Below the pieces are notes generated by a model, which did no database searches, had not been told where the DNA came from, and was given only the letters and a program-made list of their open reading frames with translations. From contig CAWJEP010000005.1 of assembly GCA_963841935.1 (NCBI GenBank), positions 164,003-228,002 on the forward strand: a stretch of DNA of 64,000 nt, read 5' to 3'. Below are positions 1 to 64,000 of the stretch, piece after piece (positions within the stretch are counted from its first letter, which is position 1; every line of letters starts with the position of its first letter). The DNA is from an uncultured bacterium (GTDB taxonomy: Bacteria > Patescibacteriota > Minisyncoccia > Phycocordibacterales > UBA6065). The translations under genes were made by a program, and so were the position numbers.

Positions 1-1047
1 GACACAATTCTCATCTCCATTCTCATCGTCATCGCCGCAGTAATTCTTTTTTTCCAGATAAAAAATCGCAAGCCGGAAAAAGAGGAGAAACCGGACAAAG
101 CTTTGGATTTGCTGCTTCAGCAGATGAACGAGCTTTCTCGCACCGTCGACCGCAAAATGGGCGAGACGACGAAATCGATGAGTGATTCCATTCATAAGCA
201 ATTTTCCGAATCGGCGAAACTCATCCGCGATGTCACCGAAGGCCTGACCAAGCTCGACGAGACGAACAAGCAGGTCGTGTCTTTCGCCGACCAGCTTCAA
301 TCTCTCCAAGATATTTTTTCCAATCCGAAACAGCGCGGGGTGGTGGGGGAATATTATCTCGAAACGCTTTTGAAAAATGTCTTGCCGCCGGGGAGTTTCG
401 AAATGCAATACGCTTTCAAAGACGGAACGATCGTTGACGCCATTGTCAGAGTCCAGAAAAAAATTATTCCTATTGACTCAAAGTTTTCTTTCGAGAATTA
501 TCAGCGGCTCGTCGAAGAAAGAAATCCGACGGAAAAAGAACGCTTGGAAAAAGATTTCGTCAACGACTTGAAAAACAGAATCGTGGAGACCTCGAAATAC
601 ATCAAGCCCGCCGAAGGCACGATGGATTTCGCTTTTATGTTCATTCCGCACGAGGCGATTTATTACGATTTGCTCACGAACAAAGTGGGCGCGCTCACTG
701 GAGAAAACGAGAACCTTATTCAGAGGGCCGCCGGAAAATACAAAGTCATAATTGTCTCGCCGACATCGTTCCTCGCTTATCTTCAGACGGTTCTCCAGGG
801 ACTTAAAGCCCTTCAAATCGAAGAATCGGCGAAAGAAATCCGCGGCAATGTGGAAACGCTTCAAAAACATTTAATGGGCTACGCCGAGTACCAAGAAAAA
901 CTCGGAAACGCTCTCGGCACGACGGTGAATCATTTCAATGCCTCAAGCAAGCAGTTCCGCCTTATAAACAAAGACGTCATAAAAATCACCGAGAAAGGCA
1001 AGGAATACGAGCCGGACCTCATCGAAAAACCGGAAACGGAGGAATAG
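1..1047 (+). CDS. rmuC: DNA recombination protein RmuC (5' partial; N-terminal TM helix runs off window start)
   Basis: Reading frame is open from nt 1. The hydrophobic N-terminus followed by a coiled-coil and a conserved C-terminal domain matches RmuC architecture. Confidence 0.7.
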   Translation, partial: DTILISILIVIAAVILFFQIKNRKPEKEEKPDKALDLLLQQMNELSRTVDRKMGETTKSMSDSIHKQFSESAKLIRDVTEGLTKLDETNKQVVSFADQLQSLQDIFSNPKQRGVVGEYYLETLLKNVLPPGSFEMQYAFKDGTIVDAIVRVQKKIIPIDSKFSFENYQRLVEERNPTEKERLEKDFVNDLKNRIVETSKYIKPAEGTMDFAFMFIPHEAIYYDLLTNKVGALTGENENLIQRAAGKYKVIIVSPTSFLAYLQTVLQGLKALQIEESAKEIRGNVETLQKHLMGYAEYQEKLGNALGTTVNHFNASSKQFRLINKDVIKITEKGKEYEPDLIEKPETEE

Positions 1048-1074
1048 TTGCGATTTTTTCGTATATGTGTAAAT

Positions 1075-1446
1075 ATGGCTATTCCTATGGCAACAAAGAA
1101 AACAACTAAAACCGCGACAAATCCGAACGAAATTGCCGTCATTATGACGGGAGGAAAGCAATACAAAGTTTCGCAGGGAAGCGTCCTTAAGATTGAAAAA
1201 ATTCTCGGCGACCACAAAGAAGGCGGCAAACTCGTATTTGACGAAGTTCTAATGACGGATGATGGCACAAAGACAACCGTCGGCACGCCGAAAGTCGCCG
1301 GAGCGAAAGTCGAAGGCGTCATAAAAGAAATCGGACGAAATGCCAAAGTCACGGTCATTCACTACAAGAACAAAAGCCGTTATTACAAGAAAGCCGGTCA
1401 CAGACAGCCATTTTTCAAAGTAGAAATCACCAACATCAAAGCATAA
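1075..1446 (+). CDS. rplU: 50S ribosomal protein L21 (bL21)
   Basis: The 'TGGKQYKVSQGSVLKIEKI' motif matches the bL21 family. Start chosen at the ATG at 1075 inside the longer TTG ORF. Confidence 0.85.
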   Translation: MAIPMATKKTTKTATNPNEIAVIMTGGKQYKVSQGSVLKIEKILGDHKEGGKLVFDEVLMTDDGTKTTVGTPKVAGAKVEGVIKEIGRNAKVTVIHYKNKSRYYKKAGHRQPFFKVEITNIKA

Positions 1447-1519
1447 GAAAAGCGGCGGGTATTTTCGAGCGCGTAAGTCGGAGCGAAGCGCACAAGCGAG
1501 AAAATACCCGCCGCTTTTC
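1447..1519. repeat. Palindromic repeat element copy A (19-bp perfect inverted arms flanking the conserved 35-nt core); also serves as the rplU terminator-like hairpin
   Basis: Arms gaaaagcggcgggtatttt / aaaatacccgccgcttttc flank the core cgagcgcgtaagtcggagcgaagcgcacaagcgag. The same core recurs at 8307, 31790, 46992 and (reverse complemented) 49872. Confidence 0.85.
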
Positions 1520-1579
1520 TATGGCGATTTTTGTTATTCACAGGCTATCAACATTGGCGATGGCTTATTAAGGTTTATA

Positions 1580-1837
1580 ATGGTTGCCATGCAAGGCAAT
1601 TTTCTCACTATCAAACGCGCGTCCGAACTCCTCGAGGTCACGCCGCTCACTCTTCGCAATTGGGACAAGAACGGCAAACTCTCGGCAAGGCGCCATCCGA
1701 TGAGCAATTATCGTATATACTTGAGAGAAGACATAGAAAAATTAATAAGCGAAATCACCGTGGGCTCAGCGGCTATAAAAGCCAAGCCAAGAAAATCTTT
1801 GAAGAGGAAACTCGTGGTGAGGAGCGTGAGCGATTAA
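1580..1837 (+). CDS. Small MerR-family-like HTH DNA-binding protein
   Basis: 'IKRASELLEVTPLTLRNWDKNGKL' is a MerR-type helix-turn-helix. The gene is 85 aa. Confidence 0.55.
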   Translation: MVAMQGNFLTIKRASELLEVTPLTLRNWDKNGKLSARRHPMSNYRIYLREDIEKLISEITVGSAAIKAKPRKSLKRKLVVRSVSD

Positions 1838-1857
1838 AAAAATAAAATCATTTCATT

Positions 1858-2850
1858 ATGAAGAAAATACGAGTGGCGATAAACGGTTTCGGCAGGATAG
1901 GCAGGGCATTTTACAAACTCGCAGTGGAGAGAAACGAAATCGAAGTTGTAGCAATAAACGATTTGGGCAATCGCGAGAATATGGAATATCTCTTGAAGTA
2001 CGACAGCGTCTACGGTCAAAGCGCCGTAACTCTCGAAGGCGTGGAATTTCTAAGCGAAAAAGACCCGACGCAATTGCCGTGGAAAAAATTCGACATTGAT
2101 GTCGTCGTCGAATCGACCGGACTTTTCGTCGATTACACCAAAGCCAAAGTCCATCTCGACGCCGGAGCCAAACGCGTCGTCATTACCGCGCCGGCAAAGG
2201 GCGGTATTGAAGGCAAAGACGGCGTGACGGTGCTTATGGGGCTCAATGAAGAGCGATTTAAGACTTGTCCCATAACCTCAAACGCTTCCTGCACGACAAA
2301 CGCCGGAAGCCCGCTTATGGCTATTCTCGATGAAACTATCGGCATAGAAAAAGCCGTCCTCAATACCGTCCACGCCTACACCGCGAGTCAGGCGATAGTT
2401 GACGGACCGGCGAAGAAAGATTTACGCGAGGGCAGGGCGGCGGCGCAAAACATCGTCCCGTCTTCGACCGGCGCGGCCATTGCCGTGACAAAAGCCTTGC
2501 CCCAACTAGAAAATAAATTCGATGGAATATCCATCCGCGTGCCGGTCGTCGTCGGTTCGATTGTCGACATCACATTCATCGCCAAAAGAAACACCACGAA
2601 AGAAGAAGTGAATTCCATTTTGAAAAAAGCCGCGGCAGACGCACGCTGGCAAAATATTTTCACCGTGTCGGAAGAACCACTCGTATCGTCGGATATCAAA
2701 GGTAATCCTCACGCATCCATCGCCGATCTCGAGATGACTCGCGTCGTCGGCGGAAACCTGGTGAAAGTTCTCGGCTGGTACGACAACGAAATGGGATATA
2801 CTCACACTCTAGTCGACCATGTTATCGAAGCGGGAAGTCTCGTAAAATAA
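1858..2850 (+). CDS. gap: Glyceraldehyde-3-phosphate dehydrogenase, type I
   Basis: N-terminal NAD-binding 'INGFGRIGR' and catalytic 'SNASCTTN' motifs are present. Confidence 0.92.
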
Positions 2851-2851
2851 A

Positions 2852-3304
2852 ATGAAGATCTTTATCGGAAGCGACCACGCGGGATTTGAACTTAAGAAAA
2901 CTTTGCTTGAGTATTTAAACGACCTCGGACACGATGTAAGCGACATGGGGGCGAAGAAACTTGACCCTCTCGACGATTATCCGGATTTTATAATTCCGGT
3001 CGCAAAAGAAGTCTCCCACGCGCCAGACAAATTCCGCGGCATCGTCATCGGCGGCTCGGGACAAGGCGAAGCGATGTGCGCCAACAAGGTCTACGGCGTG
3101 CGCGCGGCGGTCTATTACGGAGGGAACTCCGACATCGTGAAGCTATCGCGCGAGCACAATGACGCAAATGTTTTGTCGCTTGGCGCGCGCTTCGTCGGCC
3201 CCGACGAAGCGCGCGCCGCCGTTCGGCTCTGGCTCGATACACCTTTTTCCGGCGACGAGCGACACAAACGGCGAATTTTGAAAATGTATTCGATAAAAAA
3301 ATAA
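2852..3304 (+). CDS. rpiB: Ribose-5-phosphate isomerase B (RpiB/LacAB family)
   Basis: '[15 protein letters not shown]' N-terminus; 150 aa. Confidence 0.85.
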
Positions 3305-4017
3305 TGGCCGAAATAATCCCCGCGATTTTGGCGAAAAATTTCGACGAGTTAGACGAATCTCTTTCCTTGATTCGCGGCGTCGCTACTGAAGTCCAAATAG
3401 ATATTTGCGACGGGAGTTTCGTGTCTTCGAAAAGCTGGCCTTTTAACGCTCCTCTAGGCAAAACCGACGAAAATTTCGAGGCCATTGTTTCTCAAGAAGA
3501 AGGAATGCCTTTCTGGCAGGATTTCGATTTTGAGTTCGACATGATGGTCAAAAATCCGCTTCAGAAAATCGCGGATTTCATAGCGCTCGGCGGCGGAAAA
3601 ATCATCGTTCATCTCGACAGTGCCGACGATTCGGAAATTAAAAAAATTTTGGATGAATACGGTGGCGATGACATAAAAGAGTTTGGCGTCGAGATAGGGC
3701 TCGGCGTTAGCGCTACCACCGATATGAAGAGAGCGGAGAAATTTATTCCGCAAGCGGCTTTTGTCCAGTGTATGGGTATAAAGAAAATCGGATTTCAAGG
3801 ACAGAAATTCGACGAGAGCGTCATAGAAAGAGTAAAAACTTTGCGGCAGAAATTTCCGGAACTTATAATATCCGTTGACGGGGGAGTAAATGAAAACAAT
3901 ATCCGCGCGCTCATCGACGCCGGGGCGAATAATTTAATCGTCGGGTCGGCGATTTGGGAATCGGAAACTCCGGGAGAAACGATAAAACATTTTCAAAAAT
4001 TGGCCCGCTTCCGCTAA
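3304..4017 (+). CDS. rpe: Ribulose-phosphate 3-epimerase-like TIM-barrel protein
   Basis: 'IIPAILAKNFDEL...DICDGSFV...VDGGVN' has the pattern of the RPE family. It sits between rpiB and the transketolase genes. Confidence 0.65.
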   Translation: MAEIIPAILAKNFDELDESLSLIRGVATEVQIDICDGSFVSSKSWPFNAPLGKTDENFEAIVSQEEGMPFWQDFDFEFDMMVKNPLQKIADFIALGGGKIIVHLDSADDSEIKKILDEYGGDDIKEFGVEIGLGVSATTDMKRAEKFIPQAAFVQCMGIKKIGFQGQKFDESVIERVKTLRQKFPELIISVDGGVNENNIRALIDAGANNLIVGSAIWESETPGETIKHFQKLARFR

Positions 4018-4043
4018 AGCTACAACGAGGTAAACAAAATAAA

Positions 4044-4910
4044 ATGAATCTCACGCCGCAAAAAATAAAAGAGCTCGAAGAAAAAGCCAACACCATTCGC
4101 GAATCCATAATCGACATGCTTGTTACGGCCGGCTCCGGCCACACGGCTGGACCTCTCGGCATGGCGGATATTTTCACCGTACTTTATTTTCACACGCTAA
4201 AGCACGACCCGAAAAATACGAAATGGCCCGAGCGCGACCGCCTTGTGCTTTCAAACGGTCACATCTGTCCGGTACTTTACGCCACGATGGCGCACGCGGG
4301 ATATTTTCCTGTTGAAGAATTGGAGACACTCCGCAAATTCGGCTCCCGGCTCCAAGGCCATCCGGAACGCGAATTTTTGCCGATGCTTGAGACAAGTTCA
4401 GGGCCTCTCGGCGAAGGACTTTCGCAAGCCGTCGGTATGGCGATTGCGGACAGGATGGACAATGGGGTCTCGTCCTCAAGACGAATTTATTGTCTGACTT
4501 CCGACGGCGAGCACGACGAAGGCAATACTTGGGAAGCGGTGATGCTCGCGGGAAAAGAAAAGTTGCACAATCTCGTCGCAGTGATGGATAGAAACAACAT
4601 CCAAATAGACGGCTTCACCGAAAACATAATGCCTCTCGATCCGGTCGCCGACAAATACCGCGCTTTCAATTGGCATGTCATAGAAATTGACGGGCACAAT
4701 ATGGAGGAGATAGCGAGCGCTTTCGAAGAAGCGCGAGCGATTTTCGAAAAGCCAACAATGATTATCGCCCACACTATTCCGGGCAAGGGCGTGAAAGAAT
4801 TCGAAAATAAATTCGAATGGCATGGCAAACCGCCGAATCGCGAGGAAGCAAATATGGCCTTGCGCGAGCTTCGCACCCTCGGCGGTAAAATAAAAAGCGA
4901 ACACGAATAA
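4044..4910 (+). CDS. Transketolase, N-terminal (thiamine-diphosphate-binding) subunit
   Basis: 'GSGHTAGPLGMADI' and 'CLTSDGEHDEGNTWEA' match transketolase. This is a split-transketolase arrangement. Confidence 0.85.
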   Translation: MNLTPQKIKELEEKANTIRESIIDMLVTAGSGHTAGPLGMADIFTVLYFHTLKHDPKNTKWPERDRLVLSNGHICPVLYATMAHAGYFPVEELETLRKFGSRLQGHPEREFLPMLETSSGPLGEGLSQAVGMAIADRMDNGVSSSRRIYCLTSDGEHDEGNTWEAVMLAGKEKLHNLVAVMDRNNIQIDGFTENIMPLDPVADKYRAFNWHVIEIDGHNMEEIASAFEEARAIFEKPTMIIAHTIPGKGVKEFENKFEWHGKPPNREEANMALRELRTLGGKIKSEHE

Positions 4911-4911
4911 A

Positions 4912-5910
4912 ATGCTTAATCCTTCACAAAAACTCAATACGAAAATGTTTGACGCTGATGTCGAGCAAATGCCGATACGAAAAGGTTTCGGAGAAGGACT
5001 CGTCGTCGCCAGCGAAGAAAACAAAAATGTCGTTGGGCTTTGCGCCGACCTGACCGAGTCCACGCAGATGTATCTTTTCAAAAATAAATTCCCTGAAAGA
5101 TTCGTCGAGGTCGGCGTCGCCGAACAAAACCTTGCCACAGTCGCGTCAGGCATGGCGGCGATGGGCAAGATTCCTTTCATAAGTTCTTACGGTACTTTTT
5201 CTCCCGGAAGAAATTGGGAACAAATCAGGACGACTATTTGTTTCAACAATCAGCCGGTCAAAATTGCCGGCAACCACACCGGCGTCTCCGTCGGTCCCGA
5301 CGGCGGCACGCATCAGGCGATTGAGGACATCGCCATCGCCCGCGTTTTGCCTCGTATGGTAGTAATTTCGCCTTGCGACGCTCTGGAAGCCAAGAAAGCC
5401 ACTATTGCCGCGGCAAAGACCAACACGCCCGTATACATTCGTCTCGCGCGCGAGAAAACCCCCGTGATGACGACAGACGCGACGCCGTTTGAAATAGGCA
5501 AAGCGCAAGTTTTCTACGACCCGCCGGCGGGGAAGCCGGATGTCGCGATAATCGCCACAGGTGCACTTCTCTATAAAGCCCTCGTCGTTGCGCGCGAATT
5601 TCAAAAAGAAAATATCGGCGTCCGCGTCATAAATCTTTCGACAATCAAACCGCTCGATGAAAAAACGATTTTAAGAGCGGCAAAAGACGCGAAAGCAATA
5701 GTTACCGTCGAAGAACATCAAATCGCCGGCGGTATGGGAAGCGCCGTCGCGGAGTTTCTCTCGGCAGTCTATCCTGTGCCGATGGAACGCATCGGCGTCA
5801 AAGACCAATTCGGCCAAAGCGGCACGCCGGAAGAACTCATCGAACATTACGGTATGGGTGTCACGCACATCAAAGAAGCGGTAAAGAAAGTTTTGAAGAG
5901 AAAAATCTAA
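4912..5910 (+). CDS. Transketolase, C-terminal (pyrimidine-binding/C-terminal domain) subunit
   Basis: 'FVEVGVAEQNLATVASGMA' transketolase pyrimidine-domain motif. The gene follows the N-terminal subunit directly. Confidence 0.85.
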   Translation: MLNPSQKLNTKMFDADVEQMPIRKGFGEGLVVASEENKNVVGLCADLTESTQMYLFKNKFPERFVEVGVAEQNLATVASGMAAMGKIPFISSYGTFSPGRNWEQIRTTICFNNQPVKIAGNHTGVSVGPDGGTHQAIEDIAIARVLPRMVVISPCDALEAKKATIAAAKTNTPVYIRLAREKTPVMTTDATPFEIGKAQVFYDPPAGKPDVAIIATGALLYKALVVAREFQKENIGVRVINLSTIKPLDEKTILRAAKDAKAIVTVEEHQIAGGMGSAVAEFLSAVYPVPMERIGVKDQFGQSGTPEELIEHYGMGVTHIKEAVKKVLKRKI

Positions 5911-6533
5911 GGAAGCGGTTCTTGTTTGCGGCCCGAGAGAGCGTCGGAAAGAGTTTCGCGGTCGATGTATTCGATTTCAGCGCCGGTAGAGAGTCCGCGA
6001 CCGAGAACGGAAACTTTTATTTCGTGTTTTTTGACCGACTCGCGGATTGCGTCTTCGATTGTGGCTCGTGTGTTATCGCCTTCGGGATTGAGGCTCGTGG
6101 CGATAATAATTTCTTTCAAATCCTTTCTGTCTTTATTTATGCGAGAAACCAATTCTTTCGTACGAAGCGGGCTTTGTTTTTTTGCGGAGAAAGCCGACGT
6201 GCCGCCGAGAATAAAATACAAACCTTTGTAGAGATTGGTATTTTCGATACTTTCAAAATCCACATCGCGCGGCAAAACCATCAGTAGGGAATGGTCGCGG
6301 CCGCCATCGGCGCAAATGCCGCAGGCATTTGCGCCGCCTTTGGCTTCAAAAAACCGAAAGCACACGGAGCATTGCCTGACATTTTCGTCCATAAACTCTA
6401 TTTCTTTGACGAAATCTTCGCGGAAAGTTTTGTTTTTATGCAAAAGAAAATAAACGAAGCGTTCGGCTTGGCGCGGGCCGATACCGGGAAATTCGCGGAA
6501 TATTTCTTTGAGCTTTTCGAGCGAGTCAGCCAT
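5907..6533 (-). CDS. recR: Recombination protein RecR
   Basis: The C4 zinc finger 'CSVCFRFFEAKGGANACGIC' and a Toprim domain match RecR. Start is the ATG at 6533 (MADSLEK). Confidence 0.85.
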   Translation of the reverse strand: MADSLEKLKEIFREFPGIGPRQAERFVYFLLHKNKTFREDFVKEIEFMDENVRQCSVCFRFFEAKGGANACGICADGGRDHSLLMVLPRDVDFESIENTNLYKGLYFILGGTSAFSAKKQSPLRTKELVSRINKDRKDLKEIIIATSLNPEGDNTRATIEDAIRESVKKHEIKVSVLGRGLSTGAEIEYIDRETLSDALSGRKQEPLP

Positions 6534-6534
6534 A

Positions 6535-7913
6535 TTAATTTTCCGCTTGCGCGAATTCTCCGAAATCGGCTTTCTCAATCGGCACGAAAGATGACTTGTC
6601 CTTATCGAAAGAGAGCTGAATCCTGCCGGTCGGGCCGTTCCTGTGTTTCTCAACGAGGATTTCGGTGGTGATGAAACTTTTTTCCCTGTTTTCTTCGCTG
6701 TATTTGTCTTCCTGATGAATAAACATCACGATGTCCGCGTCTTGCTCGATTGAGCCAGAGTCGCGCAAGTCGGAGAGGCGAGGGCGACCGCCGCGGCTTT
6801 CCACGGCGCGGGAAAGCTCGAGAGCGCGAGCACTGGGATATCGAATTCTTTCGCCATTTGTTTGAGCGAGCGGGAAATTTCGGTGATTTGCTGGACCAAG
6901 TTGTCGTTTTTGATGTTCGTCGGCATCATAAGCTGGAGATAGTCGACGATGACGAGGCCGAGCTTGCCTTCACGCTGTAGGCGACGAGCGACGGCGCGCA
7001 TTTTGACGATGCTGTTACTGCTTTGGTCGTCGATGTAAATCGGAGCGGTGGAAAGAGCCGCCAAGCCGTCACGAACAATGCTTAAATCTTTATCGATGTT
7101 TAATTTTCCGGTACGAAGTTTGAAAGCGTTGACGCGCGCTTCGGCGGCGAGCATCCTGTCGACAAGCTGAGGCACGGCCATTTCAAGAGAGAAAATACAA
7201 ACCGGAATCTTGCCGCGCACAGCGACATTTCTCGCGATATCGAGAGCGAGGGATGTTTTACCCATCGAGGGGCGAGCGGCAAGAATAATGAGGTCGGAAG
7301 GCTGAAGGCCGGAGAGGAGGTTGTCTATGTCTCTAAATCCTGTCGGGATGCCGCGCAGAGCGCCTTCGTTGTTGTGAATGTGGTCGAGGCGCTCCCAAGC
7401 TTCGTCAAGAGCGTCTTTGAGATTTATGATCCTGTTTTGCGGCACCATTGCCGAGACGTCGTGAATGATTTTGTTGGCCGCGTCCACTATTTCGTCCACG
7501 TTGCTATCTTCGTCCACGCCGACGTCTTTTATCATTTCTCCGGCTTCTATCATTCGCCTCATCAAAGCTTTCTTGTGGACGATGTCGGCGTAATTTTTTA
7601 TGTTCGAAGTGGACGGCACAGCGGAGACGAGCTCGCCGAGATACGCCGAACCGCCGACGGATTCGAGTTGGCCTTTTTCCGAAAGAAGGTTTGAAAGAGA
7701 GAGTAAATCTATCGGCTCGTTTTTGTTCGAGAGTTCGAAAATAGAATCCCAAATCGTCTTGTGTTTGTTCGAATAGAAAACGTCACCCGTGACAATGTCC
7801 ACGACATCGTGAATAGTGTCGGGTTTGATGATGATAGCGCCAAGCAAAGCGCGCTCGGCTTCGAGAGATTGCGGCGGTGCTTTGAGCAATGCGTCTTTGC
7901 TACGGTCTGCCAT
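6535..7913 (-). CDS. dnaB: Replicative DNA helicase DnaB, interrupted by an apparent 1-nt frameshift near 6810-6818
   Basis: The N-terminal domain and Walker A/B lie in ORF 6726-7913. The C-terminus ('SRGGRPRLSDLRDSGSIEQDADIV') continues in another frame in ORF 6535-6804. The expected 'ALSxLSRAVE' junction is missing one nucleotide. Confidence 0.8.
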
Positions 7914-7983
7914 ACATTCATTCTACGCATCTATCTTTGTCGCGCAAAGCCAAAATCTCACAAAAAAGTGAATATGGTGGGGA

Positions 7984-9384
7984 TTAAGATTTTGCTCTGA
8001 CGGATGAGTCTTTTTCCGAATCCAAGACTTCATAGCCGAGTTTTTCGATTTGAATACGGATTTCGTCGGATTTGGCGAAGTCTTTGGCCGCGCGCGCTTT
8101 AGCGCGCGCGGCGAGAAGCTCCGATATTTCTTTCGGAATTTCCGCTTGAGGCGCGAAAAGTTCCAATCCCAATATTTCGTCGGCTGATTTTATGAAAGCA
8201 AGTTTTTCTTTTGCGTCAGCGTCGCTCTCCAACATATTCCAAACCTCAGCGAGAAGTTTCGGCGTATCTAAATCATCCGCGGCGAAGGAAATCGCCAATG
8301 GCGCGCGCGTAGTCTTAGCGGAGTCCTCGGAGCGCACAAGCGCGCCATTGGCGATTTCCGCAGCCTTCGCCTTTAATCTTTTGAACGCATTCGCCGCATT
8401 GTCGAGAGCTTCGAAACTAAAATTGAGCGGCGCGGAATACCTCGCGGTCAAAAGAAAATATCGGTAGGCGAGAGGAGAGTAGCCTTTTTCGACAAGCGTT
8501 GAAAGCGTCAGGAAATTGCCGGCGGATTTCGCCATTTTTCCGCTGTCGATGGTGACGAATGCGTTGTGGATCCAGTAATGTGCGAATTTTTTTCCCGTGG
8601 CGTGTTCCGATTGGGCGATTTCGTTGTTGTGATGGACGGGAATATGGTCGATGCCTCCGGTGTGAATGTCGAAAGTCTCGCCGAGAAATTTCATCGACAT
8701 CGCCGAACATTCTATGTGCCAGCCCGGGTAGCCGAGGCCGAGAGGACTTTTGAAACCCATATGGCCGTCTTTGGAAAATTTCCACAAGGCGAAATCGCGT
8801 GGATTTTTCTTTCCGCCGTCAGCCATTCGCGTCTGACTTTCGCCCAAAGGCGTCAGTCCGCCGAGCCTGCCGTAATCGGAAATTTTTGAAGTGTCAAAAT
8901 ATATTCCGTCGTCCGCGCGGTAAGTCAGACCTTTTTTATCCAACTCTTTGATAAGTTTTAGGTCGGCTTTTAGATAACGGCTCGCGCGCGGGAACTTCGT
9001 GCCTTTGGTTTCGATATTCAAAAGTTTCAAATCATTTTTGAAAGCCGATTCGTATTTGTCGGCAAGTTTCTTTAGTCCATCGAGCGTCATCGGCAAATTT
9101 TCGCGTTTGAGACCTTTGACCATTTTGTCGTCGCCCGAATCGGCGTCGGACGATAGGTGTCCGATGTCGGTAATGTTTATGACTTGTTTTATTTTGTATC
9201 CCGCCGCTTCAAATGTCCGACGCAAAGTATCGGCAAAGACATACGAACGCAAGTTTCCGATATGAGCGAAATCATAGACGGTTGGGCCGCAGTGATACAT
9301 TCCGACCTTGCCATTTTTTATCGGGACGAAAACATCTTTCTTTCCCGAAAGGGAATTTTCCAGTTTTATTTCCTGATATTTCAT
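7984..9384 (-). CDS. cysS: Cysteinyl-tRNA synthetase (carries an in-frame palindromic-element insertion)
   Basis: HIGH-region 'CGPTVYDFAHIGN' and 'KMAKSAGN' motifs. The ORF runs continuously through the repeat copy at 8291-8356. Confidence 0.9.
   Translation of the reverse strand: MKYQEIKLENSLSGKKDVFVPIKNGKVGMYHCGPTVYDFAHIGNLRSYVFADTLRRTFEAAGYKIKQVINITDIGHLSSDADSGDDKMVKGLKRENLPMTLDGLKKLADKYESAFKNDLKLLNIETKGTKFPRASRYLKADLKLIKELDKKGLTYRADDGIYFDTSKISDYGRLGGLTPLGESQTRMADGGKKNPRDFALWKFSKDGHMGFKSPLGLGYPGWHIECSAMSMKFLGETFDIHTGGIDHIPVHHNNEIAQSEHATGKKFAHYWIHNAFVTIDSGKMAKSAGNFLTLSTLVEKGYSPLAYRYFLLTARYSAPLNFSFEALDNAANAFKRLKAKAAEIANGALVRSEDSAKTTRAPLAISFAADDLDTPKLLAEVWNMLESDADAKEKLAFIKSADEILGLELFAPQAEIPKEISELLAARAKARAAKDFAKSDEIRIQIEKLGYEVLDSEKDSSVRAKS
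8291..8356. repeat. Palindromic repeat element copy B, inserted in frame within cysS (16-bp perfect inverted arms atcgccaatggcgcgc/gcgcgccattggcgat)
   Basis: Core gcgtagtcttagcggagtcctcggagcgcacaagc belongs to the same family as 1466-1500. It translates as ...EIANGALVRSEDSAKTTRAPLAIS... in CysRS. Confidence 0.8.
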
Positions 9385-9385
9385 A

Positions 9386-10300
9386 TTAGAGCCAATCTTT
9401 TTTGGCGAAATACACGAGCATGGAAATGCCGATGATGGCGAGTCCGCCGAGGAGAACCCAGAAATCGTTCGGGGCGCCGAGAGCCGAGCGGGCGATATTG
9501 TCCACGGCGAAAAGTCCGAGGAATATTTGCATCACCGCGGTGATGAAAAGAATGACGGTCAAGACCTTGATGATTTCGTTTTGCTTGTTGGAGAGGAGCG
9601 AGTCGTTGGTGTCGCGCAGTTCGTCGAGAGACTCGGTATAGCCGGCGGCGAGCCGAGAGACTTGAGAATATTCTTTTTGAATCAGTCCCATTTCGTATTC
9701 ATATCCCTTGCCGAAAAAATGCACCGACGCGGCGTGGTAAGCCGAAAGTATGTCATCCTGCAAACCCATAGCTTCGCGAAAAGTGATGAGCTCGCGAGAA
9801 AGTTTCGAAAGTTCGCGCACCATTTCGCGCTCGCGCCCCGCGAACATTTTCTCCTCGATGTCCCCTAGCATATCGCGGGCGGTCGATAGCTCGTCACGCA
9901 GAGACTGATAGATTTCTCGCATCATAAAATAGAAAACGCTGCCGGCGTGCATAACCTCGGTCGCTCTCTTGTTCAAGACTTCGAAAACTTCGAATTTCTT
10001 GGCGAATTTGTGCAAAGCGTCCACCGAATCGTATCTGGCGGTGATGATGAAATCGCGGCCGATAATAAAGTCTATTTCCTGGATTTTACCGCTGTGAGTG
10101 TGTTTCCAAGCGGGAAAATGGAGGACGAGATAAATATACGAGGAATATTTCTCGAGCATTTGGTCGGGAGAAGGGAATAGTAGCTCTTCCGCGACGGCCG
10201 GCTCTATGCCGTAAGTGCTGATGATGAGGCGAATGTCCTCCGGACGCGGTGATTCCATGTCGACCCAAGTGATGTTCTTGTAGCGATAGGTGCGTATCAT
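9386..10300 (-). CDS. CorA/ZntB-family divalent cation transporter-like protein (no GMN motif; 'AVDN' in the loop instead)
   Basis: Cytoplasmic N-domain, two C-terminal TM helices and a C-terminal '...KKDWL' tail as in CorA. Start is the ATG at 10300. Confidence 0.5.
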   Translation of the reverse strand: MIRTYRYKNITWVDMESPRPEDIRLIISTYGIEPAVAEELLFPSPDQMLEKYSSYIYLVLHFPAWKHTHSGKIQEIDFIIGRDFIITARYDSVDALHKFAKKFEVFEVLNKRATEVMHAGSVFYFMMREIYQSLRDELSTARDMLGDIEEKMFAGREREMVRELSKLSRELITFREAMGLQDDILSAYHAASVHFFGKGYEYEMGLIQKEYSQVSRLAAGYTESLDELRDTNDSLLSNKQNEIIKVLTVILFITAVMQIFLGLFAVDNIARSALGAPNDFWVLLGGLAIIGISMLVYFAKKDWL

Positions 10301-10372
10301 GGGAATTATTCTACCACACCGAAAAATCGGCATATCGTTGCGCGAGTGGAAAGCTTTTGCGATAATCATTTT

Positions 10373-11650
10373 ATGGAAGAAGGAAAAAACTCCCGGACGA
10401 AAACAAGTCTCGCCATAGTCATCGTCGTGTTATTGGCTTTCGTCGCGGGATACTTTACCGCGAAATCTTCGAATGAAGTCGGGCCGAGTCCCGAGCTTTC
10501 AAACGCCACAACGAGCGAGCCCTCAAGCGTGGACTTTTCTCCTTTTTGGAAAGCTTGGAATGTCTTAAACACCAACTATGTCGACGCCACCACGAGCGCT
10601 TCGACGACTCAAAACGAAGTTTGGGGAGCGATCCAAGGAATGACAGCGTCACTCGGAGACCCTTACACCGTATTTTTCCCGCCGACCGAAAATCAAGATT
10701 TTAACGACGAAATCAGCGGGAGTTTCGGCGGCGTCGGCATGGAGATGGGCGTGCAAAAGGGCGATATTGTCATCATCGCCGCGTTAAAAGGCACGCCCGC
10801 CGACTTGGCCGGAGTTAAATCCGGAGATATTCTGGTGGGAGTCAACGGGCAAGACGCGACGACGATGACGCTCGACCAAGTCATCAACATCATTCGCGGC
10901 AATCCGGGCACGACCGTGACCATAAGCGTCGAGAGACATGGCGTCGCCGCTCCGATAAACTTCACACTCACGCGCGCGACCATAAACGTGCCGACCATCG
11001 AGACGAGCACCGCTCAATCTTCCATAAGCACCATAAGCACGACGACTCTCTCCACTTTGTCGAATGACCGTATTTATCTCATCGCCCTTTACACTTTCAC
11101 CTCCGACGCGGCAAATCTCTTCCGAAACGCTCTCAAACAATTCGCCGCGTCGGGCGACCACAAACTCATCATCGACCTGCGCGGGAATCCCGGCGGCTAT
11201 CTCGACGCCGCCGTCGACATGGCGAGCTGGTTTCTCCCGTCATCCGACATTGTAGTGAAAGAACAATATGCCGACGGCCAAGAAGATATATATCAAAGCA
11301 AGGGCTACGACGTCTTCGACAACGGCAACACCGAAATAGTCATCCTCGTCGACGGCGGTTCGGCATCGGCATCGGAAATATTTTCCGCCGCTTTACATGA
11401 TTATCACAAGGCAACTCTCGTCGGCGAGAAAACTTTCGGCAAGGGCTCTGTCCAAGAACTTTTTCCGATTACTCCCGATACTTCGCTCAAAGTGACCATC
11501 GCTAAATGGCTCACGCCCGACGGCGTTTCAATTTCCGAAAAAGGCATCACGCCCGACTATGTCGTCGCGGCCACTTCCACTCCGGTCATTAGCGGCGTCA
11601 GCGACCCGCAAATGGCGAAAGCCATAAGTCTCCTCGAAGCGCAAAACTAA
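10373..11650 (+). CDS. ctpA: Carboxyl-terminal processing protease (peptidase S41) with PDZ domain
   Basis: N-terminal TM anchor, a PDZ domain ('GDIVIIAALKGTPADLAGVKSGDILVGVNG') and the S41 catalytic region ('LIIDLRGNPGG...SASASEIF'). Confidence 0.85.
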   Translation: MEEGKNSRTKTSLAIVIVVLLAFVAGYFTAKSSNEVGPSPELSNATTSEPSSVDFSPFWKAWNVLNTNYVDATTSASTTQNEVWGAIQGMTASLGDPYTVFFPPTENQDFNDEISGSFGGVGMEMGVQKGDIVIIAALKGTPADLAGVKSGDILVGVNGQDATTMTLDQVINIIRGNPGTTVTISVERHGVAAPINFTLTRATINVPTIETSTAQSSISTISTTTLSTLSNDRIYLIALYTFTSDAANLFRNALKQFAASGDHKLIIDLRGNPGGYLDAAVDMASWFLPSSDIVVKEQYADGQEDIYQSKGYDVFDNGNTEIVILVDGGSASASEIFSAALHDYHKATLVGEKTFGKGSVQELFPITPDTSLKVTIAKWLTPDGVSISEKGITPDYVVAATSTPVISGVSDPQMAKAISLLEAQN

Positions 11651-11710
11651 TTAGTCCGCCGACGAGGCGGATTGGAAAAAACAACACCTCTGTGTTAGAC
11701 TGAAAAACCT

Positions 11711-12154
11711 ATGAAAGTAGCACTGCTAAAAGATGTTCCGGGTTTGGGCAAGAAAAATGACATAAAAGATGTCTCCGACGGCTACGCCCTAAACCTTCTC
11801 ATCCCGCGCCGCCTAGCGGAAGCGGCAACGACCGGTGTCATATCCCGCATCGAAATCGCCAAGAAATCGGAAGAGGCGGAGAAACTCATCAAAGAAGACT
11901 TGCTCGGCAAAAATCTCCACACGATAGACGGCAAGACTGTGGAAATAGAAGCCGAAGCGAACGAAAAAGGAAGTCTCTTTGCCGGTATTCACAAAGACGA
12001 GATAGTAAAAGCGGTCAAAGAAGAAATCGATGTCGACCTCCTCCCTGATTTCATCGTTCTCGACAAAGCCATAAAAGAAGTTGGCGAACACAAAATCGAA
12101 CTCAAAGTCCACGGCAAATCGGCGGCGTTTACGCTGAATATTGAGAAGAAGTAA
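11711..12154 (+). CDS. rplI: 50S ribosomal protein L9 (bL9)
   Basis: 'MKVALLKDVPGLGKKNDIKDVSDGYALNLLIP' matches bL9. Confidence 0.88.
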   Translation: MKVALLKDVPGLGKKNDIKDVSDGYALNLLIPRRLAEAATTGVISRIEIAKKSEEAEKLIKEDLLGKNLHTIDGKTVEIEAEANEKGSLFAGIHKDEIVKAVKEEIDVDLLPDFIVLDKAIKEVGEHKIELKVHGKSAAFTLNIEKK

Positions 12155-12165
12155 GTACTCTGTTT

Positions 12166-12846
12166 ATGAAATTAAACATCAAAAAACTCTTAGATTTTTT
12201 TGATGATAAAGAGGATTCTCAAAAAGGAGATGCAAATGCTTTTATGGCAATGTTTGGTGAGGATTTAAATGCTTCGGCATATGAACATTTTAGAAAAAAC
12301 AAGGTAACAATTCTTAATAGTTCAGTCCTCACCGGTACCGGTAAAGGTAAAATGCTGGATAGGTGGATATTAGACAATGGGAAATTATATCAATGTGAAA
12401 TTAAAAATTGGGCTGCAGGTGCCATTGGAGGTAAGAGGTTAAAATCTATTCCAAGCGATGATAAAAGAAAAGAGGTTGTTAAATATTATTGGGAACGCGA
12501 GTTAAAAGATAATTTCTCAAGTAAAACAAAACATCCGACCGGTGTTTCTAAGGTGTTACTTGAAATGAAACCACCAGGAGATTATAAAAAATTTAAAATC
12601 GAACCGTTACTTATATACTGGATGCCAATTTCTTCTGATAAAAAAGGACTAAACCCGTTGTCCGTCCTTTCTATAAAACCTCTGAAGTTAAAGATAGAAA
12701 CTAAATTTTCAAAAATTCATATCTTTTCCGTATCTCTATATCTTCGTCAGCTATACAAAAAAAGTAGGGGACAAAAAATCATCGACCTATATATGCCGCA
12801 CTTTGAACACAGAATGAAAATATTACGTGCCTTTCAAAAGAAATGA
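12166..12846 (+). CDS. Hypothetical protein, strongly AT-rich (likely horizontally acquired); possible PD-(D/E)xK-like motif 'WILD...CEIK'
   Basis: GC is about 25-33%, against about 50% in the flanking ribosomal genes. It is wedged between rplI and rpmA. No family recognised. Confidence 0.45.
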   Translation: MKLNIKKLLDFFDDKEDSQKGDANAFMAMFGEDLNASAYEHFRKNKVTILNSSVLTGTGKGKMLDRWILDNGKLYQCEIKNWAAGAIGGKRLKSIPSDDKRKEVVKYYWERELKDNFSSKTKHPTGVSKVLLEMKPPGDYKKFKIEPLLIYWMPISSDKKGLNPLSVLSIKPLKLKIETKFSKIHIFSVSLYLRQLYKKSRGQKIIDLYMPHFEHRMKILRAFQKK

Positions 12847-12861
12847 TGCAGAGCGGTTTTT

Positions 12862-13134
12862 TTATTTCACGCTGACGATGTTTTTTATTTTCGTCTTGTT
12901 GTTGAAACCGAGTTTGCGTTTCGTGGAGAAAGAAACGATGCCAGGCTTTGCGGCATAGATAGTAAAGTCGCGGCCGAGAGAAGTGTTTTTGCCCGCGAGA
13001 GTGTTGAGACCTTCTTGGCGGATGATGATAGAGCCGACTTTCGCCGTTTCACCAGCGTAAAGCTTCACGCCTAGGTAGCGTGGGTTGCTGTCTCGTCCGT
13101 TTTTGACTGTTCCGCCGGCTTTTTTAGTTGCCAT
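12862..13134 (-). CDS. rpmA: 50S ribosomal protein L27 (bL27)
   Basis: 'ATKKAGGTVKNGRDSNPRYLGVK' matches bL27. Confidence 0.88.
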   Translation of the reverse strand: MATKKAGGTVKNGRDSNPRYLGVKLYAGETAKVGSIIIRQEGLNTLAGKNTSLGRDFTIYAAKPGIVSFSTKRKLGFNNKTKIKNIVSVK

Positions 13135-13155
13135 ATTCGTTTATAATTAAGCTCT

Positions 13156-13518
13156 ATGAGATTAACTGAAAGCTTGGAAAAAATCAAGTCTTTGGCGCTG
13201 TTACTCACCAGAAAGGACATTTATGTTGCTCTCATCATAATCCTCGTGGGAATTGCGTCTTTTTGCCTCGGAGCGTTGTGGCAAAAAGACGCGAGCCGTC
13301 CCGATATTACCATTCAAAACGCCGCTTCGGCCGATTTGGCGGCAGGCGAGGAGGGAAGCACTACCGACGCTTATGTCGGCTCTTATACGAGCAAAATCTA
13401 TCGTTTAAAGACCTGTCCGGGAGTCAGCGCGATAAACCCTCAAAACGAGGTCTTTTTCGCGACCAAAGACGACGCCGAGGCGGCCGGATATATAGCGGCC
13501 AAAAACTGCAAGATGTAA
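13156..13518 (+). CDS. Small membrane-anchored protein with a C-terminal Cys-containing motif (Y-R-L-K-T-C-P ... AGYIAAKNC)
   Basis: An N-terminal TM helix and a conserved-looking C-terminal module. The function cannot be assigned from sequence alone. Confidence 0.4.
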   Translation: MRLTESLEKIKSLALLLTRKDIYVALIIILVGIASFCLGALWQKDASRPDITIQNAASADLAAGEEGSTTDAYVGSYTSKIYRLKTCPGVSAINPQNEVFFATKDDAEAAGYIAAKNCKM

Positions 13519-13606
13519 AAAATGGCTTGAAATCGAGGTATTGACGACTATTCGATTTCATTACCAAATATTGACAAAAAAGAGCCCATATGATAAGCTT
13601 GGCGTA

Positions 13607-13637
13607 GCCAGAGCGAGCCTCTGGTCTTTCTTTTTCT
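13607..13637 (+). terminator. Putative intrinsic terminator hairpin (gccagag-cgagc-ctctgg followed by a U-run)
   Basis: A 6-7 bp GC stem, 5-nt loop and a tctttctttttct tail lie 90 nt downstream of ORF 13156-13518. Confidence 0.4.
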
Positions 13638-13703
13638 AAAAACTTTTCTCTCAAAGACGCAAGTCGACAGGGAATATTCTTAGAAAAATCCTTCTTTGAA
13701 ATT

Positions 13704-14183
13704 ATGATCGGTCTTACAACGGGACTCTTTATGTTGGCCACGGCAGCAATGCCGATGACCTTGGACGCTTCGACTATTGCAGGAGCATCGACAACCATAC
13801 AGAGCCCCACTTCAACTGACTCGAAATCATCGACAACGACTCCTCAAATCGCTTTGCAAGATTTCAAGACTCTCGAAGCGTATGTCCGAGCGTATTTCAA
13901 AAATACGCCGGAGCTCGCAGAGATCGCGAAATGTGAATCAAACTTCAGACAATATGATGACAAGGGTGCCATCCTAAAGGGAACAGTGGACAAGGACGAC
14001 ATCGGCATCATGCAAATCAACAAGTATTACAACGGAGACAACGCCGAGAAACTCGGCTACGATATTTACACCATAAAAGGCAACCTCGCTTACGCGAAAG
14101 TCCTCTACGATAAATTCGGAACCGACCCGTGGCAAAGTTCGCAGAAGTGTTGGGAAAGCAAAGTTGTTGCGATGAAGCAATAA
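13704..14183 (+). CDS. Secreted lytic transglycosylase-like (lysozyme-like/SLT-type) protein
   Basis: Signal peptide. 'AKCESNF...GDIGIMQINKYY...YAKVLY' resembles the catalytic motifs of transglycosylase/SLT domains. Confidence 0.5.
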   Translation: MIGLTTGLFMLATAAMPMTLDASTIAGASTTIQSPTSTDSKSSTTTPQIALQDFKTLEAYVRAYFKNTPELAEIAKCESNFRQYDDKGAILKGTVDKDDIGIMQINKYYNGDNAEKLGYDIYTIKGNLAYAKVLYDKFGTDPWQSSQKCWESKVVAMKQ

Positions 14184-14187
14184 AAAC

Positions 14188-14218
14188 AAAAAGCCCCGCC
14201 TCATCGGCGGGGCTTTTT
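14188..14218. terminator. Bidirectional rho-independent terminator (aaaaagccccgcc-tcatc-ggcggggcttttt)
   Basis: A perfect 8-bp GC stem with an A-run and a T-run on either side. It lies between convergent genes 13704-14183(+) and 14308-14595(-). Confidence 0.8.
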
Positions 14219-14307
14219 GTTGTGAGGGGATAGAGGGAGCTATATTATATGTATGTCGCACAATGTATGTTTTGGGTAGTATAAGTCTAATCGCTTTTGG
14301 GTAGCTT

Positions 14308-14595
14308 CTAAATCGCCTGTGGAGACACTTGCTGAATGTTCGGCGTGTTGTTATTTACCTTTATGTTTTGTATGCCCTGGGTAAAAGCGTTCCAGAGGGT
14401 CTGACCTACCGTGTTCCAAATGTAGTTAAACGGCGCGGAGAGATAGTTGTTCCAGACGTAGGTAGCGCCGTTTAGAACATATGAGATGTTGCTTTGGCCC
14501 GTCGGCGAATTTACGACTTGCTGAATGTTAATGCCGAAATAACTCAATACGAGAATAAGTATTATGAAAATTATAATCCATTTAATCATGAGCAA
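14308..14595 (-). CDS. Small N-rich membrane-anchored hypothetical protein (AT-rich)
   Basis: N-terminal TM helix, low GC, no recognisable family. Confidence 0.35.
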   Translation of the reverse strand: MLMIKWIIIFIILILVLSYFGINIQQVVNSPTGQSNISYVLNGATYVWNNYLSAPFNYIWNTVGQTLWNAFTQGIQNIKVNNNTPNIQQVSPQAI

Positions 14596-14628
14596 AGTAT
14601 ATCAAAATCCGGACTTAAACTTTCGGGC

Positions 14629-15954
14629 TTATACACACAACTTGACAGCACGCTCAATTCGTGAGATTGCTGTTTTCTTTCCCAAAATAGAGCAAAGCGT
14701 AAAAGGGTCCGGAGATTTGTCTTTGCCCGATAGCGCGAACCGTAGAGCCCAAAGCACCGGTCCGCGGCCTTCTTTCTCCGAATAAGGCCAGATGACGACT
14801 TTAACCTTTTCAGCGGTAAAATCTTTGTCCGAGACTTTTTCCAGTAATGCCGCGACGGCGGTCAAATGTTTTTTCACGGCGGATAAATCCCCTTCACCTT
14901 TCCAAAGGAGTTTCTCCGGAGAGAATTTCGGCTCTTCGAAATAAAAATCAAATTCGCCTTTCTTCGCCATATCGGCAATGTCGCCGAAAGTTTCAACGCG
15001 CTCGATAATATTCGGCGTGATGCGTTTGACCATATCGTCGCTTTTACCGAGCCATTTCGCCACTTCCCTCTCCTCCTCCTTCAGGGGCATTTTTTTTATA
15101 TGCTCTTTGTTGACCCAGCGAAGTTTTTCTTCGGAAAAAATGGCGCCGGATTTCTGCACGCGTTCGAGAGAAAAAACTTTTATAAGTTCTTCTTTGGAAA
15201 ATATTTCCTGCTCGGTTCCCGGATTCCAACCGACGAGCGCCATGTAGTTAATAAGGGCTTCGGGCAGAAATCCGGCGTCGCGATATTCCGTCATAGCTTT
15301 GGCACCTCGGCGCTTGGAAAGTTTGGAACGGTCGGCGGCGAGGACCAGAGGCAAATGAGCATACTGTGGGATTTTCTCGCCCAAAGCTTCGTAGAGAAGA
15401 ATGTGGCGCGGCGTATTTGAGATATGGTCCTCGCCGCGAATGACGTGCGTGACGCCGGAATACGCGTCGTCAACGACAACCGCGAGGTGGAATACCGGCT
15501 CATCGAGCGATTTCGCCACGACAAAATCGCCAAGTTCCGTGGTGTCAAACTCCACTTTGCCTCGGATGATGTCGTCCCAAGCGACTTTCCTGTTGGGATT
15601 TTTAAATCTGATGACTTCGGCTCGGTCGCCTTCTTTTTGGATTTTTTCCTTAGAAACGTAAGCTTTGCCTTCGGCGATGAGTTTCTCCAGAGCTTTTTTA
15701 TGCGCGGCACTACGACTCGATTGTCGATACATTTCGTCGTATTCGAGGCCAAGCCACTTTAGACTTTCAATAATGTTTTCCTCGTATTTTTTTTTGGAAC
15801 GAAGAGTGTCCGTGTCTTCAATGCGTAAAATAAATTTCCCGCCTTTTTGTCTGGCGAAAAGATACGAGAAAACGGCCGTTCGATAACTTCCCGCGTGAAA
15901 AAGCCCCGTCGGAGACGGCGCGAAACGTGTGACGATGTTTTTCTTGGTTTCCAT
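14629..15954 (-). CDS. gltX: Glutamyl-tRNA synthetase
   Basis: 'APSPTGLFHAGSYRTAVFSYLFAR' (HIGH-type) and 'KLSKRRGA' (KMSKS-type) motifs. Confidence 0.88.
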   Translation of the reverse strand: METKKNIVTRFAPSPTGLFHAGSYRTAVFSYLFARQKGGKFILRIEDTDTLRSKKKYEENIIESLKWLGLEYDEMYRQSSRSAAHKKALEKLIAEGKAYVSKEKIQKEGDRAEVIRFKNPNRKVAWDDIIRGKVEFDTTELGDFVVAKSLDEPVFHLAVVVDDAYSGVTHVIRGEDHISNTPRHILLYEALGEKIPQYAHLPLVLAADRSKLSKRRGAKAMTEYRDAGFLPEALINYMALVGWNPGTEQEIFSKEELIKVFSLERVQKSGAIFSEEKLRWVNKEHIKKMPLKEEEREVAKWLGKSDDMVKRITPNIIERVETFGDIADMAKKGEFDFYFEEPKFSPEKLLWKGEGDLSAVKKHLTAVAALLEKVSDKDFTAEKVKVVIWPYSEKEGRGPVLWALRFALSGKDKSPDPFTLCSILGKKTAISRIERAVKLCV

Positions 15955-17082
15955 TTATGATTCGTGAGCGAGCGCGATGTTGATGATTTCTCTGGCGATT
16001 TTATCGGCGGCGTCGCGAGTGGCGAAAGTTTTCGTCGCCGCCGCCATTTTCGAAGAAATCGCGGGATTTTCCAAAATACGCCTGACCTCGGCGAGGAGAA
16101 CGTGCGGCGTGAGATTTACTTCTTCGATGACCGAGCAAGCTCCCGTGGCGGCGTAAGCGAAAGCGTTTGACGTCTGGTCGTGGCTGACTTCTTCAGAAAT
16201 CGGAATGATGATGGAAGGTTTTTTCCACAAAGCGATTTCGAATATGGACGAGCCGCCGCGCGATATGACGAGAGATGACGCGCCGGCGGCCATTCGAAGC
16301 GCGACGATGTTTAGATATGAAAGCGGCTTGTAACGATTTCTAAACGGATTATCTTTGAGAACCACGGCGACTGTGGATACGACAGCGTCGTAATTGGTCT
16401 TGCCGGTCTGATGAATGACCGAGTAATTTTCGACAAGTTCCGGCAAGATGTCTATGATACTTTCATTTATTTTCTGCGAGCCCTGAGAACCTCCAAGAAC
16501 AAATATTACGGGAGAAGACGCTTCGAGTCCGAAAAACTTCCAGGGCTCCGTCGTAATCGGGTCCATGATTTCCGGCCTGACGGGATTGCCCGTGTGGGCT
16601 ACTTTGTCTTTTGGAAAATACTCGGCCGCCGATTCATAAGACACGGCGATACGCTTGGCGAATTTTCCCGCCCATTCGTTCACTTTGCCCGGCTTGGAGT
16701 CCGACTCGTGGATGACGACGGGAATGCGCAAAAGTCGCGCGGCAAGTAGCGGCGGAAAGCTGGCATAACCGCCTTTACCGAAGACAACATCCGGATATAT
16801 GGACCAGACGGCGACGACGGCCTTGACCACGCCTATGCCCGTCTTGAAATAATCAAAAATATTTTTAAAAGAAAAATATCTGCGTATCTTGCCGGCGTAA
16901 GAACGTCTAAAAACTATACCGTTTTCAAAAAGCAGACGTTCGTCGTAAGGCGACGGCGCCATGTAATAAATCTGGGCGTCTATAAATCTCTCGGCCTTGA
17001 CTATTTTTTTCAGCGATTCCGCCACGGCTATTATGGGGTAGAAATGACCGCCCGTTCCCCCGCCGGCAAGCAATATTTTCAT
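15955..17082 (-). CDS. murG: Undecaprenyl-PP-MurNAc-pentapeptide-UDPGlcNAc GlcNAc transferase
   Basis: 'MKILLAGGGTGGHFYPIIAV' GT28 N-terminus. It is adjacent to ftsW. Confidence 0.88.
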   Translation of the reverse strand: MKILLAGGGTGGHFYPIIAVAESLKKIVKAERFIDAQIYYMAPSPYDERLLFENGIVFRRSYAGKIRRYFSFKNIFDYFKTGIGVVKAVVAVWSIYPDVVFGKGGYASFPPLLAARLLRIPVVIHESDSKPGKVNEWAGKFAKRIAVSYESAAEYFPKDKVAHTGNPVRPEIMDPITTEPWKFFGLEASSPVIFVLGGSQGSQKINESIIDILPELVENYSVIHQTGKTNYDAVVSTVAVVLKDNPFRNRYKPLSYLNIVALRMAAGASSLVISRGGSSIFEIALWKKPSIIIPISEEVSHDQTSNAFAYAATGACSVIEEVNLTPHVLLAEVRRILENPAISSKMAAATKTFATRDAADKIAREIINIALAHES

Positions 17083-17095
17083 GGAGAAAATTATA

Positions 17096-18199
17096 TCACA
17101 GGGCTTTCGAGGAACGAGAGATGTTGAAAATAATTCCCACTTCTATTAAAAGCAAGATAAGCGCCGTGCCGCCCTGCGAAACGAATGGGAGTGGAATGCC
17201 GGAAAGCGGTAGAAGCCCGATCATGGCGCCGATGTTGACGAACGCTTGAATGAAAATATAAGAAGCAATGCCGACGACCAGATATGAGCCGAAAGAATGG
17301 TCTACTGCGCGCGCGACTTTGAGAGCCCGCATGACAAAAAACATAAAAAGTCCGAGAAGGGCCACGGAGCCGACGAAACCGAATTCTTCGGCGGCGACGG
17401 CGAATATCGAATCGCCGACTGGCTCGGGTAGGTCGCCGAATTTTTGGATACTTTGGCCGAAACCTCTCCCCACCGCGCCGCCGGAACCGACGGCGATGAG
17501 AGATTGTTGTATTTGGTAGCTAGCCGTCAAAGAATTTTCCGACGGATTGAGATACGTCTCGATGCGTTGCATGACGTAAGGGCGAAGAAACGCAACGGAG
17601 CCGAGAAGGACCACGCCTATGACGATAAGCGTGGTTATGTGGGAAAGTTTTCCTCCGGCGGAAAAATACATGAAAAAAAGCGAAGCGGCAATGACGAAAA
17701 AAGTGTCGGTATCTTTTTGAAGCAGGCAGAGCGTGGCGACGATACCAATGATAATGACGGTCGGAAGAAGTCCGAGCCTCCAAGTCGCCACTTGGTCCTT
17801 GGCGGCGGAAAGCCACATAGCAAAGTATATTATCGAGGCGATTTTCAAAAATTCTGACGGCTGGAAAGAAAGCGCGCCAAGATTTAGCCAGCGTATGGCG
17901 CCGCCGTACTCGAGTCCCAAATGCGGAACAAAAAGCAAGAGGTTGAGAAACACGGCGGCAATAAAAATATACAAGGCAAAAGGACGGATTTTCTTGTAAT
18001 CAATCTTGGAAAAGACCCACATTAAAATCAGTCCGGGAATGAAAGCAAAAAATATTTGCTTTAGGGCTATGGAAGTGAAATACGAAGTGCCGCGCGAAAG
18101 AAATCCGAGCGCGGCCGAAAGAAAAATCAAAATCCCGACGGCGCAAAGTATCAAAGTCGAGACGAGAAGCTGTTTGTCTACGGAACCTTCGGTTCTCAT
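17096..18199 (-). CDS. ftsW: SEDS-family cell-division/peptidoglycan polymerase FtsW (RodA/FtsW family)
   Basis: A multi-TM SEDS protein in ftsW-murG synteny. Start is the ATG at 18199 (MRTEGS...). Confidence 0.8.
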   Translation of the reverse strand: MRTEGSVDKQLLVSTLILCAVGILIFLSAALGFLSRGTSYFTSIALKQIFFAFIPGLILMWVFSKIDYKKIRPFALYIFIAAVFLNLLLFVPHLGLEYGGAIRWLNLGALSFQPSEFLKIASIIYFAMWLSAAKDQVATWRLGLLPTVIIIGIVATLCLLQKDTDTFFVIAASLFFMYFSAGGKLSHITTLIVIGVVLLGSVAFLRPYVMQRIETYLNPSENSLTASYQIQQSLIAVGSGGAVGRGFGQSIQKFGDLPEPVGDSIFAVAAEEFGFVGSVALLGLFMFFVMRALKVARAVDHSFGSYLVVGIASYIFIQAFVNIGAMIGLLPLSGIPLPFVSQGGTALILLLIEVGIIFNISRSSKAL

Positions 18200-18218
18200 G
18201 CAAACATTGTAGCAAAAA

Positions 18219-19139
18219 TTATTCTTTTTGAGCTTCGGCTTGCATCGCGGCGGCGGCCAGTGCTTCCATGTCGGTAAATCTGCCGTCATAGGACGATCCG
18301 AGAACGACAAGGGCCACGGGATGCATGAGACCGGCATCGAGAATAACGGCGAGATTACCTCCGGCAAGGTCGGTATAACCAGTTTTTGAGCCGACAACCG
18401 ACGGAATATAAGGCAGGGCGTCGTCGGTGTTCGTCGCCACGTGGTTCACTAGATTCGAAGACAGGGTGATTTTTTCGTTTGTCGTGGCGGATAGAATCGA
18501 TGGAAAGTTTTTAAGAATATAGCCGACCAAATTCGCCACGTCTTTGGCCGAACCGTAGCCGCCGGAGGTCGTCGTGCTTTCATCCAGGCCGGAAGGATTG
18601 TAAAAATACATGTCGGAAAGGCCGAGCGCCTCCGCGGTATCGTTCATCTCCTGAACAAAAACGCTTTCAGGGTCGCTCGCCGAAGAAGTGGCGATGACAG
18701 AGCCCGCGACGTCGGCAATGGAGTCAATGCCGTCGTTCGACGACACAACTAGGGTAAAAGCCAAAAGATTTTTGAAACTCCAAACTTCTCCGGGGTCGAG
18801 CCCGTCGCTGTCTCCAGTCGTAATCGGAATATTGGTCTCCGGAGGAAGATATTTTTCCGCGACAACGGCGGAAACGAGCTTGGTAATGGACGCGAGCGGC
18901 AAGACTTCTTCGGCATTTTTGTCGAAAAGAATTCTGCCGGTGGATAAATCTAGGGCATAAGCCGCTTTGGCTTCTAGGTTTAAAGAAGCAAAAGGGTCAA
19001 CGAGCGGAGCCGCGCCCGCGGGCGCGGGCGCGGCGACGTAAGTTTTATGTGAAATGGAAATGGCCAAAGCGGCGACCAAAATCGCCAGAGCTGCGAGAGC
19101 TAGCGCTATATGCGCTTTTCTTTTTATCAAAAATTCCAT
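18219..19139 (-). CDS. D-alanyl-D-alanine carboxypeptidase (serine-type, PBP5-like)
   Basis: SxxK 'ASITK', SxN 'SSND' and KTG 'SKTG' motifs. N-terminal signal/anchor. Confidence 0.8.
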   Translation of the reverse strand: MEFLIKRKAHIALALAALAILVAALAISISHKTYVAAPAPAGAAPLVDPFASLNLEAKAAYALDLSTGRILFDKNAEEVLPLASITKLVSAVVAEKYLPPETNIPITTGDSDGLDPGEVWSFKNLLAFTLVVSSNDGIDSIADVAGSVIATSSASDPESVFVQEMNDTAEALGLSDMYFYNPSGLDESTTTSGGYGSAKDVANLVGYILKNFPSILSATTNEKITLSSNLVNHVATNTDDALPYIPSVVGSKTGYTDLAGGNLAVILDAGLMHPVALVVLGSSYDGRFTDMEALAAAAMQAEAQKE

Positions 19140-19147
19140 TTAAAAAA

Positions 19148-19675
19148 TTATAAGTCCGGCGTCTCTTCGAATTTCTTCAAAGCTTCTTTTACCTTATCAA
19201 ACTCCGGCAACTCTTCAAGTTTGGCGACGCCGAGATGGGCGAGGAGATCAGTCGTCGGCTTGTATAGAAATCCCCTTCCGCCGTCTACTTCCCTTTCAAT
19301 AAGTCCGCGAATAAGCAAATTGCGCAAAATGAAAGAAGAATTAACGCCACGAATATAATCAATCTCGCTTCTCTTTGCCGAACCCTTGTAAAGAATCACG
19401 GCGATGGTTTCAAGTCCGGCTTTGCCCAAATCTCTCGAGAGTTCTTCTTTCGTCAGCGTCTCGATGAGCGCCGAAACGGAGGGCGATGTGCGGAGTTCCA
19501 CTTCTTCTCCGTTACGAATCAAAGATATACCTCGATTCACGAGTGTATTTTCCAATTCCGAAAGCGCGGCGGCGATTTCGGATTCTTTGACTTTCAAAGC
19601 GGCGGCGAGTTTCTTTGTTGTCATCGGTTCGGCTTTGAAAAAAAGCACCGCTTCTATTTGCGATGAGAGATTCAT
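19148..19675 (-). CDS. scpB: Segregation and condensation protein B
   Basis: ScpB winged-helix repeats. It lies directly downstream of scpA. Confidence 0.8.
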   Translation of the reverse strand: MNLSSQIEAVLFFKAEPMTTKKLAAALKVKESEIAAALSELENTLVNRGISLIRNGEEVELRTSPSVSALIETLTKEELSRDLGKAGLETIAVILYKGSAKRSEIDYIRGVNSSFILRNLLIRGLIEREVDGGRGFLYKPTTDLLAHLGVAKLEELPEFDKVKEALKKFEETPDL

Positions 19676-19678
19676 ATT

Positions 19679-20395
19679 TTATTGTTCGGAAACTGCGACT
19701 TTTTCCGTCTCCATTACAATATCATCAAAATGCCTTTCTTGAACGACGGAAATTATTCCCTGCTTCACGAGCTCGAGCATAGCGAGAAAGCTAATGATGA
19801 CATTGACCTTTCCCTCTTTGTCTTTGGCGAATTCCTTGAAACTCATTTTAAGTCCCGTTGTGATTCGGTTCGTGAGATTGGAAATCATTTCCTCGAGCGA
19901 AATGACTTTGTCCACGACGGCTTTCGGCAAGAATTCTTTTTTCGGCAAATTGGCAAGCACCGCGCCGATACTTTCAAAGAGGTTGGAAAGCGTCATTGAA
20001 TTGTCCGGCGAGAAAACCGGCTCGATTTTCCTTTCTGCCCGGGCGAAAAGAAAATTTTTGCCGAAAATCTTCTGCAAAGCGGCGGCTCGCTCGCGATACA
20101 TTTTGTATAGAGCGAGCCGCCGCTCGAGATCCGCTATATTGCCTTTTTCGTCTTCCGAGAGTTCCAAATTCGGCAAGAGAGATTTCGATTTGATGAGAAG
20201 CAGGGTCGAGGCGATGAGCACGAATTGCGCCGATTCCGAAAGCGGAAAATCCCCCACCGTTCTCACATACGCGACATAATCGTCGGCGACTTTGGAAAGC
20301 GATATGTCGTTTATGAAAAGTTTCCTCTTCTCGATGAGGTCGAGCAAAAGTTCCAGCGGTCCTTCGAATTTCTCGTGTTTCAGCGCAAAAGGCAT
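19679..20395 (-). CDS. scpA: Segregation and condensation protein A
   Basis: 'FEGPLELLLDLIEKRKLFINDISLSKVADDYV' matches ScpA. Confidence 0.85.
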   Translation of the reverse strand: MPFALKHEKFEGPLELLLDLIEKRKLFINDISLSKVADDYVAYVRTVGDFPLSESAQFVLIASTLLLIKSKSLLPNLELSEDEKGNIADLERRLALYKMYRERAAALQKIFGKNFLFARAERKIEPVFSPDNSMTLSNLFESIGAVLANLPKKEFLPKAVVDKVISLEEMISNLTNRITTGLKMSFKEFAKDKEGKVNVIISFLAMLELVKQGIISVVQERHFDDIVMETEKVAVSEQ

Positions 20396-20396
20396 T

Positions 20397-21797
20397 TTAT
20401 TTCTTCGCTTTCTTGATTTCTATACCGAGTTCGCGCAGTTGCTCGGAGGAAACTTCCGACGGAGCTTTCATCATCAGGTCGCGACCTTCGCCGGTCTTGG
20501 CGAAAGCGATGACTTCGCGAATGTTCGGTTCGTTTTGGAGAATCGCCATAAGTCTGTCTATGCCCCACGCGATTCCTCCGTGCGGCGGCGCGCCATAGGA
20601 AAGCGCATCGAGCATGTGACCGAAATTTTCTTTTATTTTTTCCGGTTTGTGTCCCATAATTTCAAAAACTTTCTGCAAAGCTTCCGGCCGATGATTTCTT
20701 ATGCCGCCGCCACCAAGCTCGTAACCGTTTAACACGATGTCGTATTGCGTGGCGACTATTTCTCCGATTTTTTCTTTCTTCATAAGCAAATCCATATCTT
20801 CCGGCCTCGGCGCGGAAAAAGGATTGTGACTGAATGTCCAACCACCTTCGTCCGTTTTTTCGAATTGAGGAAAATCTATGACCCAACAGAAAGCCAAAAG
20901 GTTCGGGTCATTCTTGTCCGAGCGAATGTCCGGCTTATCGCTTTTGTATTTTTCCATCGCTTCCTTGTACGAAATTCTCGGAAAAGGAATGGCTTGGATT
21001 TTTTTCTGGGGCGCAAGGGTCTTTACGAGTTCTATGAGAAGTTTTTCGTTGAGCGCCATTACATCTTCCTGCTCGACGAAACTTATTTCCATATCAAGCT
21101 GGGTAAATTCCGGCTGGCGGTCGCCGCGAGTGTCTTCGTCACGCATACAACGCGCGAATTGAAAATATTTTTCAAAACCCGCGACCATTAGAAGCTGTTT
21201 GTATTGCTGGGGCGATTGAGGCAAAGCGTAGAATTTTCCGTTTTCGAGTCTCGACGGCACGATATAGTCGCGCGAACCTTCCGGCGTGGATTTTGTCAGC
21301 ATAGGCGTCTCGATTTCCGTGAAGCCTTCTTTCGTAAGCCAATTCCTGACGAAAAGATTGACCGCGTGGCGAAGACGCACATTTCCCTGCATTCTAGGGC
21401 GACGCAAATCTAGATAGCGGTATGTCAGACGGCTCTCCTCGCCGATTTCTTTACCGTCGCTTCGCACATCGATTGGCGGCGTCTGTGCTTCGTTAAGTAC
21501 GCTAATTTTAAGAATTTCGAGTTCGATAGTGCCGTTTTGTTTGTCTTTTTGAATATTTTTTTCCGGTCTGCCGTTTATTTTTCCTTCGACTTCGACGACC
21601 CACTCCGAGCGAACCTTTGAACCGACTTCGTGGGCCTCTTTGGCGTTCGGAAGAATGACGCCTTGGACATAGCCAGTCATATCGCGGAAATCAAAGAAAA
21701 TCATTTTGCCTTGGTCGCGACGAATATCCACCCAGCCTTTTATCGTAACTTTCTCTCCGACTTCTTTCTCCAAATCTTTTATGTATGTTCTTTTCAT
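20397..21797 (-). CDS. aspS: Aspartyl-tRNA synthetase (compact form lacking the bacterial GAD insertion)
   Basis: Class II motif 2 'FRDEDTRGDRQPEFTQLDMEISF', motif 3 'PPHGGIAWGIDRLMAIL', N-terminal OB fold. Confidence 0.85.
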   Translation of the reverse strand: MKRTYIKDLEKEVGEKVTIKGWVDIRRDQGKMIFFDFRDMTGYVQGVILPNAKEAHEVGSKVRSEWVVEVEGKINGRPEKNIQKDKQNGTIELEILKISVLNEAQTPPIDVRSDGKEIGEESRLTYRYLDLRRPRMQGNVRLRHAVNLFVRNWLTKEGFTEIETPMLTKSTPEGSRDYIVPSRLENGKFYALPQSPQQYKQLLMVAGFEKYFQFARCMRDEDTRGDRQPEFTQLDMEISFVEQEDVMALNEKLLIELVKTLAPQKKIQAIPFPRISYKEAMEKYKSDKPDIRSDKNDPNLLAFCWVIDFPQFEKTDEGGWTFSHNPFSAPRPEDMDLLMKKEKIGEIVATQYDIVLNGYELGGGGIRNHRPEALQKVFEIMGHKPEKIKENFGHMLDALSYGAPPHGGIAWGIDRLMAILQNEPNIREVIAFAKTGEGRDLMMKAPSEVSSEQLRELGIEIKKAKK

Positions 21798-21801
21798 ATT
21801 T

Positions 21802-22758
21802 TTATCTTACGCCAATGGCTTTTCGCACGATTTCCATTTTCTTCTCGGCCGCTTCGCGAGCCCTATCGGCACCCTTTGCTAAAATTTTCAAAACTTTCTT
21901 CGGGTCGCGCGCGATTTTCTCCCTGCGCTCGCGAAGCGGCCGGATAAATGCGATGAGGTCGGCAATCAAAGTTTCTTTCAAATCCTTGTACTTGCCTTTC
22001 TTCTCCGCGTATAGTTTTTCAAGCTCGGCTTTCGAGCGGAAGAGTGAGTGAATGGCATAGACATTTTCCGGTCTTTCGCCGGAAGAATCTGTGACAATTG
22101 TCATAACAAATTTCCTTATTTCTTCATCTGTCGCGAAAAGTCCGAGGTCATTGCCGTAGCTTTTAGACATCTTCCGGCCGTCATTTCCGGGAACAACCGC
22201 GACGGTCGAGAGAATCAAATCGGTCGGCAATTTGAAAACTTCGCTGTGCGAAAGTTCTGTTGAATTTTTGCGCCGTGTCGCGCGCGTATTCGACATGTTG
22301 TTTTTGGTCCTGCCCCACCGGCACGACATCGGTGTCGTAAAGCAAAATATCCGCCGCCATAAGCATCGGGTAATTGAAAGTGCCGACAGAGATTTCCTTG
22401 TCTTTGGCTTCGGCGTTTTTGTAAGCGTGCGCGCGCATTAGATATGGCATCGTCGTGATGGTGTCGAATATCCAAGCAAGCTCGGTATGCGTCGAGAACG
22501 TCGGATTGTTTGAAGATTACAGACTTCTTCGGGTCGAGGCCGATGGCGAGATAGTCGATGGCGAGGTTCAAGATTAAGTTGCGCATTTCCGTCGCCGTTT
22601 TGAATGAGATTTAGTCCGTGATAATCGGCAATGAAAAAGTAGCAGTCGTATTTGTCCTGCAAGTCGACGAATTGCTTCATCGCGCCGAAATAATTGCCTA
22701 TATGCGGCCGTCCCGTCGGTTTGACGCCCGAAAGAAGGATTTTCTTAGCCATCGCCAA
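21802..22758 (-). pseudogene. trpS: Tryptophanyl-tRNA synthetase, fragmented into 4 reading frames by at least 3 short indels (about 22255, 22490, 22590)
   Basis: ORF pieces 22438-22758 (HIGH 'TGRPHIGNY'), 22215-22586, 22181-22450 and 21802-22329 ('KMSKS') read in order as one TrpRS of about 319 aa. Removing a single C near 22490 restores 'VLEHTELAWIFD'. Confidence 0.75.
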
Positions 22759-22773
22759 ATAATACCAAAAAAT

Positions 22774-23361
22774 CTAACTTTTTTCAGCTGTTTTAAAAAT
22801 CCTCTTTCTTAATACCGAAATCGATAATAATAGGTTTATAAAAACAAGGTAAACGGGAAAAATATATTGTGGGAGTATCCATATTTTAACCGCAGCAAAA
22901 GCCGACACGGCGTTGATTATTCCTGTGGTAAATGGGTAAACATTCTCCGTTTCGGGGTATTTCCACGCCTTTATAATTGTAGGCAACGCAGCACTTCCGT
23001 CGCTTAATATGGCAAAGAATATAGCTGTAAGCGGATCTTTGGTAATCCACCAAAATATTAGAGCAAGTATCGAAAATCCTCCGCACACCCAATCAAAAAT
23101 TTCTAGTTTCCAGTAAGAATTTTTATTGGTAAAAGAAAAAATGAATACTAGAAGCGGTCCAAAGCCGGACATAAATATTGGAAGTGCCGCCCAAGTCACT
23201 CCATCTGCGAGTGCTGCCGCCGTAGCGATAAGCGGCGCAACTGACCACATAAACCAAGTTATCCTATTCGGCTTAGTGGTCCCCCGAAGAGTGTCTCTTA
23301 TGTAAGGAAAAATTCCGGCAAGATTGGCGAGCCCTCCGACGATAACTATATATTGGAGCAT
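22774..23361 (-). CDS. Integral membrane protein (about 6 TM), unknown function
   Basis: A run of hydrophobic helices. No family assignable. Confidence 0.5.
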   Translation of the reverse strand: MLQYIVIVGGLANLAGIFPYIRDTLRGTTKPNRITWFMWSVAPLIATAAALADGVTWAALPIFMSGFGPLLVFIFSFTNKNSYWKLEIFDWVCGGFSILALIFWWITKDPLTAIFFAILSDGSAALPTIIKAWKYPETENVYPFTTGIINAVSAFAAVKIWILPQYIFPVYLVFINLLLSISVLRKRIFKTAEKS

Positions 23362-23364
23362 GAA

Positions 23365-23721
23365 TTATTTTGAAAGATCTTCTCCAAGCTCGAGCGCTAG
23401 GATGCCGAATTCTTTTATTTTCTCGTCATAATCGGGATACGAAGAATAGACCTTCTTCATTTCATCGACCGATTTGACTCCCGGCATTATTTTGTTAAAG
23501 GGAATCGCCTTTACCATAGCGTCTATGCTCGGAAAATGTTGTCTTTTGACGACTTGTTTCGAGAGACGTTCTTTGCCGCAAGTGAAAACCAAAATATCCC
23601 CCGCTTGGATATTTTTGTGTTTGAAGCTTGCCGCGCGAGTCTCGACAGTTTTCAGTCCGGCTTTCATTTCATCGAACATCGCCTTGTCCGTCTGCCTAAG
23701 CTTAAGCGTCCACGTTTTCAT
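23365..23721 (-). CDS. ASCH-domain-like (PUA-fold) protein
   Basis: 'MKTWTLKLRQ...FDEMKAGLKTVETRA' resembles the ASCH N-terminal signature. Confidence 0.45.
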   Translation of the reverse strand: MKTWTLKLRQTDKAMFDEMKAGLKTVETRAASFKHKNIQAGDILVFTCGKERLSKQVVKRQHFPSIDAMVKAIPFNKIMPGVKSVDEMKKVYSSYPDYDEKIKEFGILALELGEDLSK

Positions 23722-24305
23722 TATTTTTTCTTAGCTAATAACCATTCCGGCGGAGGTGTGAATGTGATTGATTCCCAATAATCGATTTCGTCATCCGTGA
23801 AATCATAATGCATCTGATATATCGGTTCGACGCTTCCGTGTATAGCCTTGCTCCAATCAAGGCCTAAAATTTTCGCTGTCTCTCTGACGATTTTTTCCGA
23901 CGGACCTTCGAGTTCGACGAAAGTCGGCACCCACGGCCATGTATCTATCGTTATTTCAACATCGTTCAGCTTCCATTTCTCGCGTTTCGTTTCTTGATAC
24001 GACTTCACCTTGAGACCTATCGCGAGCAGGAATTCGCCCGTCGTATCGAAATCATCGACGACCACCGTGACTTCTTTCGTGCCGTGAAGCGATCTATCAT
24101 CAACTTGTTTGTAGCTTAGTGTGATTTTGTTTCCCTCGTCTCTAACTCTCACCCAGCCTTTTATTTGTTGTCTGTTCGGGAAATCAAAATTCTTCCTTCT
24201 CATGAGAATTTCCGAATACTCACAAACAGCCCTTGATTTTTTGAGAATTTTTCTGAATTCAATTTTATCTACGTCTGGGAATTTCGCTTCGATTTCTGTT
24301 TCCAT
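23721..24305 (-). CDS. CYTH-domain protein (triphosphate tunnel metalloenzyme)
   Basis: N-terminal 'EIEAKF' ExExK signature of CYTH/class IV adenylyl cyclase-like enzymes. Confidence 0.65.
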   Translation of the reverse strand: METEIEAKFPDVDKIEFRKILKKSRAVCEYSEILMRRKNFDFPNRQQIKGWVRVRDEGNKITLSYKQVDDRSLHGTKEVTVVVDDFDTTGEFLLAIGLKVKSYQETKREKWKLNDVEITIDTWPWVPTFVELEGPSEKIVRETAKILGLDWSKAIHGSVEPIYQMHYDFTDDEIDYWESITFTPPPEWLLAKKK

Positions 24306-24306
24306 T

Positions 24307-25545
24307 TTATTTAATTTCTTTTACCGCTTCTTCGAGAGTCATAACTTTCTTGTCGCGAGTTTGCATATTTACGAGTTTGACTTTGTTTTCCTTTGCTTCG
24401 CTTTCGTCGATAACGATGGCAAAAGGAATATTTCTGTCTTCGGCATATTTCATCATTTTCTTGAAATCGGAAGTCTCGAAAAGATACTCGGTGTTAATAC
24501 CTGCGGCGCGAAGCGTAGCGGCGGTCTGCGCGTCCGGCGCGAGAACTTTCGTCACGGTTTTTATTTCCGGCACGAGTTTTAGTTCAACCAAAGCGGCGAA
24601 AAGTCGGTCTACGCCGACGGACATTCCGACGGCGGGAATGCTTTTATTGGCGAATGTGCCGATGAGATTGTCGTATCGTCCGCCGGAGAGCACCGAGCCG
24701 TATTCGGGCGCGTCGAGAAGTTTAACTTCGAAAACCATTCCCGTGTAATAGTCTAGTCCGCGGGCAATCGAGAAATCAAAAACGATTTTGGCTTTCGGAT
24801 TGAGATTTTTCGCGGCGGAAATGATTTTCTCCAGTTCGCTTCCCGCCGGCAATTTCTTTTCAGCAATTACCTTTACCAGTTTTTTATCAACACCGATTTC
24901 GGCCAACTCTTTTGCCACGATTTCTTCGCCGATTTTGTCCAACTTGTCGATTATTCGCAATATCGAAGTCTTTTTCTCCGCGGAAATTTTCTGCTCATCA
25001 AAAAAACTATCTAGAAGTCTGCGGTCGTTCACTCGTATCTCGAAATTTTTCACACCAAGTTTTTCGAGAGTAAATCCCGCGAGCGCGAGGATTTCCGCGT
25101 CGGCATTTATACTGTCACTTCCGACGATATCCGCATCGCACTGGCAGAATTCGCGATACCTCCCCTTCTGCGGATTGTCGGCGCGAAAAACATTGGCTAT
25201 TTGATATCGCTTGAAAGGCTTTTTGATATCGCCATACTGCGCGACGACGCGAGCGAGAGGTATCGTCAGGTCATAGCGAAGCGCCACGTCGCGGTCGCCG
25301 TTGTCCTTGAATCGATACATTAGTTTGTCGCCTTCATCGCCGTATTTGCCGGTCAAAATATCGGAGTATTCGAGTGTCGGAGTTTCAATCGGAGAGAAAC
25401 CAAAAAGCTCATACGATTTGCGTATGTTTTCGACCATTCCTTGCCGCGCTATCTCTTGTTCTGGGAGAAAATCCCTAAAACCCTTGAGTACGCGCGGTTC
25501 TATTTTGTTCTTTTCGGTCATTTCCAAAATATACAATATTTTCAA
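24307..25545 (-). CDS. hisS: Histidyl-tRNA synthetase
   Basis: Class II motifs ('FRDFLPE', 'KRYQIANVFRADNPQKGRYREFCQCD') and a C-terminal anticodon-binding domain. Confidence 0.88.
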   Translation of the reverse strand: MKILYILEMTEKNKIEPRVLKGFRDFLPEQEIARQGMVENIRKSYELFGFSPIETPTLEYSDILTGKYGDEGDKLMYRFKDNGDRDVALRYDLTIPLARVVAQYGDIKKPFKRYQIANVFRADNPQKGRYREFCQCDADIVGSDSINADAEILALAGFTLEKLGVKNFEIRVNDRRLLDSFFDEQKISAEKKTSILRIIDKLDKIGEEIVAKELAEIGVDKKLVKVIAEKKLPAGSELEKIISAAKNLNPKAKIVFDFSIARGLDYYTGMVFEVKLLDAPEYGSVLSGGRYDNLIGTFANKSIPAVGMSVGVDRLFAALVELKLVPEIKTVTKVLAPDAQTAATLRAAGINTEYLFETSDFKKMMKYAEDRNIPFAIVIDESEAKENKVKLVNMQTRDKKVMTLEEAVKEIK

Positions 25546-25581
25546 GCTTTTTTAAAGCCCAAAGAAATCAGGGACTGATAT

Positions 25582-25610
25582 TTGACCGAGTGAAATTAGT
25601 GTGATATTAT
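25582..25610 (+). promoter_or_regulatory. Sigma70-type promoter (-35 TTGACC, 17-nt spacer, -10 TATTAT) for the ABC exporter gene
   Basis: Near-consensus hexamers at 25582-25587 and 25605-25610, then GGAAAGGAAG upstream of the GTG start at 25664. Confidence 0.6.
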
Positions 25611-25663
25611 ATTAAAGAATTCTTCAACCATCAACAACCTAAAAAACGGAAAGGAAGTTACTC

Positions 25664-27505
25664 GTGAAGCACCTTACAATGAAAGATTGGTTCGCATCCG
25701 TGCGAAAGCTCGGGCGCGTTTCTCGTCGTGCGTTTTCAGACGCATGGAAAGATAATGAAATACTGATTGTTCGAGGCTTCGGCCTAGCAATCATCACGGC
25801 TGTACTGCCCTACGGCATCTATTGGTTCTATTCGCGCGCCATCGGCGCACTCTCGAACCAGGAAATGCGAAGCACGGCGGTGATATACATTGTAGGGGCA
25901 CTCGCGGTATCATTCGCGATCGACCTCTTCAATGTCTTGTCGTCGTTTAGCGAACGACAGTTCTGGCACCGACTGCAACTTCGGTTCAATGTGCTCTTCT
26001 TCAGCAAAAAGGGCGCGCTAGGAATCGATGTTCTGGAAAACCCGGAATTTCGGGACACCGTCACTCGAGCTCAAGAAAACCTCATTTGGCCGATTATGCA
26101 AGTTGCTGAGGGACAGTTTGTAAACCTCGGAAACTTCGTGCGGTTATCTGTGGCACTCTCGATAGTCGGCGTATACGACTGGCGTTTGTGTCTTCTGGTT
26201 ATAGCGGCTCTCGTACCTCAGTTTCTCGTAGATATCCGCCACGGCACAACCCAATGGATGATTTTCAGCGCGGAGACGGATGTGCGGAGGCACTACAATG
26301 AACTGCGGCGTCACTTCATGAATCGTAATCTGCTTGCGGAACTCAAGTTGTTCCAAAATGTAGAATACTTTATGAAGCGTATGACGGGCATCCTCGATGA
26401 TTTCCGCAAGACGCAAGAGATCGCCGAAAAGAAGCGACACCTGTGGTCAGCGGTGGCCGTCGGGATAAGCGTCTTACTCATCGGAACGGTCCTGGTTATT
26501 ATCGTCTCCCGCGTCGCGCGTGGGAGTATGCCGATAGCCAAGTTCGTATTCTTGTGGGGTTCTATGCAAAGCTTGCATACGGCGCTTAGCGGAACGCTTA
26601 GAAGCATCGCTCAACAGAACGAATGGGCGCTCAATGCGGCAGACAATTATGCCGTAATGGACGCCGTGCCCGAGAAAACAAACCGAACGGGCACTATAGT
26701 CTGCGCAAGCAGAATCCCCGAAATCGTCTTCGACAATGTCACCTTCCAATATCCTTGGGACGGTCACGAAAGGGTCATTCTTCGGAATGTTTCTTTCAAG
26801 ATTCGACCCGGTGAACGGACGGCGCTCGTCGGCATCAACGGTGCCGGCAAGACAACCTTGATCAAACTTCTCTGCGGAATTTACTACCCCACCGGAGGCA
26901 AGATCACGATTGACGGAGTCGATCTGCGCGAGCTCAATATCGATTCGTGGCGCGCGCAGTTGTCCGTACTCTTCCAGAACTACGCCAACTACCACATGCC
27001 CGTGAACGAAGCTATTGCCCTCGGTAACACGCAAACCGCGCTTGATGCAAATCTCGTGCGAGAGGCGTCTGTAGCCGGAGGCGCGGATTCGTTCGTAGCG
27101 GACTTACCACACGGATACGAAACGATGATCGGAAAGGATTTTACCGGCGGTATCGATCTCTCCGGCGGGCAACATCAACGGATGGCGCTCGCCAGAGTCT
27201 TCTACCGAAAAGGCAAAGTCATCATCCTCGACGAGCCGACGGCGTCACTAGACGCCTTTGGCGAAGCGGAGATATTCCAAGAACTCGAAGCTCGTCCGCG
27301 CGACGCGTCGATGATACTCATCACCCACCGTTTCTCGACCATCAAGAATGTCGACCACATCGTCGTACTTGACCGAGGCACAGTGCTTGAGGAAGGCAGT
27401 CATTCGGCGCTAATGAAGCGTAATGGCCTCTACGCCGAAATGTTTCTCAAACAAGCGCGTGGCTATGGCATCGAACCAGTCGTTGGAAAAAACGAGGAGG
27501 ATTAA
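25664..27505 (+). CDS. ABC exporter, fused permease-ATPase (type I exporter)
   Basis: 6-TM N-domain. Walker A 'GINGAGKTT', signature 'LSGGQHQR', Walker B 'ILDEPT'. Confidence 0.88.
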   Translation: MKHLTMKDWFASVRKLGRVSRRAFSDAWKDNEILIVRGFGLAIITAVLPYGIYWFYSRAIGALSNQEMRSTAVIYIVGALAVSFAIDLFNVLSSFSERQFWHRLQLRFNVLFFSKKGALGIDVLENPEFRDTVTRAQENLIWPIMQVAEGQFVNLGNFVRLSVALSIVGVYDWRLCLLVIAALVPQFLVDIRHGTTQWMIFSAETDVRRHYNELRRHFMNRNLLAELKLFQNVEYFMKRMTGILDDFRKTQEIAEKKRHLWSAVAVGISVLLIGTVLVIIVSRVARGSMPIAKFVFLWGSMQSLHTALSGTLRSIAQQNEWALNAADNYAVMDAVPEKTNRTGTIVCASRIPEIVFDNVTFQYPWDGHERVILRNVSFKIRPGERTALVGINGAGKTTLIKLLCGIYYPTGGKITIDGVDLRELNIDSWRAQLSVLFQNYANYHMPVNEAIALGNTQTALDANLVREASVAGGADSFVADLPHGYETMIGKDFTGGIDLSGGQHQRMALARVFYRKGKVIILDEPTASLDAFGEAEIFQELEARPRDASMILITHRFSTIKNVDHIVVLDRGTVLEEGSHSALMKRNGLYAEMFLKQARGYGIEPVVGKNEED

Positions 27506-27550
27506 CTTCCTCACGCGAGCCGCGTTTCGAAAGAGACGTGGCTTTTTTAT

Positions 27551-27719
27551 TTTTTAATCTCCAAATTTGAATCCGAGCCAGAGACCGAGAAAACCGCCGA
27601 TGAGTGCTAAGAAATAATGAAGACATAGAAAGTAGACTCCCATTCCAAAGCATCGGAATAAAACTGCCGATGGTCGATCCGACAAGTATTCCTATCCAAA
27701 TGAGAGTTTTGCGTGGCAT
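27551..27719 (-). CDS. Small 2-TM membrane peptide. The ORF track extends it to 27447 as a tail overlapping the ABC gene; a -1 shift would end it '...ALIGGFLGLWLGFKFGD*' at 27559.
   Basis: 'MPRKTLIWIGILVGSTIGSFIPMLWNG...' is hydrophobic. An alternative frame gives a second clean TM helix and a stop at 27558-27560. Confidence 0.3.
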
Positions 27720-27720
27720 T

Positions 27721-28308
27721 TTAATTTTTATTAATCTTTTCCGGAATCACCATTTCTATTTCCGGCATAATGGCGCCGCTTTTCATGCGCCACCTCTCAT
27801 CCACGATTCGTTTGCCTGTATCTCTGAATCCAAGCCCTTCATAAAACTTCTTGGTTTTGGCATTGTATTCGATGAGTTTCACTATCGTCCCCTTTTTCGG
27901 GTCAAAAAATTTTCTGATTTCTAGCCACAACGCCGTGCCGACGCCTTTGCCCTGGTATTCGGGTAAGACATAGAGCATTTTCAATTCGTTTTTGTCTTCG
28001 TTTACTATTCCGGCGCAAACGCCAACAATCTTGTCGCCGATTTTTGCCGTAATCTGACGCTCGTTTTTCGGCAGATTTTTGATGCGCTCCTTTCTTTTTT
28101 TCTGATTTTCTTCCGTGTACGAATCTTTGTAACTTTCGTCCACATCCTCCGCTGTCACGCCGTGTTCCTTGTTCGGATATGTCGCGAGCCATGTCTCGTG
28201 AAGTAATCTCGTGGTTTGTAGCACGTCTTCGGAGACAGCGTCTGAAATAATAATTTTTTCCATATGATGCGGTTTTATTTTAATTCGCCATTTGGCTCCG
28301 TCCGACAT
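27721..28308 (-). CDS. GNAT-family N-acetyltransferase
   Basis: 'IVGVCAGIV...LYVLPEYQGKGVGTALW' is an acetyl-CoA binding motif. Confidence 0.8.
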   Translation of the reverse strand: MSDGAKWRIKIKPHHMEKIIISDAVSEDVLQTTRLLHETWLATYPNKEHGVTAEDVDESYKDSYTEENQKKRKERIKNLPKNERQITAKIGDKIVGVCAGIVNEDKNELKMLYVLPEYQGKGVGTALWLEIRKFFDPKKGTIVKLIEYNAKTKKFYEGLGFRDTGKRIVDERWRMKSGAIMPEIEMVIPEKINKN

Positions 28309-28346
28309 TTCCTCTGCAAACGAATAAGAATTTCATTTATGATATT

Positions 28347-28775
28347 TTACAAATCTTTATCTATAGAAAAATGTAGATATTTCCTAAAAAGCTCTTTAGC
28401 ATGATCATGCTGTTCACCAAACCATGATTCAATTTCATATAATTCTTGAGACAGCTCTTTGCGTTTACCAATTTCTAGATCCATGTCTTCAAGTTGCTCG
28501 CCTAAATGTATAGACCTCAAGCCTTTTTTATCAATTTCACTAACATAAGACTTGATCTCTCGACCAAATAAAAAATCTGAATCAGATGATTCAAAATAAA
28601 ATTTTCCGAGCTCCTTACGGTCTAACTTCCCGTTTTTTATAAAATACATAAACAATTCTTGGCAAGCTTTAAAAACTTCATGTCGACGCTCAAACAAATC
28701 AAGTCTTAATTGATCTTTTTGTATGTGTGCTGAGGACTTACTAATTTTATAATTCTGCCATGCTATGAAAGCCAA
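28347..28775 (-). CDS. Hypothetical protein, AT-rich
   Basis: An open frame in a low-GC island between the GNAT and dnaJ-like genes. No motif recognised. Confidence 0.35.
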   Translation of the reverse strand: MAFIAWQNYKISKSSAHIQKDQLRLDLFERRHEVFKACQELFMYFIKNGKLDRKELGKFYFESSDSDFLFGREIKSYVSEIDKKGLRSIHLGEQLEDMDLEIGKRKELSQELYEIESWFGEQHDHAKELFRKYLHFSIDKDL

Positions 28776-28846
28776 AATATGGCTATAGAAATATTAATTA
28801 TGGTGATCATAAACTTTATTCTTATATTCCCTCTTTTTTTAATTCC

Positions 28847-29683
28847 TCAATTTTCTTTCTTCGCATCGCGAGAAAGTCGGCGAGGCATTACAATATGGAT
28901 GCGCACAAGCGCGTCGCCGCGGTGACGACCTTGGGGTACGCCACGGCCTCTGATGCGCAGGATTTCGCCGTGAGCGACGCCTTCGGGAACTTTAAGCGAG
29001 ATTGCCCCGTCGAGAGTCTCTAGCGGGTATTCGGCGCCGAGGAGGGCGTCGGAGAGTTTCACTTGGAGGTCGCCGACGATGTTCACGCCTTCTTTATGCC
29101 AGAATTTGTGCGGCTCGATGTGAATGCGCACATATAGGTCGCCCGAGACGCCGCCGTCGATAGGCTCGCCTTGATTCGCGAGCTTGAGCATTTCGCCGTC
29201 GTCGATGCCCGCCGGAATTTTCACTTTCAGATTTTTCTTGTAGTTTATTTCCCGCTCGACGCCAAAGACCGCGTCGTGAAGCGTCACATACAAATCCACC
29301 TGAATGTCGCGGCCGCGCCTCTGGCGCGGCCGCCCGCCTCCGAAAATGCTGCCGAAGAGGTCGTTGAGGTCAAACTCCACTCCGCCTTGGCCGAAGCCGC
29401 CCTGCTGAAAACCGGAGAAATCAAAACCGAAATCGTTAGGATTAAATCCCGCTCCGCCGAATCCGCCGGTGTTGCTACCGGCTGTGCCGAAAGTGTCGTA
29501 TTGCTGGCGTTTTTTGTCGTCGGAAAGGACGCTATACGCCTCGCTGACTTCTTTGAATTTCTCGGCGTTGCCGCCTTTCTTGTCGGGATGGTGTTCGTGG
29601 GCGAGTTTGCGGAACGCCTTTTTGATATCGTCTTGCGACGCGTTTTTCTCCACTCCGAGTGTTTTGTAATAATCTTTTGCCAT
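28847..29683 (-). CDS. DnaJ-class chaperone (J-domain + G/F region + C-terminal domains, no CxxCxGxG zinc finger; CbpA/type II-like)
   Basis: 'DYYKTLGV...HPDK' J-domain with HPD and a Gly/Phe-rich linker. There are no cysteines. It lies downstream of dnaK. Confidence 0.8.
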
Positions 29684-29816
29684 TTAATTTTTGACCTTTT
29701 TCCGTGCCGATGCCTGTGCGAGAGCACGCATATTTTTCTGCTGAAAAATTGCTCTGCTCGGCTCGTCAGCCTGCGCAAGGCTTCGCCCAAGCACCGGCAC
29801 GGAAGCCGGTTTTAAT

Positions 29817-31718
29817 TTACTTTTTTTCCTCCTTGAAGTCGGCATCTCTCACATTCCCCTCTTCCGGCGGTTTGTTCTGATTCGGCGCGGACTGCTGATT
29901 CTTCATCATCGCCTCGCCAATCTTTTGCATAGCGAGCGACAAGTCCTCGGTCGCCTTTTTGATGGCGGCGATATCCGTGCCGCCTGCCTCACCGGCAGGC
30001 AGGTCTTTTACTTTTTTGACCTCGGCGATTTTCGCTTCGACATCGGTCTTCACTTCTGCCGGAACTTTATCTGCGCCATCTCTTATCGCCTTCTCCGCCG
30101 TGTAGATAGCTTGGTCGGCAAGATTGCGAGTTTCGATTTCGTCTTTCTTGGCTTGGTCTTCGCTCGCGTGCGCTTCGGCGTCGCGTTTCATTTTCTCGAT
30201 GTCGTCTTTCGAAAGTCCCGAGCTTCCCTGGATTTTAATCGACTGCTCTTTGCCCGAAGATTTTTCTTTGGCCTTGACCGCTAGAATGCCATTTGCGTCG
30301 ATGTCAAAAGTCACTTCGACTTGAGGCATACCGCGAGGAGCCGGCGGTATGCCATCGAGGACGAACCTGCCAAGTGATTTGTTGTCTCGAGCGAGAGCTC
30401 TTTCGCCTTGAACGACGTTTATCTCAACGGACGGCTGATTGTCGGCCGCCGTGGAAAATATTTGCGAACGCGAAGCCGGAATCGTTGTGTTTTTGTCGAT
30501 GAGATGCGTCGCGACACCGCCCATCGTCTCAATGCCCAGCGTTAGCGGAATGACATCAAGAAGCAAAACGTCTTTGACGTCGCCTTTGAGAATGCCGCCC
30601 TGGATAGCCGCGCCGAGCGCCACGACTTCGTCGGGATTGACCGACTGATTGGCTTTTTTCTTGAAGTAATCCTCGACTATCTTCACCATCGCCGGCATTC
30701 TGGTCTGTCCGCCGACTAGAATGACTTCGTTGATCTCAGGAAGTTTGAAGGGAGATGCGTCCATCGCGCGTTTCGTAATCATCATCGCGCGGTCAAGGAA
30801 TTCTTGGGTAAGTTCTTCGAGTTTCGCGCGAGTGATTTTCTGGACGAGGTGAAGAGGACCGTTTACGCCGCTTGATATAAACGGAATATTGATTTCAGTT
30901 TCGATTGCCGTCGAGAGTTCGATTTTGGCTTTCTCCGCCGCGTCGTCGAGACGCTGTTTGGCGAGAACGTCTTTTCGCAAATCGACGCCGTTTTCTTTCT
31001 GAAATTGGTCCGCGAGCCAGTTGATGATTTTCTGGTCGATGTCTTTACCGCCGAGATGGGCGTCGCCGTCGGTTGATTTCACTTCGATGACATCGTCGCC
31101 GACTTCCAAGACGGAAATGTCGAATGTACCGCCGCCGAAATCGAAGACGACTATTTTTTCGTTTTTCTTTTTGTTGAATCCATAAGCGAGGGCCGCCGCC
31201 GTGGGCTCGTTTATAATGCGCATCACTTCGAGTCCGGCGATTTTTCCGGCGTCTTTGGTCGCTTGTCGCTGGCTGTCGTTGAAGTATGCGGGAACAGTGA
31301 TAACCGCTTGGGTCACCGGCTCGCCGAGGCGCGCTTCTGCGTCTTGTTTCATTTTCTGGAGAATCATCGCGGAAATTTCTTCCGGTCTTTTCCATTCGCC
31401 GTTTAGATTGACCTCAATGCCGCCGTTTGCCGCTTTGCGGCATTCGAAAGGCACCGAAGCGATGTCTTTTTGCGCCGCCGGCTCATCCCAAGAGTGGCCG
31501 ATAAATCTTTTGATTTGATAAATCGTGTTTTTGGGATTGGTCACCGACTGCCTCTTGGCCGTGACGCCGACGAGCCGTTCGCCGGTTTTCGAGACGGCGA
31601 CGATTGATGGCGTGGTGCGCATGCCTTCGCTGTTTTCGAGGATTTTCGGCTCACCACCTTCGACAACCGCTACCGCCGAGTTGGTTGTTCCTAGGTCTAT
31701 ACCGATTATTTTTGACAT
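29817..31718 (-). CDS. dnaK: Chaperone DnaK (Hsp70)
   Basis: '[12 protein letters not shown]', 'DLGGGTFD' and a C-terminal lid domain. Confidence 0.95.
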
Positions 31719-31768
31719 AAGTTTTTTAAGTTAGAGATTAATGAACGCAAGAAAAACCGCGCCGGAAG

Positions 31769-31843
31769 CACAGGATGTGCGATATTTTTGAGCGCGTAAG
31801 TCTTAGCGAAGCGCACAAGCGAAAAAATATCGCACATCCTGCG
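31769..31843. repeat. Palindromic repeat element copy C in the grpE-dnaK spacer (arms gcacaggatgtgcgatattttt / aaaaatatcgcacatcctgcg)
   Basis: Core gagcgcgtaagtcttagcgaagcgcacaagcga matches copies A, D and E. Confidence 0.85.
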
Positions 31844-31855
31844 TGAGGCGCTAGA

Positions 31856-32143
31856 TTAGAAATTAGGTGCTCGTGTGGGTTGGCTTATGACGAATGAAAA
31901 ATCGGAGACGATATTTTTCGATGATTCAAAATAAGGACTCTTTATAGAAACGACAAAAGCGTTTTTCGCCTTGGCTTTCGGCAAAGCGATGGTTTCGGCA
32001 CGGTCCATATATCTGAAATCAACGAGGCGAACGGAATATCCCTCTATTCCCTCGACAACGGCAAAAAACGCGAGGACTTCTCGGCCGTTAAAAGTGCCTT
32101 TCTTGGCTATGATTTGGGAGTTTTGGACGAGGGACTTTGACAT
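31856..32143 (-). CDS. Hypothetical small protein between grpE and dnaK
   Basis: A 95-aa ORF with no recognisable motif; it may not be a real gene. Confidence 0.3.
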   Translation of the reverse strand: MSKSLVQNSQIIAKKGTFNGREVLAFFAVVEGIEGYSVRLVDFRYMDRAETIALPKAKAKNAFVVSIKSPYFESSKNIVSDFSFVISQPTRAPNF

Positions 32144-32162
32144 GCGTTTATTATATCACTTC

Positions 32163-32759
32163 CTACGATTTTGTATATTCCCCGACGACGACTTTGGCCG
32201 GACGGAGAAGTTTCGTCCCGAGCATATAACCTTTCTCCACCACGGCTACGACTTTGTGATTGTCGGATTCCTTTTCCACCGGTTCGTGTTTCGTCGCTTC
32301 GTGCTCTTTGGCGTCAAACATTTTTCCGAGCGGATTGATTTCTTTCAAACCATTTGCCGTGAGCGTGTCTTTGAGTTTGTTGTAAATGAATTCCACTCCG
32401 ACGCGCCAATTTTTGTCTATTTTCTCCCAAGCTTCCCTGTTAGCGAAAGCCATTTCAAACGCCTGAAGCGTCGGTAAAAGTTCTTCGATTAATCCTTCGT
32501 TCGCGAGGGATATGGAGTCACGGAGCATTTCTTGATTGCGCTTGTTTGCGTTTACGAAATCCGCTTTGGCCCTCTGCCAGCCGTCTAGATACTCCTGTTT
32601 TTCGGCGACAGCTTTCTTCAATTTCTCCCGCAATTTTTTTATCATTTCCTGCGCGTTTTCTTCCGCCACGACAGAATCGTCGAGTGTGTCATCGACTTCT
32701 ATAGAAACATCTTCTGCTTTTTTCTCTTCGTCTTTTTTCATGTTTTTAAATATTAACAC
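32163..32759 (-). CDS. grpE: Nucleotide exchange factor GrpE
   Basis: Coiled-coil N-terminus and a GrpE C-terminal beta domain. It neighbours dnaK. Confidence 0.85.
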   Translation of the reverse strand: MLIFKNMKKDEEKKAEDVSIEVDDTLDDSVVAEENAQEMIKKLREKLKKAVAEKQEYLDGWQRAKADFVNANKRNQEMLRDSISLANEGLIEELLPTLQAFEMAFANREAWEKIDKNWRVGVEFIYNKLKDTLTANGLKEINPLGKMFDAKEHEATKHEPVEKESDNHKVVAVVEKGYMLGTKLLRPAKVVVGEYTKS

Positions 32760-32760
32760 A

Positions 32761-32780
32761 AGAGCACCTTTCGGTGCTCT
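32761..32780. promoter_or_regulatory. Perfect 8-bp inverted repeat (agagcacc-tttc-ggtgctct) between the rpsI stop and the grpE start; a candidate operator or terminator
   Basis: It sits in the 27-nt rpsI-grpE spacer. The GAGCAC/GTGCTC half-sites are reminiscent of, but not identical to, CIRCE. Confidence 0.35.
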
Positions 32781-32786
32781 TTGTTT

Positions 32787-33194
32787 CTAGCGTTTAGACC
32801 ATTGAGGCGCTTTCCTTGCCTTCTTCAAACCGAACTTGCGGCGTTCTTTGGCGCGCTGGTCGCGAGTGAGGAATCCGAGCTTCTTCAATTTCTTTCGCAT
32901 TTCTTTGTCGTATTCGAGAAGGGCGCGAGCAATGCCATGACGCAGAGCTTCGGCTTGGCCGTTTATGCCGCCGCCGTTTAGCTTGCCGGAGACGGAAAAC
33001 TTCTGGTCGATTTTTGATTTTACGAAAGCGTCTTCGGCAATCGCTTGGAGCATTTTGGTCGGAAAATATCCGGCGAGGTCCTTGCCGTTAAGCGTAAATG
33101 TAGTTTTGGTCGCCGGCGTGAGGCGCACGCGAGCCACGGCCGTCTTTCTTCGTCCCACCGCTTCGAAATATTTGTGTTTGGTTTCGGTTGTCAT
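32787..33194 (-). CDS. rpsI: 30S ribosomal protein S9 (uS9)
   Basis: C-terminal '...RAKERRKFGLKKARKAPQWSKR' matches uS9. Confidence 0.9.
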   Translation of the reverse strand: MTTETKHKYFEAVGRRKTAVARVRLTPATKTTFTLNGKDLAGYFPTKMLQAIAEDAFVKSKIDQKFSVSGKLNGGGINGQAEALRHGIARALLEYDKEMRKKLKKLGFLTRDQRAKERRKFGLKKARKAPQWSKR

Positions 33195-33198
33195 AAAT

Positions 33199-33552
33199 TT
33201 ATTCTTTTACGGTCAGATTTTTCATTATTCTCGGTGTAAGTTTGTTTTTCGGCAGCATTCCTTTGACCGCCATTCTGAAAATCTCGCTCACGCCTTTCTT
33301 CGAGATGATTTTCGCCATCGTCGGCTTTTTCAAGCCGCCAGGATATCCCGAATAGCGAGCGTATGTCTTTTCCAATTTTTTCTTTTCAGAAATGTCGGCT
33401 TTGGAAACGTTTGTGATAACGACCGAAACATCGGCGACCTTGTTTGCCGCGTAGCTTGCCGACTGCTTGCCCATCAAAATCTTTGCCGCTTCGCTCGCGA
33501 CACGTCCGATTCTCTTGCCTTCCGCGTTTATGGTGTGTGATTTCTTTTCCAT
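33199..33552 (-). CDS. rplM: 50S ribosomal protein L13 (uL13)
   Basis: 'AVKGMLPKNKLTPRIMKNL' matches uL13. It is in rplM-rpsI synteny. Confidence 0.85.
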   Translation of the reverse strand: MEKKSHTINAEGKRIGRVASEAAKILMGKQSASYAANKVADVSVVITNVSKADISEKKKLEKTYARYSGYPGGLKKPTMAKIISKKGVSEIFRMAVKGMLPKNKLTPRIMKNLTVKE

Positions 33553-33553
33553 T

Positions 33554-33904
33554 TTATTTTACGAATGAAATTTGAGCCATCTTGGCGCCGTCTTTCTTGC
33601 GAATCGGCAATTTGATGATTCTCGTGTAACCGCCGGCGCGTTTCATGGTCGGCGCTATAGTGTCGACAAGTTTCTTCGCGGCTTTCGGGTCTCCTATGCG
33701 CGCGACGAGTATGCGGCGGTCGGCGACGGTCGCGCTTTTCGCTCGCGTCACGAGCTTTTCCACGACCGGTCTAAGGGATTTGGCCTTGGCTTCCGTGGTG
33801 GTGATGGCTTCGTGAATGATGAGCGAGCGCACCAAAGACTTCAAAAGAGCGCGGCGCGGGCCCGCTTCCCTTCCGAATTTTCTGTTTTTGTCGTGTTTAC
33901 GCAT
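33554..33904 (-). CDS. rplQ: 50S ribosomal protein L17 (bL17)
   Basis: 'MRKHDKNRKFGR...RRALLKSL' matches bL17. It lies downstream of rpoA. Confidence 0.88.
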   Translation of the reverse strand: MRKHDKNRKFGREAGPRRALLKSLVRSLIIHEAITTTEAKAKSLRPVVEKLVTRAKSATVADRRILVARIGDPKAAKKLVDTIAPTMKRAGGYTRIIKLPIRKKDGAKMAQISFVK

Positions 33905-33910
33905 TGGAAA

Positions 33911-34864
33911 TTATTTAAGGGTCATACCGAATTCGCCGAGAACTTTTTTGATTTCCTGAATGGCTTTCGGTCCGAGTCCCTCGATATTTTCGAGGTCGTC
34001 TTCCTTCTTTCGGACGAGTCCTCCGACCGTGCGAATGTTGGCGTTTGTTAGCGCCGTCGTCGTGCGAGTCGAGAGACCGAGAGTTTCGATGCGGGTCTTG
34101 AGGAATTCCGTGTCGAGCTCTTTTTTCTCTTTCGGCTCGGCCTTTTCCTCTTTGACCGCGATGATTTCCTCTTCTTTGAAGCCGACAATGGCTTTGAGCT
34201 GGTGAATCATGGTCTCGATTGACTTGCTCAAAGCGTCGTGCGGACTCATGGTGCCGTCGGTCTCGACGGTGATGCGCAAGCGGTTGAAATCCGTGCGATC
34301 GCCGACGCGCATATTCTCCACCTCGTAATTTACTCTTTTTATCGGGGCGAAGACGGCGTCGAGTGCGATAGCGCCGATGTCGGCGCGGTCTTTTTGGTAA
34401 ACGTCTTTCGAAACGAATCCCGTGCCGCGCTCGACTTTGATTTCAATGTCGAGAGAAGTGGCTTTGTCGGTAATGCTCGCTATGTGCTGACCAAGGTTTA
34501 CTATTTCCACCTGACCCGGAGCTTCAATGTCTTTAGCCGTGATATCTTTGACGCCTTTGGCCTTGATGACGAGAGTTTGCGGCTCTTCAGTGAGCATTTT
34601 CACGCGGACTTTTTTCAAATTGAGAATGATGGCGATGACGTCTTCTTTGACTCCCGGGATGGTCGAGAATTCGTGGGAAACGCCGGCGATTTTTACCTGC
34701 GTTATGGCCGCGCCGGTCAAGGACGATAGAATGATGCGGCGCAAGGAATTGCCGAGCGTGTGGCCGTAGCCCGGATAAAGGCCGTCGATTTCATAAACTC
34801 CAAGCGCGCCTTCTTCGCGGACGATTTTCGGCTTTGAAGGAAGTGTGATGTTGTTTTCGCTCAT
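33911..34864 (-). CDS. rpoA: DNA-directed RNA polymerase alpha subunit
   Basis: N-terminal dimerisation domain and a C-terminal domain with HhH. In rpsD-rpoA-rplQ order. Confidence 0.9.
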   Translation of the reverse strand: MSENNITLPSKPKIVREEGALGVYEIDGLYPGYGHTLGNSLRRIILSSLTGAAITQVKIAGVSHEFSTIPGVKEDVIAIILNLKKVRVKMLTEEPQTLVIKAKGVKDITAKDIEAPGQVEIVNLGQHIASITDKATSLDIEIKVERGTGFVSKDVYQKDRADIGAIALDAVFAPIKRVNYEVENMRVGDRTDFNRLRITVETDGTMSPHDALSKSIETMIHQLKAIVGFKEEEIIAVKEEKAEPKEKKELDTEFLKTRIETLGLSTRTTTALTNANIRTVGGLVRKKEDDLENIEGLGPKAIQEIKKVLGEFGMTLK

Positions 34865-34891
34865 ATATTTATTTAAATAAAGTATTAAAAA

Positions 34892-35494
34892 TTAACGGCT
34901 ATAAAACTCCAATACGGCTTTGATGTCGAAATGATTGTCTCTCGGCTCGTATTTTGGCGCTCCCATGACCTTCGCGTCCTTTTTCTCCACGTCGTAAGAA
35001 AGCCACGAAGGCACTTTCACCTCTTTCATCTTTTCGGCAAGCGTGGCGAACAGGGGCTTGCCCGCGCTTCCCGGTCGAATGGAAATGATTTCTCCGACGG
35101 CAACGGAATAGGACGGTATGGTAACGCGCCGCGCGCCCACCTTTATGTGACCGTGAGAGACCATCTGGCGCGCGGCGCTTCGGGTCGGCGCGAAGCCGAG
35201 ACGGTAAACGACATTGTCGAGGCGATACTCGAGTTTCTGAAAAAGAAGCTCGATGGAGTTGACGCCTTTTTTGGCCACGGATTCGCGGACATATTTGGAG
35301 AACTGGCGCTCGTTTAATCCGTAAGTAAAACGGGCCTTCTGTTTCTCGAGCATCTGAAGTCCGAAGTCGGACTTCGGACGCCACGCGCCTTTGTCTTTTC
35401 TCTCTTGGCGCAAAGTATATTTGGCCGTTTGAGTTTTCTCAAAAAGCGGAGCGCCGAGGCGGCGAGCGACTTTATACTTGGATTTAATAATCAT
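34892..35494 (-). CDS. rpsD: 30S ribosomal protein S4 (uS4)
   Basis: 'SKYKVARRLGAPLF...ERKDKGAWRPK' matches uS4. Confidence 0.9.
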   Translation of the reverse strand: MIIKSKYKVARRLGAPLFEKTQTAKYTLRQERKDKGAWRPKSDFGLQMLEKQKARFTYGLNERQFSKYVRESVAKKGVNSIELLFQKLEYRLDNVVYRLGFAPTRSAARQMVSHGHIKVGARRVTIPSYSVAVGEIISIRPGSAGKPLFATLAEKMKEVKVPSWLSYDVEKKDAKVMGAPKYEPRDNHFDIKAVLEFYSR

Positions 35495-35517
35495 AATAAT
35501 TTAAAAAATATTGAAAT

Positions 35518-35949
35518 TTATACTCTGCGGGCTCTCGGCGGGCGCGGACCGTTGTGCGGAACCGGCGTCTCGTCCTTGATGGACGAGAGACCGAAACCTT
35601 TGGCGATAAAAGCGCGAACGGCCGATTCGCGGCCGCTACCAACGCCTTTGACAATGACGGAAACTTCTTTGACGCCGAGGGCTTTGGCTTTTTCCGCGAC
35701 GGTCTCGCCGACTTTGGCGGCCGCGAACGGCGTGCCTTTCTTGGCGCCTGCAAATCCTAGAGCGCCGGAGGAAGAAGAAACCAAAGCGTTGCCGAGGGTG
35801 TCGGTCAAAAGCACGACGGTGTTGTTGAAAGTCGAGCGGACATGAAGCACGCCCGTATCGACTTTCTTTTTTGAAACTTTCGAAGCCGCCGCCTTCGGCG
35901 CGCCCTCTGTTTTCTCTCCTTCCGTTTTAACTATTCGTTTCTTACCCAT
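35518..35949 (-). CDS. rpsK: 30S ribosomal protein S11 (uS11)
   Basis: 'HVRSTFNNTVV...TD..GNAL' and a C-terminal 'PHNGPRPPRARR' match uS11. Confidence 0.9.
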   Translation of the reverse strand: MGKKRIVKTEGEKTEGAPKAAASKVSKKKVDTGVLHVRSTFNNTVVLLTDTLGNALVSSSSGALGFAGAKKGTPFAAAKVGETVAEKAKALGVKEVSVIVKGVGSGRESAVRAFIAKGFGLSSIKDETPVPHNGPRPPRARRV

Positions 35950-35972
35950 TGTGATTGCTGTATTAAGGAAGA

Positions 35973-36353
35973 TTATTTTTTATCCGCTATCTTTCGTCCC
36001 GTGCCCATGGTCTTTCTCGTATTGCCCCTTCGGGTTCTCGAGTTGGTCTTGGTGCGCTGACCTCGAGACGGAAGACCTTTTTGGTGGCGAGTGCCGCGAT
36101 AGCTTTTTATGTCCTTGAGACGCTTGATGTTCCCCGCCACTTCACGTTTGAGATCGCCTTCGACTTTGACCGACTCGACGATTTTCCTGATGGCGTTCTC
36201 CTGTTCCGGAGTAATTTCTTTGGCTTTGACGCCGTAACCGACTTTGGCCTGGTCTAGAATCGATTGCGCCCGCGAGCGGCCGATTCCGTACAAAGCGGTG
36301 AGAGCGATTTCAATTCTTTTGTTGTCGGCAAGGGTTATACCCAAAATACGCAT
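35973..36353 (-). CDS. rpsM: 30S ribosomal protein S13 (uS13)
   Basis: 'MRILGITLADNKRIEIALTALYGIG' matches uS13. Confidence 0.9.
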   Translation of the reverse strand: MRILGITLADNKRIEIALTALYGIGRSRAQSILDQAKVGYGVKAKEITPEQENAIRKIVESVKVEGDLKREVAGNIKRLKDIKSYRGTRHQKGLPSRGQRTKTNSRTRRGNTRKTMGTGRKIADKK

Positions 36354-36441
36354 TGTATAAAAAATAAGACGCGTAAAAACACACTTCGTGTGTTTCGCGC
36401 GCAGAAAATTACCTTAACATAACGCCGAAAAACGCGCAACT

Positions 36442-36558
36442 TTAGCCCTGCCTCTGCTTGTGGCGCGGATTGCCCTTGCAAATAACATAGACATAGCCGC
36501 CGCGGCGGACGATTTGGCATTTAGCGCATTTCTTTTTCACTGAAGATTTGACTTTCAT
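36442..36558 (-). CDS. rpmJ: 50S ribosomal protein L36 (bL36)
   Basis: '[38 protein letters not shown]' is 38 aa with a zinc ribbon. Start is the internal ATG of the longer ORF. Confidence 0.88.
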
Positions 36559-36568
36559 GTTTTTTATT

Positions 36569-36784
36569 TTACATTCTTTGGACAATTCGTCCTTTACCGC
36601 CGTATTCGTCGAGTTCGACCTTGACTTTATCCCCCACAAGCACTCTAACGCGGTTTAGTCTCATTCTACCCGCGAGGTAGGCCATGATTTCCGTGCTGTC
36701 TTCGAGCGTCACCCGAAAAAGCGTGTTAGGCAGTGCTTCCGTCACCACTCCCGATACTTGGGTCTTGGCTTTCTTTTCGATCAT
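36569..36784 (-). CDS. infA: Translation initiation factor IF-1
   Basis: S1-like OB fold '[31 protein letters not shown]'. Confidence 0.9.
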
Positions 36785-36824
36785 TGTGTGGAAGAGTGCA
36801 TACTAATCAAATAAATGAATGATG

Positions 36825-38132
36825 TCAATCGGCGCTTGAAGTCGCAATGTTAATTTCGGAAGCGTCGTTTGGAAAACTTCCAAGCCAGAACGGAAAAAAA
36901 GAAACGCTGGCACGACTTACGTGCGGATAGCCTTGAAGTATGGTGGTAAAATCGCTTTTTGGTTTGCCGGCGAGCTGCGCAGCGAAAGTCTCCGCGTCAA
37001 CCGTCCAGACGAATTTCGCCGTGCCGGATAAATTGAACGACATCGAAGATGTCGTTGCCGTCGGCACGGCGTTTGTCGAGAAAATCAGGTTGCCGAGATT
37101 GCTAATGGTTATCGGCTCGCCGGCATATCCTTTCACGACGTCACTGGCCAAAGCCAAACTCAAATCGCCGGCGCTCAAAGCAAAACCGGTGAGCTCGGCC
37201 TGCTCGTTTATCGTCACTTTGTTGCCGTTCGAATCGATGGTATCCGGAAGAGACGTGAAGTCCACGCGGTAAGCGTTTGGATACAAAACATATCCGCTCG
37301 GCACGGATGTTGAAGCGGCCGCGGTTATCTCCGATTGCAGATTTGAACGAACAACAGCTTCTGCGGAACTCCTGTCCGCGCCGTCAATCACTGGCTCGGT
37401 ACCGGAAAATCCTCCGGTCATCTGCGTTTTCGAACGAGCGAATATGCCGTCGTACTCCGGCTCGCCGGCAAAGCCCGGAATATTGAAATCGGAAAGGTCG
37501 ATGTTGTATTTGTTTCCAACTTGGTCGGCGGTGACCGTCACAGTGACGCTTCCGGGCGTCGTCACTCCTCCTTTTGTCGTCTTGCCGGGAACGGAAATTG
37601 ACGAAGCGATGCGGTAAATAAGTCCGCCGGAAGTTTCAAAGCGCGTGTTGGCAAGGAGTTTCTGCGGAGTCGTGGAATAATCGTTGAAAACAATGATGGT
37701 ACCGGTGGCTTTCGTCTCTACGTCTTTCGTGGTGGTGGCGGAAAGAGTTATGGAACCAGTTTTCGTAATGGATATTACCGAGTCGGTAATGCCATTCGTG
37801 GTCGAAGCCAAGGAAATGTTACGAGTCGTGAATGAGCCATCTACCGGAGCGCTTTCACTTCCCAAAGTTACCGAAACCGTGGCGTGAGCGAAAGCGTCGG
37901 CGGCAAAATAAAGAGCGACAAGAACAACTACGACGCCGCCGATGATGAAATATTTTTTGGACTTATTGCCTCCGCCGTGGCGGTGTTTAATTTCCTCTCT
38001 AATATTTTCCGCGGCATTGTCATCTTTATGAATATGGATCTCGCGAGCGCGTTCGCGGCTATGAGGAATGGGAATATCTCTAATACTTTTTCTCGCGGAA
38101 GGAATTATGTCTTGGATTATGCGTCGTTGCAT
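36825..38132 (-). CDS. Hypothetical single-pass membrane protein with a large Thr/Ser-rich extracytoplasmic domain
   Basis: A roughly 60-aa cytoplasmic N-terminus, one TM helix ('YFIIGGVVVVLVALYFAADAF') and a roughly 360-aa outside domain. It occupies the position where map/adk/secY normally precede infA. Confidence 0.5.
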   Translation of the reverse strand: MQRRIIQDIIPSARKSIRDIPIPHSRERAREIHIHKDDNAAENIREEIKHRHGGGNKSKKYFIIGGVVVVLVALYFAADAFAHATVSVTLGSESAPVDGSFTTRNISLASTTNGITDSVISITKTGSITLSATTTKDVETKATGTIIVFNDYSTTPQKLLANTRFETSGGLIYRIASSISVPGKTTKGGVTTPGSVTVTVTADQVGNKYNIDLSDFNIPGFAGEPEYDGIFARSKTQMTGGFSGTEPVIDGADRSSAEAVVRSNLQSEITAAASTSVPSGYVLYPNAYRVDFTSLPDTIDSNGNKVTINEQAELTGFALSAGDLSLALASDVVKGYAGEPITISNLGNLIFSTNAVPTATTSSMSFNLSGTAKFVWTVDAETFAAQLAGKPKSDFTTILQGYPHVSRASVSFFPFWLGSFPNDASEINIATSSAD

Positions 38133-38150
38133 GCGCTTAATTATACACTA

Positions 38151-38777
38151 TTATTTCGTCAATAAATCTTTCCCGACACGCGCGGCGAGGATGAGAAAAG
38201 CTGGGTCGGCGGAAATGGAATTGCTCGTGGAAACTTTGGAACCAAGGAGTTTTTTCGTCACGTCCTTTCCGGAAAGACGTTCGTCGACGGTTTCGGAAAC
38301 AACACGGTCAAACGACAAGATTTTGTGTTTATGGTGGAGTGACGACACTATATCATGTATTTCTCTCGGCAAAGCGACGGCGTCTTCTATTATGACAAAT
38401 GCTCCTTTCGGAACGCCGAAGTCTGAAGAAAGTTTTGATAGAAATTTTTCCGCGGTGAGATTTTTCGGCTTGGATTCTATCCAAGGCGATGAAAAAGAAA
38501 AATAAACGTTTTTGTTCGAATATGAGTCGAAAAAATCGTGGCGAAGTATCCGGCGGCGAATATGTTCGTCGAGACGATAAAGGGTTTCGCGCATAGCGCT
38601 TATCATCCGCCGTGCGCTTTGCTCGATTGCGCCATTTGGAAAAAAATATTCCCGACAGACATAAACGATGTGAGGCATGCCGCCTTTTGCCGACAAGAGA
38701 ACGGCGGCTCCGACCGAGTCGGCGCAAATATCGTAGACGACGGAAACTTCCCCGTTTTTGCGAGAAGCGGAAAACAT
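38151..38777 (-). CDS. Hypothetical protein (weak resemblance to the N-terminal half of actin-like PilM/FtsA ATPases)
   Basis: Only 'VSVVYDICADSVGAAVL' resembles the phosphate-1 loop of actin-fold proteins. Confidence 0.3.
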   Translation of the reverse strand: MFSASRKNGEVSVVYDICADSVGAAVLLSAKGGMPHIVYVCREYFFPNGAIEQSARRMISAMRETLYRLDEHIRRRILRHDFFDSYSNKNVYFSFSSPWIESKPKNLTAEKFLSKLSSDFGVPKGAFVIIEDAVALPREIHDIVSSLHHKHKILSFDRVVSETVDERLSGKDVTKKLLGSKVSTSNSISADPAFLILAARVGKDLLTK

Positions 38778-38786
38778 ATGTCTATA

Positions 38787-40481
38787 TTATAGCAAAACCG
38801 CTTTGATACGGCGCACGCCGGCGCTGACGGCTTCTTCTTTTTGGATTTTAAAAACTCCGAGTTCCGAAGTGTTTTTGACGTGAGGACCGCCGCAGAATTC
38901 TTTCGAATACGCATGGTCGAGAGAATCTCCAACGTAATAAATACTGACGTCGTCGCCGTATTTGTCGCCGAAAGCGTGGTAAGCGCCAGTCTTCTTCGCT
39001 TCCGTTTTTTTCATTACGACTTTACCGACCGGCAGAGCGGCTTTTATTTTTTCGTTGACGATATCTTCAACTTTTTTCTTTTCCTCGTCCGTCATCTTGC
39101 GCGGAAATGTGAAATCGAAACGCAAACGCTCCGGCGTGATATTACTTCCTTTCTGGGTAATTTCCGTTTTCAAAACATCGTGAAGCGCTTGGTGCAAAAG
39201 ATGCGTGGCCGTGTGATAACGCACGGATATTTCCGACGTGTCGCCGAGACCGCCTTTAAACATTCCCTCGGAGGACGTGCGCGAAAGTTCCTGATGGTTT
39301 TTCATTTTCTTATTGAAATCGTCCATATCGACGACGCCCAACTCCTTCGTGAGTTCTACGGGAAAACCGTATGTCGTCCAGAGAACAAAAGCGTCCGTGC
39401 CTTTTTCGAGTTCCCTTTTTCCTTCCGCGAGCGTCACCGAGAATTTTCCTTCTTCTTCTTTGAATACGGCGGGGATTTTCTCTTCTTTCAGATTCGGATA
39501 GATTTTTGAATATTCGTTCGCGTACCATTTTATGATTTGAGACCCCAAATTTTCATGTCCGGAAGTATTCATGCTCATTCTAAAAATCGCCCGACGCAGA
39601 AGTCGGCGCAAGACGTATCCCTGGTCTTTGTTGCTAGGCAAAACTCCGTCGGCAATGAGAAACGTCGCCGTGCGCATATGGTCGGCGACGATTCTGGCGC
39701 TCTCATCGCTCCAATTTTTACCATTCTTTTTTATTAAATCGATGACGGACGCGAAGAGGTCCGTCTCAAAAACATTTTTTTTGTTTTGCACGGTGGCGAG
39801 CAGGCGTTCAAAACCCATACCGGTGTCGATGCCGAGGGTCGGAAGTTTTTCAAACCTCGCTTCGCCGTTATCGAGCATTTCTCGCGAGCCATCGCAAAAA
39901 TATTCGTTGAAAACAATATTCCAAATTTCCACATCTTTGCCGTCGGCATTCTTGCAGTATATTTCCGTCGTCGGACCGCACGGACCGCTTTCCCCCGTCG
40001 GCCCCCAGAAGACGTCGCTTCCCTCTTCGCGAATATCTTTGACGCTCAATTTCTCCCAAATCATTTTCGATTCGTCGTCGCGCGGAACGTTGGCGTTGCC
40101 TCTGAAAAAAGTCACATAAGAAATCGGCAAAGCGAGTTCCTTCATAATAAATTCGTGAGCGTATTTTATCGCCTCTTCCCTGCCGTATCCGCCGAAAGAA
40201 AAATTGCCGAGCATTTCGAAAAAAGTCAGGTGCGTGGCGTCACCGACTTCGTCGATGTCGGATGTGCGCACGCATTTCTGCACCGTGGTCGTGTTTTTCG
40301 AACCGAAATCTTTCAGGGCGTTTCTGTCGCCCGTATAATATGTTTTAAACTGCTGCATTCCCGCCGTGGTAAAAAGCACCGACGGGTCGCTTTCCGGCAA
40401 GAGTGAAGACGACGGAATGATAACGTGTCCGCGTTTTTTGAAAAATTCGAGAAATTTATTACGCAGTTCCGTTGAAGTCAT
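38787..40481 (-). CDS. alaS: Alanyl-tRNA synthetase, short form (catalytic + editing domains, no C-Ala domain)
   Basis: 'FTTAGMQQFK' class II motif and editing-site 'HTATHLLH'/'CGGPHV' motifs. Only 564 aa. Confidence 0.85.
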   Translation of the reverse strand: MTSTELRNKFLEFFKKRGHVIIPSSSLLPESDPSVLFTTAGMQQFKTYYTGDRNALKDFGSKNTTTVQKCVRTSDIDEVGDATHLTFFEMLGNFSFGGYGREEAIKYAHEFIMKELALPISYVTFFRGNANVPRDDESKMIWEKLSVKDIREEGSDVFWGPTGESGPCGPTTEIYCKNADGKDVEIWNIVFNEYFCDGSREMLDNGEARFEKLPTLGIDTGMGFERLLATVQNKKNVFETDLFASVIDLIKKNGKNWSDESARIVADHMRTATFLIADGVLPSNKDQGYVLRRLLRRAIFRMSMNTSGHENLGSQIIKWYANEYSKIYPNLKEEKIPAVFKEEEGKFSVTLAEGKRELEKGTDAFVLWTTYGFPVELTKELGVVDMDDFNKKMKNHQELSRTSSEGMFKGGLGDTSEISVRYHTATHLLHQALHDVLKTEITQKGSNITPERLRFDFTFPRKMTDEEKKKVEDIVNEKIKAALPVGKVVMKKTEAKKTGAYHAFGDKYGDDVSIYYVGDSLDHAYSKEFCGGPHVKNTSELGVFKIQKEEAVSAGVRRIKAVLL

Positions 40482-40510
40482 ATTGAAAATCTAACACAGA
40501 ACGAGAAGAT

Positions 40511-41104
40511 TTATAAGTATTTCTTTATGGCTTTAAAATCCTCTTTCATCACGTCGCGAAGCGAACCGTTGTATAAAGCGGCGGCCGGATGATATAGGGC
40601 AATGACCGTGACGGCGCCATACGGCGCTTTGCCCGTGTAGGCGTTGCCGTGGATTTTTGAAACTGAAGCCAAGGCGGTCGACAGTCCGTATTTTTCGAAA
40701 ACATATTTCATCGAATGACGTCCGAGAGTGGCTATGACTTTCGGCTGAATGATTTCTATCTGTCTATCGAGAAATGGGCCATAGAGGGCAATCTCCGGCG
40801 GTTCGGGGTCGCGATTTTCCGGCGGACGGTCTTTGACCAGATTCGTGACATAGACACTTCTTCTGTCGATGCCGATAGACGCTAGAAGTTCATCGAGAAA
40901 CTTGCCGGATGCCCCGCAGAAAGGCCGAGCCGTTTTGGCTTCGTTTAATCCCGGCGCTTCGCCAACGAATATTATTTTCGCGTCATGACTGCCCTCGCCT
41001 ATTACCGGAAAATATTTATTTTCCACGCGGTAAGCGTAAAGCGGAGACTCCTTCAAAACTATCACCTCGTCGCGGATTTTTTTCAGTTCTTCGGTTTTGT
41101 TCAT
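40511..41104 (-). CDS. Uracil-DNA glycosylase, family 4
   Basis: 'GEAPGLNEAKTARPFCGASGKFL' is a family-4 UDG motif. Confidence 0.8.
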   Translation of the reverse strand: MNKTEELKKIRDEVIVLKESPLYAYRVENKYFPVIGEGSHDAKIIFVGEAPGLNEAKTARPFCGASGKFLDELLASIGIDRRSVYVTNLVKDRPPENRDPEPPEIALYGPFLDRQIEIIQPKVIATLGRHSMKYVFEKYGLSTALASVSKIHGNAYTGKAPYGAVTVIALYHPAAALYNGSLRDVMKEDFKAIKKYL

Positions 41105-41364
41105 ACGGCTTTTTCCTTTTTTAGAATCTCCGCTTTACTTTTTCCACGCAAACCGTTGTAACCGCCGACTTTCCCGTCGCTTCTGATGACGCGATGGCAA
41201 GGAATATTTTTGTCGGAATTTTTGCTCAAAATCATGCCGACGGAGCGCGCCGCGCCGGACTTACCGGCGCGGCGCGCCACTTCTTTGTACGTCAAAACTT
41301 TTCCTTTTGGAATTAAAGCGACTATTGCCAAAACTTTCTTGGAAAAATCAGAATAACGTTTCAT
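41101..41364 (-). CDS. MGMT-family DNA-binding protein (methylated-DNA-protein-cysteine methyltransferase C-terminal domain only)
   Basis: 'IPCHRVI' active-site motif. The 87-aa protein lacks the N-terminal domain. Confidence 0.75.
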   Translation of the reverse strand: MKRYSDFSKKVLAIVALIPKGKVLTYKEVARRAGKSGAARSVGMILSKNSDKNIPCHRVIRSDGKVGGYNGLRGKSKAEILKKEKAV

Positions 41365-42190
41365 TTAAAGGTTTTTCCTCGCTATTTTTTTTCGGTTTGT
41401 TGAGCTTTGCAAGCCTTGAAACTTTTGTCGACGGCTTTGCCGGTGCGACTGCGTCGAGAACCATTTTTCTGTAAGCGCAAAACTCGCATTCACGCGACGG
41501 CTCAGGCAATTCTTTCGAATCCAAGCATTTTTTGATTTCAAAAATCGTTTTCTCCACCCACGCGTCGCTACCTTTGTGGGCGATGAGGGTAATGTCAAAT
41601 TCCAACTTGCCTTCGAAAGCTTCTTTGTCTTTTTTGCCGTTGACATAGACGAAATATCCCGTGTCGGAAACTTTGAAACCGTTGCGGCGCAAAAGCCATT
41701 GATAGATTTCCATTTGGCGCTTGTATTGCGCGTCCCAACCGGAATCCGCGAGCGATTCCACTGCGGTATCTTTTGAAGTGGCTTTGTAATCAACGACGAT
41801 AAACTCGCCGTCTTTGTTGACCCAAATATCGTCTATGGCGCCGGAAATAGTCAGCCCCGTCGGCTTATGGAAAAATTCTATGCCTTTGAAATTCTCCCGC
41901 CAGACATTTAAAAGTTCGTGCGATAGCGGCACGGCGTCGACGCCGTATTTTTTCATCAAAGGGTGTGCCGTACCTGCCGCGCGATGAATGTCGAATTCTT
42001 TTTTCAAAAGAGCGTCGACGGCTAGGTTTAATGTGAATGCCGGCGGACGCGGACGAGCGACGCCCAATTTGTTGTCCAAATAGAAACATCTCCGACATTC
42101 GGTAAAAAGGTCTACCTTGGAGCGCGACAAACGAAACTTCGAACCGCCGTAATTCCAGTCCTTGCTTCTGGCTTCTCCCCTGATTTTCAT
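41348..42190 (-). CDS. PD-(D/E)xK nuclease-superfamily protein, Cas4/RecB-like, with four Cys (CxxC ... CxxC)
   Basis: 'IVVDYKATSK...EIYQWLL' core with N-terminal 'CRRC' and C-terminal 'CEFC'. No CRISPR array is nearby. Confidence 0.55.
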   Translation of the reverse strand: MKIRGEARSKDWNYGGSKFRLSRSKVDLFTECRRCFYLDNKLGVARPRPPAFTLNLAVDALLKKEFDIHRAAGTAHPLMKKYGVDAVPLSHELLNVWRENFKGIEFFHKPTGLTISGAIDDIWVNKDGEFIVVDYKATSKDTAVESLADSGWDAQYKRQMEIYQWLLRRNGFKVSDTGYFVYVNGKKDKEAFEGKLEFDITLIAHKGSDAWVEKTIFEIKKCLDSKELPEPSRECEFCAYRKMVLDAVAPAKPSTKVSRLAKLNKPKKNSEEKPLNETLF

Positions 42191-43023
42191 GCGACGCCGC
42201 AAATTAATTCCGCGTCCTCACCAATGATTTTCGCCTCGTCTTCGGAAATGCCCAGAGAAACGAGTGAATCTTTTTTCGCCAATATGTCTTTACACAATAC
42301 CAAGCCGTTCGATATGAGAATGCGGCGATTGCTTTCTGAAAGATTCGGGATGGATGTCACCGGATGTAGGCCAGCGTCTTCAATCATATGCTCGAGGTTG
42401 CCCTGCGCAGGATAGTTCCAGCCGACGAGGCGCAGTCCCTCGCAAGCGGCGTAGGCGATGGCTTTGTCGGTAAATTTAGTGTTGGTCACGAGAATACCTT
42501 GCGTCAATTTTCTGATTTTTCCGCCGAAATCAAATTGCGAGAGCGATAAGTCGTCGGTGCGGGCTTTGACGTAAAGCGCCACCTTCAAATCTGATTTTAT
42601 TCCTATTTCGTTGTGGAATTTCGCCTCAACCATAATGAGCTCTTCGCCTTTCCAAGCGACGACGTCGACTTCATGCTCGACGCATTTGCCGCGAACGATT
42701 TGATCTGTCACCGCTTCGTAGCCACGAGCGCGGAAAAGGTCGGCGACGAATTTTTCAAAAGGATAACCCGCCGGACCTAAATCCAGGATGGCCCGGCGCA
42801 AAGAATATTTATGCGCCGCCGGACGGGAATCCCTAGACAGAAGGTCAAAGGCATGAGTGTAGATTTCCGAAGTGGTCATGCCTTCTTTGAGTTCGCTCTC
42901 CACGTGGTCGGCGATTTTTTTTGTCATTTCTCTGTCGGCGCCGGTGCGAATCAAGGAGGATTCCAGTTTTTTGCGATTAAAAGTTTCTTTGGTGCCGTCG
43001 GCTTTGACGATTTCTATACTCAT
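42187..43023 (-). CDS. ATP-cone domain fused to Mrr-like restriction-endonuclease domain
   Basis: The N-terminal 'IEIVKADGTKETFNRKKLESSLIRTGAD' has ATP-cone character. 'VDVVAWKGEELIMVEAKF' is the (D/E)xK core of the Mrr/NucS-like fold. Confidence 0.55.
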   Translation of the reverse strand: MSIEIVKADGTKETFNRKKLESSLIRTGADREMTKKIADHVESELKEGMTTSEIYTHAFDLLSRDSRPAAHKYSLRRAILDLGPAGYPFEKFVADLFRARGYEAVTDQIVRGKCVEHEVDVVAWKGEELIMVEAKFHNEIGIKSDLKVALYVKARTDDLSLSQFDFGGKIRKLTQGILVTNTKFTDKAIAYAACEGLRLVGWNYPAQGNLEHMIEDAGLHPVTSIPNLSESNRRILISNGLVLCKDILAKKDSLVSLGISEDEAKIIGEDAELICGVA

Positions 43024-43045
43024 ACCGAAAGTATATCAAATTATT

Positions 43046-44083
43046 TCATTCGATAATTCCCCCGCCTAGACATTCGTCTCCATCGTATAAGACGAGCGAT
43101 TGGCCGGAAGCGACAACGACGGGCCCATCGAACATGATTTTGTTTGAATCAAAAGTGGCGGGCGCGCGGACGCCCCGATGGCGGACGCGCGCCGTATATC
43201 CCTTGCCCGCTTGTGGCTTATCGGCAATCCAATTTACATCGGAAATCTCTACTTCCCTGCGAGCAGCGGAATTTTCTTTTTTGTGTCCGACAGTAATCGT
43301 GTTTTTTTTCATATCTTTGGCGATGACGAAATATGGCTCGTCATGGGGAGTTTTTTCCGTGACCGTAAATCCGTGCCTCTCTCCTATCGTAAAGAAAAGA
43401 GCGCCAGGATGATTTCCTATGACTCTCTTTTTGTCATCAATCACCTTCCCTTCTCTTTGCGGCGCGTACTGCGCCAAAAAATCTTTTACTTCGACCGGAC
43501 CGACGAAACAGAGTCCCTGACTGTCTTTCCTTTCGGCGTTGGGTAACTTAAATTTTTTCGCCAAACGCCTGACTTCAGATTTTTCCAAATCGCCAACGGG
43601 AAAAAGCGTTTTCGATAACTGTTTTTGCTTGAGTGTCCAAAGAAAATAACTCTGGTCTTTGTTTTCGTCTTTGCCCGCGAGCATTTTGAAAACACCGTTT
43701 TCTTTTTTTGTCCGCGCGTAATGCCCCGTGGCGACAAAGTCCGCGCCTTCTTTTACCGCCCAATCGAAAAATATTCCGAATTTTATGTGTTTGTTGCAAA
43801 AAACGTCCGGGTTCGGCGTACGACCGATTTTGTATTCGCGAATCATGTAATCCACGACTTCTTTTTTATATTCATTCGTCAAATCGATTTCTTTATACGT
43901 AATTTCCAGATGCGCCGCTACCCTCATGGCATCGAGTCTGTCTTCGCGCGACGTGCAGAAAAGCCACTCCGGACTCCAGATTTTTATGAAAACCCCAACG
44001 ACATCGTATCCGCCATTCTTGAGTAGGGCGGCGGAAACGGCGCTGTCAACGCCGCCGGAAAGGCCAACAAAAACTTTTTTCAT
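43046..44083 (-). CDS. mnmA: tRNA-specific 2-thiouridylase
   Basis: PP-loop 'VGLSGGVDSAVSAALL' and a C-terminal MnmA domain. Confidence 0.88.
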   Translation of the reverse strand: MKKVFVGLSGGVDSAVSAALLKNGGYDVVGVFIKIWSPEWLFCTSREDRLDAMRVAAHLEITYKEIDLTNEYKKEVVDYMIREYKIGRTPNPDVFCNKHIKFGIFFDWAVKEGADFVATGHYARTKKENGVFKMLAGKDENKDQSYFLWTLKQKQLSKTLFPVGDLEKSEVRRLAKKFKLPNAERKDSQGLCFVGPVEVKDFLAQYAPQREGKVIDDKKRVIGNHPGALFFTIGERHGFTVTEKTPHDEPYFVIAKDMKKNTITVGHKKENSAARREVEISDVNWIADKPQAGKGYTARVRHRGVRAPATFDSNKIMFDGPVVVASGQSLVLYDGDECLGGGIIE

Positions 44084-44105
44084 AGGACGATAATAAACAA
44101 GAAAG

Positions 44106-45365
44106 TTAAATGGGCAAATTCGCCGGAGCGTCGGCGCGCTTTGAAGGAATGCGCTCCAATGTCGGCGTGGCGGCGACGGAGCCGGGGAAATGATAGACGG
44201 TCGCCAGTTCTTCGGTGTTGAGAACGAGCGCCTTGCTCAAATATGGCGGCATGAAATAAATCCTGCGCCGGTACGCTTTGAGGACTTTTTTAGACAAATA
44301 ATCTCGACGGATATTTTTGTAATCTTGCCACGGAAAACCGAACTGCGCGTGCCATTTGTCTCCGTTCGGCCGAAAACCATTCAGATTTTCCGTGTTGAAA
44401 TGCTTGAAGAAAGAAATGATTCCGCCTATGCCGAACGGCGTGTCGAAAGTGTCTTTGGCCGCGATGTAAACCGCGCGGATACCGACGTCAAAAGCCGGCT
44501 TGGTAATGCTGCGGCTCAAAGCGTCCAACAGGTCCTTGTCCGCCGGAGACATGGTCGGCATTTTCGAAAAACCGGATTCTTCGTCCAAAATTCCGGAAAC
44601 TTTAGTTACCGGATTGCGTTTCATTATCTCGTTCATGAGCTTTTCCGCGCCGTCTTTCCATAAATCGGTTTTCTTAAACATGTGTCCGGGGGCTTTCTGG
44701 TCTTTTTTGTGGGCGCGAACTATAAGCTGAATCCAAACTTGCTGGTCCGCCCTGACGCTTCCGAGCCACTCGAGTCCAGGCGTAAGTGGATCCACTTTGA
44801 ACTCTTCTTTGGGGTCTTTGTCGAGGCCGTAATCGACGTAAGTCCTTATCGGGTAGGCGTCGTCTTTGGTGAAACTCATCTCGCAACTCCAGATTTTTAC
44901 TTTTTCCGGGTCGAAATGAACGGAGCGCGCGTAATCGTCGACTTCCTGGACGGAAATATTCGGGAATTGAGAATATAGCGCGCTGATGAGACCGGCCTTG
45001 CGCCTGTCTTCGGTCCAAATCATAAATTTCACGACGCCGCCGAAAGAAACCATTTCCAAGGAATACCAAGGGCGCATTTCGCCGTTGATGTATTGCGCGT
45101 ACCAATTGCCGTCGGCGGTGTTGTGAATGGCGTTTAACACAAGTTCCATGGCAAGCGGCGATTTTAACGTCTCTTGAGGAAGTTTAATTTCCAAAACCGT
45201 CTTGGGAACTTCAATCATCCACTTGAGCCGGATGTATCTCACCCACAAATCCCAGGCCAAGGTCATGGAAATCAAAGGCACCCAGATAGGCGCGAGAAAC
45301 GAAAGCCACGCGGACGACTGCGGTAAAACGGAGGTGGAAACAAAGTTTTGAACAGCGGCTAGCAC
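44106..45365 (-). CDS. Hypothetical membrane-associated protein
   Basis: N-terminal TM segment. 419 aa. No family recognised. Confidence 0.45.
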   Translation of the reverse strand: MLAAVQNFVSTSVLPQSSAWLSFLAPIWVPLISMTLAWDLWVRYIRLKWMIEVPKTVLEIKLPQETLKSPLAMELVLNAIHNTADGNWYAQYINGEMRPWYSLEMVSFGGVVKFMIWTEDRRKAGLISALYSQFPNISVQEVDDYARSVHFDPEKVKIWSCEMSFTKDDAYPIRTYVDYGLDKDPKEEFKVDPLTPGLEWLGSVRADQQVWIQLIVRAHKKDQKAPGHMFKKTDLWKDGAEKLMNEIMKRNPVTKVSGILDEESGFSKMPTMSPADKDLLDALSRSITKPAFDVGIRAVYIAAKDTFDTPFGIGGIISFFKHFNTENLNGFRPNGDKWHAQFGFPWQDYKNIRRDYLSKKVLKAYRRRIYFMPPYLSKALVLNTEELATVYHFPGSVAATPTLERIPSKRADAPANLPI

Positions 45366-45372
45366 CTAAAAA

Positions 45373-46404
45373 TTATACCACATGGTATTTTCCGTCTTTG
45401 TCTTTCTTGAAATATTTAGGATTCTGGAGATTGACCGTGATGGTGTTCTCTTTGACGTAGCGCTCTTTGAGAACTTTGTCGATAACTTCTTTTTTGGTAA
45501 GCGGACCGTTTTTTTCTATGACCGATTTCACGACGTCTTTGACCACGCCCGGAACGTATCCCCATTCGGAGAGAGCGTAGAGACCGCGACCGACGAGGAC
45601 AAAACGTTTGTCTTTGATGAGCTCGTTGTGAGTCGTCGCCACGTGAGCTTTCTTGTTGAAAAGCTTTTCAATTTGCTTGGCCACTTCGCTAAAATGAATC
45701 GGAGAGCCGTGCTTGCGAACCACGAGAAAAGCGTAATCCTTGATGCCTCGGGCCTTAATATTCGGAGATTTTGCTATGCCCCATTCGCCGAGAGGATTCT
45801 TGCCTACTTGTTTGGAAAGTCCGAGCCAACGTTTGAGAATTTCCTGGTCTTTATAATTTTCGTTGAGACCTTCGAGGTGTTTGAGGAACGATTCGATGAA
45901 TTCCGATTCCGGAATAATGTCTTCGTCTTTGAGACTCTTATAAATCTTGCGTAGAGCTTCTTCGATTCTCTTGGCGTGAGTGTCGTCTAGATGCCAACGA
46001 TGGGTGAATTCATCGTCCTCTTTCTGACGCTTGAAAGCCCGACCGAGAATGAGAAGGAAATAAATATGATTTTGGACGCTTTCGTCTTTTGAAACGCTGT
46101 CGAGCAAGTCTTCCTCGGCGATGATGCCGCCGAGAGCTTCCAAATGCTTTTCGAGTTCGGCAAATGCCGCCGAAGCGTCGGTGTATTCCTTGGATTTTTG
46201 AATGTTGGCGATAGCGTAGTTTTCGATTTGGCGAACGCGTTCACGAGTGATGCCGTAGCCCTTGCCGATGGCATCCAGTGTCATTTTTTCCGCGGAGGCG
46301 CCCAAGCCGTAACGCTTGGTGATGACGTCTTTGGCGCGGACAGGCAGGGCCTTGAGAAGGTTCTTGACCACTTGTTTCGGTTTGAATGAGAGAGTCGTTG
46401 TCAT
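45373..46404 (-). CDS. Sigma-70 region-4-like HTH domain protein with a long C-terminal extension
   Basis: 'ITKRYGLGASAEKMTLDAIGKGYGITRERVRQIENYAIANI' matches the sigma-70 region 4 HTH. Confidence 0.6.
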   Translation of the reverse strand: MTTTLSFKPKQVVKNLLKALPVRAKDVITKRYGLGASAEKMTLDAIGKGYGITRERVRQIENYAIANIQKSKEYTDASAAFAELEKHLEALGGIIAEEDLLDSVSKDESVQNHIYFLLILGRAFKRQKEDDEFTHRWHLDDTHAKRIEEALRKIYKSLKDEDIIPESEFIESFLKHLEGLNENYKDQEILKRWLGLSKQVGKNPLGEWGIAKSPNIKARGIKDYAFLVVRKHGSPIHFSEVAKQIEKLFNKKAHVATTHNELIKDKRFVLVGRGLYALSEWGYVPGVVKDVVKSVIEKNGPLTKKEVIDKVLKERYVKENTITVNLQNPKYFKKDKDGKYHVV

Positions 46405-46507
46405 ATAAATACTGGATAATTTCTAATAAATAACGCTAATCGCCAAATACTTGATACAAAGTCAATCTTATGCGCTATTGGTTTTTTGTCAAGATAATGT
46501 CAAGAGT

Positions 46508-49393
46508 CTAGTTTGGAACAATAAAATTTATTATTTTGTTTTTCACGTAAATTATTTTCGACGGTGTTTTTCCGGAGAGCCATTTCTCTAATTCCGACGC
46601 GGCAAAAGCGACTGCTTTTGCCGCGTCTTCGTCGGCATCCGCGGGCACCTCAATCACCGCGCGAACTTTGCCGTTTACTTGTACGGCAATATTTACTTTG
46701 GCGTCTTTGATAAACGCTTCATCCCACTTAGGCCAATCGGAAAGATGTATGGACTTTTTGTTTCCAAGCGAGCGCCATAATTCTTCGCTTATGTGTGGAG
46801 CGAAAGGCGCGAGAAGCTTCAAATAGCTCTCAAAATCGGCGCGAGCTATTGTCGGCACCTTGTCAAAAGCGTTTTGCAAAATCATAAGCGAACTTATCGC
46901 CGTGTTGAAACGCAAATTGGCGATGTCTTCGGTAACTTTCTTGATTGTTTTGTGTAAAAGCGTGTTTGTCGAAGAAAAAACAGCCTCTGGCGAGCGCGTA
47001 GTCTTAGCGGAGTCGGCGGAGCGCACAAGCGAGCCAGAGGCTGTTTTTTCGGAGACTTTCCACACGCGTTCGATGAACCGCCGCGAGCCAATCATACTGT
47101 CGGTGGACCATGCTATGGCTTGATCGAAAGGTCCCATAAACATTTCGTAAACGCGCAAAGTGTCGGCGCCGTATGTCGCGACTATGTCGTCGGGATTTAC
47201 GACATTGCCGAAACGTTTGGACATTTTTCTGCCGTCTTCGCCCATTATGAGTCCGACCGACTGCAATTTTTTAAACGGCTCGATTGTCGAGACAACGCCA
47301 ATGTCGTAAAGAAATTTGTGCCAAAAACGCGCGTATATGAGATGGCGTGTGGCGTGCTCGGCGCCGCCCACATAAAAGTCCACGCTGTTCCAATATTTTT
47401 CTTTTTTCGGAGAAACTAAAACCTTGGAGTCTTTCGGGTCCATATATCGCAAGTAATACCAAGAGCTCCCTGCCCATTGCGGCATCGTATTCGTCTCTCG
47501 TTTCATTCCTTTGAAATTGACCCATTTAGAAATCTCAGCCAAAGGCGACTCCCCCGTTCCCGTCGGTTCGTAATATTTCACTTTCGGCAATACCACCGGC
47601 AAATCTTTTTCCGAGACCGGCACTATTTTATTTCCGTTATGAAGCACCGGGATCGGCTCACCCCAATAGCGCTGCCGTGAGAAAACCCAATCTTTCAATT
47701 TGTATTTCGTCACCCATTTTCCGCCGGCTTTTTCGATGGCGTTCCTATCGGCAAACGGTTCGTCCTTTACGGGCAACTTGAACTTTTCCGCGAACGCCGC
47801 GTCTCTCTCGTCGTGTTTCGGCACTCCCATCACGGCTCCCGTGCCGTAATCGGCAAGGACATAGTCAGCAATCCAGACCGGCACCTCTTCCCCATTCACT
47901 GGATTTACCGCCTTGATTCCTTTCAATTCAACGCCGGTTTTTTCTTTCTTTGCGTCCGTGCGCTCAATTTCCGTTTTGATTCTCGCGGCGGCGACATATT
48001 TCACGACTTCTTTTTCGTTTTTCACTTCATGCAAAAGTTTTTCCACGAGCGGATGCTCCGGAGAAAGCACGACATACGTCACGCCGAAAAGCGTGTCTGG
48101 ACGAGTAGTGAAAACTTTTATTTTTTCCGTTTGATTTTTTATGGCGAAATCGATTTCCGCGCCTTCGCTTCGGCCAATCCAATTTCTCTGCGCCTCTTTT
48201 ATGGATTCCGGCCAATCAAGAAGCGGCTTCACAATATGGCGTGGCGCGCCGTCCATTACCAAATCCCAGCCGAGTTTCGAACCTTCGGCCGTCATTGCGT
48301 CACGAACTTTTTCCTCGGGAAGCCAAGTGACTTCGTGTTTGGCTTGTTCGTCAGCTACGACAGGAGCTTGTTCGCCGTCTTTTAGTTTGAAATAAAAAGA
48401 AGTGAAATGTCCGACGCGGTTTTCGTCTTTCGGCGGATGGAAAAATGTCGAGTGGTATTGACCGGCGCTTCTTTTCACGAGCGTCAGGTTTTTAAATCCC
48501 GTCTCTTCGAATATTTCCGCTCGCGCCGCTTCTTCCGGCGTCTGGCCTTTTTCGATGCCGCCAGTGATAGGAGTCGTCCAATCCACCTTTTTCCATTTGA
48601 GAACTATAAATTTCTTCTCCGACCAGTGTTCGACAAAAGCGCATATGGCGTTTCTCGGAACAAACGGCTTGTCCAATCTCACTTTGCCCGGAACATCGCT
48701 ATTCATATGGGTGATTCCAAATTCGCCATTCGGCAATGTCTCAAAAATGTCGCCGTTTGGCAAAACATTGGTGTCCAAGTCTTTCAAAAGTCTGTCGGCG
48801 TAATCGGTGATTTTCAAAACCCACTGGCGCATCGGTTTCTTCTCGACCGGCGTGCCGCAGCGCTCGCAGCGACCGTCTTCGACGTCTTCGTTCGCGAGGC
48901 CGGTCTTACACGACGGACACCAATTTATCGGCTCGTATGATTCGTAAGCCAAGCCTTTTTCCAAAAGTTTGAGAAAAATCCATTGCGTCCATTTGTAATA
49001 TTTCGGGTCGGTCGTGTTGATTTCCCTACTCCAATCATAATCAAAACCAATGATTTCCAGCTGTTTTTTGTACCTTGCGACATTTTTCGCCACGGCCACG
49101 ACCGGATTGGTCTTGGTCAAAATGGCGTAATTTTCCGCCGGCAAGCCGAAAGCGTCGAAACCCATTGGATGTAAGACGTTGTGCCCCTGCATCCTTTTCA
49201 TTCGGGAGACGATGTCGGTCGCGATGTAGCCCTTCGGATGGCCGACATGAAGACCTTCGCCCGAAGGATACGGAAACATATCGAGAACATAAAACTTGGG
49301 CTTGGGAGAATCATCCTTGGTCGCGTATATTTTCTTTTTCGCCCACCCCTTCTGCCACTTTTTTTCTATTTTCTTATGGTCGTATTGTTTCAT
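46508..49393 (-). CDS. leuS: Leucyl-tRNA synthetase carrying (i) an inserted NUDIX hydrolase domain and (ii) an in-frame palindromic-element insertion
   Basis: 'HVGHPKGY' HIGH motif, 'KMSKRFGN' and editing/anticodon domains. A Nudix box 'GGIEKGQTPEEAARAEIFEETGF' sits between '...LKDLD' and 'WPESIKEAQRNWIGRSEG'. Start is the ATG at 49393. Confidence 0.9.
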   Translation of the reverse strand: MKQYDHKKIEKKWQKGWAKKKIYATKDDSPKPKFYVLDMFPYPSGEGLHVGHPKGYIATDIVSRMKRMQGHNVLHPMGFDAFGLPAENYAILTKTNPVVAVAKNVARYKKQLEIIGFDYDWSREINTTDPKYYKWTQWIFLKLLEKGLAYESYEPINWCPSCKTGLANEDVEDGRCERCGTPVEKKPMRQWVLKITDYADRLLKDLDTNVLPNGDIFETLPNGEFGITHMNSDVPGKVRLDKPFVPRNAICAFVEHWSEKKFIVLKWKKVDWTTPITGGIEKGQTPEEAARAEIFEETGFKNLTLVKRSAGQYHSTFFHPPKDENRVGHFTSFYFKLKDGEQAPVVADEQAKHEVTWLPEEKVRDAMTAEGSKLGWDLVMDGAPRHIVKPLLDWPESIKEAQRNWIGRSEGAEIDFAIKNQTEKIKVFTTRPDTLFGVTYVVLSPEHPLVEKLLHEVKNEKEVVKYVAAARIKTEIERTDAKKEKTGVELKGIKAVNPVNGEEVPVWIADYVLADYGTGAVMGVPKHDERDAAFAEKFKLPVKDEPFADRNAIEKAGGKWVTKYKLKDWVFSRQRYWGEPIPVLHNGNKIVPVSEKDLPVVLPKVKYYEPTGTGESPLAEISKWVNFKGMKRETNTMPQWAGSSWYYLRYMDPKDSKVLVSPKKEKYWNSVDFYVGGAEHATRHLIYARFWHKFLYDIGVVSTIEPFKKLQSVGLIMGEDGRKMSKRFGNVVNPDDIVATYGADTLRVYEMFMGPFDQAIAWSTDSMIGSRRFIERVWKVSEKTASGSLVRSADSAKTTRSPEAVFSSTNTLLHKTIKKVTEDIANLRFNTAISSLMILQNAFDKVPTIARADFESYLKLLAPFAPHISEELWRSLGNKKSIHLSDWPKWDEAFIKDAKVNIAVQVNGKVRAVIEVPADADEDAAKAVAFAASELEKWLSGKTPSKIIYVKNKIINFIVPN
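46974..47050. repeat. Palindromic repeat element copy D inserted in frame within leuS (arms aaaaaacagcctctgg / ccagaggctgtttttt)
   Basis: Core gagcgcgtagtcttagcggagtcggcggagcgcacaagcgag. It is translated as ...KTASGSLVRSADSAKTTRSPEAVFS... in LeuRS. Confidence 0.8.
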
Positions 49394-49823
49394 TTTTAAA
49401 TTTGCGCAGAGCGAGATATATGAGTGCGATGAGAGCAATGCCGAGAATGACGACTCTCATCCAGCCGTAAGCCGACGACCAATATCTGAAAGACGCTATG
49501 ACAAGCGTGAGTATTCCGGAGAACGAAAGCGATGTGGAAACCACGGCATTTGTTTTCAAAAAGAAACTTAGGACGATGAGAATGACTCCGACGGCGACGA
49601 GAGTCATAAAGACTTCCGCCTGATAATTATTTTCCGCGGCGGTGTAATTATTTGAGCAAATGACATCGTTGGATTGCGGCGTAATAACGTCCGTTTGCGG
49701 GCAGAAATCGTTATATTGTGGCTCTTGGTAAATAAGCGAAAGAGAATAATTTATGAACATATTGGCGACGATGACGATGCCAATGATGAGCGACCATTTG
49801 AGAAGTTTTGATTGCTTTTGCAT
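49374..49823 (-). CDS. Hypothetical membrane protein (3-4 TM)
   Basis: Hydrophobic helices. It overlaps the leuS start by about 20 nt. Confidence 0.5.
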   Translation of the reverse strand: MQKQSKLLKWSLIIGIVIVANMFINYSLSLIYQEPQYNDFCPQTDVITPQSNDVICSNNYTAAENNYQAEVFMTLVAVGVILIVLSFFLKTNAVVSTSLSFSGILTLVIASFRYWSSAYGWMRVVILGIALIALIYLALRKFKNETIRP

Positions 49824-49847
49824 GAGTGTAATATAGCATTTCACCAC

Positions 49848-49932
49848 AAAAATAAAAAACGCACGTATTTTCTCGCTTGTGCGCTTCGCTCCGACTTACG
49901 CGCTCGAAAAATACGTACGTTTTTTATTTTTT
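49848..49932. repeat. Palindromic repeat element copy E (core reverse-complemented relative to copies A-D; arms aaaaacgcacgtatttt / aaaatacgtacgttttt, one mismatch)
   Basis: ctcgcttgtgcgcttcgctccgacttacgcgctcg is the exact reverse complement of the core of copy A. Confidence 0.85.
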
Positions 49933-49945
49933 GTAACAACCGACT

Positions 49946-50191
49946 TTACATCTTCGGGGCCATTGCCGCGTCCGACGCGCAAGTCTTGCAATCCTTCTTG
50001 TGGGTAAAGACTAGGACAAGCGCCGAAACGCCGACTAGAACATAGACCAATGCCTCAAGCCACGGCCACGAGCCGAGGAGAAGATTGACCACGTTCCAGT
50101 TGCCGCCGAACCAATCTCCCAAACCGACGAGTCCCCAGTTGAGGCCGCCGATTATGAGAAGAATGAAGGCGATTTTATGAGTTGCTCTCAT
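49946..50191 (-). CDS. DUF378-family small membrane protein
   Basis: 'KIAFILLIIGGLNWGLVGL' is the DUF378 signature. Confidence 0.7.
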   Translation of the reverse strand: MRATHKIAFILLIIGGLNWGLVGLGDWFGGNWNVVNLLLGSWPWLEALVYVLVGVSALVLVFTHKKDCKTCASDAAMAPKM

Positions 50192-50316
50192 TTTTCGTAA
50201 AAAATTAATGAATAATGTCTGCGACTTACGCTACATATTTTACCATTTTGGCGATATCTAGAGATTATAAGTTATCCACTACTCCAAGTCGTCCAAACTG
50301 CGAATTTCATTGGCTA

Positions 50317-52062
50317 TTAGGAAAATCTCTGGTCTATATCGCCCATCTTTTTGTGAACGACTTTCTCTATGTCGCTGATGTTGTTCTTGAGGCGTTTAAT
50401 GAGCGCTTCTTCTTCGTTCGTAAGTGTCCGACGAGTTTTGGCGCGTTCCAAAAGTCGTATGTGGTCTTCAAGGTCTTCTTGAAGAACCTTAAACGAATTG
50501 TCAATGACGAATTCCGCTCCGTGTAATTCTTTGCGGAAATTTTTCTTCATCAGACGGAGTTTGTATGTCGCGAAAAAGACAAGAAATATAAGAAGGAATA
50601 TAAGAGCGAGGGTTGGAATGATGATGATTAGAGCATTCAAGGCGTACGAACCTATGACGAAGATAATGGGCGTGCTTACGATAACCACCACGCTTTGCGA
50701 AGGTAAACTTTTCGCCCCGCGACTGTCGGTCGCTACGGCATAGATAGTGTAAGCGCCGGATGTCAATGGTTTTTCAAATACCGCTGACCAACTGCCGCTC
50801 TTGTCCGAAGTAACTTGGTTGTCAATCGGAGTGTTGCTACCGCTTGTCGCAAAGACGTCAATGGTCACGTTGGGAAGAGCCGTTCCCGTGATTCTTACCA
50901 AATCGCCGTTTTTGGCCTGTTGCGGATACTCGGTAATGGAAGGAGTCGCAATGCCGACAACATTCACGTCAACGGAGGCGATGTCAAAGTTGCCGGCTCC
51001 GTCAAACACTTTACCAATAATGGAATGGTCGCCGGGAGCGAGAGGCCCCGTATTGTAGACACCGGTTCCGTCATCAACCCATTTGACCGGGTCGGCTTTG
51101 TCAATCTGAATCGTGTAATACGGCGTGCCGGAAATACTGTCCAAGGATGAAAGAGACAGCTGTACATTGGGGTCGGTCGGGTCGCTTCGCGGGATTTCTT
51201 TCATCACGAAAGATTCCGGCGGCGTGGTATCCACTTTTATGACGAAGTCCGATATGGCTCCCCAGCCATTCGCGTTTTCATCCTGTACGTGGAAATGCCA
51301 TACACCGGGTGTTATATCCGTTAGCTCTTTTGAACTTATGGCCGGCTTATAGACAACCGTCGGAACAGCATCCGACAACCTGCCGAAAAGAACCCGGGTG
51401 GCGATGGTGTCCGGTGAATTATTCCACGAGAGTTCGGCTGTCGTGCTCGTGTACCAATCGTTTTGGTTCGGATGCGTTGACGAAGTAATATTCGGAGCGG
51501 GTGGCGTGCCGGAAGAAGGAACAAAGGACGGCGTCGCCGGAACGACAACCTGACCGTTACTGGTTCCTAAAGTAAACGACGCGGAACCGATGGTCTTGAG
51601 AATGTTTGTCCCTTGTCCGTCATTGGCCAAAACCGACGCCGAAGAAAACGAGACTGGCGCCGAGCCGCCGGCGATAACTTTGAAATTGATAGTCGCGACG
51701 ACGGCGTCCGGACCTTGAAAACCGGGATTGGGAATTATACCCTCGAAGGAAACCGTGCCAGCGGCGTTTGAAAACGTCGGTTGGGTTACCCAAAGAGTCA
51801 CGACTGACCCAGTCGTTGAGACCGACGATACTTGCAGTTTATCCGTGGGAAAATTAATTAGACCGGAGACGGCGTTTATTGATTGGGCGGCGCTTGAAAC
51901 GACGACTTGAACCGAGAATGAATTGTCGAGATTGTATGTTCCACTTGACGGAGAAAGAATGAGAGAGTCGTCGGCGTAGACGACACTTGTTGACATTGCA
52001 AAAACCGCGAGAGAGACAACTAACGCGTAGAAAAACGCCGCGAATATATGAGGTACACGCAT
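50317..52062 (-). CDS. Surface protein: signal peptide, cohesin-like domain, Ig-like domains, C-terminal TM anchor and cytoplasmic coiled-coil tail
   Basis: The cohesin-like beta-sandwich 'LILSPSSGTYNLDNSFSVQVVVSS...ATINFKVIAGGSAPVSF' and a C-terminal 'IIIIPTLALIFLLIFLVFF' helix. Confidence 0.65.
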   Translation of the reverse strand: MRVPHIFAAFFYALVVSLAVFAMSTSVVYADDSLILSPSSGTYNLDNSFSVQVVVSSAAQSINAVSGLINFPTDKLQVSSVSTTGSVVTLWVTQPTFSNAAGTVSFEGIIPNPGFQGPDAVVATINFKVIAGGSAPVSFSSASVLANDGQGTNILKTIGSASFTLGTSNGQVVVPATPSFVPSSGTPPAPNITSSTHPNQNDWYTSTTAELSWNNSPDTIATRVLFGRLSDAVPTVVYKPAISSKELTDITPGVWHFHVQDENANGWGAISDFVIKVDTTPPESFVMKEIPRSDPTDPNVQLSLSSLDSISGTPYYTIQIDKADPVKWVDDGTGVYNTGPLAPGDHSIIGKVFDGAGNFDIASVDVNVVGIATPSITEYPQQAKNGDLVRITGTALPNVTIDVFATSGSNTPIDNQVTSDKSGSWSAVFEKPLTSGAYTIYAVATDSRGAKSLPSQSVVVIVSTPIIFVIGSYALNALIIIIPTLALIFLLIFLVFFATYKLRLMKKNFRKELHGAEFVIDNSFKVLQEDLEDHIRLLERAKTRRTLTNEEEALIKRLKNNISDIEKVVHKKMGDIDQRFS

Positions 52063-52895
52063 ATGCTTAATTCAAGAATTATTATAACAAAAATAATCAA
52101 GGCAAGTCGATGATGCGGTGCATAAACCATTTCAACGCGAATATTGCCTGATTTATCAACGGCTTTTACGTAAACCTTTTGGATGCCGGACTGATTGGAA
52201 AGCTCGTAAGGACTTGTTGCTATCTTCCAATCGCCCGCGCTCGGCGGAAAAAGGAATGTCTCGGCTATTTCAAAGTGGTCAATGCCGCTATCCTTATCCG
52301 TGGTATCAAACGAAACGAAATATTTTCCGCCAAATAAAGAATCGCTGCGCGAGATGAGCGGAGTAAACTGCTCCGGCGGGATAGTGTCGGAAATTTCCGC
52401 CCTCTGCGGATACTTGGCAACCGGAGCGATGGTGAAAGTAAGAGGTAAAGATGAAGCGGTTATTTCCGTACCAAGACCGTCGTTTTTCAAAAGAGTCATT
52501 TCGTCAACGGAAACCATGGCGTCGCCTTCCTTCTCGGCGCTAAACAGAAGAGTAAAGATTACTTGATGAGCTCCTTCCAGGCCGCCGGGAATGATTCCGG
52601 AGAAAGATATTTCGTTCGTCGTAGTCCCATATGTCGGACGTTCTATCCAAAGCGGCACGACGGAATTGTCGTATTCAATACCCTGGAAGGAAAGCGTGTC
52701 GGAGAAAGACACGGCACCGGAAAGAGCGTTCACCGAATCGTTGGCAGATGAGAAAGAAAGTGACGTGAGGAAACTGTCGCCTTGGTGAACTTGCGTTGCC
52801 GGCGCGTCAAAGCCGACAGACGCGGCGTAGATAAAGGCAAAAGGCGCCAAAAGAAAAATAAAAGTGAAAAATGAAATGTAAAAATTTTTATGCAT
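52020..52895 (-). CDS. Surface protein with cohesin-like domain and C-terminal TM anchor
   Basis: Signal peptide 'MHKNFYISFFTFIFLLAPFAFIYA', cohesin-like 'FLTSLSFSSANDSVNALSGAVSF...VIFTLLFSA' and a C-terminal TM 'LALIIFVIIILELSICVYLI'. Confidence 0.6.
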   Translation of the reverse strand: MHKNFYISFFTFIFLLAPFAFIYAASVGFDAPATQVHQGDSFLTSLSFSSANDSVNALSGAVSFSDTLSFQGIEYDNSVVPLWIERPTYGTTTNEISFSGIIPGGLEGAHQVIFTLLFSAEKEGDAMVSVDEMTLLKNDGLGTEITASSLPLTFTIAPVAKYPQRAEISDTIPPEQFTPLISRSDSLFGGKYFVSFDTTDKDSGIDHFEIAETFLFPPSAGDWKIATSPYELSNQSGIQKVYVKAVDKSGNIRVEMVYAPHHRLALIIFVIIILELSICVYLIYSRRFSTR

Positions 52896-52899
52896 AGTA

Positions 52900-54252
52900 T
52901 TATCCCGTCCAATGCGAGGCCATGATACTGAAGTCAACGAGGTCAACCTTGCCGTCACCGTTTAAGTCCGCCGACTTTGGCGGATTTGAACGATTAAACC
53001 AATACGCGAGAATGGAAAAATCAATGAGATTTACCTTACCGTCGCAGTTTATGTCTGATTTTATGCAAGCGGTGGAAACTGGTACTAAAACGTCTTGCGT
53101 GCCGACGGAGAAACCAACCGAGGCGCTAAACTCGCTTATATTGCCTTGAGTTGAGGATTTTGATTTCGTCGTGTGGTCGCCGTAGTCAAGCGGCGTGGTA
53201 TCAAGATTGTAAAGATAAATACCGCTTTTATCCGACGCGGTAACTCCAAAAAGGGTCTGGTCGGAATTTACTTGTATGGTAACCGTGCTTGAAGCGGATG
53301 TTTGCCCGAAAATAGCAAGATTGTCGCCTTTCTTAACCTCGCTTTTATCAACGGCAATGGTGGGAACGATGAAAATACTCCCAATGTTTGTCGTCACGCC
53401 GGATGTCACGCTTGCCGGAAACGTTAAGAGGTCGGAACGCCGTCCCGCGTTGTCGCTTCCATAAACGGAAAACAAATAATTTCCCGCCGGGACACCGCTT
53501 ACCTCTACTTGAAAATTAGCGTCGGCGTCGGCAATAGTGGAAGCGACAACTTGAGCATCTTCAAGAATCGTCACATCACTTGACGGATACGCCCGACCAG
53601 AAAAAATCACGTTGCCCATGCCGGAGGGAGTTGAATTATAATTTCCGCCGCCGCCCCCTCCACCACCTCCTCCGCCTCCACCTCCACCACCGCCTCCACC
53701 GCCGCCACCTGATGATGCCGGAGTCGCGGAGACCTCGGACGAAGTCGCGATAACATTGCTGAACGTGTCCAATACATCCACCACAAAATAGTAAGTCGTG
53801 CCATTGGAAAGACCTGTTTGCGCGTGAGAAAACGTGTTACCGACGGAAGTGAAAGAGTAAGGTCCGCCCGGCGTCGTCCCCTGCCCTATTGAATATCCGG
53901 AAATGCTAAGTCCGCTTCCGGCGGTTGCCGACGTCCAAGACAAAGATACTTGAGAATCGCCGGGAGTCGTCTGGACGACGGGCGAAGAAAAATAGGGAAA
54001 ATAAAGAAAACCACCTAGAACGTCAAAAGAGTTCCCCGTTGAGATGCCTATGGCCGCCTGGTCCATGGCTCCGAGCAATTCAAAACTATTGGACGAACTA
54101 TAATTCCCGGAGTTTATAATCGGATTACGGACTTGATAATCAGAGGAATAGAATGTTTGTGAATGAACGGGTTTTATGTTTAAAAAAAATGTGCCGGAAA
54201 TTAGCAATAAACAAATTAGAAAAAATTGTTTCTGTAAATTTTTAAAATACAT
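52900..54252 (-). CDS. Secreted protein with FN3/Ig-like domains, a (Gly)23 linker and a C-terminal type-I dockerin domain
   Basis: Two Ca-binding dockerin repeats 'DINCDGKVNLIDFSILAYWF' and 'DLNGDGKVDLVDFSIMASHW', a 23-Gly run and a signal peptide. Confidence 0.7.
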   Translation of the reverse strand: MYFKNLQKQFFLICLLLISGTFFLNIKPVHSQTFYSSDYQVRNPIINSGNYSSSNSFELLGAMDQAAIGISTGNSFDVLGGFLYFPYFSSPVVQTTPGDSQVSLSWTSATAGSGLSISGYSIGQGTTPGGPYSFTSVGNTFSHAQTGLSNGTTYYFVVDVLDTFSNVIATSSEVSATPASSGGGGGGGGGGGGGGGGGGGGGGNYNSTPSGMGNVIFSGRAYPSSDVTILEDAQVVASTIADADANFQVEVSGVPAGNYLFSVYGSDNAGRRSDLLTFPASVTSGVTTNIGSIFIVPTIAVDKSEVKKGDNLAIFGQTSASSTVTIQVNSDQTLFGVTASDKSGIYLYNLDTTPLDYGDHTTKSKSSTQGNISEFSASVGFSVGTQDVLVPVSTACIKSDINCDGKVNLIDFSILAYWFNRSNPPKSADLNGDGKVDLVDFSIMASHWTG

Positions 54253-54272
54253 GTTCTAAAAACCCATGTGGT

Positions 54273-55217
54273 TTATTGCGTCTGTCCGTCAGTGGTATCC
54301 GATGCGGTAGTTGTTTCAACAGTCGGCGCCGGCGTTTCGGTTGTGGATGTGGCCTCCAGCGTTGGCTCTTGAGTCGTATCCGAAGTTGACGTGGCGGTTT
54401 CCGAAGTCTCTGTTGAAGTTGTAGCCGTCGCGGTCGTGTAATCGGTTGCCGTTTCTGTAGTTGTCGCGGTTGCGGTTTCAGTTGTAGTTGCGGTTGAAGT
54501 TGTCGCGGTTGCGGTTGAAGTTGAAGTTACGGTTGAAGTTACCGTCGGTTCTTGCGCGGATTCCGTTTGAGATGAAGTCGGATTTGAAGTCTGGTTTACT
54601 TGGGATTCCGGGTTCGGAGTAGAAACTACGACCGATGTTTGCCTTGCTTCTACGGTAGCGGCAACTTCCGGAACGGCTTCCGGTATGACCGGATTATAAC
54701 CTTCTATGATTTCTGTTCTGGGATTCAAGAATTTTCCGATAAGGCCGGAATATTCCACCGTAACTACTTTTTGAGACGACCCTGCCGCTTCTTCCAGTTT
54801 CTGAACTCTTTTCAAAGAAGATAGTTCGTAGTTGATATTGTCACTCAACTCTTTTGCAACATAGAGCCCGAGGTCTTTATCGCCCAAAGCCGCCTTGCTT
54901 ACCGTCAAAGTTTTTTCTACCTGTTTTACCTGCCAGGCACCGTCAACAATTGCCAGCGTCTGATAGGAATAATCGGCATAATAATTTTTATCGTCATCGG
55001 TAATGGAATTTATCTTCAGATTGAAATTAAAGTTATCCAAATCGGTAGAAAGAATCAAACTATTATCCACGGAAGTCACTGCGGTTCTGCTGGAATATAT
55101 ACTATCGCGCGCCGTTGGGCTGGCGGCAAAAACTATTCCGGAACTAAAAAAACAAACGATAAAAACAATGGTAAAAGCGTTATTGTATTTTACGAAATTG
55201 AGAACTTTTTTATACAT
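54273..55217 (-). CDS. Secreted protein with a Thr/Ser-rich mucin-like C-terminal tail
   Basis: Signal peptide, then about 100 residues dominated by T/S/A/E ('TSTVTSTSTATATTSTATTTETATATTTETAT...'). Confidence 0.6.
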   Translation of the reverse strand: MYKKVLNFVKYNNAFTIVFIVCFFSSGIVFAASPTARDSIYSSRTAVTSVDNSLILSTDLDNFNFNLKINSITDDDKNYYADYSYQTLAIVDGAWQVKQVEKTLTVSKAALGDKDLGLYVAKELSDNINYELSSLKRVQKLEEAAGSSQKVVTVEYSGLIGKFLNPRTEIIEGYNPVIPEAVPEVAATVEARQTSVVVSTPNPESQVNQTSNPTSSQTESAQEPTVTSTVTSTSTATATTSTATTTETATATTTETATDYTTATATTSTETSETATSTSDTTQEPTLEATSTTETPAPTVETTTASDTTDGQTQ

Positions 55218-55259
55218 ATTCGGCTTTAATTATAGTGAAAAAAAAGATGTAAAGCAATA

Positions 55260-58200
55260 TTAACAATTCCAAATCACTCCGTTTATATCCATAATCGACG
55301 CGGCCGGCATTCCATTGACTGTTTTTATTGAAGTTTTATCGAGATTGTTTATTGTTTTTAGTTCCACGACGCAAACAGATGGGCTGACCGAAGGTGAGAT
55401 ACTCGGTGACGGGCTGACGCTTGGACTGGGAGAAACGCTCGGTGAAATTGACGGTGATGGACTGATTGATGGTGAAGCTGATGGACTTGGAGAAGTGCTC
55501 GGTGAGAGTGACGGTGAAAGTGACGACAAAGGTGACGGTGATATGGATGGCGATATCGATGGAGATTCGGATGGAGAGATAGATGGACTAAGAGACGGCG
55601 AAGGGCTGACGCTCGGTGACAAAGATGGGCTCGGACTGACAGATGGAGATACCGAGGGTGAAAGGCTTGGGCCGATGGACGGCGAAAGTGACGGCGAAAG
55701 TGATGGGCTGATACTCGGCGAGAGACTTGGCGAGAGAGACGGTGATGGAGAAACTGACGGGGAAACTGAAGGACTTAAACTTGGACTAAGAGATGGTGAG
55801 GGCGAAACCGAAGGAGAAATGCTCGGAGAAAGCGATGGTGAAAGTGATGGGCTCGGACTAACTGAAGGTGAAATGCTCGGCGAGAGAGACGGGCTGAGTG
55901 ACGGCGACAAACTCGGCGAAAGTGAAGGACTTGGAGATACGGACGGCGAAACGGACGGAGAAATACTCGGCGAGAGAGATGAACCAGCTGAAGGAGAAAC
56001 CGAGGGAGAGATACTTGGCGAAAGTGACGGACTTGGGGAAACGGACGGCGAAACCGAAGGTGAAATGCTTGGCGAGAGTGATGGGCTTGGCGAAACCGAC
56101 GGCGAAATACTCGGTGAAAGTGAAGGAGAAAGTGACGGAGACAAACTCGGCGAGAGAGACGGCGATGGAGAAACTGACGGACTAACTGAAGGACTTAAAG
56201 ATGGCGAGAGCGAGGGACTTGGTGAAGTCGAAGGTGAAACGCTTGGGCTAAGCGAAGGTGAAAGAGACGGCGAGAGACTCGGCGATAGACTTGGGCTCGG
56301 TGAAACTGAGGGTGAAACCGACGGAGAAATACTTGGCGAGAGTGAAGGGCTTGGACTAACCGATGGTGAAATACTTGGTGAAAGAGATGGAGACAAACTT
56401 GGCGAGAGACTCGGCGAAATGCTCGGGCTCGGTGAGACCGAAGGGCTGACTGATGGTGAGATGCTCGGTGAGAGTGATGGCGAAGGTGAAACCGATGGTG
56501 AGATCGATGGTGAGAGAGATGGACTAAGTGATGGAGAAAGTGATGGCGATATCGAAGGGCTTGGACTGACTGATGGTGAGACCGAAGGACTCAAACTCGG
56601 TGACAGAGACGGTGATGGCGAAACCGACGGCGAAATACTCGGTGAAAGTGAAGGAGAAAGTGACGGAGACAAACTTGGCGAGAGAGACGGCGATGGAGAA
56701 ACTGACGGACTAACTGAAGGACTTAAAGATGGCGAGAGCGAGGGACTTGGTGAAGTCGAAGGTGAAACGCTTGGGCTAAGCGAAGGTGAAAGAGACGGCG
56801 AGAGACTCGGCGATAGACTTGGGCTCGGTGAAACTGAGGGTGAAACCGACGGAGAAATACTTGGCGAGAGTGAAGGGCTTGGACTAACCGATGGTGAAAT
56901 ACTTGGTGAAAGAGATGGAGACAAACTTGGCGAGAGACTCGGCGAAATGCTCGGGCTCGGTGAGACCGAAGGGCTGACTGATGGTGAGATGCTCGGTGAG
57001 AGTGATGGCGAAGGTGAAACCGATGGTGAGATCGATGGTGAGAGAGATGGACTAAGTGATGGAGAAAGTGATGGCGATATCGAAGGGCTTGGACTGACTG
57101 ATGGTGAGACCGAAGGACTCAAACTCGGTGACAGAGACGGTGATGGCGAAACCGACGGCGAAATACTCGGTGAAAGTGAAGGAGAAAGTGACGGAGACAA
57201 ACTTGGCGAGAGAGACGGCGATGGAGAAACTGACGGACTAACTGAAGGACTTAAAGATGGCGAGAGCGAGGGACTTGGTGAAGTCGAAGGTGAAACGCTT
57301 GGGCTAAGCGAAGGTGAAAGAGACGGCGAGAGACTCGGCGATAGACTTGGGCTCGGTGAAACTGAGGGTGAAACCGACGGAGAAATACTTGGCGAGAGTG
57401 AAGGGCTTGGACTAACCGATGGTGAAATACTTGGTGAAAGAGATGGAGACAAACTTGGCGAGAGACTCGGCGAAATGCTCGGGCTCGGTGAGACCGAAGG
57501 GCTGACTGATGGTGAGATGCTCGGTGAGAGTGATGGCGAAGGTGAAACCGATGGTGAGATCGATGGTGAGAGAGATGGACTAAGTGATGGAGAAAGTGAT
57601 GGCGATATCGAAGGGCTTGGACTGACTGATGGTGAGACCGAAGGACTCAAACTCGGTGACAGAGACGGTGATGGCGAAACCGACGGCGAAATACTCGGTG
57701 AAAGTGAAGGAGAAAGTGACGGAGACAAACTTGGCGAGAGAGACGGCGATGGAGAAACTGACGGACTAACTGAAGGACTTAAAGATGGCGAGAGCGAGGG
57801 ACTTGGTGAAGTCGAAGGTGAAACGCTTGGGCTAAGCGAAGGTGAAAGAGACGGCGAGAGACTCGGCGATAGACTTGGGCTCGGTGAAACTGAGGGTGAA
57901 ACCGACGGAGAAATACTTGGCGAGAGTGAAGGGCTTGGACTAACCGATGGTGAAATACTTGGTGAAAGAGATGGAGACAAACTTGGCGAGAGACTCGGCG
58001 AAATGCTCGGGCTCGGTGAGACCGAAGGGCTGACTGATGGTGAGATGCTCGGTGAGAGTGATGGCGAAGGTGAAACCGATGGTGAGATCGATGGTGAGAG
58101 AGATGGACTAAGTGATGGAGAAAGTGATGGCGATATCGAAGGGCTTGGACTGACTGATGGTGAGACCGAAGGACTCAAACTCGGTGACAGAGACGGTGAT

Positions 58201-60012
58201 GGCGAAACCGACGGCGAAATACTCGGTGAAAGTGAAGGAGAAAGTGACGGAGACAAACTTGGCGAGAGAGACGGCGATGGAGAAACTGACGGACTAACTG
58301 AAGGACTTAAAGATGGCGAGAGCGAGGGACTTGGTGAAGTCGAAGGTGAAACGCTTGGGCTAAGCGAAGGTGAAAGAGACGGCGAGAGACTCGGCGAAAT
58401 GCTCGGGCTCGGTGAGACCGAAGGGCTGACTGATGGTGAGATGCTCGGTGAGAGTGATGGCGAAGGTGAAACCGATGGTGAGATCGATGGTGAGAGAGAT
58501 GGACTAAGTGATGGAGAAAGTGATGGCGATATCGAAGGGCTTGGACTGACTGATGGTGAGACCGAAGGACTCAAACTCGGTGACAGAGACGGTGATGGCG
58601 AAACCGACGGCGAAATACTCGGTGAAAGTGAAGGAGAAAGTGACGGAGACAAACTCGGCGAGAGAGACGGCGATGGAGAAACTGACGGACTAACTGAAGG
58701 ACTTAAAGATGGCGAGAGACTCGGCGATAGACTTGGGCTCGGTGAAACTGACGGACTGACTGAAGGACTTAAAGATGGCGAGAGCGAGGGACTTGGTGAA
58801 GTCGAAGGTGAAATGCTCGGCGAGAGAGAGGGCTGAAAGTGACGGCGAGAGACTCGGCGATAGACTTGGGCTCGGTGAAACTGAGGGTGAAACCGACGGA
58901 GAAATACTTGGCGAGAGTGAAGGGCTTGGACTAACCGATGGTGAAATACTTGGTGAAAGAGATGGAGACAAACTTGGCGAGAGACTCGGCGAAATGCTCG
59001 GGCTCGGTGAGACCGAAGGGCTGACTGATGGTGAGATGCTCGGTGAGAGTGATGGCGAAGGTGAAACCGATGGTGAGATCGATGGTGAGAGAGATGGACT
59101 AAGTGATGGAGAAAGTGATGGCGATATCGAAGGGCTTGGACTGACTGATGGTGAGACCGAAGGACTCAAACTCGGTGACAGAGACGGTGATGGCGAAACC
59201 GACGGCGAAATACTCGGTGAAAGTGAAGGAGAAAGTGACGGAGACAAACTCGGTGAAAGACTCGGCGAAAGACTTGGACTTGGAGATACGGAGGGTGAAA
59301 TGGACGGAGAAAGAGATGGAGAAATACTCGGACTAAGCGATGGACTAAGTGACGAAATAAACCATGTGATTTGAATGACTCCGTTTCCTCCCTGTCCTCC
59401 TGTGTTACCGTTTCTTCCCGACCCTCCACCACCGCCTCCATAGTTTGCTCCGTTAGCGCCAGTTGCGTTTACTCCTCCAGCTCCTCCGTTTCCGGCTGGA
59501 GTTCCCCCATTTGCTCCACCAGCGTGAGTTCCCGACCCATTCGCTCCGGTTCCTCCGTTTCCAGTGTTCCCGGCTCCTCCACCTCCTCCACCTCCGTTGT
59601 TGCTACCTCCGTTTCCTCCGTTTCCTCCGTTGTGTGACGTCCAAGTGACGACTCCGTTACCGGTTGTGTTGCTATTACCCCCGACTCCACGTGCGCCACC
59701 GGCGTTGCCTCCACCACCTCCACCGGCCGCCTCGATGATAAGAGTGTTGCCCGCAGTATTGAAAAATGTGGTTCCGCCAGCGCCGCCGGATGCGTTTGCG
59801 GTTCGTGTTCCGCCGTTTCCGGCGGAATAATTAAAAGCGATGTTCGGACCAGATATGGTTATAGTTGTCTGAGCCCAAGCGCCACCACCACCACCACTAC
59901 CGTTGTTGCCTCCACCACCTCCACCTCCACCTCCAATAACCTGAACAACCGCGGAAGTTGCTGTGGTGCTATTCCATGTACCGCTACCTGTAAGATTTGA
60001 TGTTGTCGCCAT
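55260..60012 (-). CDS. Giant (about 1580 aa) protein: Gly/Asn-rich N-terminal domain followed by more than 1100 aa of (S-P-S-L/I/V)n low-complexity repeat. Interrupted by one frameshift at about 58836-58850.
   Basis: ORF 58690-60012 starts with a non-repetitive Gly-rich domain and runs in frame into SPSx repeats. ORF 55260-58652 continues the same repeat. The repeat consensus gains +1 nt at about 58845. All neighbours are minus-strand. The plus-strand alternative (acidic GExxGE repeat, ORF 55315-58836) cannot be excluded. Confidence 0.55.
55400..59340. repeat. Tandem-repeat DNA: 12-nt (4-codon) units organised into 528-bp higher-order repeats (at least 4 near-identical copies at 56101-58212, plus partial copies)
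   Basis: 'accgaaggactcaaactcggtgacagagacggtgatggcgaaaccgacggcgaaatactc' recurs at 56581, 57109, 57637, 58165 (period 528) and again at 58561 (period 396). Confidence 0.9.
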
Positions 60013-60042
60013 TAATTTTGGTCGGAGGCCTTTGTTAAATTA

Positions 60043-61236
60043 CTACCGACTATCAAATGCTTTCCTTGTTTTATCTATAGACCATATATTTCCCGCTTCA
60101 TTTTCGCTGTATATATCAAATTCGAAAAGCGCGTCTTTGACACTCTGTCTATCAAAGTCATGTCCGCAAAGAATTTTTTTACACTTCGGATACCACGCGT
60201 TTAGGTCTCTTAAGACGGACTCTTTGTCATGAGCGCCGTCGATAAAGACCATGTCTATGGAGTTATCTTCAAAATGCTTCGCCGCCTCGGCGCTATCCAT
60301 TTTTAATATTTCGACGTTTTTGAAACCCGACATATTCCGTCTCAAATCCGATTCGGCGTCGGGATTAAATTTTGATTTCTGAGAGAAATTATCTACAAGT
60401 GTCACTTTCCCGGGACATCCGCTGGCGATGGCGTGACCGCTTTTTCCTTTCCAGCTTCCAATTTCAACGACCGATTTCATTTTTTTGGCCGTGAGATAAA
60501 GCCAGGTCATTTCCGACAAGAGCAAATACCCTTCTATTTTGGGGTCTTTATAATCGCTGATTTCCCAATTAGCCAAAGTTTTTATCATTCCTTTAACTTT
60601 TTGCTTGGTAGGTATTACATATTCATGCCACAGGTAGTTTCCTCCGGCGTTTATTTCCTGGGTCAGTTGTGTGACGGTTTTGAATTTCAACCCGTATTTG
60701 GCTATGTTTCTTGAAAGAGTGTAATCGTCAATGAGATGTTCCCGCGTAACAACTGTGTTTAACTCTTTCTGAATGGGAAAAATATTTCCAAGCGCCTCTT
60801 CGTAGGGAATATCAAGAGGGTGCCAGAGGTCAAGGCACCAATCCGAGGCAATGGTGAACCAGTTGCAAGAACCGATATTCCTGCCGTCACGGATGAAATA
60901 TTTGTCATAACGCGAACGGTTATTGGCCATGTCACAACCGTTATGAACCACGGTGTCTTTCTTGATAAAATTCGTCACATCAAAAAAATCCGGGTGAACC
61001 AGAGCGTCCGAGTCGATATAAATATTCCAATCGTTGCCCATTTTTTTGCCGAGCTCGTAAATTTGCAATTTTTCGTAAACCGGCGGCATATTTGGAAATT
61101 TGCGCTCGGAAATTATGTGGAAATCCGCTCCGATTTTCTCCGCGTAGCGTTTTATCAAGGGATAAGTAAGCTCTGTTATTTCCGGAGCGTAATTATCGAC
61201 GTTCAAAGTGAAAATTGTTTTTTTAAGTTTTGACAT
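60043..61236 (-). CDS. Putative GT-A-fold glycosyltransferase (DxD) fused to a C-terminal class-I SAM-dependent O-methyltransferase domain
   Basis: N-terminal half is paralogous to the next two genes ('KKTIFTLNVDNY...YEKLQIYELG...IDSD'). C-terminal 'VVEIGSWKGKSG...IDMVFIDGAHDKESV' is an O-MTase (Methyltransf_24-like) motif. Confidence 0.5.
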   Translation of the reverse strand: MSKLKKTIFTLNVDNYAPEITELTYPLIKRYAEKIGADFHIISERKFPNMPPVYEKLQIYELGKKMGNDWNIYIDSDALVHPDFFDVTNFIKKDTVVHNGCDMANNRSRYDKYFIRDGRNIGSCNWFTIASDWCLDLWHPLDIPYEEALGNIFPIQKELNTVVTREHLIDDYTLSRNIAKYGLKFKTVTQLTQEINAGGNYLWHEYVIPTKQKVKGMIKTLANWEISDYKDPKIEGYLLLSEMTWLYLTAKKMKSVVEIGSWKGKSGHAIASGCPGKVTLVDNFSQKSKFNPDAESDLRRNMSGFKNVEILKMDSAEAAKHFEDNSIDMVFIDGAHDKESVLRDLNAWYPKCKKILCGHDFDRQSVKDALFEFDIYSENEAGNIWSIDKTRKAFDSR

Positions 61237-61237
61237 T

Positions 61238-61969
61238 TTATTTTATATAATTCCAATTTTTTAATTTCTCCCTGATTTTCTCGGCTCTGTCTTTTTCTTG
61301 AACCGAAAAATCATAATAAAAATATTCATCTCCGCCCCTTCCTATTTCATTGAGAAGGTTCACGAAAGTTTTGAATTTTATGCCGTATTTGGCGATATTT
61401 CTGCTTACAACGTAATCATCAATGCCTTGCTCATTGGTGTGTCCGGTCATTTCTTCACGGTGAATGATATTAATATTTTTGAGCGCTTCGGGAGCTGTCA
61501 TATCGTCAAGCGGTTTCCAAATCTCATGACATAGTGATGAAGCGACTGTTAGAAATGATGTGCTGTTTATATTTCTGCCGTCTCGTCTAAAGAAATTGTC
61601 GTAACTGAAACGGTTACCCGCGAAATCAACGCCGAAATTTAAAACCGTATCTTCTGGAAGAACTTCAGTTATGTCAAAAAGGTCCGGATGAACCAAGCAG
61701 TTCGGGTCGATGTAATAGTTCCAGTCATTATCCTTTCCAAGTTCGTAAATCTGAAGTTTTTCGTACATTACGGGGTAATTCGGAAACTTGCGTTCATTGA
61801 TTATCTTCAAATCCGCGCCAATTTTGTCTGCGAATCTTTTAAGAAAAGGTAAGGTAAGTTTCACTACTTCGATATCATAATTGTCAAAACCCAGCGTGAA
61901 AATGGTTCTCTTTAATTTTTTTTGTGGTTGGTCGGAGTACATATATAAATTATTAATTAATAACCCCAA
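61238..61969 (-). CDS. Putative GT-A-fold glycosyltransferase, paralog 2 of the tandem triplet
   Basis: 'KRTIFTLGFDNYDIEVVKLTLPFLKRFADKIGADLKIINERKFP...YEKLQIYELGK...YYIDPN' is paralogous to 60043-61236 and 61957-62649. Confidence 0.5.
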   Translation of the reverse strand: MGLLINNLYMYSDQPQKKLKRTIFTLGFDNYDIEVVKLTLPFLKRFADKIGADLKIINERKFPNYPVMYEKLQIYELGKDNDWNYYIDPNCLVHPDLFDITEVLPEDTVLNFGVDFAGNRFSYDNFFRRDGRNINSTSFLTVASSLCHEIWKPLDDMTAPEALKNINIIHREEMTGHTNEQGIDDYVVSRNIAKYGIKFKTFVNLLNEIGRGGDEYFYYDFSVQEKDRAEKIREKLKNWNYIK

Positions 61970-62649
61970 GAACTAATGCGTTCCTTTATTTCTTTGATTT
62001 TTTTTTCTTTGGGGATACCGAACTGGTGGTATATAAGCCCATAATCCTGTAAGCCCCTCTCGACGAAGACATCCCTTAGGGCCTTATATTTTAGGCCGTA
62101 TTTGGCGATATTTCTGGAAATAAGATAATCATCAATAAGATAATCGGGTGTGTAACCTATTAATTCTTCGTTGTGCCAAGGGTGGAAACGGCTGAATATT
62201 TCTTTCTTGGTCAGATCGGTAATCGGCTCCCACATTTCGCGACACAGATTTGAAGCGAACATCATACAACTTCCCATAGACACGTGTCTTCCGGCTCGCA
62301 AAAAATAATTGTCGAGCTCGTAGTGTCCCTCCAGAGGATTTACTCCCCATGTTGAAACAGTGTCGTTTGAAATAACCTCGGTGATGTCAAAAAGTTTGGG
62401 GTTAATCAAAACATCGCAATCAAAAAAAAGTCCCCAATCAATATCTTTACTCAGTTCGTAGATTTGAAATTTTTCGTAAATAACGGGATATTCCGGAAAT
62501 TTTCTTTTGTTAATTTCCACGAACTCGGCGCCGATTTTGTCGGCATACATTTTCATATATGGATAAGTAAGCTTGGTTATATCGTCAGCGTAACCATCAA
62601 TATTGAGGGTAAAAATCGTTTTCTTGATTTTTCTAGGTATGTCATTCAT
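61957..62649 (-). CDS. Putative GT-A-fold glycosyltransferase, paralog 3 of the tandem triplet
   Basis: 'KKTIFTLNIDGYADDITKLTYPYMKMYADKIGAEFVEINKRKFP...YEKFQIYELSK...FFDCD'. Start is the ATG at 62649. Confidence 0.5.
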   Translation of the reverse strand: MNDIPRKIKKTIFTLNIDGYADDITKLTYPYMKMYADKIGAEFVEINKRKFPEYPVIYEKFQIYELSKDIDWGLFFDCDVLINPKLFDITEVISNDTVSTWGVNPLEGHYELDNYFLRAGRHVSMGSCMMFASNLCREMWEPITDLTKKEIFSRFHPWHNEELIGYTPDYLIDDYLISRNIAKYGLKYKALRDVFVERGLQDYGLIYHQFGIPKEKKIKEIKERISSWGY

Positions 62650-62791
62650 ATTATTTCTTAATAATTTCCCATTAATTCCCCCGTTCACATAAAGAAAAGG
62701 CAAGTTTATTTTAGTAAACCCGTGAACATATTGTAGCATTTTTAAAATCGGACCTTACATTACGGCATCGCCTTCACTCAGACTCTGGATT

Positions 62792-63757
62792 TCATTTGAT
62801 TTTCTTGATTTTATCCAAATCTTCCTGTTTCCAACCATTTACCGGCCAGAACTTTTCCAAGAGCCAGGACATGGGATAGATTTGTTTCGGCCAATTATTA
62901 TCAAAAAATAAATTCCAGACTTTCTTTTTTGTCTTTTGAACTTCGCTCTCGTGTTGCGGATATGGGAACCCGAAATCCCCGCCTTGTGTCCTGAACATAT
63001 GGGCATACCAAGTTTTATGATTGACGAGTACCCTGCCACCGGAGAGCCATGTCTTTACGGCCACTTCTATTCCCTGATTGCCCCAGTTGCCGAGTTTCTC
63101 GTCGCAGATATTGAGCTCCCAGTATTTTTCGCGAGTCAGCATAAAGCATGAACCTTGGAGCGACAGCGTTTCGGTTAAACCCGTTTCTTCCAAATCTTTT
63201 TTATATCCCGGTCTTTTGGTGTAGTCGTTGAAATATTGAAAATGCGGTTCGGCGTCGAAACTGTACGAATTGCTTTGAGGCCTTTCCTTGCCGACCCATA
63301 TCATTTTTCTCCTCATGTGTTTTTCGTCTCCGCATTGTTCGCATTTCTTCGGTGTCGGACCTTGATACTTTTTCCAACCGCACTTGTAGCATTTCCAATC
63401 AAAGGCCCAGAGATTTCGCATGGTCGGCACCATGGTCACGTTGTCCCCGACTTTCTTGAAAGCTTCTATCATTTTGCGGTCAAAACCTTTGTCAAAAGCG
63501 CAGTGAGCGTCGACTTTCATCACGTATTTGGCCTTTGAAAGTTTGCAGGCGAGATTGGCCGTGGCTCTTTGACCAATGGATTCCGGGACATATATGACGT
63601 TTACCCTCTCGTTTTGGAGCACGGGCGGGTCGGCCCACTTCCCATCCAAGACGACTATGACCTCCGTATCGGCTTCTATGTTGGCCAAAATGTCCTCTAT
63701 GGTCCTTTGGAGGAACATTTCATTTCTGGCGGGTATAAGTATGGATAATTCTTTCAT
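62792..63757 (-). CDS. Family-2 glycosyltransferase with an inserted CxxC...CxxC zinc-ribbon
   Basis: 'LSILIPARNE...VVLDGKWAD...DAHCAF' is a GT2 signature. 'CYKCGWKKYQGPTPKKCEQCGDE' is an insertion. Confidence 0.7.
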   Translation of the reverse strand: MKELSILIPARNEMFLQRTIEDILANIEADTEVIVVLDGKWADPPVLQNERVNVIYVPESIGQRATANLACKLSKAKYVMKVDAHCAFDKGFDRKMIEAFKKVGDNVTMVPTMRNLWAFDWKCYKCGWKKYQGPTPKKCEQCGDEKHMRRKMIWVGKERPQSNSYSFDAEPHFQYFNDYTKRPGYKKDLEETGLTETLSLQGSCFMLTREKYWELNICDEKLGNWGNQGIEVAVKTWLSGGRVLVNHKTWYAHMFRTQGGDFGFPYPQHESEVQKTKKKVWNLFFDNNWPKQIYPMSWLLEKFWPVNGWKQEDLDKIKKIK

Positions 63758-63820
63758 AAATTAAGTTTTCCCAGATCGCCGTCTTCGTCTTGGTAAGTAA
63801 AACATTTAGTTTTATTTTAT

Positions 63821-64000
63821 TCAAGAATTCGCGTGGTTTTTTATGAAATCCAACAACACGCCGGTATCTCTTTGCCTTTGAGCTTTCATCGCTCTGTATT
63901 GTTTCAAAGGATTGGTTCTTTCGACTTCCGCGGTATATTCCATGTGAGTTTTGTCGTTTGTGATATTCATATCGCTGAATTCCACCTCACTTATATAAAC
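63821..64000 (-). CDS. Hypothetical protein, 3' end only (gene continues beyond window end)
   Basis: The minus-strand frame is open from the window end to a TGA at 63821-63823 ('...LLDFIKNHANS*'). Confidence 0.3.
   Translation of the reverse strand, partial: VYISEVEFSDMNITNDKTHMEYTAEVERTNPLKQYRAMKAQRQRDTGVLLDFIKNHANS

Follow-up and report, generated by a model that had tools for sequence, protein, structure and literature searches.

Analysis of a 64,000-nt stretch of patescibacterial DNA (hereafter, the window) identified a short palindromic module in which a conserved core sits between two inverted-repeat arms. The module is a genuine multi-copy family with additional copies outside the window, and its host range is a narrow lineage of Patescibacteria (Candidate Phyla Radiation, CPR). 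The interpretation that we favor, and to which we give an even chance, is that it is a selfish module similar to the Rickettsia palindromic elements (RPEs), located at hairpin tips, with template switching keeping its arms perfect and flipping its core.

The first-pass annotation of this DNA had reported five copies in the window, and all of them were present at those positions on direct reading and mapping:

Copy A, 1446..1520, plus strand: intergenic; arms 1446-1466 / 1500-1520, 21 bp, 100% complementary; core 1467-1499.
Copy B, 8287..8359, plus strand: arms 8287-8306 / 8340-8359, 20 bp, 100% complementary; core 8303-8343, 41 nt.
Copy C, 31771..31841, plus strand: arms 31771-31789 / 31823-31841, 19 bp, 100% complementary; core 31790-31822.
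Copy D, 46974..47050, plus strand: arms 46974-46991 / 47033-47050, 18 bp, 100% complementary; core 46992-47032, 41 nt.
Copy E, 49848..49931, minus strand: arms 49848-49871 / 49908-49931, 24 bp, one mismatch; inverted core 49873-49905.

The arms had been described as perfect inverted repeats, which held for copies A to D and failed at the single mismatch of copy E. Copy A, with a 33-nt core, is directly preceded by the stop codon of rplU, and its arms are laid out as an A-run, a GC stem and TATTTTC on one side and GAAAATA, a GC stem and a T-run on the other. Copy C, an intergenic copy with the TT variant of the 33-nt core, follows grpE and a 95-aa ORF and precedes dnaK in the direction of transcription, these three genes being on the minus strand. 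Copy E, also intergenic with a 33-nt core, has a DUF378 gene on one side and, on the other, a 157-aa ORF that is itself upstream of leuS. The other two copies lie in frame in essential genes on the minus strand, as had been proposed: copy B in cysS (CysRS; ORF 7984-9384), with the product ...EIANGALVRSEDSAKTTRAPLAIS... between the catalytic and C-terminal domains, and copy D in leuS (LeuRS; ORF 46508-49438), with the product ...EKTASGSLVRSADSAKTTRSPEAVFS... just ahead of the anticodon-binding domain. Their cores are the longer, internally duplicated form previously noted for coding copies, with a 9-nt duplication giving 41 nt, and the core is shorter (33 nt) in all three intergenic copies. In copy B both ends of the core are altered to GCGC, resulting in a longer stem. 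The 12-mer AGCGCACAAGCG, allowing at most one mismatch, occurred six times in the window versus 0.34 expected, and none of 100 shuffles contained six occurrences; five of these matches are copies A to E, and the sixth, at 28900, was attributed to chance. A looser Hamming scan found no degenerate additional copies in the window.

The search for the core beyond the window, which the first-pass annotation had called for, recovered the same architecture in a related MAG and in metagenomes. One related MAG has at least 14 copies. Among the matches listed, the metagenome scan gave at least 80 loci, on many peat and rhizosphere contigs (samples such as Ga0265338, Ga0265314 and Ga0182027), and the distinct copies numbered at least 81-83; conservation of the core ends in the metagenome set is partly produced by the search pattern itself. 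Whole elements span 66-90 bp, with arms of 16-30 bp (average, 19 bp over 83 copies) that are perfect in 44 of the 83 copies. The DNA inspected comprised the 64-kb window and about 0.5 Mb (~560 kb) of related loci, and an enzyme acting on the module in trans may be encoded in another part of the genome. Genome-scan matches outside Saccharibacteria lacked the upstream half of the core and were rejected as chance. A peptide census of a representative library gave no match, and of the mere 837 candidates from a word-index peptide search, 3 had E ≤ 10, which indicates no more than that the family is narrow. The core pattern had no match in IMG/VR viral contigs, a BLAST search with the 47-nt unit likewise found nothing in plasmids or phages, and the window had no Rfam match at the gathering threshold, the element attracting only generic miRNA-type hairpin models far below it. 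No tRNA or tmRNA was found in the window, and no published description of the module was found in the searchable literature. The module appears to be an undescribed family, in agreement with the earlier suspicion.

Many contigs terminate at or near a module copy, and a constant sequence framed by perfect inverted repeats is what hairpin-adapter read-through can look like, so that adapter or hairpin-ligation chimeras arising in sequencing or assembly were considered. Contig ends at copies are the expected effect of any repeat on assembly. The same loci were recovered in assemblies made independently of each other (NCBI, ENA and several JGI samples), long reading frames stay open through the copies, and orthologs differ by compensatory changes. 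An artefact was therefore rejected, and we regard its probability as negligible.

We examined the core. It is asymmetric, 32, 33 or 41 nt long, and almost invariant across copies. It is built as a run of GCG-N(1-4)-AG(C/T) units, namely GCGTA(A)GT, GCGAAGC or GCGGAGC, and GCGCACAAGC, which match the known single-stranded DNA (ssDNA) mini-hairpin motifs GCGNAGC and GCGNNAGC. In ssDNA, mini-hairpins of these two types show extraordinary stability, and SSB was bound poorly by a fragment with mini-hairpin sequences (PMC13037366). Folding of the core alone as RNA or DNA (ViennaRNA) gave a stability no different from that of shuffles on either strand, and the mini-hairpin argument rests on the published experiments, not on fold predictions. 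Core conservation far exceeds that of the flanking DNA, whichever way the core faces and whichever frame it is read in; in copies found by protein orthology, the cores differ at 0-2 positions and the flanks are 63-88% identical. Such identity between lineages is beyond the reach of concerted evolution alone, and a putative drive or constraint is invoked.

The arms were analyzed most fully in the 33-nt class, in which 93.9% of the cells were paired (Watson-Crick, about 94%) versus 57.7% in shuffles, double-sided changes numbered 304 versus 80 in shuffles, and the covariation score was 0.948, compared with 0.22 in shuffles and 0.18-0.26 in slid controls. Nearly all arm positions carried three or four pair types, and wobble pairs made up about 2%. 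The arms had been described as completely different between copies, and this was true of the outer 10-25 bp of each arm, which differ by locus. It did not apply to the inner 5-8 bp, which are conserved within each subfamily: the 33-nt class keeps the 8 bp adjoining the core, RTATTTTY / RAAAATAY (TATTTTY / RAAAATA in intergenic copies), and the coding classes keep the core flank (C)TGGC / GCCA(G). Coding arms also share a G at every third base and GAA at -15..-13, the latter in 16-17 of 20 gene sites, as part of a weak motif common to coding-type arms over about 20 bp. This shared motif is better explained by arms travelling with the core, or by a target preference, than by purely local arms. 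The idea that the arms are simply unrelated targets was not borne out; part of their sequence is conserved, and at a given site they evolve through compensatory changes.

We then counted the arm mismatches by strand. On the core-sense strand, 33 were G·T and 3 were A·C, with a G·T:A·C split of 15:2 in intergenic copies, 10:0 in coding copies with a sense core and 8:1 in those with an antisense core. The bias was the same whatever the direction of transcription, and where the core is antisense to a coding gene, the strand compatible with wobbles is not the one present in the mRNA. A G·T excess that disregards transcription pointed to a hairpin formed by single-stranded DNA.

These counts bear on the possibility that the module is a structured RNA, such as a small RNA, or a terminator or 3'-end hairpin whose conserved loop binds a protein, with the coding copies being accidental by-products. 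Intergenic copies do occupy terminator positions, as the first-pass annotation held. They follow genes, and the A-run, GC stem and T-run seen in copies A and E and in many metagenome copies, all intergenic, resemble bidirectional terminators; in a relative, a canonical terminator stands at the site orthologous to copy E. The full hairpins also fold with z-scores of -5.7 to -8.4, and the mismatches are mostly G·U-compatible. The apical loop, however, measures 33-41 nt, versus about 3-8 nt in intrinsic terminators, and a consensus terminator scan of the window called none of copies A, B, C, D and E. Core orientation appeared random, at 7:9 relative to the upstream gene for intergenic copies and 21 sense to 21 antisense for coding copies. 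Moreover, the mRNA of antisense coding copies is not the strand on which wobbles would be tolerated, the core by itself folds no better than shuffles, Rfam gave only sub-threshold generic hairpin models, and an arm wobble content this low is unusual for RNA stems. We consider a structured RNA quite improbable.

A signal acting in ssDNA and retained by selection because it benefits the host, such as a priming or replication-restart (ssi-like) site or a site for a DNA-handling protein, for example in ssDNA uptake, would account for several of these features. It would explain a core kept far beyond its flanks in both orientations and all frames and a mismatch bias that is strand-specific and independent of transcription, and mini-hairpins of the same GCGAAGC and GCGGAGC types are found in the phage G4 origin, ssiA and the N4 hairpin promoters (PMC13037366). 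It gives no reason, however, for the module to sit inside essential proteins and replace native residues. Core orientation showed no association with genes or with GC skew (26 to 38; the skew is weak and the test of low power), although such a bias would be expected of a replication signal; the distribution is very narrow, and the module is absent at one orthologous site and decayed at another. We judge this explanation improbable.

Roughly half of the copies fall within ORFs. Among the matches listed, 42 coding copies were found, all with open reading frames, in cysS, leuS, polA, topA, RNase R, tsaD, G6PD, murB, parB, gatC and other genes. Copies occupy either terminators or the inter-domain parts of housekeeping proteins, where the module encodes peptides such as ERVVGAKRTSE, SLVRFA[KP]TTRS and SLVRSADSAKTTRS; copies B and D are both read from the minus strand as G[AS]LVRS[EA]DSAKTTR[AS]P. 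In-frame insertion in genes is a property of RPEs, and the analogy drawn in the first-pass annotation was sound in this respect. The element in cysS adds only about 3 residues relative to empty orthologs, and that in leuS about 12-15 residues. A simple model in which the core is dropped into a loop does not fit cysS and leuS together.

Comparison of orthologous sites showed that the core changes in place. Across such sites the core was found in opposite orientations and with different lengths, and the arms covaried in place. Change in place was seen in cysS and leuS, and opposite orientations or different core classes were observed at polA, tsaD, parB, G6PD and a methyltransferase. One orthologous terminator with 96-97% identical flanks likewise showed opposite orientations or different core classes. 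A 9-nt unit of the core is gained or lost while the module stays at its site, and the leuS copy of locus L007 is decayed. A check for presence and absence at orthologous sites, suggested earlier, was positive at the site of copy E, which is a plain canonical terminator in L107 and a filled hairpin in L007, the outer stem being the same in both; either gain or loss of the module would account for the difference. In an empty leuS ortholog contig, the sole palindrome with a stem of at least 7 bp sits exactly at the copy D site. The claim that the module targets palindromes or hairpin loops is supported by these two sites as far as its location at hairpin tips is concerned. The core may actively target loops; alternatively, hairpins may move as a whole, or those that lack a core may be what deletions have left behind. 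No insertion event between near-identical strains was caught, and BLAST among the fetched loci, themselves selected for carrying the core, found no empty site with the same arms.

The ortholog data also bear on a classical non-autonomous transposon of the MITE or RPE type, in which the whole hairpin is moved by an enzyme encoded elsewhere and the arms then diverge. One candidate enzyme is a single-strand-specific HUH/Y1 transposase like those of IS200/IS605 elements or the RAYTs, with the folded core-sense strand as its substrate. Such an element would be expected to produce the one-strand G·T bias, as from a folded ssDNA substrate, and recognition by the enzyme would explain core conservation across lineages. 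The conserved inner repeats of each subfamily, the arm motif common to coding-class copies at 20 unrelated gene sites, and the TA that borders the 33-nt class on either side are also in keeping with it. Against it, target-site duplication is not consistent: of 79 copies, 51 had no abutting direct repeat and only one repeat exceeded 3 bp, with abutting 2-3 bp repeats in slight excess (18 versus about 8 expected). The outer arms are almost wholly different between copies with an identical core, and the same outer stem occurs with and without the module. A Pfam scan of 22 window ORFs detected no transposase, recombinase or reverse transcriptase, and across about 560 kb of loci no copy had a candidate autonomous element next to it, the neighbors examined being housekeeping genes. 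We regard this possibility as unlikely.

For the favored reading of a selfish module at hairpin tips, the proposed mechanism is intramolecular template switching during replication (quasipalindrome correction), which would homogenize the arms, extend them over neighboring sequence and invert the spacer. We infer it for the module; the process is known to have these outcomes: homogenized and expanded inverted-repeat arms and an inverted spacer (PMC8604942, PMC13100816, PMC8794818). The module, with its perfect arms, compensatory multi-nucleotide changes and spacer inversion, matches the definition of a template-switch-maintained inverted repeat (PMC8604942). The hairpin would form mainly on the strand carrying the core-sense sequence, as only that strand can fold the mini-hairpins, and on this strand G·T wobbles would escape correction and A·C mismatches would be removed. 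Being selfish DNA of the RPE kind, the module would reach new hairpin tips via a single-stranded intermediate. The route of spread would most likely be copy-choice between hairpin tips, with the inner repeats serving as microhomology and with no transposase of its own. Intergenic copies may be tolerated, and perhaps used, as bidirectional terminators.

A stronger form of this proposal is that the module represents a new, transposase-free type of mobile element, whose core, a string of ssDNA mini-hairpins, folds its own strand during replication, drives template switching that makes and preserves a perfect palindrome out of adjacent host sequence, flips, and is occasionally copied to other hairpin tips. 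We regard this as rather unlikely. If true, it would mean that a selfish sequence can spread purely by copy-choice during replication, rewriting parts of essential proteins as it does so; promotion of one-strand fold-back by a mini-hairpin core, if real, would suggest a route by which DNA could spread with no transposase.

The module was compared with known systems. Like RPEs, it is a short palindromic repeat of a reduced genome, found in frame in conserved housekeeping proteins and between genes, tolerated in variable or inter-domain regions, with no known transposase and no clear target-site duplication. RPEs are about 100-150 bp and conserved over their full length. The module is set apart from this description, since its conservation is limited to the 32-41 nt center and 5-8 bp on each side; its stem is locus-specific and perfectly paired, and its host is a patescibacterium, unlike the hosts of RPEs. 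To our knowledge, neither orientation flips at orthologous sites nor a strand-biased wobble signature has been described for RPEs.

MITEs and REP/BIME sequences are likewise interspersed repeats that are small and non-coding, form hairpins and often lie just past the 3' end of a gene, and REPs are thought to act as single-stranded hairpins recognized by a Y1 transposase. Conservation in MITEs and REPs lies in the ends or stems, the middle being variable or short, and the module is their mirror image, with a conserved tip on locus-specific, perfectly paired stems. The terminal inverted repeats of MITEs are conserved between copies, whereas the outermost arms of the module are locus-specific, and MITEs have a direct target-site duplication, of which none is consistent here. 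REPs are extragenic, in contrast to a module with about half of its copies in coding DNA. REP classes carry a GTAG or CGTC tetranucleotide at the foot of a conserved stem (PMC3733652); the GTAG / GTAAG of the module lies within the loop core instead, and its stems vary.

Quasipalindromes or "coding palindromes" (PMC8604942, PMC8794818, PMC13100816, PMC6649704) share with the module perfect inverted repeats in coding sequence, translation of both arms, and compensatory multi-nucleotide changes that do not require selection. The palindromes in those reports are local and unrelated to each other, and none has one conserved spacer at dozens of loci. The phage G4 origin, ssiA and the N4 virion RNA polymerase promoters (PMC13037366) likewise carry GCGAAGC/GCGGAGC on a larger hairpin. 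These signals act on one strand only and occur in one or a few copies at phage or plasmid origins of replication and transcription, whereas the module is chromosomal, multi-copy and partly coding. Mobile hairpins of organelles (Volvox mtDNA palindromes, PMC2670323; double-hairpin elements) are also short selfish palindromes in compact genomes, but they are conserved whole and are unrelated to the module in sequence and host.

Within the CPR, no selfish repeat that enters genes in frame as RPEs do would have been described before the module. It would mean that even in genomes of roughly 1 Mb, essential proteins, among them aminoacyl-tRNA synthetases, DNA polymerase I and topoisomerase I, can be rewritten again and again. 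With its layout and its strand-specific wobble signature, the module offers more than 80 loci as a natural system for measuring how template switching homogenizes arms, lengthens them and inverts spacers in different lineages. There are practical consequences as well: module copies break metagenome assemblies, and the resulting 11-14-residue peptide polymorphisms (ERVVGAKRTSE versus SLVRFAPTTRS) could pass for adaptive change.

Perfect palindromes were not confined to the module. The window contained 15 perfect hairpins, versus 1.07 in shuffles; coreless perfect hairpins in the window numbered about 10:

46596..46627, no strand assigned: coreless perfect palindrome in the leuS C-terminal coding region; 14-bp arms, 4-nt loop.
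8087..8112, no strand assigned: coreless perfect palindrome in cysS; 12-bp arms; encodes AARAKARAA.
3182..3217, no strand assigned: coreless perfect palindrome inside rpiB; 17-bp arms, 2-nt loop.
6308-6336, 13255-13292, 19009-19034, 20078-20124, 29309-29333, 35126-35178 and 41245-41277, no strand assigned: further coreless perfect hairpins.

At 46596..46627, the orthologs in L107 and L106/L007 are perfect at the same place with different, covarying arms, and the more distant L105 has no palindrome there and an unchanged protein length. The palindrome at 8087..8112 stays perfect in L103 and L099 via compensatory synonymous changes and is missing from L101 and L104. Coreless perfect palindromes are a general feature of these genomes, and the excess of perfect hairpins and the compensatory changes are what some general palindrome-preserving process would produce. 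The loop of the palindrome at 13255-13292 shares TCGGAGCG with the core, which was judged too short to identify a module remnant. The hairpin at 13608-13624, suggested earlier as a possible "empty" relative of copy D, has only 6-7 bases in common with it, in the opposite polarity, and is an ordinary terminator-like hairpin. The core flips, the changes in core length class, the coreless palindromes and the strand-biased mismatches are all additions to what the first-pass annotation had recorded.

Direct reading of each stretch confirmed the five copies of the palindromic module that the first-pass annotation had described in the window, each with a conserved core at the tip of hairpin arms.

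Copies of the module in the window
1446-1520, copy A, 33-nt core, immediately 3' of rplU
8287-8359, copy B, 41-nt core, within the CysRS ORF
31771-31841, copy C, 33-nt core, between grpE (plus a small ORF) and dnaK
46974-47050, copy D, 41-nt core, within the LeuRS ORF
49848-49931, copy E, 33-nt core (inverted), between a DUF378 gene and a 157-aa ORF

The arms were fully complementary over 18-21 bp in four of the five copies (A-D), and those of copy E spanned 24 bp with a single mismatch. Copies B and D are both translated from the minus strand, in an identical frame, as G[AS]LVRS[EA]DSAKTTR[AS]P, and both are located between Pfam domain matches of their proteins. A core 12-mer (≤1 mismatch) occurred six times in the window against 0.34 expected by chance, at the five copies and at one chance match at 28900, and a looser scan with two anchors revealed no further, degenerate copies there. 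The hairpin at 13607-13625, which had been proposed (as 13608-13624) as an "empty" relative of copy D, was rejected as such; it reads GCCAGAG-CGAGC-CTCTGGT followed by a T-rich tail, an ordinary terminator-like site unrelated to copy D. Elsewhere in the window, two opposite-strand ORFs of >1100 codons each, 55260-58652 (minus) and 55315-58836 (plus), overlap almost completely, and neither has a Pfam match.

The core search beyond the window suggested in the first-pass annotation yielded further copies in one MAG and in JGI metagenomes. Scanning one genome per species for the exact pattern revealed 14 or more copies in one MAG, which is labelled Candidatus Saccharibacteria; pattern matches in other phyla lacked the core's first half and were discarded as chance. 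A stricter pattern detected at least 80 loci in the JGI metagenomes, and at least 81-83 distinct copies of identical layout were left once duplicates were removed. Viral contigs, plasmids and phages gave no match to the core or module. Peptide searches found the encoded peptides in very few proteins of public collections, indicating that only a narrow lineage carries the family. Since the closest named CysRS homologs are from Parcubacteria/Paceibacteria at 55-60% identity, the host was placed only as Patescibacteria (CPR).

The cores fell into three classes.

Core classes
33-nt core, GAGCGCGTAAGTC[GG/TT]AGCGAAGCGCACAAGCGA, mostly intergenic
32-nt core, the 33-nt core minus one A (GTAGTC), mostly coding
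41-nt core, the 32-nt form plus the 9-nt unit GAGTCNNCG, coding

Arms averaged 19 bp and were perfect in 44 of 83 copies of all classes. A gap-free alignment of the 41 copies of the 33-nt class showed standard pairs in 93.9% of arm cells (57.7% in shuffles), double-sided changes at 19 of 20 arm pairs and in 304 cells (80 in shuffles), and a covariation score of 0.948 (0.22 shuffled, 0.18-0.26 with slid partners). The arms had been described as completely different between copies. In their outer part they are locus-specific. The arm ends adjoining the core are conserved by class, as RTATTTTY/RAAAATAY in the 33-nt class and (C)TGGC/GCCA(G) in the 32- and 41-nt classes. Further, the coding-class arms from 20 different gene sites carry G at every third base, and GAA at -15 to -13 in 16-17 of the 20 sites, so the description was overstated. 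Intergenic copies usually run in the order A-run, GC stem, TATTTTY, core, RAAAATA, GC stem and T-run.

In-frame copies were found in genes for DNA polymerase I, topoisomerase I, RNase R, TsaD, G6PD, MurB, ParB, GatC, RsmE, alanine racemase, ComEC, methyltransferases, secreted proteins, CysRS and LeuRS, and in one case two copies were within a single ORF. The main frames encode ERVVGAKRTSE or ERVVGAESAERTSE in one orientation and SLVRFA[KP]TTRS or SLVRSADSA[KP]TTRS in the other, with a minority of coding copies using other frames. Orientation was split 21 sense to 21 antisense among coding copies and 7 to 9 among intergenic copies downstream of a gene, and was not linked to local GC skew (26 vs 38).

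We examined the module at orthologous sites. All cysS orthologs with 79-86% identity contained it at the same place, and in the lineage of the related loci L099 and L100 the core was short and in the opposite orientation. This flipped core shares a derived G-to-A change with the long core of the other orientation in L102, which favours in-place inversion over a separate insertion event. Left-arm differences between the window and L099 were mirrored in the right arm, and in the window and L103 the stem was extended into the core ends, each by different compensatory changes. The leuS orthologs behaved likewise: in L106 the core is short and inverted, and in the MAG locus L007 (6692-6774, TAAGCGTGTAGTCTTAGCCCGCTCCGACGGGCGCACAAGCGA) it has decayed, its middle now forming a small palindrome of its own, GCCCG...CGGGC. 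Orientation or core class also differed between orthologs at seven further gene or terminator sites, one of them a terminator with flanks 96-97% identical. In orthologous pairs, flanks were 63-88% identical and arms were identical at 0-20 of 20 positions; cores found via protein orthology, and hence free of search-pattern bias, had 0-2 differences in seven of eight cases. These near-identical cores beside diverged flanks indicate that constraint or homogenisation acts on the nucleotide sequence of the core, whatever its orientation or frame.

The presence/absence comparison that had also been proposed showed the module to be absent from more distant cysS orthologs, one leuS ortholog and a terminator in the related contig L107. 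The cysS region without the element is only ~3 residues shorter. The empty leuS ortholog is ~12-15 residues shorter, and its sole palindrome with a stem ≥7 bp in 2.2 kb lies within the 51-nt insertion-site segment. At the copy-E site, L107 contains a plain terminator, AAAAAGCGCCGC-GGCAC-gta-GTGCC-GCGGCGCTTT, and L007 contains AAAAAAAGCGCCGC-AGAAAG-TATTTTTT-core-AAAAAATA-CTTTCT-GCGGCGCTTTTT; the outer stem is common to both, and the window has the module with unrelated arms. Thus, the hairpin can exist with or without the module, and the L107/L007 contrast fits gain or loss alike.

The window contained 15 perfect hairpins with stems ≥11 bp against 1.07 in codon-block shuffles (maximum 4), and ~10 of the 15, mostly coding, lacked the core.

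Coreless perfect palindromes in the window
3182-3217
6308-6336
8087-8112, in cysS (AARAKARAA)
13255-13292
19009-19034
20078-20124
29309-29333
35126-35178
41245-41277
46596-46627, C-terminal in leuS

The cysS and leuS palindromes were traced into orthologs. The former was kept perfect through compensatory synonymous changes; the latter was perfect, with arms of differing sequence, in three lineages and absent in a more distant lineage, with no change in length. In ~560 kb of related loci there were 156 distinct perfect hairpins with stems ≥12 bp, 66 with an exact-matching core and a few more with a variant core. A few of the remaining hairpins carried a second conserved loop of 35-49 nt on locus-specific perfect stems of 14-17 bp, with the common sequence CGAGAAyTGTCyGAG ... 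GAkTTTTCGAG, which is unrelated to the core and absent from the window.

Second loop module in the perfect-hairpin survey
L038:1399-1475
L041:6616-6696
L064:11953-12021
L034 near 126, minus strand

There were 54 mismatches in 1595 arm pairs, and in the core-sense reading (the strand carrying the core in its reference orientation) 33 were G·T/T·G and 3 were A·C/C·A, which by symmetry would be equally frequent under the null. The bias was spread over many independent loci, with G·T to A·C counts of 15:2 in intergenic, 10:0 in coding-sense and 8:1 in coding-antisense copies. Since sense and antisense copies both show it, pairing matters on the core-sense strand, whether or not that strand corresponds to mRNA, which favours a hairpin in single-stranded DNA over one in a transcript. 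Two other readings, a host function as a single-stranded DNA signal and a role as an RNA or terminator, are less likely, given that copies lie in coding sequence, that their orientation is random and given the result from antisense copies.

The core can be parsed as successive GCG-N(1-4)-AG(C/T) units, namely GCGTA(A)GT, GCGAAGC (GCGGAGC in some copies) and GCGCACAAGC, with GCGGAGT added in the long form. GCGNAGC and GCGNNAGC are published mini-hairpin motifs that are extraordinarily stable and nuclease-resistant as single-stranded DNA and occur in the phage G4 origin, ssiA and N4 hairpin promoters; SSB bound poorly to a fragment with such sequences (PMC13037366). The complementary strand lacks these motifs. 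In standard energy models the core alone scored the same as shuffles, with no special stability, and the stability presumed for the core-sense strand is taken from the published motifs, as an effect these models would not capture.

Template switching in replication between inverted-repeat arms has been documented to homogenise and lengthen the arms and to invert the spacer, and it can act without selection and inside coding DNA (PMC8604942, PMC13100816, PMC8794818). Perfect palindromes in coding sequence have been described in Nematomorpha mitochondria (PMC6649704). Such switching would account for arms that pair perfectly, co-vary and differ from locus to locus, for native protein sequence that has been partly overwritten, for flipped cores and for the coreless palindromes; it leaves one conserved spacer at dozens of loci unexplained. 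We interpret the module as selfish DNA. Its run of mini-hairpins would favour fold-back on its own strand, giving the G·T signature, and the module would reach new hairpin tips by a single-stranded route, most economically by copy-choice with the conserved inner repeats as microhomology. Spread by a single-strand transposase acting in trans is still a serious rival, because the inspected sequence comprised only the window and the retrieved loci. The copies showed no flanking target-site duplication. Rickettsia palindromic elements are functionally the closest known system. The conservation pattern of the module is the reverse of theirs and of that of MITEs and REPs. Rfam and literature searches returned no description of the module. 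We rate it as belonging with interspersed palindromic selfish repeats, a known kind, with an appreciable chance that it spreads by a new mode.

Several minor observations concern individual loci. The LeuRS ORF (window 46508-49438, minus strand) contains a NUDIX domain inserted before the editing domain (residues 286-382, Pfam E = 7.4e-12); the homolog P0201 has the same Pfam family, and leuS in L107 is called as two ORFs. A large proportion of metagenome and MAG contigs terminate within ~200 bases of a copy (e.g., L003:199-221, L004:200-222, L024:8-39, L048:21-52, L062:9-40, L076:14-44 and L098:4471-4502), so short-read assemblies are apparently broken by the element. The 2.9-kb contig L039 carries near-identical, mutually inverted rplU-downstream elements at both ends (44-75 and 2586-2617), reflecting either a genuine inverted duplication or fold-back during assembly. 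In one allele of the rplU-downstream locus (L089:85-116), the left and right arms are of different types with only 9 bp of pairing, and this allele looks like a recombinant of two strain alleles that crossed over within the conserved core.

Follow-up and report, generated by a model that had tools for sequence, protein, structure and literature searches.

Does the break in the dnaB reading frame of this stretch of DNA belong to the organism, or did it enter with the deposited sequence? The gene lies on the minus strand at positions 7913..6535 of the window (the whole stretch analyzed, 64 kb in length) and is 1379 nt long as deposited, split across two minus-strand ORFs at 6726-7913 (395 aa) and 6535-6804 (89 aa).

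Position and nature of the break in dnaB

The earlier note proposed that the two ORFs hold one dnaB gene, and the Pfam halves divide between them as it claimed. ORF 6726-7913 contains the DnaB N-terminal domain and DnaB_C profile positions 1-177, and ORF 6535-6804 contains profile positions 185-253 of 255. Translation reproduced the frame-0 reading given in that note, ...VLALSSFPAPW..., which in its longer form is ...IPVLALSSFPAPWKAAAV... and ends at a stop at 6726. The -1 frame reads ...LSRAVESRGGRPRLSDLRDSGSIEQDAD... and ...LSRAVESRGGRPRLSDLRDSGSIEQDADIVMFIH...KHRNGPTG... and runs on to the natural stop (6535-6537) just ahead of recR. The deposited gene does not have a single uninterrupted reading frame; the frame changes at 6819/6818.

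The lesion was located by comparison with the dnaB DNA of seven relatives (L001-L006 and L023). The 1380-column alignment contains only one gap in the window sequence, at column 1095 (0-based), opposite the C of the relatives' CAA glutamine codon. The single-nucleotide deletion suspected at first reading was confirmed by this gap and by the length of the gene (1379 vs. 1380 nt, with one gap against six relatives). The absent base, a C, would open the Gln366 codon CAG (TCG-[C]AG-CTT) within the conserved ALSQLSR motif and stand between window positions 6819 (the G of TCG, Ser365) and 6818; the frameshift site, C-T-C-G^A-G, occupies 6817..6822 on the minus strand. The proposal that one base added in agc-ttt-ccc restores the frame pointed to the right interval (6805-6822), but the true gap is just 5' of that triplet series, at 6819/6818. 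The sequence context on the gene strand is CTCTCG^AGCTTT, which contains no homopolymer, as the note had also observed in stating that the site was not a long one. At 6814-6821 the deposited junction DNA is TCGAGCTT and the intact form is TCGCAGCTT; a peptide spanning the junction would read VLALSQLSR from the intact form, or VLALSS(F/L)SR or VLALSSFPAPWK otherwise.

Three segments follow from this position. Codons 1-365, on the minus strand at 6819..7913, encode the N-terminal domain plus the initial ~70% of the RecA-like domain at the C-terminus, to ...IPVLALS, as judged by Pfam and by tblastn, which aligned residues 1-365 of the relatives to 7913-6819. The remainder of codon 366 through codon 459 and the stop, ...(Q)LSRAVESRGGRPRLSDLRDSGSIEQDAD...KHRNGPTG..., lies in the -1 frame on the same strand at 6535..6818, where PF03796 positions 185-253 were matched and where tblastn placed residues 366-459 at 6819-6538 in a different frame. 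The third segment, at 6726..6818 (minus strand), is the out-of-frame tail of the 395-aa ORF, which in frame-0 translation reads SFPAPWKAAAVALASPTCATLAQSSKTRTS followed by a stop and is without homology. Judged by its sequence, this tail is not a real peptide; read in the -1 frame, its DNA specifies the conserved C-terminus of DnaB.

Both neighbors of dnaB on the minus strand are intact. The recR gene (5907..6533; 208 aa), directly downstream, was recognized by Pfam and aligned by tblastn over residues 1-208 of 208 in one frame with 95% identity. The cysS gene (7984..9384; 466 aa), directly upstream, was likewise recognized by Pfam and aligned over residues 6-469 of 470 in one frame. The cysS-dnaB-recR order of the window is also present in the relative L002. 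Local synteny differs in L023, which has a 182-aa gene (L023:316-864) upstream of dnaB at the place of cysS in the window.

The repaired protein, its relatives and the test for decay

Restoration of the one base (TCG-CAG-CTT) gave a 459-aa DnaB, the same length as the proteins of the relatives. The N-terminal domain profile PF00772 covered residues 13-113 (profile positions 2-102 of 103, E = 3e-33). The match to PF03796, which in the deposited gene is split into profile positions 1-177 (residues 188-366) and 185-253, became unbroken over positions 1-253 of 255 (E = 6e-98), which completes the C-terminal RecA-like domain, motifs H1-H4 and arginine-finger region included. The repaired protein scored 502.2 bits on the equivalog model TIGR00665, whose cut-off is 385.25, and its residues 11-449 aligned end to end with DnaB of Geobacillus stearothermophilus (PDB 2r6a) with E = 6e-117. 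In that alignment ALSQLSRAVE of the repaired protein faces ALSQLSRSVE of 2r6a. By these comparisons the match of the repaired protein to DnaB is far beyond chance, and the gene is most likely an ordinary, functional replicative helicase gene of a Patescibacteria/Paceibacterota-like bacterium.

A search of ~5.8 billion protein clusters returned five homologues of exactly 459 aa with 85-95% identity, and a cluster look-up added a sixth relative of the 459-aa type with 96.9% identity. The top 120 homologues were all ~436-487 aa long, and the named matches among the more distant ones were Paceibacterota or Patescibacteria. The record of L006 is labeled 'Candidatus Saccharibacteria', yet its DnaB groups with Paceibacterota-labeled sequences. 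In all six of the closest relatives dnaB is uninterrupted and 1380 nt long, with 79-87% nucleotide identity to the 1379 nt of the window, and the relatives read TCS CAA CTT at the position of the break.

The codons on the two sides of the break were compared with those of L023, the nearest relative (87% nucleotide identity). Read in the repaired frame, the 93 codons that follow the break differed by 38 synonymous changes and 1 non-synonymous change, a ratio similar to that of the 365 codons before it (105 synonymous, 13 non-synonymous). The same synonymous-dominated pattern was obtained with the other four relatives analyzed. Relaxed selection, further gaps and stops, the signs of a decaying pseudogene, were all absent from the 93 downstream codons in the comparison with L023. 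The 38:1 ratio downstream of the break indicates that the C-terminus of dnaB is undecayed and has been translated in the repaired frame throughout essentially the whole divergence from this relative. As read from these alignments, the lesion is either extremely young or absent from the organism.

Other frame changes and the contig

The window was surveyed for other broken genes by a Pfam search of ~70 ORFs and by tblastn with 45 proteins of the relatives. The tblastn search covered ~30 genes within 1-25.4 kb and detected frame changes in dnaB and trpS only. No other broken gene was detected in the window, of which the part from 25 to 64 kb was covered by Pfam, a weak test for hypothetical proteins. 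The four indels found, one in dnaB and three in trpS, are a lower bound. Their distribution is uneven; a 350-nt section of trpS contains three, dnaB contains one, and the other ~60 kb yielded none. This pattern fits local low coverage or strain mixing, although it had not been predicted.

The trpS gene lies ~15 kb from dnaB on the minus strand (21802..22752) and is 951 nt long vs. 948 nt in relatives. Three-frame translation and alignment with L024 and L025 revealed an extra base at each of three separate sites, ~22592 (A), ~22491 (C) and ~22246 (C), and these bases carry the frame from 2 to 0 to 1 and back to 2. By Pfam, the ORF at 21802-22329 covers a class-I Trp/Tyr tRNA synthetase in its C-terminal part only. 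Removal of the three bases gave a clean TrpRS of 315 aa, the length found in relatives and 93% identical to them. The out-of-frame segments had synonymous to non-synonymous ratios of 13:1 and 17:4 against L025, so trpS is without sign of relaxed selection. A second essential and conserved gene on the same contig thus carries frame-breaking single-base indels but is undecayed.

Three further aminoacyl-tRNA synthetase loci on the minus strand stood out. The class II synthetase of the D/K/N type at 20397-21797 (466 aa) is only ~30% identical to the syntenic gene in L024 and L025, while its flanks are 80-95% identical to those relatives; it may be a non-orthologous or xenologous replacement. The LeuRS ORF at 46508-49438 (976 aa) has a NUDIX match (PF00293, E = 7e-12) at residues 286-382, between the catalytic-domain and editing-domain matches. 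The AlaRS at 38151-40481 is short (564 aa) and ends just past the tRNA_SAD motif; its stop and three further codons are followed in the same frame by a 208-aa ORF (38151-38777) without a Pfam match. The downstream ORF may be unrelated to AlaRS; alternatively, the gene may be naturally split, or an in-frame stop may have severed a C-Ala domain.

Independent copies of the locus were sought in public data. Entry P0122 of the protein collection matches the 395-aa ORF exactly, and every window protein looked up in the clusters occurs on one public contig only, of 268,473 bp. Exact-product look-ups for the 395-aa ORF and for CysRS gave no match, and a pattern search of JGI metagenome contigs did not find the dnaB junction with either 0 or 1 extra base. 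A scan of GTDB representative genomes did not find the species and gave only a relative at 93% amino-acid identity.

The contig spans a tandem array of a 528-nt unit at 56.1-58.3 kb (~4 copies, 100% identical, ~2.2 kb). Short reads could hardly resolve a perfect array of this kind, which suggests that the assembly was built from long reads. The array lies in a 3.4-kb low-complexity repeat at 55260-58836 with long ORFs on both strands and a GC skew of up to 0.43. The minus-strand ORF (1130 aa) has the composition (SPS[LIV])n with 48% Ser and 26% Pro, the plus-strand ORF (1173 aa) is rich in Gly, Glu and Asp, and neither has a Pfam match. Neighboring genes encode Ig-like, dockerin and glycine-rich surface-type proteins.

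Explanations for the indels and comparison with known systems

We consider it highly probable (about 0.88) that the break in dnaB is an uncorrected single-base consensus indel and not a property of the organism, as judged from the deposited sequence and its relatives. The deposited consensus would have dropped one base, the C at the start of codon Gln366 in ALSQLSR, and the cellular gene would most likely read TCG CAG CTT and encode the 459-aa DnaB. All four indels would have arisen during sequencing or consensus calling of the metagenome assembly, probably a long-read one. A consensus error is favored because four indels lie within 16 kb in two essential, single-copy, conserved genes that have no decay, that are intact in the relatives and that have no recoding signals; two dead essential genes without decay are at odds with a living lineage. 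The earlier note had left the cause between an assembly or consensus error and an allele rescued by recoding. The first of these is strongly favored by the intact relatives, the purifying selection downstream of the break and the indels in trpS, and the second found no support, since the junction lacks both a slippery heptamer and a stimulatory structure and the shift is not conserved.

Two observations speak against an artefact, the uneven distribution of the indels and their sequence context. Consensus errors of HiFi and modern nanopore sequencing usually concentrate in homopolymers, and none of the four indels is in a homopolymer. A motif shared by the indel sites was also considered. The word TCTCGAGC, which includes the XhoI site CTCGAG, occurs in the observed dnaB junction and in the repaired second site of trpS, but it is a common word in the window (5 occurrences vs. 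3.3 expected) and CTCGAG itself occurs 18 times vs. 20 expected. An error at a methylation motif or an effect of the restriction site was dropped for this reason.

The best of the alternatives, though an improbable one, is that the sampled population or its dominant clone carries a real and very recent loss-of-function allele of dnaB, tolerated briefly or through a second dnaB elsewhere in the genome, outside the window. The dnaB site does not have the classic context of a sequencing error, as it lies outside any homopolymer, and the absence of decay would also fit a mutation that is only generations old. However, dnaB is essential, and the genomes of Patescibacteria are small and non-redundant. 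The tblastn search, which spanned 64 kb of the 268-kb contig, detected no second dnaB copy in the window, and a long-standing redundant copy would have led to relaxed selection on the broken gene, of which no sign was seen. A null allele would in addition need three independent recent insertions in the essential trpS gene, which is very improbable in a viable lineage.

Programmed recoding, in which a -1 ribosomal frameshift or transcriptional slippage restores full-length DnaB, is much less probable still. The direction is the one required, the downstream frame is well conserved, and a product of 459 aa with LSELSR, LSSLSR or LSSFSR would result if the frame changed after Ser365, Ser366 or Phe367, respectively. 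The junction, however, has none of the signals expected. The segment CUC UCG AGC UUU CCC (Ser365-Leu367) contains no zero-frame X XXY YYZ heptamer, and no A/T run is present for transcriptional slippage. The 96 nt from the junction fold at -36.6 kcal/mol, which is ordinary for their composition (z = -0.57; 53 of 200 shuffled sequences folded at least as well). The shift occurs in none of the six closest relatives, so the site is not conserved, and a slip would replace the Gln of SQLSR, which is unchanged in all six and in 2r6a. The three shifts in trpS are +1 and have no motif in common, and no stop codon follows them closely. That all four indels are real, with dnaB (-1) and trpS (three +1) expressed through signal-poor, non-canonical frameshifting or correction at the RNA level, is scarcely credible to us. 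If true, it would represent an unrecognized form of recoding in an ultra-small bacterium.

The least probable explanation of all is a split helicase, an active DnaB put together from two separately made peptides, an N-fragment of 365 residues and a C-fragment of 89 residues that starts at GTG 6804. A GTG codon does open the downstream ORF at 6804, but the sequence ahead of it (CTTTCCCGCGCC) has no Shine-Dalgarno-like purine run. The cut would fall inside the RecA-like core and delete the QLSRAV segment. It would also move the H4 loop and the KHRNGPTG segment to a separate peptide; the 2r6a alignment and what is generally known of DnaB identify the KHRNGPTG segment as the arginine-finger region. 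No relative is so arranged. Even taken together, recoding and a split helicase remain very improbable.

As a probable consensus error, the break in dnaB matters in practice only; it reflects on the quality of a public MAG contig and is not a biological feature. The public record of the contig gives a truncated 395-aa 'DnaB' (P0122) and a fragmented TrpRS. Artefacts of this kind would lower completeness and marker-gene scores and place spurious truncated proteins in databases, and the contig calls for polishing or frameshift-aware annotation. Were reads to bear out the deposited sequence, two essential genes that are broken yet undecayed would come as a great surprise and suggest recoding, for which the evidence at present leaves little space.

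Three known systems place the locus. The -1 frameshifting that produces tau and gamma from E. coli dnaX resembles the present case in that it concerns a replication gene and the -1 direction would be required. The dnaX site is conserved and combines an A AAA AAG slippery sequence with an SD-like element upstream and a hairpin downstream; all of these features are lacking at the dnaB junction. The replicative helicase DnaB of G. stearothermophilus (2r6a; TIGR00665; PF00772 and PF03796) is matched by the repaired protein in its N-terminal domain, its Walker motifs and the segments ALSQLSRAVE, DSGSIEQDAD and KHRNGPTG, and the only notable difference is that the deposited frame is broken at codon 366. 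Uncorrected indels are described as the main residual error of long-read assemblies and as a cause of frameshifts and truncated gene calls (Watson and Warr, 2019, cited in PMC8021871). Unlike the residual-indel frameshifts of long-read (meta)genome assemblies, the indels in the window lie outside homopolymers and three are clustered in one gene. The similarities are that single-base indels occur in isolation and truncate genes whose conservation is otherwise perfect, that several are present on one contig, that decay is absent and that the contig spans long perfect repeats.

Follow-up and report, generated by a model that had tools for sequence, protein, structure and literature searches.

The 73-nt hairpin located inside the cysS gene of this Patescibacterium is very probably an in-frame copy of a family of mobile hairpin repeats. 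In the window (the whole stretch of 64,000 nucleotides, or 64 kb, that was analysed) the only long ORF spanning the hairpin is that of cysS, on the minus strand. Its product matched the Pfam families tRNA-synt_1e (E=1.5e-87) and CysS_C, and its nearest relatives in the PDB are the CysRS structures 3sp1, 8qhp and 1li5. The host gene and the parts of the element are the following:

7984..9384, minus strand: cysS, cysteinyl-tRNA synthetase, 466 aa, host gene of the element (ORF, Pfam and PDB relatives)
8287..8359, plus strand: hairpin element in cysS, 73 nt, family core in plus orientation (antisense to cysS), encoding CysRS 343-366 (inverted repeat, covariance model R1, fold energies)
8287..8306, plus strand: left arm GGAAATCGCCAATGGCGCGC, 20 nt; its complement, the downstream (3') arm of the coding strand, encodes (R)APLAIS (inverted repeat)
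8303..8343, plus strand: core of the cysS copy, 41-nt 'B' type GCGCGCGTAGTCTTAGCGGAGTCCTCGGAGCGCACAAGCGC, encoding the loop LVRSEDSAKTTR (alignment with 62 other copies)
8340..8359, plus strand: right arm GCGCGCCATTGGCGATTTCC, 20 nt; its complement, the upstream (5') arm of the coding strand, encodes (A)EIANGA (inverted repeat)

The hairpin begins at the third base of codon 342 and ends with codon 366, and the 24-residue peptide EIANGALVRSEDSAKTTRAPLAIS corresponds to CysRS residues 343-366. The preliminary description had stated that the 466-aa ORF reads through a palindromic element, and this was confirmed: a perfect inverted repeat lies within cysS, the frame is kept and no stop codons are introduced. 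The TAA that had been noticed in another frame of the core is also present (GCTAAGAC, coding strand). The dimensions given there had to be revised. The 16-mer ATCGCCAATGGCGCGC is located at 8291-8306 (plus strand) as described, but its partner lies at 8340-8355 and not at 8341-8356, and the perfect arms (100% complementary, separated by a 33-nt spacer) measure 20 nt instead of 16, in an element of 73 nt. The outermost 4 nt on each side of the core are now within this perfect stem. Folding of either strand yielded about -51 to -54 kcal/mol (z about -6.4 against shuffles). The inverted repeat is far beyond chance: no inverted repeat with perfect 14- or 16-nt arms at most 100 nt apart appeared in 40 first-order Markov simulations of the 64-kb window, and the real window contains several of this class.

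The same core, flanked by different arms, was found five times in the window (starting at 1446, 8287, 31771, 46974 and 49848). Model R1 detected exactly these five copies with 62-86 bits, the next hits being generic hairpins of no more than 23 bits; the cysS hairpin scored 62.4 bits (E=5e-14, plus strand). The other four copies are:

1446..1520, plus strand: intergenic copy, 21-nt arms, 33-nt core (R1 86.1 bits)
31771..31841, plus strand: intergenic copy upstream of dnaK (29817-31718, minus strand), 19-nt arms, 33-nt core (R1 81.3 bits)
46974..47050, plus strand: in-frame copy in leuS (46508-49438, minus strand), 18-nt arms, 41-nt core (R1 72.9 bits)
49848..49931, minus strand: intergenic copy with the core in minus orientation, 24-nt arms with one mismatch (R1 73.8 bits)

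The first of these begins on the final base of the stop codon of an L21-like ORF (1048-1446), and the last has an orthologous copy in locus L015. The leuS copy, whose core is the closest match to that of the cysS copy, encodes ...EKTASGSLVRSADSAKTTRSPEAVFS... in the linker that precedes HKTIKKVTEDI, and at this site the orthologues of leuS have versions that are flipped or decayed. A second core family, CGCTTTACCCTAAAGGGCTCCGAC.., occupies the same LeuRS loop in other lineages. The window also contains two coding palindromes without a core (8087-8112 and 3182-3217).

Outside the window, about 90-93 distinct copies (94 stretches) were recovered from related metagenome contigs. Among 185,579 species-representative genomes the element was present in only one, a related and fragmentary genome with 15 copies on 14 contigs. 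Matches at L014 (a betaproteobacterial genome), L098 and L102 were discarded as chance pattern matches with arms of 6-8 nt and unlike cores. The earlier claim of a repeat element is thus upheld, and the family is confined to a small group of ultra-small Patescibacteria. Its members measure about 65-95 nt and share an asymmetric core of 32-41 nt (GAGCGCGTA(A)GTC…GCGCACAAGCGA) enclosed by inverted arms of 13-30 nt, which are paired and specific to each copy.

Approximately 40% of the copies (36) are internal to genes, counted in long ORFs of which a few, such as that of L010, look like spurious frames. Besides CysRS and LeuRS, the host genes encode PolA, TopA, RNase R, Alr, ComEC, G6PD, TsaD, RsmE, ParB and a beta-CASP nuclease. 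All five stop-free reading frames are used among these 36 copies, and none of them uses the forward frame carrying TAA or TAG. The core is oriented forward with respect to the host gene in 18 and reverse in the other 18.

Orthologues of CysRS were compared at the site of the insertion. Proteins with 75-86% identity have the element, in either orientation, whereas it is absent from an orthologue with 73% identity and from 111 more distant ones, which contain unrelated sequence at its position; the insert is therefore restricted to a lineage, as anticipated. Independent JGI, ENA and NCBI assemblies have the element at the same cysS site. For both CysRS and LeuRS of the host, the nearest relatives belong to Parcubacteria/Paceibacterota. 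The linker between L337 and D371 measures 33-38 residues when the element is present; in 112 relatives without it the median is 27 and the range 23-38. The proposed gain of about 22 aa does not agree with these lengths, since the element encodes 24 residues and yet the linker is just ~6 aa longer than in element-free relatives. The comparison indicates instead that ~18 native residues, including the conserved Y...F at the start of the next helix, were replaced.

In the AlphaFold model of CysRS, residues 324-348 form a helix that continues through the residues of the 8340..8359 arm, followed by a loop (349-360) and a second helix (361-369), with pLDDT below 50 at 350-359. The arm-encoded residues are placed at the ends of the two helices and the core-encoded residues in the low-confidence loop. 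The preliminary description had proposed to check whether the insertion falls in a surface loop; its place in the model is a predicted loop between two helices, and the element is predicted to be translated as a floppy one; that the insert is translated at all is inferred from the open frame.

Loci differing in the presence of the element provided information about its mobility. L078 is filled and L042 empty; their flanks are 97-100% identical, and both arms as well as the core are missing from the empty site. The whole hairpin is likewise present in one and absent from the other of L037 and L057. Neither of these few pairs revealed a direct duplication of the target site. The 23-nt arms of L078 are identical to those of L026, a different locus, and the cysS arm GCGGAAATCGCCAATGGC nearly matches the arm GCGGAAATCGCGAATGGT of an intergenic copy (L090). 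What L040, L074 and L109 show instead of such a duplication is an inverted copy of 3-10 nt of flank; the outer part of the L040 arm consists of the native flank AGATTTTTCT plus its inverted copy. The new copy was located 5' of the forward core in 3/3 cases, a small sample that is confounded by core flipping. We rejected the general rule that insertion duplicates one native arm in inverted form to make the other, since neither arm is present at empty sites and identical arms recur at separate loci; captured flank is limited to the outermost 3-10 nt of these copies.

One further question is whether the core moves on its own. L074 and L038 are core-less perfect palindromes at sites where the orthologues have full elements, and hence the core could be a separate invader of pre-existing hairpins. 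Insertion of the core alone is not favoured, since whole hairpins come and go together and a direct repeat of 3 nt would account for core loss. Neither a transposase, a reverse transcriptase nor an autonomous parent came to light, and 630 kb contained no separated half-cores. Ten more window ORFs of non-obvious function showed only nucleases unrelated to transposition and no Y1/HUH protein, and a search of viral contigs for the element returned nothing.

The two arms of each copy change together. Overall, 97.1% of cells in the arm alignment were paired and 16/16 tested pairs changed on both sides, a level reached by none of 500 shuffles, with slid controls at 40-52%. Two compensated pairs distinguish the leuS arms of the window from those of L115, and the G1·A33 mismatch of the family at the core ends has been resolved to G-C in the window copy and to T-A in L001. 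The core was flipped in 19 of 44 non-identical orthologous pairs, one example being L010 and L088, where it is identical (33/33) and inverted between flanks with 92.5% identity. Template switching is known to homogenise the arms of inverted repeats, to invert their spacers and to create and maintain hairpins (PMC8604942, PMC8794818). Arm covariation, core flipping and flank capture fit this process during replication, and on balance we lean, with limited confidence, towards template switching as the way in which the hairpin is maintained.

The arm mismatches are biased, with 40 G·T versus 5 A·C on the core-forward strand (32 versus 5 after collapsing related arms, p=7e-6), which is not predicted by template switching alone. 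Recurrent variants of the arms, a few in number, are confined to the 4-7 nt adjoining the core. New copies might arise through a strand-specific single-stranded hairpin intermediate, although we consider this rather doubtful. Cores of the same type at orthologous loci are 94-100% identical (30-33/33 or 39-41/41) between flanks that have diverged 8-23%, and the arms have diverged more than the flanks. This would not be expected of a purely selfish insert that decays neutrally.

These last observations bear on an explanation that we regard as rather unlikely, namely that the hairpin is a functional single-stranded RNA or ssDNA element under selection, with the core as recognition site and arms that need only pair. 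It might serve in termination or stability, mark a processing site, or bind a protein encoded by the host or by the element; gene-internal copies would be tolerated by-products, and such a function is compatible with mobility. The near-identical cores, the covarying arms and the tolerance of G·T but not of A·C would all be accounted for. Moreover, many intergenic copies begin at or just past a stop codon and show an A-tract, a GC stem and a T-tract, and at one locus the element of L069 replaces the canonical terminator hairpin seen in L101 and L026. Against this, the even use of both core orientations inside genes and the flips between orthologues make a fixed role in the host transcript unlikely. 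The element is polymorphic for presence among close relatives and the core alone has no significant fold. No Rfam family matched the window at gathering thresholds, permissive searches giving only far sub-threshold miRNA-like hairpins. Selection on a hairpin of the host mRNA was rejected as a general cause, because the core lies equally often in both orientations and the G·T bias tracks the core and not the gene. In the reading that we prefer, the element would be selfish rather than useful.

The flipping of the core also raises the idea of a programmed invertible switch that would provide CysRS and other proteins with two alternative loop peptides. Related genomes show either orientation at the sites in cysS, leuS and polA; the spacer of 33 nt is divisible by three, and the window copy is open in both orientations. 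Nevertheless, such a switch is very unlikely: the flips were observed between genomes and not inside one population, no recombinase was found, and template switching is known to invert spacers passively (PMC8604942). The core subtype of flipped orthologues is also not the same (32-nt versus 41-nt), which indicates turnover and not simple switching.

It is highly improbable that mature CysRS lacks the extra residues because the element, as an intervening sequence, is cut out of the mRNA or the protein. Its 20-bp perfect stem joins the flanks, like some substrates of RNA-processing enzymes, and with -51 kcal/mol in the mRNA sense it represents a strong predicted barrier to the ribosome. Removal, however, would make an open frame unnecessary, and all gene-internal copies of the long-ORF screen are open, with the stop-bearing forward frame unseen. 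In addition, the length of 73 nt is not divisible by three, and exact removal of the hairpin would therefore shift the frame; no intron or ribozyme family or model matched, and the 24-residue peptide lacks intein motifs. Finally, although the total linker length is near that of other CysRS proteins and apparent frameshifts in dnaB and trpS indicate that the assembly is not flawless, an ancestral CysRS sequence that is palindromic by chance, or an assembly artefact, has a negligible probability and was refuted by the same core at about 90 unrelated loci, the element-free orthologues with unrelated sequence, the agreement of independent assemblies on the site, and the simulations, with a chance expectation of essentially zero.

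The explanation that we prefer is that the cysS feature is one copy of a family of lineage-specific, short, non-coding, hairpin-forming mobile repeats, acquired in the ancestor of a small clade of Patescibacteria. In CysRS it would occupy the tip of the helix-loop-helix that separates the catalytic part from the anticodon-binding one, and the copy would have survived because it is in frame, free of stops and located at this tip. Once translated, the arms would form the ends of two helices and the core a disordered loop of ~12 residues. The insertion would have exchanged ~18 native residues rather than simply adding 24, and template switching between the arms during replication would keep the DNA hairpin perfect. 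Only tentatively, these repeats may constitute an undescribed class of mobile hairpins of Patescibacteria, with a conserved asymmetric core that can flip, self-templated (fold-back or template-switch) arms that capture flanks, and an intermediate that is single-stranded and strand-specific. This architecture would be shared by several core families that are unrelated to each other; again and again they would have invaded the same permissive loops of essential proteins, aminoacyl-tRNA synthetases among them, and they would be a major source of the protein insertions specific to these lineages.

Translated selfish DNA in essential genes, best known from Rickettsia, would in this way be extended to the candidate phyla radiation, with an architecture (conserved loop, freely covarying stems) that differs from the Rickettsia case. 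The dozens of filled, empty, flipped and core-less alleles constitute natural data on how hairpins are created, kept, inverted and extended in coding DNA. They also reveal loops of CysRS, LeuRS, PolA, TopA, RNase R, TsaD and other proteins that tolerate ~20-25 foreign residues. For annotation, inserts of this kind explain odd low-complexity segments of Patescibacteria proteins, and the copies could be used as strain markers.

Several known systems resemble these elements in part. The clusters of GC-rich hairpins of fungal mitochondria are short mobile palindromes that can be in frame in var1; they are organellar, have short AT target duplications and are not known to have a conserved asymmetric core. 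Inverted repeats maintained by template switching and the coding palindromes of nematomorph mitochondria share the perfect arms in coding genes, the apparent compensatory changes and the inversion of the spacer (PMC8604942, PMC8794818, PMC6649704), but they are local and confined to single loci, whereas a conserved core and a dispersed family were found here. The REP/RAYT (Y1/HUH) and IS200/IS605 systems also involve short hairpins that are acted on, or so inferred, as one single strand, and our mismatch spectrum is strand-biased; GTAG is present in part of the cores (GCGTAGTC). REPs are extragenic sequences of 20-40 bp whose conserved stems bear a GTAG or CGTC tag at their 5' foot (PMC3733652). 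In our family, by contrast, GTAG lies inside the loop or core, the stems vary and ~40% of the copies are inside ORFs; no RAYT or TnpA gene was found in 64 kb of this genome, including the ten further ORFs scanned.

MITEs such as ERIC, BOX and Correia are likewise small, non-autonomous, dispersed and hairpin-forming, with occasional in-frame fusions (PMC10969869). They differ in that their terminal inverted repeats are conserved across copies, while 16/16 tested arm positions vary and covary here. MITEs also duplicate their target site and share their ends with a parent IS; here the filled and empty pairs revealed no regular duplication, and no separated half-cores of such a parent were found in 630 kb.

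The closest likeness is to the Rickettsia palindromic elements (RPEs), which the cysS element resembles by analogy only. In both cases short palindromic repeats of bacteria with reduced genomes occur in many copies, between genes and in frame inside unrelated housekeeping genes. Many dispersed copies per genome were observed (5 in 64 kb, and 15 in the fragmentary related genome), both in non-coding DNA and in protein genes unrelated to each other. RPE-encoded peptides fit into the fold of the protein that hosts them (PMC10969869, PMC1166351), as is predicted here. RPEs, however, measure about 100-150 bp and have a consensus along their whole length, whereas these elements measure 65-95 nt (73 in cysS) and only the central 32-41 nt are conserved, with variable arms; the hosts are Rickettsia in one case and a Patescibacterium in the other, and no kinship at the sequence level is expected. 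The RPE-like hallmark invoked in the preliminary description therefore stands as an analogy, that of a palindromic repeat found between genes and in frame within them, and not as membership of the RPE family, from which size, architecture and host set these elements apart.

The inverted repeat that the preliminary description placed in frame within cysS was confirmed at the following positions:

7984-9384, minus strand: cysS, cysteinyl-tRNA synthetase (CysRS), 466-aa ORF (Pfam tRNA-synt_1e, E=1.5e-87, and CysS_C)
8287-8306 and 8340-8359: perfect 20-nt arms of the cysS element, with 33 nt between them (inverted-repeat search)

Both of the 16-mer arms described initially are present, the first at 8291-8306, but the second is located at 8340-8355 and not at 8341-8356, and the perfect arms are 20 nt long. 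The nearest solved structures to the product of this ORF are CysRS. Codons 343-366, together with the third base of codon 342, make up the element, which encodes EIANGALVRSEDSAKTTRAPLAIS, and the reading frame is open across it, no stop being met. Perfect inverted repeats with arms of at least 14 nt within 100 nt were absent from 40 Markov simulations of the window, and the folding energy of either strand was about -51 to -54 kcal/mol (z about -6.4).

The same geometry was found by the inverted-repeat survey at four further sites of the window, where the arms are all different and the centre is common, GAGCGCGTA(A)GTC[GG/TT]AGCG..AAGCGCACAAGCGA (the core):

46974-47050: leuS copy, in frame, encoding ...EKTASGSLVRSADSAKTTRSPEAVFS...
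1446-1520, 31771-31841 and 49848-49931: intergenic copies, one of which starts on the final base of a stop codon

Two core size classes were distinguished, an A type of 32-33 nt and a B type of 41 nt, in which 9 nt of the A type are duplicated internally; cysS and leuS both carry B-type copies. With a covariance model based on 63 family copies, exactly these five were recovered from the window at 62-86 bits, all else being generic hairpins at 23 bits or less. No matching Rfam family was found. The five window copies and those in related contigs bear out the claim of a repeat element. An RmuC-family gene (103-1047, plus strand) adjoins the first copy; the RmuC protein of E. coli restricts inversion at short inverted repeats. 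Just downstream of dnaK (29685-29819), at a site where the related contig L083 has a family copy, the window has an imperfect 37-nt inverted repeat (73% complementary, 61-nt spacer), the spacer of which starts with GAGCACGCA and ends with GCGCAAGGCT, faintly like the core ends.

The element is present in every CysRS of 75-86% identity, always in the same loop and in differing states. The core is B type and oriented as in the window in the homologues P0002 and P0004, A type in that same orientation in P0007, and A type in the opposite orientation (ERVV...) in P0003, P0005 and P0008. The 73% orthologue P0006, P0009 and 110 more distant homologues are element-free and have unrelated sequence at this position, including the conserved Y...F start of the next helix. 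A homologous segment is thus not universal among orthologues, and the insertion reading stands. The net gain of 22 aa proposed initially does not: the L337-D371 interval comprises 33-38 residues in the 7 element-bearing proteins versus a median of 27 (range 23-38) in the 112 element-free ones. The arms at cysS are of the kind usual in the family (cysS, GCGGAAATCGCCAATGGC; an intergenic copy of L090, GCGGAAATCGCGAATGGT; GCGGAAAT... occurs again in the RNase R copy). From these sequences we infer that the arms probably entered cysS together with the element, and that about 18 native CysRS residues would have been lost, at insertion or afterwards.

An AlphaFold2 model of CysRS (119 homologues, mean pLDDT 89) contained a helix at residues 324-348, a loop at 349-360 (pLDDT <50 at 350-359), a helix at 361-369 and then the DDLDTP helix. 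According to this predicted helix-loop-helix, the first helix would end in residues encoded by the upstream arm (coding strand) and the next helix begin in those of the downstream arm, with the core encoding a disordered tip between them, in agreement with the expected surface location of the insert. Elsewhere in the window, dnaB (6535-7913) and trpS (21802-22758) are each split into pieces in different frames (DnaB, 395 + 89 aa versus 459 aa in relatives; TrpRS, 106 + 175 aa with more shifts). These breaks reflect either indel errors of the assembly or pseudogenes, which calls for caution over window detail at the single-base level.

The distribution of the core was surveyed by an exact-pattern scan of 185,579 species-representative genomes, JGI metagenomes and viral contigs. 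Apart from one chance match, a single representative genome contained it (GCA_964476815.1, 15 copies on 14 short contigs), the JGI metagenomes yielded 94 matching stretches corresponding to ~93 distinct copies, and the viral contigs gave no match to this pattern. The nearest named relatives of the window CysRS and LeuRS are Parcubacteria/Paceibacterota. Thirty-six copies lie within long ORFs (at least 25 residues on either side), a few of which, such as that of L010, look spurious. The hosts include DNA polymerase I (four orthologues), topoisomerase I, RNase R, alanine racemase, a ComEC-like protein, G6PD, TsaD, RsmE, ParB, a beta-CASP nuclease, a SAM methyltransferase, CysRS and LeuRS. In TsaD, G6PD, RNase R and TopA the element presumably represents a plain addition of ~20-25 residues relative to the E. 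coli or Thermotoga sequences. Gene-internal cores are split evenly, 18 forward and 18 reverse, and are read in two forward frames (ERVSRSEAHKR / ERVVGAKRTSE, and ARKSERSAQA / ARSLSEAHKRE) and three reverse frames (SLVRSADSAKTTR / SLVRFAKTTRS; ACALRSDLRA; RLCASLRLTR); no forward frame with TAA or TAG occurs among the 36. The window LeuRS (46508-49438, minus strand) also contains a NUDIX hydrolase domain (PF00293), as do nearly all of its best 120 Paceibacteria homologues, many of which have extra hydrolase or HAD domains and lengths up to ~1,560 aa. Genes for a Cas4-like PD-(D/E)XK nuclease and an ATP-cone/Mrr-like endonuclease lie side by side at 41348-42202 and 42187-43023 (both minus strand).

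The hairpin is there or missing as a unit. Flank identity between the filled site of L078 and the empty site of L042 is 97-100%, and the latter is without both arms and core; L037 and L057 differ likewise. Identical 23-nt arms were also present at two unrelated loci, in L078 and L026. Arms and core therefore move together. Of the arm cells in the 63-copy alignment, 97.1% were paired, and all 16 pairs showed changes on both sides, a covariation reached by none of 500 shuffles (slid controls, 40-52% paired). At the two core ends the family consensus is mismatched (G·A); the window has G-C there and L001 T-A, so that one mismatch has been resolved in opposite ways. Two compensated pairs distinguish the leuS arms of the window from those of L115, and two the arms of L010 from those of L082. 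Among 44 non-identical orthologous pairs (not phylogenetically independent), 19 have the core inverted relative to its flanks, with flank identity up to 92.6% and cores as much as 33/33 identical in the flipped pairs. Arms also capture flanking sequence: AGATTTTTCT, native to the empty sites (window 5893-5919, L018, L002), makes up the outer part of one L040 arm, and the second arm is its inverted copy. Shorter captures were seen in L074/L090 (5 nt) and L109 (3 nt).

Sites also turn over. Orthologous regions may carry wholly different arms or core subtypes, as at window 1446 and in L105 (flanks ~95% identical) and in the polA linker, where three orientation/frame states occur, and some orthologues (L074, L038) have core-less perfect palindromes at the sites of full elements. 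Downstream of rplU, L105 (reverse strand) contains a composite, in which an outer hairpin AAAAAATCGCCGTTTTATTTTC... surrounds ACGCAAGCGCCCTCAC, a complete inner element and then TGCGGGTTCGGTCCTC. The outer sequences were found again in L064, which suggests a further core family entered by the present element. At another intergenic site, the L069 element stands where L101 (3776-3821) and L026 (2125-2170) have a canonical terminator-like hairpin, AAAACCGCC-TCGC-GGCGGTTTT, and L067 has neither.

Template switching between inverted-repeat arms during replication makes the arms alike, gives rise to multinucleotide changes that look compensatory, inverts the spacer and forms or lengthens stems (PMC8604942, PMC8794818; E. 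coli PMC7202029). Covariation, stem-restoring changes, core flips and flank capture are known products of this process, which is therefore likely to keep the cysS hairpin perfect despite its coding role; switching between the arms would re-perfect the stem, flip the core and extend the arms into the flank. Core-less GC-rich perfect palindromes of the window, several in coding sequence, were observed at 8087-8112 (cysS), 3182-3217 (17-nt arms, 2-nt spacer), 20078-20124, 46595-46628 (leuS) and 41244-41278; one example, GCCGCGCGCGC-TTTA-GCGCGCGCGGC, codes for the conserved CysRS segment AARAKARAA. The same symmetrisation of arms may have produced these palindromes.

Two observations are not explained by a simple picture of a selfish insert. 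Cores of the same type are 94-100% identical between orthologous loci with flanks diverged by 8-23%, the arms there being more diverged than the flanks, and the non-Watson-Crick arm positions comprise 40 G·T on the core-forward strand versus 5 A·C (32 versus 5 with related arms collapsed, p=7e-6). Both suggest that the element exists in a form with one specific strand single-stranded and with a requirement on the core sequence; this is the chief alternative, or complement, to a selfish insert. Candidates for such a form are a strand-specific transposition intermediate and a functional hairpin of RNA or ssDNA. No transposase was found among ten further window ORFs scanned, no separated half-cores indicative of an autonomous parent in 630 kb, and no regular target duplication at element sites.

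In other Paceibacteria the LeuRS loop of the leuS copy is occupied by a further, unrelated core of like architecture:

L117, 81-150, and L118, 548-619: second hairpin family, in the LeuRS genes of P0190 and P0149

Its arms are perfect, copy-specific and 21-22 nt long, and its core, CGCTTTACCCTAAAGGGCTCCGAC[A/G]CGA, encodes ..NSSRFTLKGSD.TKN..; the LeuRS proteins P0208, P0203 and P0223 appear similar at the protein level. The conserved-core/variable-arm architecture therefore seems to be a class of elements and not a one-off. No description of such elements in Patescibacteria was found in the limited literature covered, a result that is weak evidence of novelty. MITEs require conserved terminal repeats, target duplication and a parent IS, and REPs are extragenic with a tag at the stem foot (PMC3733652); the cysS-type element departs from MITEs in the first two of their features and from REPs in both of theirs. 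The coding palindromes of nematomorph mitochondria resemble it in the perfect arms kept inside coding DNA (PMC6649704). Rickettsia palindromic elements (RPEs) invade coding as well as non-coding DNA: R. conorii has 44 insertions in genes, and 85 of the 728 R. felis copies lie in ORFs (PMC10969869, PMC1166351). Leaving aside the net gain in length, the preliminary interpretation as an in-frame, lineage-restricted, RPE-like repeat element holds, in the sense that the element is not a member of the RPE family and RPEs, likewise repeated in coding and non-coding DNA, are its closest functional parallel.

What the first reader, a model, noticed from the sequence alone, without database searches (positions are those of the whole stretch)
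12166..12846. AT-rich foreign-looking ORF inserted between rplI and rpmA
GC drops to about 25-33% for about 680 bp, against about 50% for the flanking ribosomal genes. The 226-aa product has no recognisable family, but it contains a candidate PD-(D/E)xK-like arrangement (RWILD…9 aa…CEIK). A compositional island splitting ribosomal-protein neighbours suggests recent horizontal acquisition, for example a nuclease, toxin or defence gene.
Basis: partly seen in the sequence, partly recalled or inferred. Interest (0 to 1): 0.5.

Follow-up and report, generated by a model that had tools for sequence, protein, structure and literature searches.

The report
Foreign stand-alone nuclease gene after rplI
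An AT-rich gene wedged between two ribosomal-protein genes of a tiny "candidate phyla" bacterium is a horizontally acquired member of an uncharacterised nuclease family that elsewhere travels as an integron gene cassette, so it is probably a self-contained DNA-defence enzyme.

Summary
ORF 12166-12846 (226 aa) has GC 0.327 against 0.481 for the window, and GC3 0.28 against 0.58 for neighbouring genes. The CysS-CorA-S41-RplI> <RpmA block is conserved in relatives, but 0 of 73 related loci carry this gene. DNA homology to the closest relatives breaks at 12135 and 12862, so it is a lineage-specific insertion. The junction holds different cargo in other relatives or is empty.

The family is patchy across phyla, usually AT-richer than its host, and has no constant partner or methylase. 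In Chloroflexota and Ignavibacteriales genomes it is an integron cassette with its own attC.

Best reading: a mobile, methylase-independent defence or restriction-type endonuclease, read through from rplI. Function is inferred, not shown. It is a new family of a known kind; interest is moderate.

The parts
12166..12846 (+). Coding sequence (with stop) of a 226-aa stand-alone PD-(D/E)XK-fold protein, the putative nuclease
12136..12861 (.). Window-specific segment (the insertion). DNA homology to the nearest relatives stops at 12135 (L062, L063) or 12153-12154 (L151, L152) and resumes at 12857-12862.
   Evidence: blastn of L062/L063/L151/L152/L155 against the window. GC of the segment is 0.329.
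12259..12405 (+). Codons of the putative active site: E32 (12259-12261), D65 (12358-12360), Q76 (12391-12393), E78 (12397-12399), K80 (12403-12405)
   Evidence: E32, D65 and E78 are invariant and Q76 and K80 are at least 90% conserved in 70 members down to 27% identity. They fall on helix 22-42, the start of strand 66-70, and strand 73-80 of the model.
11711..12154 (+). rplI (ribosomal protein L9), immediately upstream and the probable source of transcription for the ORF
   Evidence: Pfam L9_N and L9_C on the identical protein P0270. Conserved synteny.
12155..12165 (+). 11-nt spacer between the rplI stop and the ORF start, with no hairpin or terminator and no promoter-like site
   Evidence: Sequence, scan. 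The cargo genes in L151 and L152 likewise start 6 and 5 nt after rplI.
12847..12861 (.). 15-nt spacer to the rpmA stop codon (tgcagagcggttttt). It may be a remnant of the G+C-rich hairpin plus T-run that every relative keeps next to rpmA.
   Evidence: Junction comparison. No terminator-like site found here.
12862..13134 (-). rpmA (ribosomal protein L27), convergent downstream neighbour
   Evidence: 96% identical to the L062 product. Pfam Ribosomal_L27 on the orthologues in L152 and L155.

Best explanation
The ORF is an intact, horizontally acquired accessory gene. It encodes a stand-alone, probably Mg2+-dependent, endonuclease with a PD-(D/E)XK fold. It belongs to a previously uncurated family of about 540 clusters at 50% identity.

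It was inserted into a variable slot directly after rplI in a Paceibacterota (CPR) genome. There it replaces the shared terminator spacer between the convergent rplI and rpmA genes. It has no promoter, terminator or flanking repeats of its own, so it is most likely transcribed by read-through from rplI.

The family moves between genomes and phyla as a single gene. One branch moves as a bona fide integron cassette (ORF plus attC).

Its most likely role is a self-contained, methylase-independent DNA-restriction or defence endonuclease, type IV-like or otherwise self-sparing. E32, D65 and E78 would coordinate the metal, and K80 would complete the active site.

Shown: the composition anomaly, the insertion, the family, conservation of the motif, the mobility and the cassette status of some members. 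Inferred: the fold (from a predicted structure), the nuclease activity, the read-through expression and the defence role.
For: Insertion:
- CysS-CorA-S41-RplI> <RpmA-orf120-orf159 synteny is conserved in relatives with RplI 41-92% identical.
- 0 of 73 loci have the gene. 27 of 42 junctions are 210 bp or shorter.
- The homology breakpoints coincide with the ORF ends.
- The nearest relatives carry other cargo at the same junction or none. L151: a trypsin-like, AT-rich gene. L152: NUDIX, ASCH and a 153-aa gene. L062: a homologue of that 153-aa gene. L155: empty.

Composition:
- GC 0.327 against 0.481, and GC3 0.28 against 0.58.
- Family-wide, the gene's GC is below its flanks in 55 of 60 loci, median -0.073, p = 1.6e-10.

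Fold and active site:
- AF2 pLDDT 88.7, pTM 0.88, with alpha-beta-beta-beta-alpha-beta order.
- E32, D65 and E78 are invariant and K80 is at least 90% conserved across 70 members.

Stand-alone architecture:
- Nearly all of the best 150 representatives are 215-260 aa and cover the whole profile.
- No neighbour recurs.
- Only 3 of 110 immediate neighbours are DNA methylases.
- No methylase was detectable in the 64-kb window.

Mobility:
- A 69%-identical copy sits in a non-CPR contig among complex-I-type genes.
- Serine recombinases lie within about 6 kb in 5 of the 60 genome loci, plus L140/L141 where one is directly upstream.
- There are two 99.8%-identical copies in an attC array in Chloroflexota CFX11.
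- The same ORF-plus-attC unit, about 80-85% identical in DNA, occurs in Ignavibacteriales and Chloroflexia genomes with unrelated flanks.

Defence flavour:
- Mrr, HindIII REase, PIN, DarT, PemK, Fic, a type IIG methylase and an SMC-like ATPase occur nearby in a minority of loci.
- Integron cassettes of unknown function often encode phage defence (bioRxiv 10.1101/2024.07.02.601719).
- Restriction endonucleases are enriched among cassettes (PMC10661359).
Against: - No sequence-level link to any characterised nuclease. Pfam, NCBIfam, PADLOC, PHROGs and PDB profiles are all negative.
- The fold rests on a predicted model.
- No domain that reads modified bases is recognisable, as a type IV enzyme would normally have.
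- Most neighbours are housekeeping genes, so the defence-island signal is modest.
- No homologue was found in the phage, plasmid or IMG/VR collections.
- The window copy has no attC, integrase or repeats, so its mode of insertion is unknown.
- An unregulated nuclease co-transcribed with a ribosomal-protein gene should be dangerous unless it spares the cell's own DNA. That is assumed here, not shown.
Confidence: 0.55

Rival explanations
1. It is the endonuclease of a classical type II restriction-modification system. Its cognate methyltransferase lies elsewhere in the genome, outside the 64-kb window.
For: - An N6/N4 DNA methylase is directly adjacent in L058 (same strand) and L031 (divergent), and within 6 kb in L014, L049 and L060.
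- A Dam-type methylase in L135 and a type IIG-like methylase in L136 lie within 3 kb.
- A 67-aa Xre-type HTH gene ends 4 bp upstream in the P0016 lineage, resembling an R-M controller protein.
- The size (226 aa) and single-domain build are typical of type II REases.
Against: - Only 3 of 110 immediate neighbours are DNA methylases.
- The nearby methylases are only 22-28% identical to one another, so they are not a co-evolving partner.
- No methylase is detectable in the window.
- The integron cassettes carry the nuclease alone. An REase transferred without its methylase would kill the recipient.
Confidence: 0.13
2. It is a toxin or abortive-infection effector: a nuclease acting on host DNA or tRNA/rRNA, kept in check by low expression or an unrecognised inhibitor.
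For: - The PD-(D/E)XK fold also includes RNase toxins such as CdiA-CT, which appear among the weak hits.
- An Xre-type HTH directly upstream in one lineage could be an antitoxin.
- PemK, PIN, Fic and DarT genes occur in some neighbourhoods.
- Toxin-antitoxin cassettes are common in integrons (PMC10661359).
- Strongly AT-biased codons could throttle translation.
Against: - There is no adjacent small ORF in the window. The spacers are 11 and 15 nt.
- An HTH neighbour occurs in only two contexts among 78 nuclease-bearing loci: the P0016 lineage (directly upstream) and L135 (529 bp downstream, opposite strand).
- The cassette form is a single ORF.
Confidence: 0.12
3. It is a native housekeeping repair or recombination nuclease (resolvase-, NucS- or RecB-like). 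Its low GC merely reflects its amino-acid composition.
For: - Some loci place it next to UvrD-PDDEXK helicase-nucleases or a 250-aa PDDEXK_1 protein.
- NucS, Hjc and RecU appear among the weak structural hits.
- In CPR genomes it is often tightly packed into operons.
Against: - It is absent from all 73 syntenic relatives.
- GC3, not just GC1 and GC2, is aberrant.
- The distribution is patchy: about 540 clusters among 1.84 billion representatives.
- Contexts are variable.
- Some members are integron cassettes.
Confidence: 0.06
4. It is a free-standing homing endonuclease that cleaves the empty rplI/rpmA junction and copies itself in by recombinational repair.
For: - The gene is inserted precisely between two highly conserved genes with almost no non-coding DNA.
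- It is a solitary nuclease with AT-rich composition.
- PD-(D/E)XK homing endonucleases exist (my own knowledge).
Against: - No other genome has it at this site.
- The closest homologues (67-74% identical) all sit in different contexts.
- The same slot holds unrelated non-nuclease cargo in relatives.
Confidence: 0.05
5. It is a catalytically inactive PD-(D/E)XK-like DNA-binding or regulatory protein.
For: - Inactive restriction-endonuclease-like domains are known; Pfam's NA-iREase1 family appeared for a neighbouring protein.
- There is no biochemical evidence of activity.
Against: The E, D and ExK residues are the most conserved positions across 70 members down to 27% identity. That pattern argues for retained catalysis.
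Confidence: 0.05

Closest known systems
PD-(D/E)XK nuclease superfamily, specifically the catalytic domains of stand-alone or type IV/IIS restriction and defence nucleases (MspJI/AspBHI, McrC, Mrr, Upx, Shedu SduA, Lamassu LmuA)
   Same: - Predicted alpha-beta-beta-beta-alpha-beta core.
- Glu on the first helix, Asp at the start of strand 2, and E-x-K on strand 3.
- An accessory, horizontally mobile gene.
- No cognate methylase, as with type IV enzymes.
   Different: - It is a single 226-aa domain with its own N-terminal LDFFDD and C-terminal FSxSxYLR motifs.
- It has no SRA, EVE or Mrr_N-type reader domain.
- It has no ATPase or GTPase partner, which McrC, LmuA and others require.
Integron gene cassettes that encode phage-defence functions (BRiCs; bioRxiv 10.1101/2024.07.02.601719)
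   Same: - Family members in CFX11, an Ignavibacteriales genome and a Chloroflexia genome are promoterless single-ORF cassettes.
- They are bounded by G/TT and an attC with R''/R' boxes, a bulged stem and compensatory changes.
- Close homologues also exist outside integrons, as that paper reports for BRiCs.
   Different: - The window copy has no attC and no room for one, since only 15 nt separate it from rpmA. The attC model finds nothing in the window or in any CPR locus.
- No defence phenotype has been tested.
- The cassette branch is only 34-37% identical to the window protein.
Orphan or solitary type II restriction endonucleases
   Same: Size, single-domain build, PD-(D/E)XK motif, AT-rich composition relative to the host, and occasional adjacency to N6/N4 methylases.
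   Different: A methylase is absent from the great majority of loci and from the cassette form.
Chromosomal hotspots of horizontal gene transfer flanked by core genes
   Same: The same intergenic junction between two core genes holds different accessory genes in closely related genomes.
   Different: - The slot is tiny, holding one to three genes.
- It lies inside a CPR genome, directly behind a ribosomal-protein gene.
- Cargo starts 5-11 nt after the rplI stop.
- No integrase, tRNA or repeats mark it.

Membership tests
PD-(D/E)XK nuclease superfamily | Core alpha-beta-beta-beta-alpha-beta fold | tested here: met
   [not shown]
PD-(D/E)XK nuclease superfamily | Conserved acidic and lysine residues, D...(D/E)xK, at the start of strand 2 and on strand 3, often with a Glu on helix 1 | tested here: met
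   E32, D65 and E78 are invariant and K80 is at least 90% conserved across 70 members down to 27% identity. Their positions match the model's elements.
PD-(D/E)XK nuclease superfamily | Significant sequence or profile match to a curated member family | tested here: not met
   No Pfam, NCBIfam, PADLOC or PHROG hit for the window protein or for 70 members. No PDB sequence hit with the profiles A1 and A4.
PD-(D/E)XK nuclease superfamily | Divalent-metal-dependent phosphodiester cleavage | not testable with these tools
   Requires biochemistry.
Type II restriction-modification system | Cognate DNA methyltransferase encoded adjacent to the endonuclease | tested here: not met
   There is none next to the ORF and none is detectable in the 64-kb window. 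Only 3 of 110 immediate neighbours across 60 loci are methylases. The nearby methylases are 22-28% identical to one another.
Type IV (modification-dependent) restriction enzyme | Nuclease that functions without a methylase | tested here: met
   The stand-alone architecture is seen throughout the family.
Type IV (modification-dependent) restriction enzyme | Domain that recognises modified bases (SRA, EVE/YTH, Mrr_N and the like), and cleavage that depends on modification | tested here: inconclusive
   No such domain was detected by Pfam or by structure search. The C-terminal ~75 residues and the 81-97 insert have no assigned role. Dependence on modification cannot be tested here.
Integron gene cassette | ORF followed by an attC site (R''/L''...L'/R' imperfect hairpin) and bounded by G/TT | tested here: not met
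   Not met for the window copy: model R1 finds nothing, and only 15 nt separate the stop from rpmA. Met for family members L033, L034 and L048 (97.9-124 bits) and weakly for L043 (22 bits), supported by structure and covariation.
Integron gene cassette | Integron integrase (IntI) associated with the array | not tested
   Only 10 ORFs of L033 were scanned, and none is a tyrosine recombinase. The arrays may be attC clusters without an integrase, or the integrase may lie beyond the 10-kb flanks.
Type II toxin-antitoxin system | Adjacent small antitoxin gene | tested here: not met
   There is no small ORF in the 11-nt and 15-nt spacers. An Xre-type HTH neighbour occurs only in the P0016 lineage and, at a distance, in L135, among 78 loci.
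Free-standing homing endonuclease | Same insertion site among related copies, with empty sites in relatives as targets | tested here: not met
   Empty sites exist, but no other copy occupies this site. The closest homologues sit in unrelated contexts.
Catalogued anti-phage defence systems (PADLOC-DB 2.0) | Match to a model of a known or candidate defence protein | tested here: not met
   0 families at E up to 10.

The most novel reading that the evidence does not exclude
The 3' end of rplI in this Paceibacterota clade may act as a dedicated gene-capture and expression slot. In this reading, promoterless foreign genes are repeatedly swapped in a few nucleotides after the rplI stop and expressed from the ribosomal-protein promoter, with no integrase, attC or repeats. 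It would be a functional analogue of an integron in CPR bacteria. The nuclease would be one such cargo, and it would itself be a new single-protein, methylase-independent anti-phage restriction system that also circulates as a true integron cassette in other phyla.
Probability: 0.2. Interest if true: 0.65.

Novelty: new member of a known kind. Interest (0 to 1): 0.45.

Why it matters
If the protein is an active, self-sufficient restriction or defence nuclease, it adds a compact (226 aa) single-gene system to the defence repertoire. It would be found in CPR/Patescibacteria, organisms with few recognised defences, and it would define a family that currently has no model in Pfam, NCBIfam or PADLOC.

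Some members are integron cassettes shared between Chloroflexota and Ignavibacteriales. That gives a concrete route for its spread, and it links environmental integron cassettes of unknown function to a testable activity.

The variable slot behind rplI gives a clean natural experiment for how gene flux occurs in streamlined CPR genomes. There is an empty site, four different cargos, and exact breakpoints.

Tried and rejected
- Curated family searches (Pfam, PADLOC, PHROGs, NCBIfam) on the window protein and on 70 family members: nothing.
- PDB sequence profiles A1 and A4: nothing.
- Foldseek against PDB and BFVD: no hit below E = 1e-3.
- The afdb50 library was not available.
- IMG/VR, phage and plasmid collections: no homologue.
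- Conserved partner gene: none after clustering all ORFs within ±6 kb in 60 loci. The bulk Pfam scan of first and second neighbours was mostly housekeeping genes.
- Domain fusions: none informative among the best 150 representatives.
- Xre-type HTH partner: restricted to one lineage.
- Flanking direct or inverted repeats, own promoter or terminator: none credible.
- attC in the window or CPR loci: none with model R1.
- My generic AAC...GTT hairpin screen did not separate real sites from controls and was discarded.
- Cognate methylase in the window: none.
- Source organism name: the cluster look-up gave no names. The lineage was inferred from RplI relatives.

Full report
**1. The observation**

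ORF 12166-12846 (+) is real. It is 226 aa, starts with ATG, and has the same N-terminus (MKLNIK...LDFFDD) as all its homologues.

- Its GC is 0.327 against 0.481 for the whole window. That is z = -3.7 relative to all 681-bp windows and tied for the lowest value.
- The flanking genes rplI and rpmA are 0.473 and 0.487.
- The drop is not a side effect of a lysine-rich protein. GC at codon positions 1/2/3 is 0.40/0.30/0.28, against means of 0.52/0.39/0.58 for nine neighbouring genes. The GC3 z-score is -6.8 and the ORF is the lowest of all.
- Tetranucleotide distance is only moderately extreme (rank 41 of 634 windows). The top ranks go to a repeat-protein region at 55-59 kb.
Only six residues lie between D70 and C77. 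The conserved Asp is D65, because D70 varies among homologues.

**2. It is an insertion**

I searched JGI metagenomes with the window's RplI and recovered 73 related loci. I then mapped eleven window proteins onto them by tblastn.

- The block CysS-CorA-S41 peptidase-RplI> <RpmA-orf120 (Ada Zn-binding)-orf159 is conserved in relatives whose RplI is 41-92% identical.
- None of the 73 loci encodes the ORF.
- 42 loci contain both rplI and rpmA. In 27 of them the gap is 210 bp or less, and in 23 it is 136 bp or less.
- The empty spacers examined (L065, L068, L072, L155) contain a G+C-rich hairpin followed by a T-run, which looks like a shared terminator for the two convergent genes.
- At the DNA level, 73-85% homology between the window and its nearest relatives stops at 12135-12154 and resumes at 12857-12862. 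The window-specific segment is the ORF plus 11 nt upstream and 15 nt downstream.
- The hairpin that every relative keeps beside rpmA is gone in the window.
- There are no flanking direct or inverted repeats and no promoter- or terminator-like sites of its own. Read-through from rplI is therefore the simplest way for it to be expressed; this is an inference.

**3. The junction is a variable slot**

Closer relatives found through a second RplI search carry other cargo at the same place.

| Locus | RplI identity | Content between rplI and rpmA |
|---|---|---|
| Window | - | the nuclease, GC 0.33 |
| L151 | 88% | unrelated AT-rich gene (GC 0.366 vs 0.511) starting 6 nt after rplI; weak, below-cutoff trypsin-like match |
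| L152 | 83% | a NUDIX gene, an ASCH gene and a 153-aa gene, starting 5 nt after rplI |
| L062 | 81% | only a homologue (52% identical) of that 153-aa gene |
| L155 | 71% | essentially empty |

More distant relatives hold a DUF6915 gene, small unknown ORFs or pyrG. The host lineage is Paceibacterota/Parcubacteria; the nearest named RplI relatives are 'Ca. Paceibacterota' at 63% and Taylorbacteria at 56-58%.

**4. The protein**

- No curated library recognises it or any of 70 relatives: Pfam, PADLOC, PHROGs, NCBIfam and PDB sequence profiles are all negative.
- It does have at least 200 homologues in the 5.8-billion-protein set.
- A filter-free HMM search of 1.84 billion representatives finds 543 clusters, 430 of them at E ≤ 1e-10. 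Nearly all of the best 150 are 215-260 aa and cover the whole profile. The architecture is uniformly stand-alone, with no informative fusions.
- AlphaFold2 with a 36-sequence alignment gives a confident model: pLDDT 88.7, pTM 0.88, with helix 22-42, strands 48-50, 66-70 and 73-80, helix 98-114 and strand 144-151.
- Foldseek against PDB and BFVD gives no significant hit, and its weak hits are of the same class.
- Upx is a dual PD-(D/E)XK anti-phage protein (PMC13099982).
- Across 70 members down to 27% identity, E32, L64, D65, E78, K129, W152, F187, S188, S190 and R194 are invariant. D13, G31, W67, Q76, K80, W82, G89 and R216 are at least 90% conserved.
- E32 lies on the first helix, D65 at the start of strand 2, and E78-x-K80 on strand 3, which is the canonical arrangement.

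I therefore assign the fold with fair confidence and infer retained catalysis. Activity itself is untested.

**5. Distribution and context**

One scan of species-representative genomes returned 60 loci.

- Close relatives (57-69% identical) occur in several CPR classes and also in an 'Elusimicrobia' contig among antiporter/complex-I-type genes.
- Distant relatives (30-40%) occur in Dehalococcoidia and other Chloroflexota, Bacteroidota, Ignavibacteriales, Latescibacteria, Burkholderiales and Pelagibacteraceae.
- The gene's GC is below its flanks in 55 of 60 loci, with a median difference of -0.073 and Wilcoxon p = 1.6e-10.
- GC3 is lower in 79% of loci and is the lowest of all neighbours in 43%.
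- Clustering all ORFs within ±6 kb shows no conserved partner.
- First and second neighbours are mostly housekeeping genes. A minority are nuclease, restriction, toxin or recombinase genes: PDDEXK_1, NYN, N6/N4 and C5 methylases, Mrr, HindIII REase, PIN, DarT, a Schlafen-like helicase and large serine recombinases.
- Individual contexts include PemK, Fic/RhuM, a type IIG-like methylase, and an SMC-like ATPase with a DUF559-like gene.
- Methylases are directly adjacent only in L031 and L058. The nearby methylases are 22-28% identical to one another.
- No methylase is detectable in the window.
- The closest homologues (67-69%) sit in unrelated contexts. One follows an Xre-type HTH gene by 4 bp, one lies between rplU and murE, and one is near ileS. 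The HTH neighbour is confined to that lineage.
- No homologue appears in IMG/VR, phage or plasmid collections.

**6. How the family moves**

Two copies in one Chloroflexota genome (CFX11; L033 and L034) lie on an 842-bp segment that is 99.8% identical between the loci. The segment is bounded by copies of a ~135-nt repeat that recurs about a dozen times per 20 kb between single, co-oriented ORFs. Copies of a 1.8-kb IS110-family element are interspersed.

- The repeat starts with RYYYAAC and ends with GTTRRRY, and has a long bulged stem.
- On 15 copies, 93.6% of cells pair, against 33-40% when the partners are slid.
- 10 pairs change on both sides, and 0 of 500 shuffles reach the observed values.
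- This is the architecture of an integron attC site (that comparison rests on my own knowledge of attC sites).
- A covariance model of the repeat, searched over 72 sources, found further sites only immediately 3' of the nuclease ORF. One is in an Ignavibacteriales genome (L048, 97.9 bits) and one, weakly, in a Chloroflexia genome (L043, 22 bits, E ≈ 0.011). It found nothing in the window or the CPR loci.
- The three cassettes align at about 80-85% DNA identity from GTTGGGC, the G/TT crossover, through the ORF into the attC. Their flanks are unrelated.

At least one branch of the family is therefore a mobile integron cassette shared across phyla. Published work shows that integron cassettes of unknown function often encode phage defence and have close homologues outside integrons (bioRxiv 10.1101/2024.07.02.601719). 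Restriction endonucleases and toxin-antitoxin genes are enriched among cassettes (PMC10661359).

**7. Interpretation**

The best-supported reading is a horizontally acquired, stand-alone PD-(D/E)XK endonuclease that works without a methylase. It is most plausibly a restriction- or defence-type enzyme, inserted in a variable slot behind rplI and expressed by read-through.

- Shown: the composition anomaly, the insertion, the family, motif conservation, and the mobility and cassette status of some members.
- Inferred: the fold (from a predicted model), nuclease activity, expression and the defence role.
- Rivals: an orphan type II enzyme with an unlinked methylase, a toxin or abortive-infection effector, a housekeeping repair nuclease, a homing endonuclease, and an inactive DNA-binding protein. 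These are weighed in the structured fields. The housekeeping and homing readings are largely contradicted by the data.

**8. Novelty and score**

This is a new, uncurated family within a very well-known superfamily, behaving as accessory nucleases usually do. I file it as a new member of a known kind, with moderate interest (0.45). The features that lift it above routine are:

- the complete absence of curated models;
- the clean empty-site and alternative-cargo series in a CPR genome;
- the demonstration that relatives are integron cassettes crossing phylum boundaries.

Noticed in passing
window 12155-12165 and 12847-12861; L151, L152, L062, L155, L065-L073: The rplI> <rpmA junction of this Paceibacterota clade is a recurrently variable slot. 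It is empty in most relatives but holds different unrelated cargo in others: a trypsin-like gene; NUDIX, ASCH and a 153-aa gene; DUF6915; pyrG. In three genomes the cargo starts 5-11 nt after the rplI stop.
   Followed up: yes
window 12847-12861: The G+C-rich hairpin plus T-run that every relative keeps beside the rpmA stop, a likely bidirectional terminator, is missing in the window. Convergent rplI-ORF and rpmA transcripts may therefore overlap.
   Followed up: partly
L033 1-20645 and L034 1-20645 (Chloroflexota CFX11, JABFGC010000002.1): There are two attC cassette arrays about 520 kb apart. Each has a dozen or more attC-like sites in 20 kb (26 model hits across the two loci), mostly unknown single-ORF cassettes, and three copies each of a 1.8-kb IS110-family element that begins at attC-like sequence.
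   Followed up: yes
L142-L145 (for example L143 59-965): In one CPR lineage, seen on 21 contigs, a 67-aa Xre/HTH_3 gene ends 4 bp before the nuclease start. Three small unknown ORFs (45, 205 and 218 aa) follow. This could be a controller-protein or antitoxin arrangement.
   Followed up: partly
L135 1100-5062: In a Campbellbacteria genome the nuclease is preceded by a 920-aa SMC/ABC-like ATPase and followed 4 bp later by a 124-aa DUF559/REase_MTES_1575-like gene. A Dam-type methylase, an HTH gene and PemK lie nearby, which looks like a defence island.
   Followed up: no
window 27721-28775: A second low-GC island (minimum 0.327) holds a GNAT acetyltransferase (195 aa) and a 142-aa ORF with no family. 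It may be another acquired segment.
   Followed up: partly
window 60043-62739: A third low-GC region (about 0.36) holds three paralogous genes of 397, 243 and 260 aa that share an N-terminal module. The one scanned has no Pfam hit. A further 321-aa ORF follows at 62792-63757; it was not scanned.
   Followed up: no
window 55260-60012 (- strand): A 1130-aa ORF consists almost entirely of SPS(L/I/V)SPS repeats. It is followed by a 440-aa Gly-rich protein with the same repeats. An antisense 1173-aa ORF is probably an artefact of the repeat. This region dominates the tetranucleotide outliers.
   Followed up: no
window 13156-13518: A 120-aa membrane-anchored protein with an Ada Zn-binding domain is conserved next to rpmA across the whole clade.
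   Followed up: no
L152 4393-4854 and L062 4346-4873: A 153/175-aa protein family with no Pfam hit (52% identical between the two) sits beside rpmA in two close relatives but is absent from the window. The nuclease may have replaced it.
   Followed up: no
L002, about 45 nt after the nuclease stop: A 124-nt long imperfect hairpin (TACAAACAAACG...GTATTGTTTGTC) follows the nuclease gene in a Yanofskybacteria genome. The attC model does not recognise it, and its significance is unknown.
   Followed up: no
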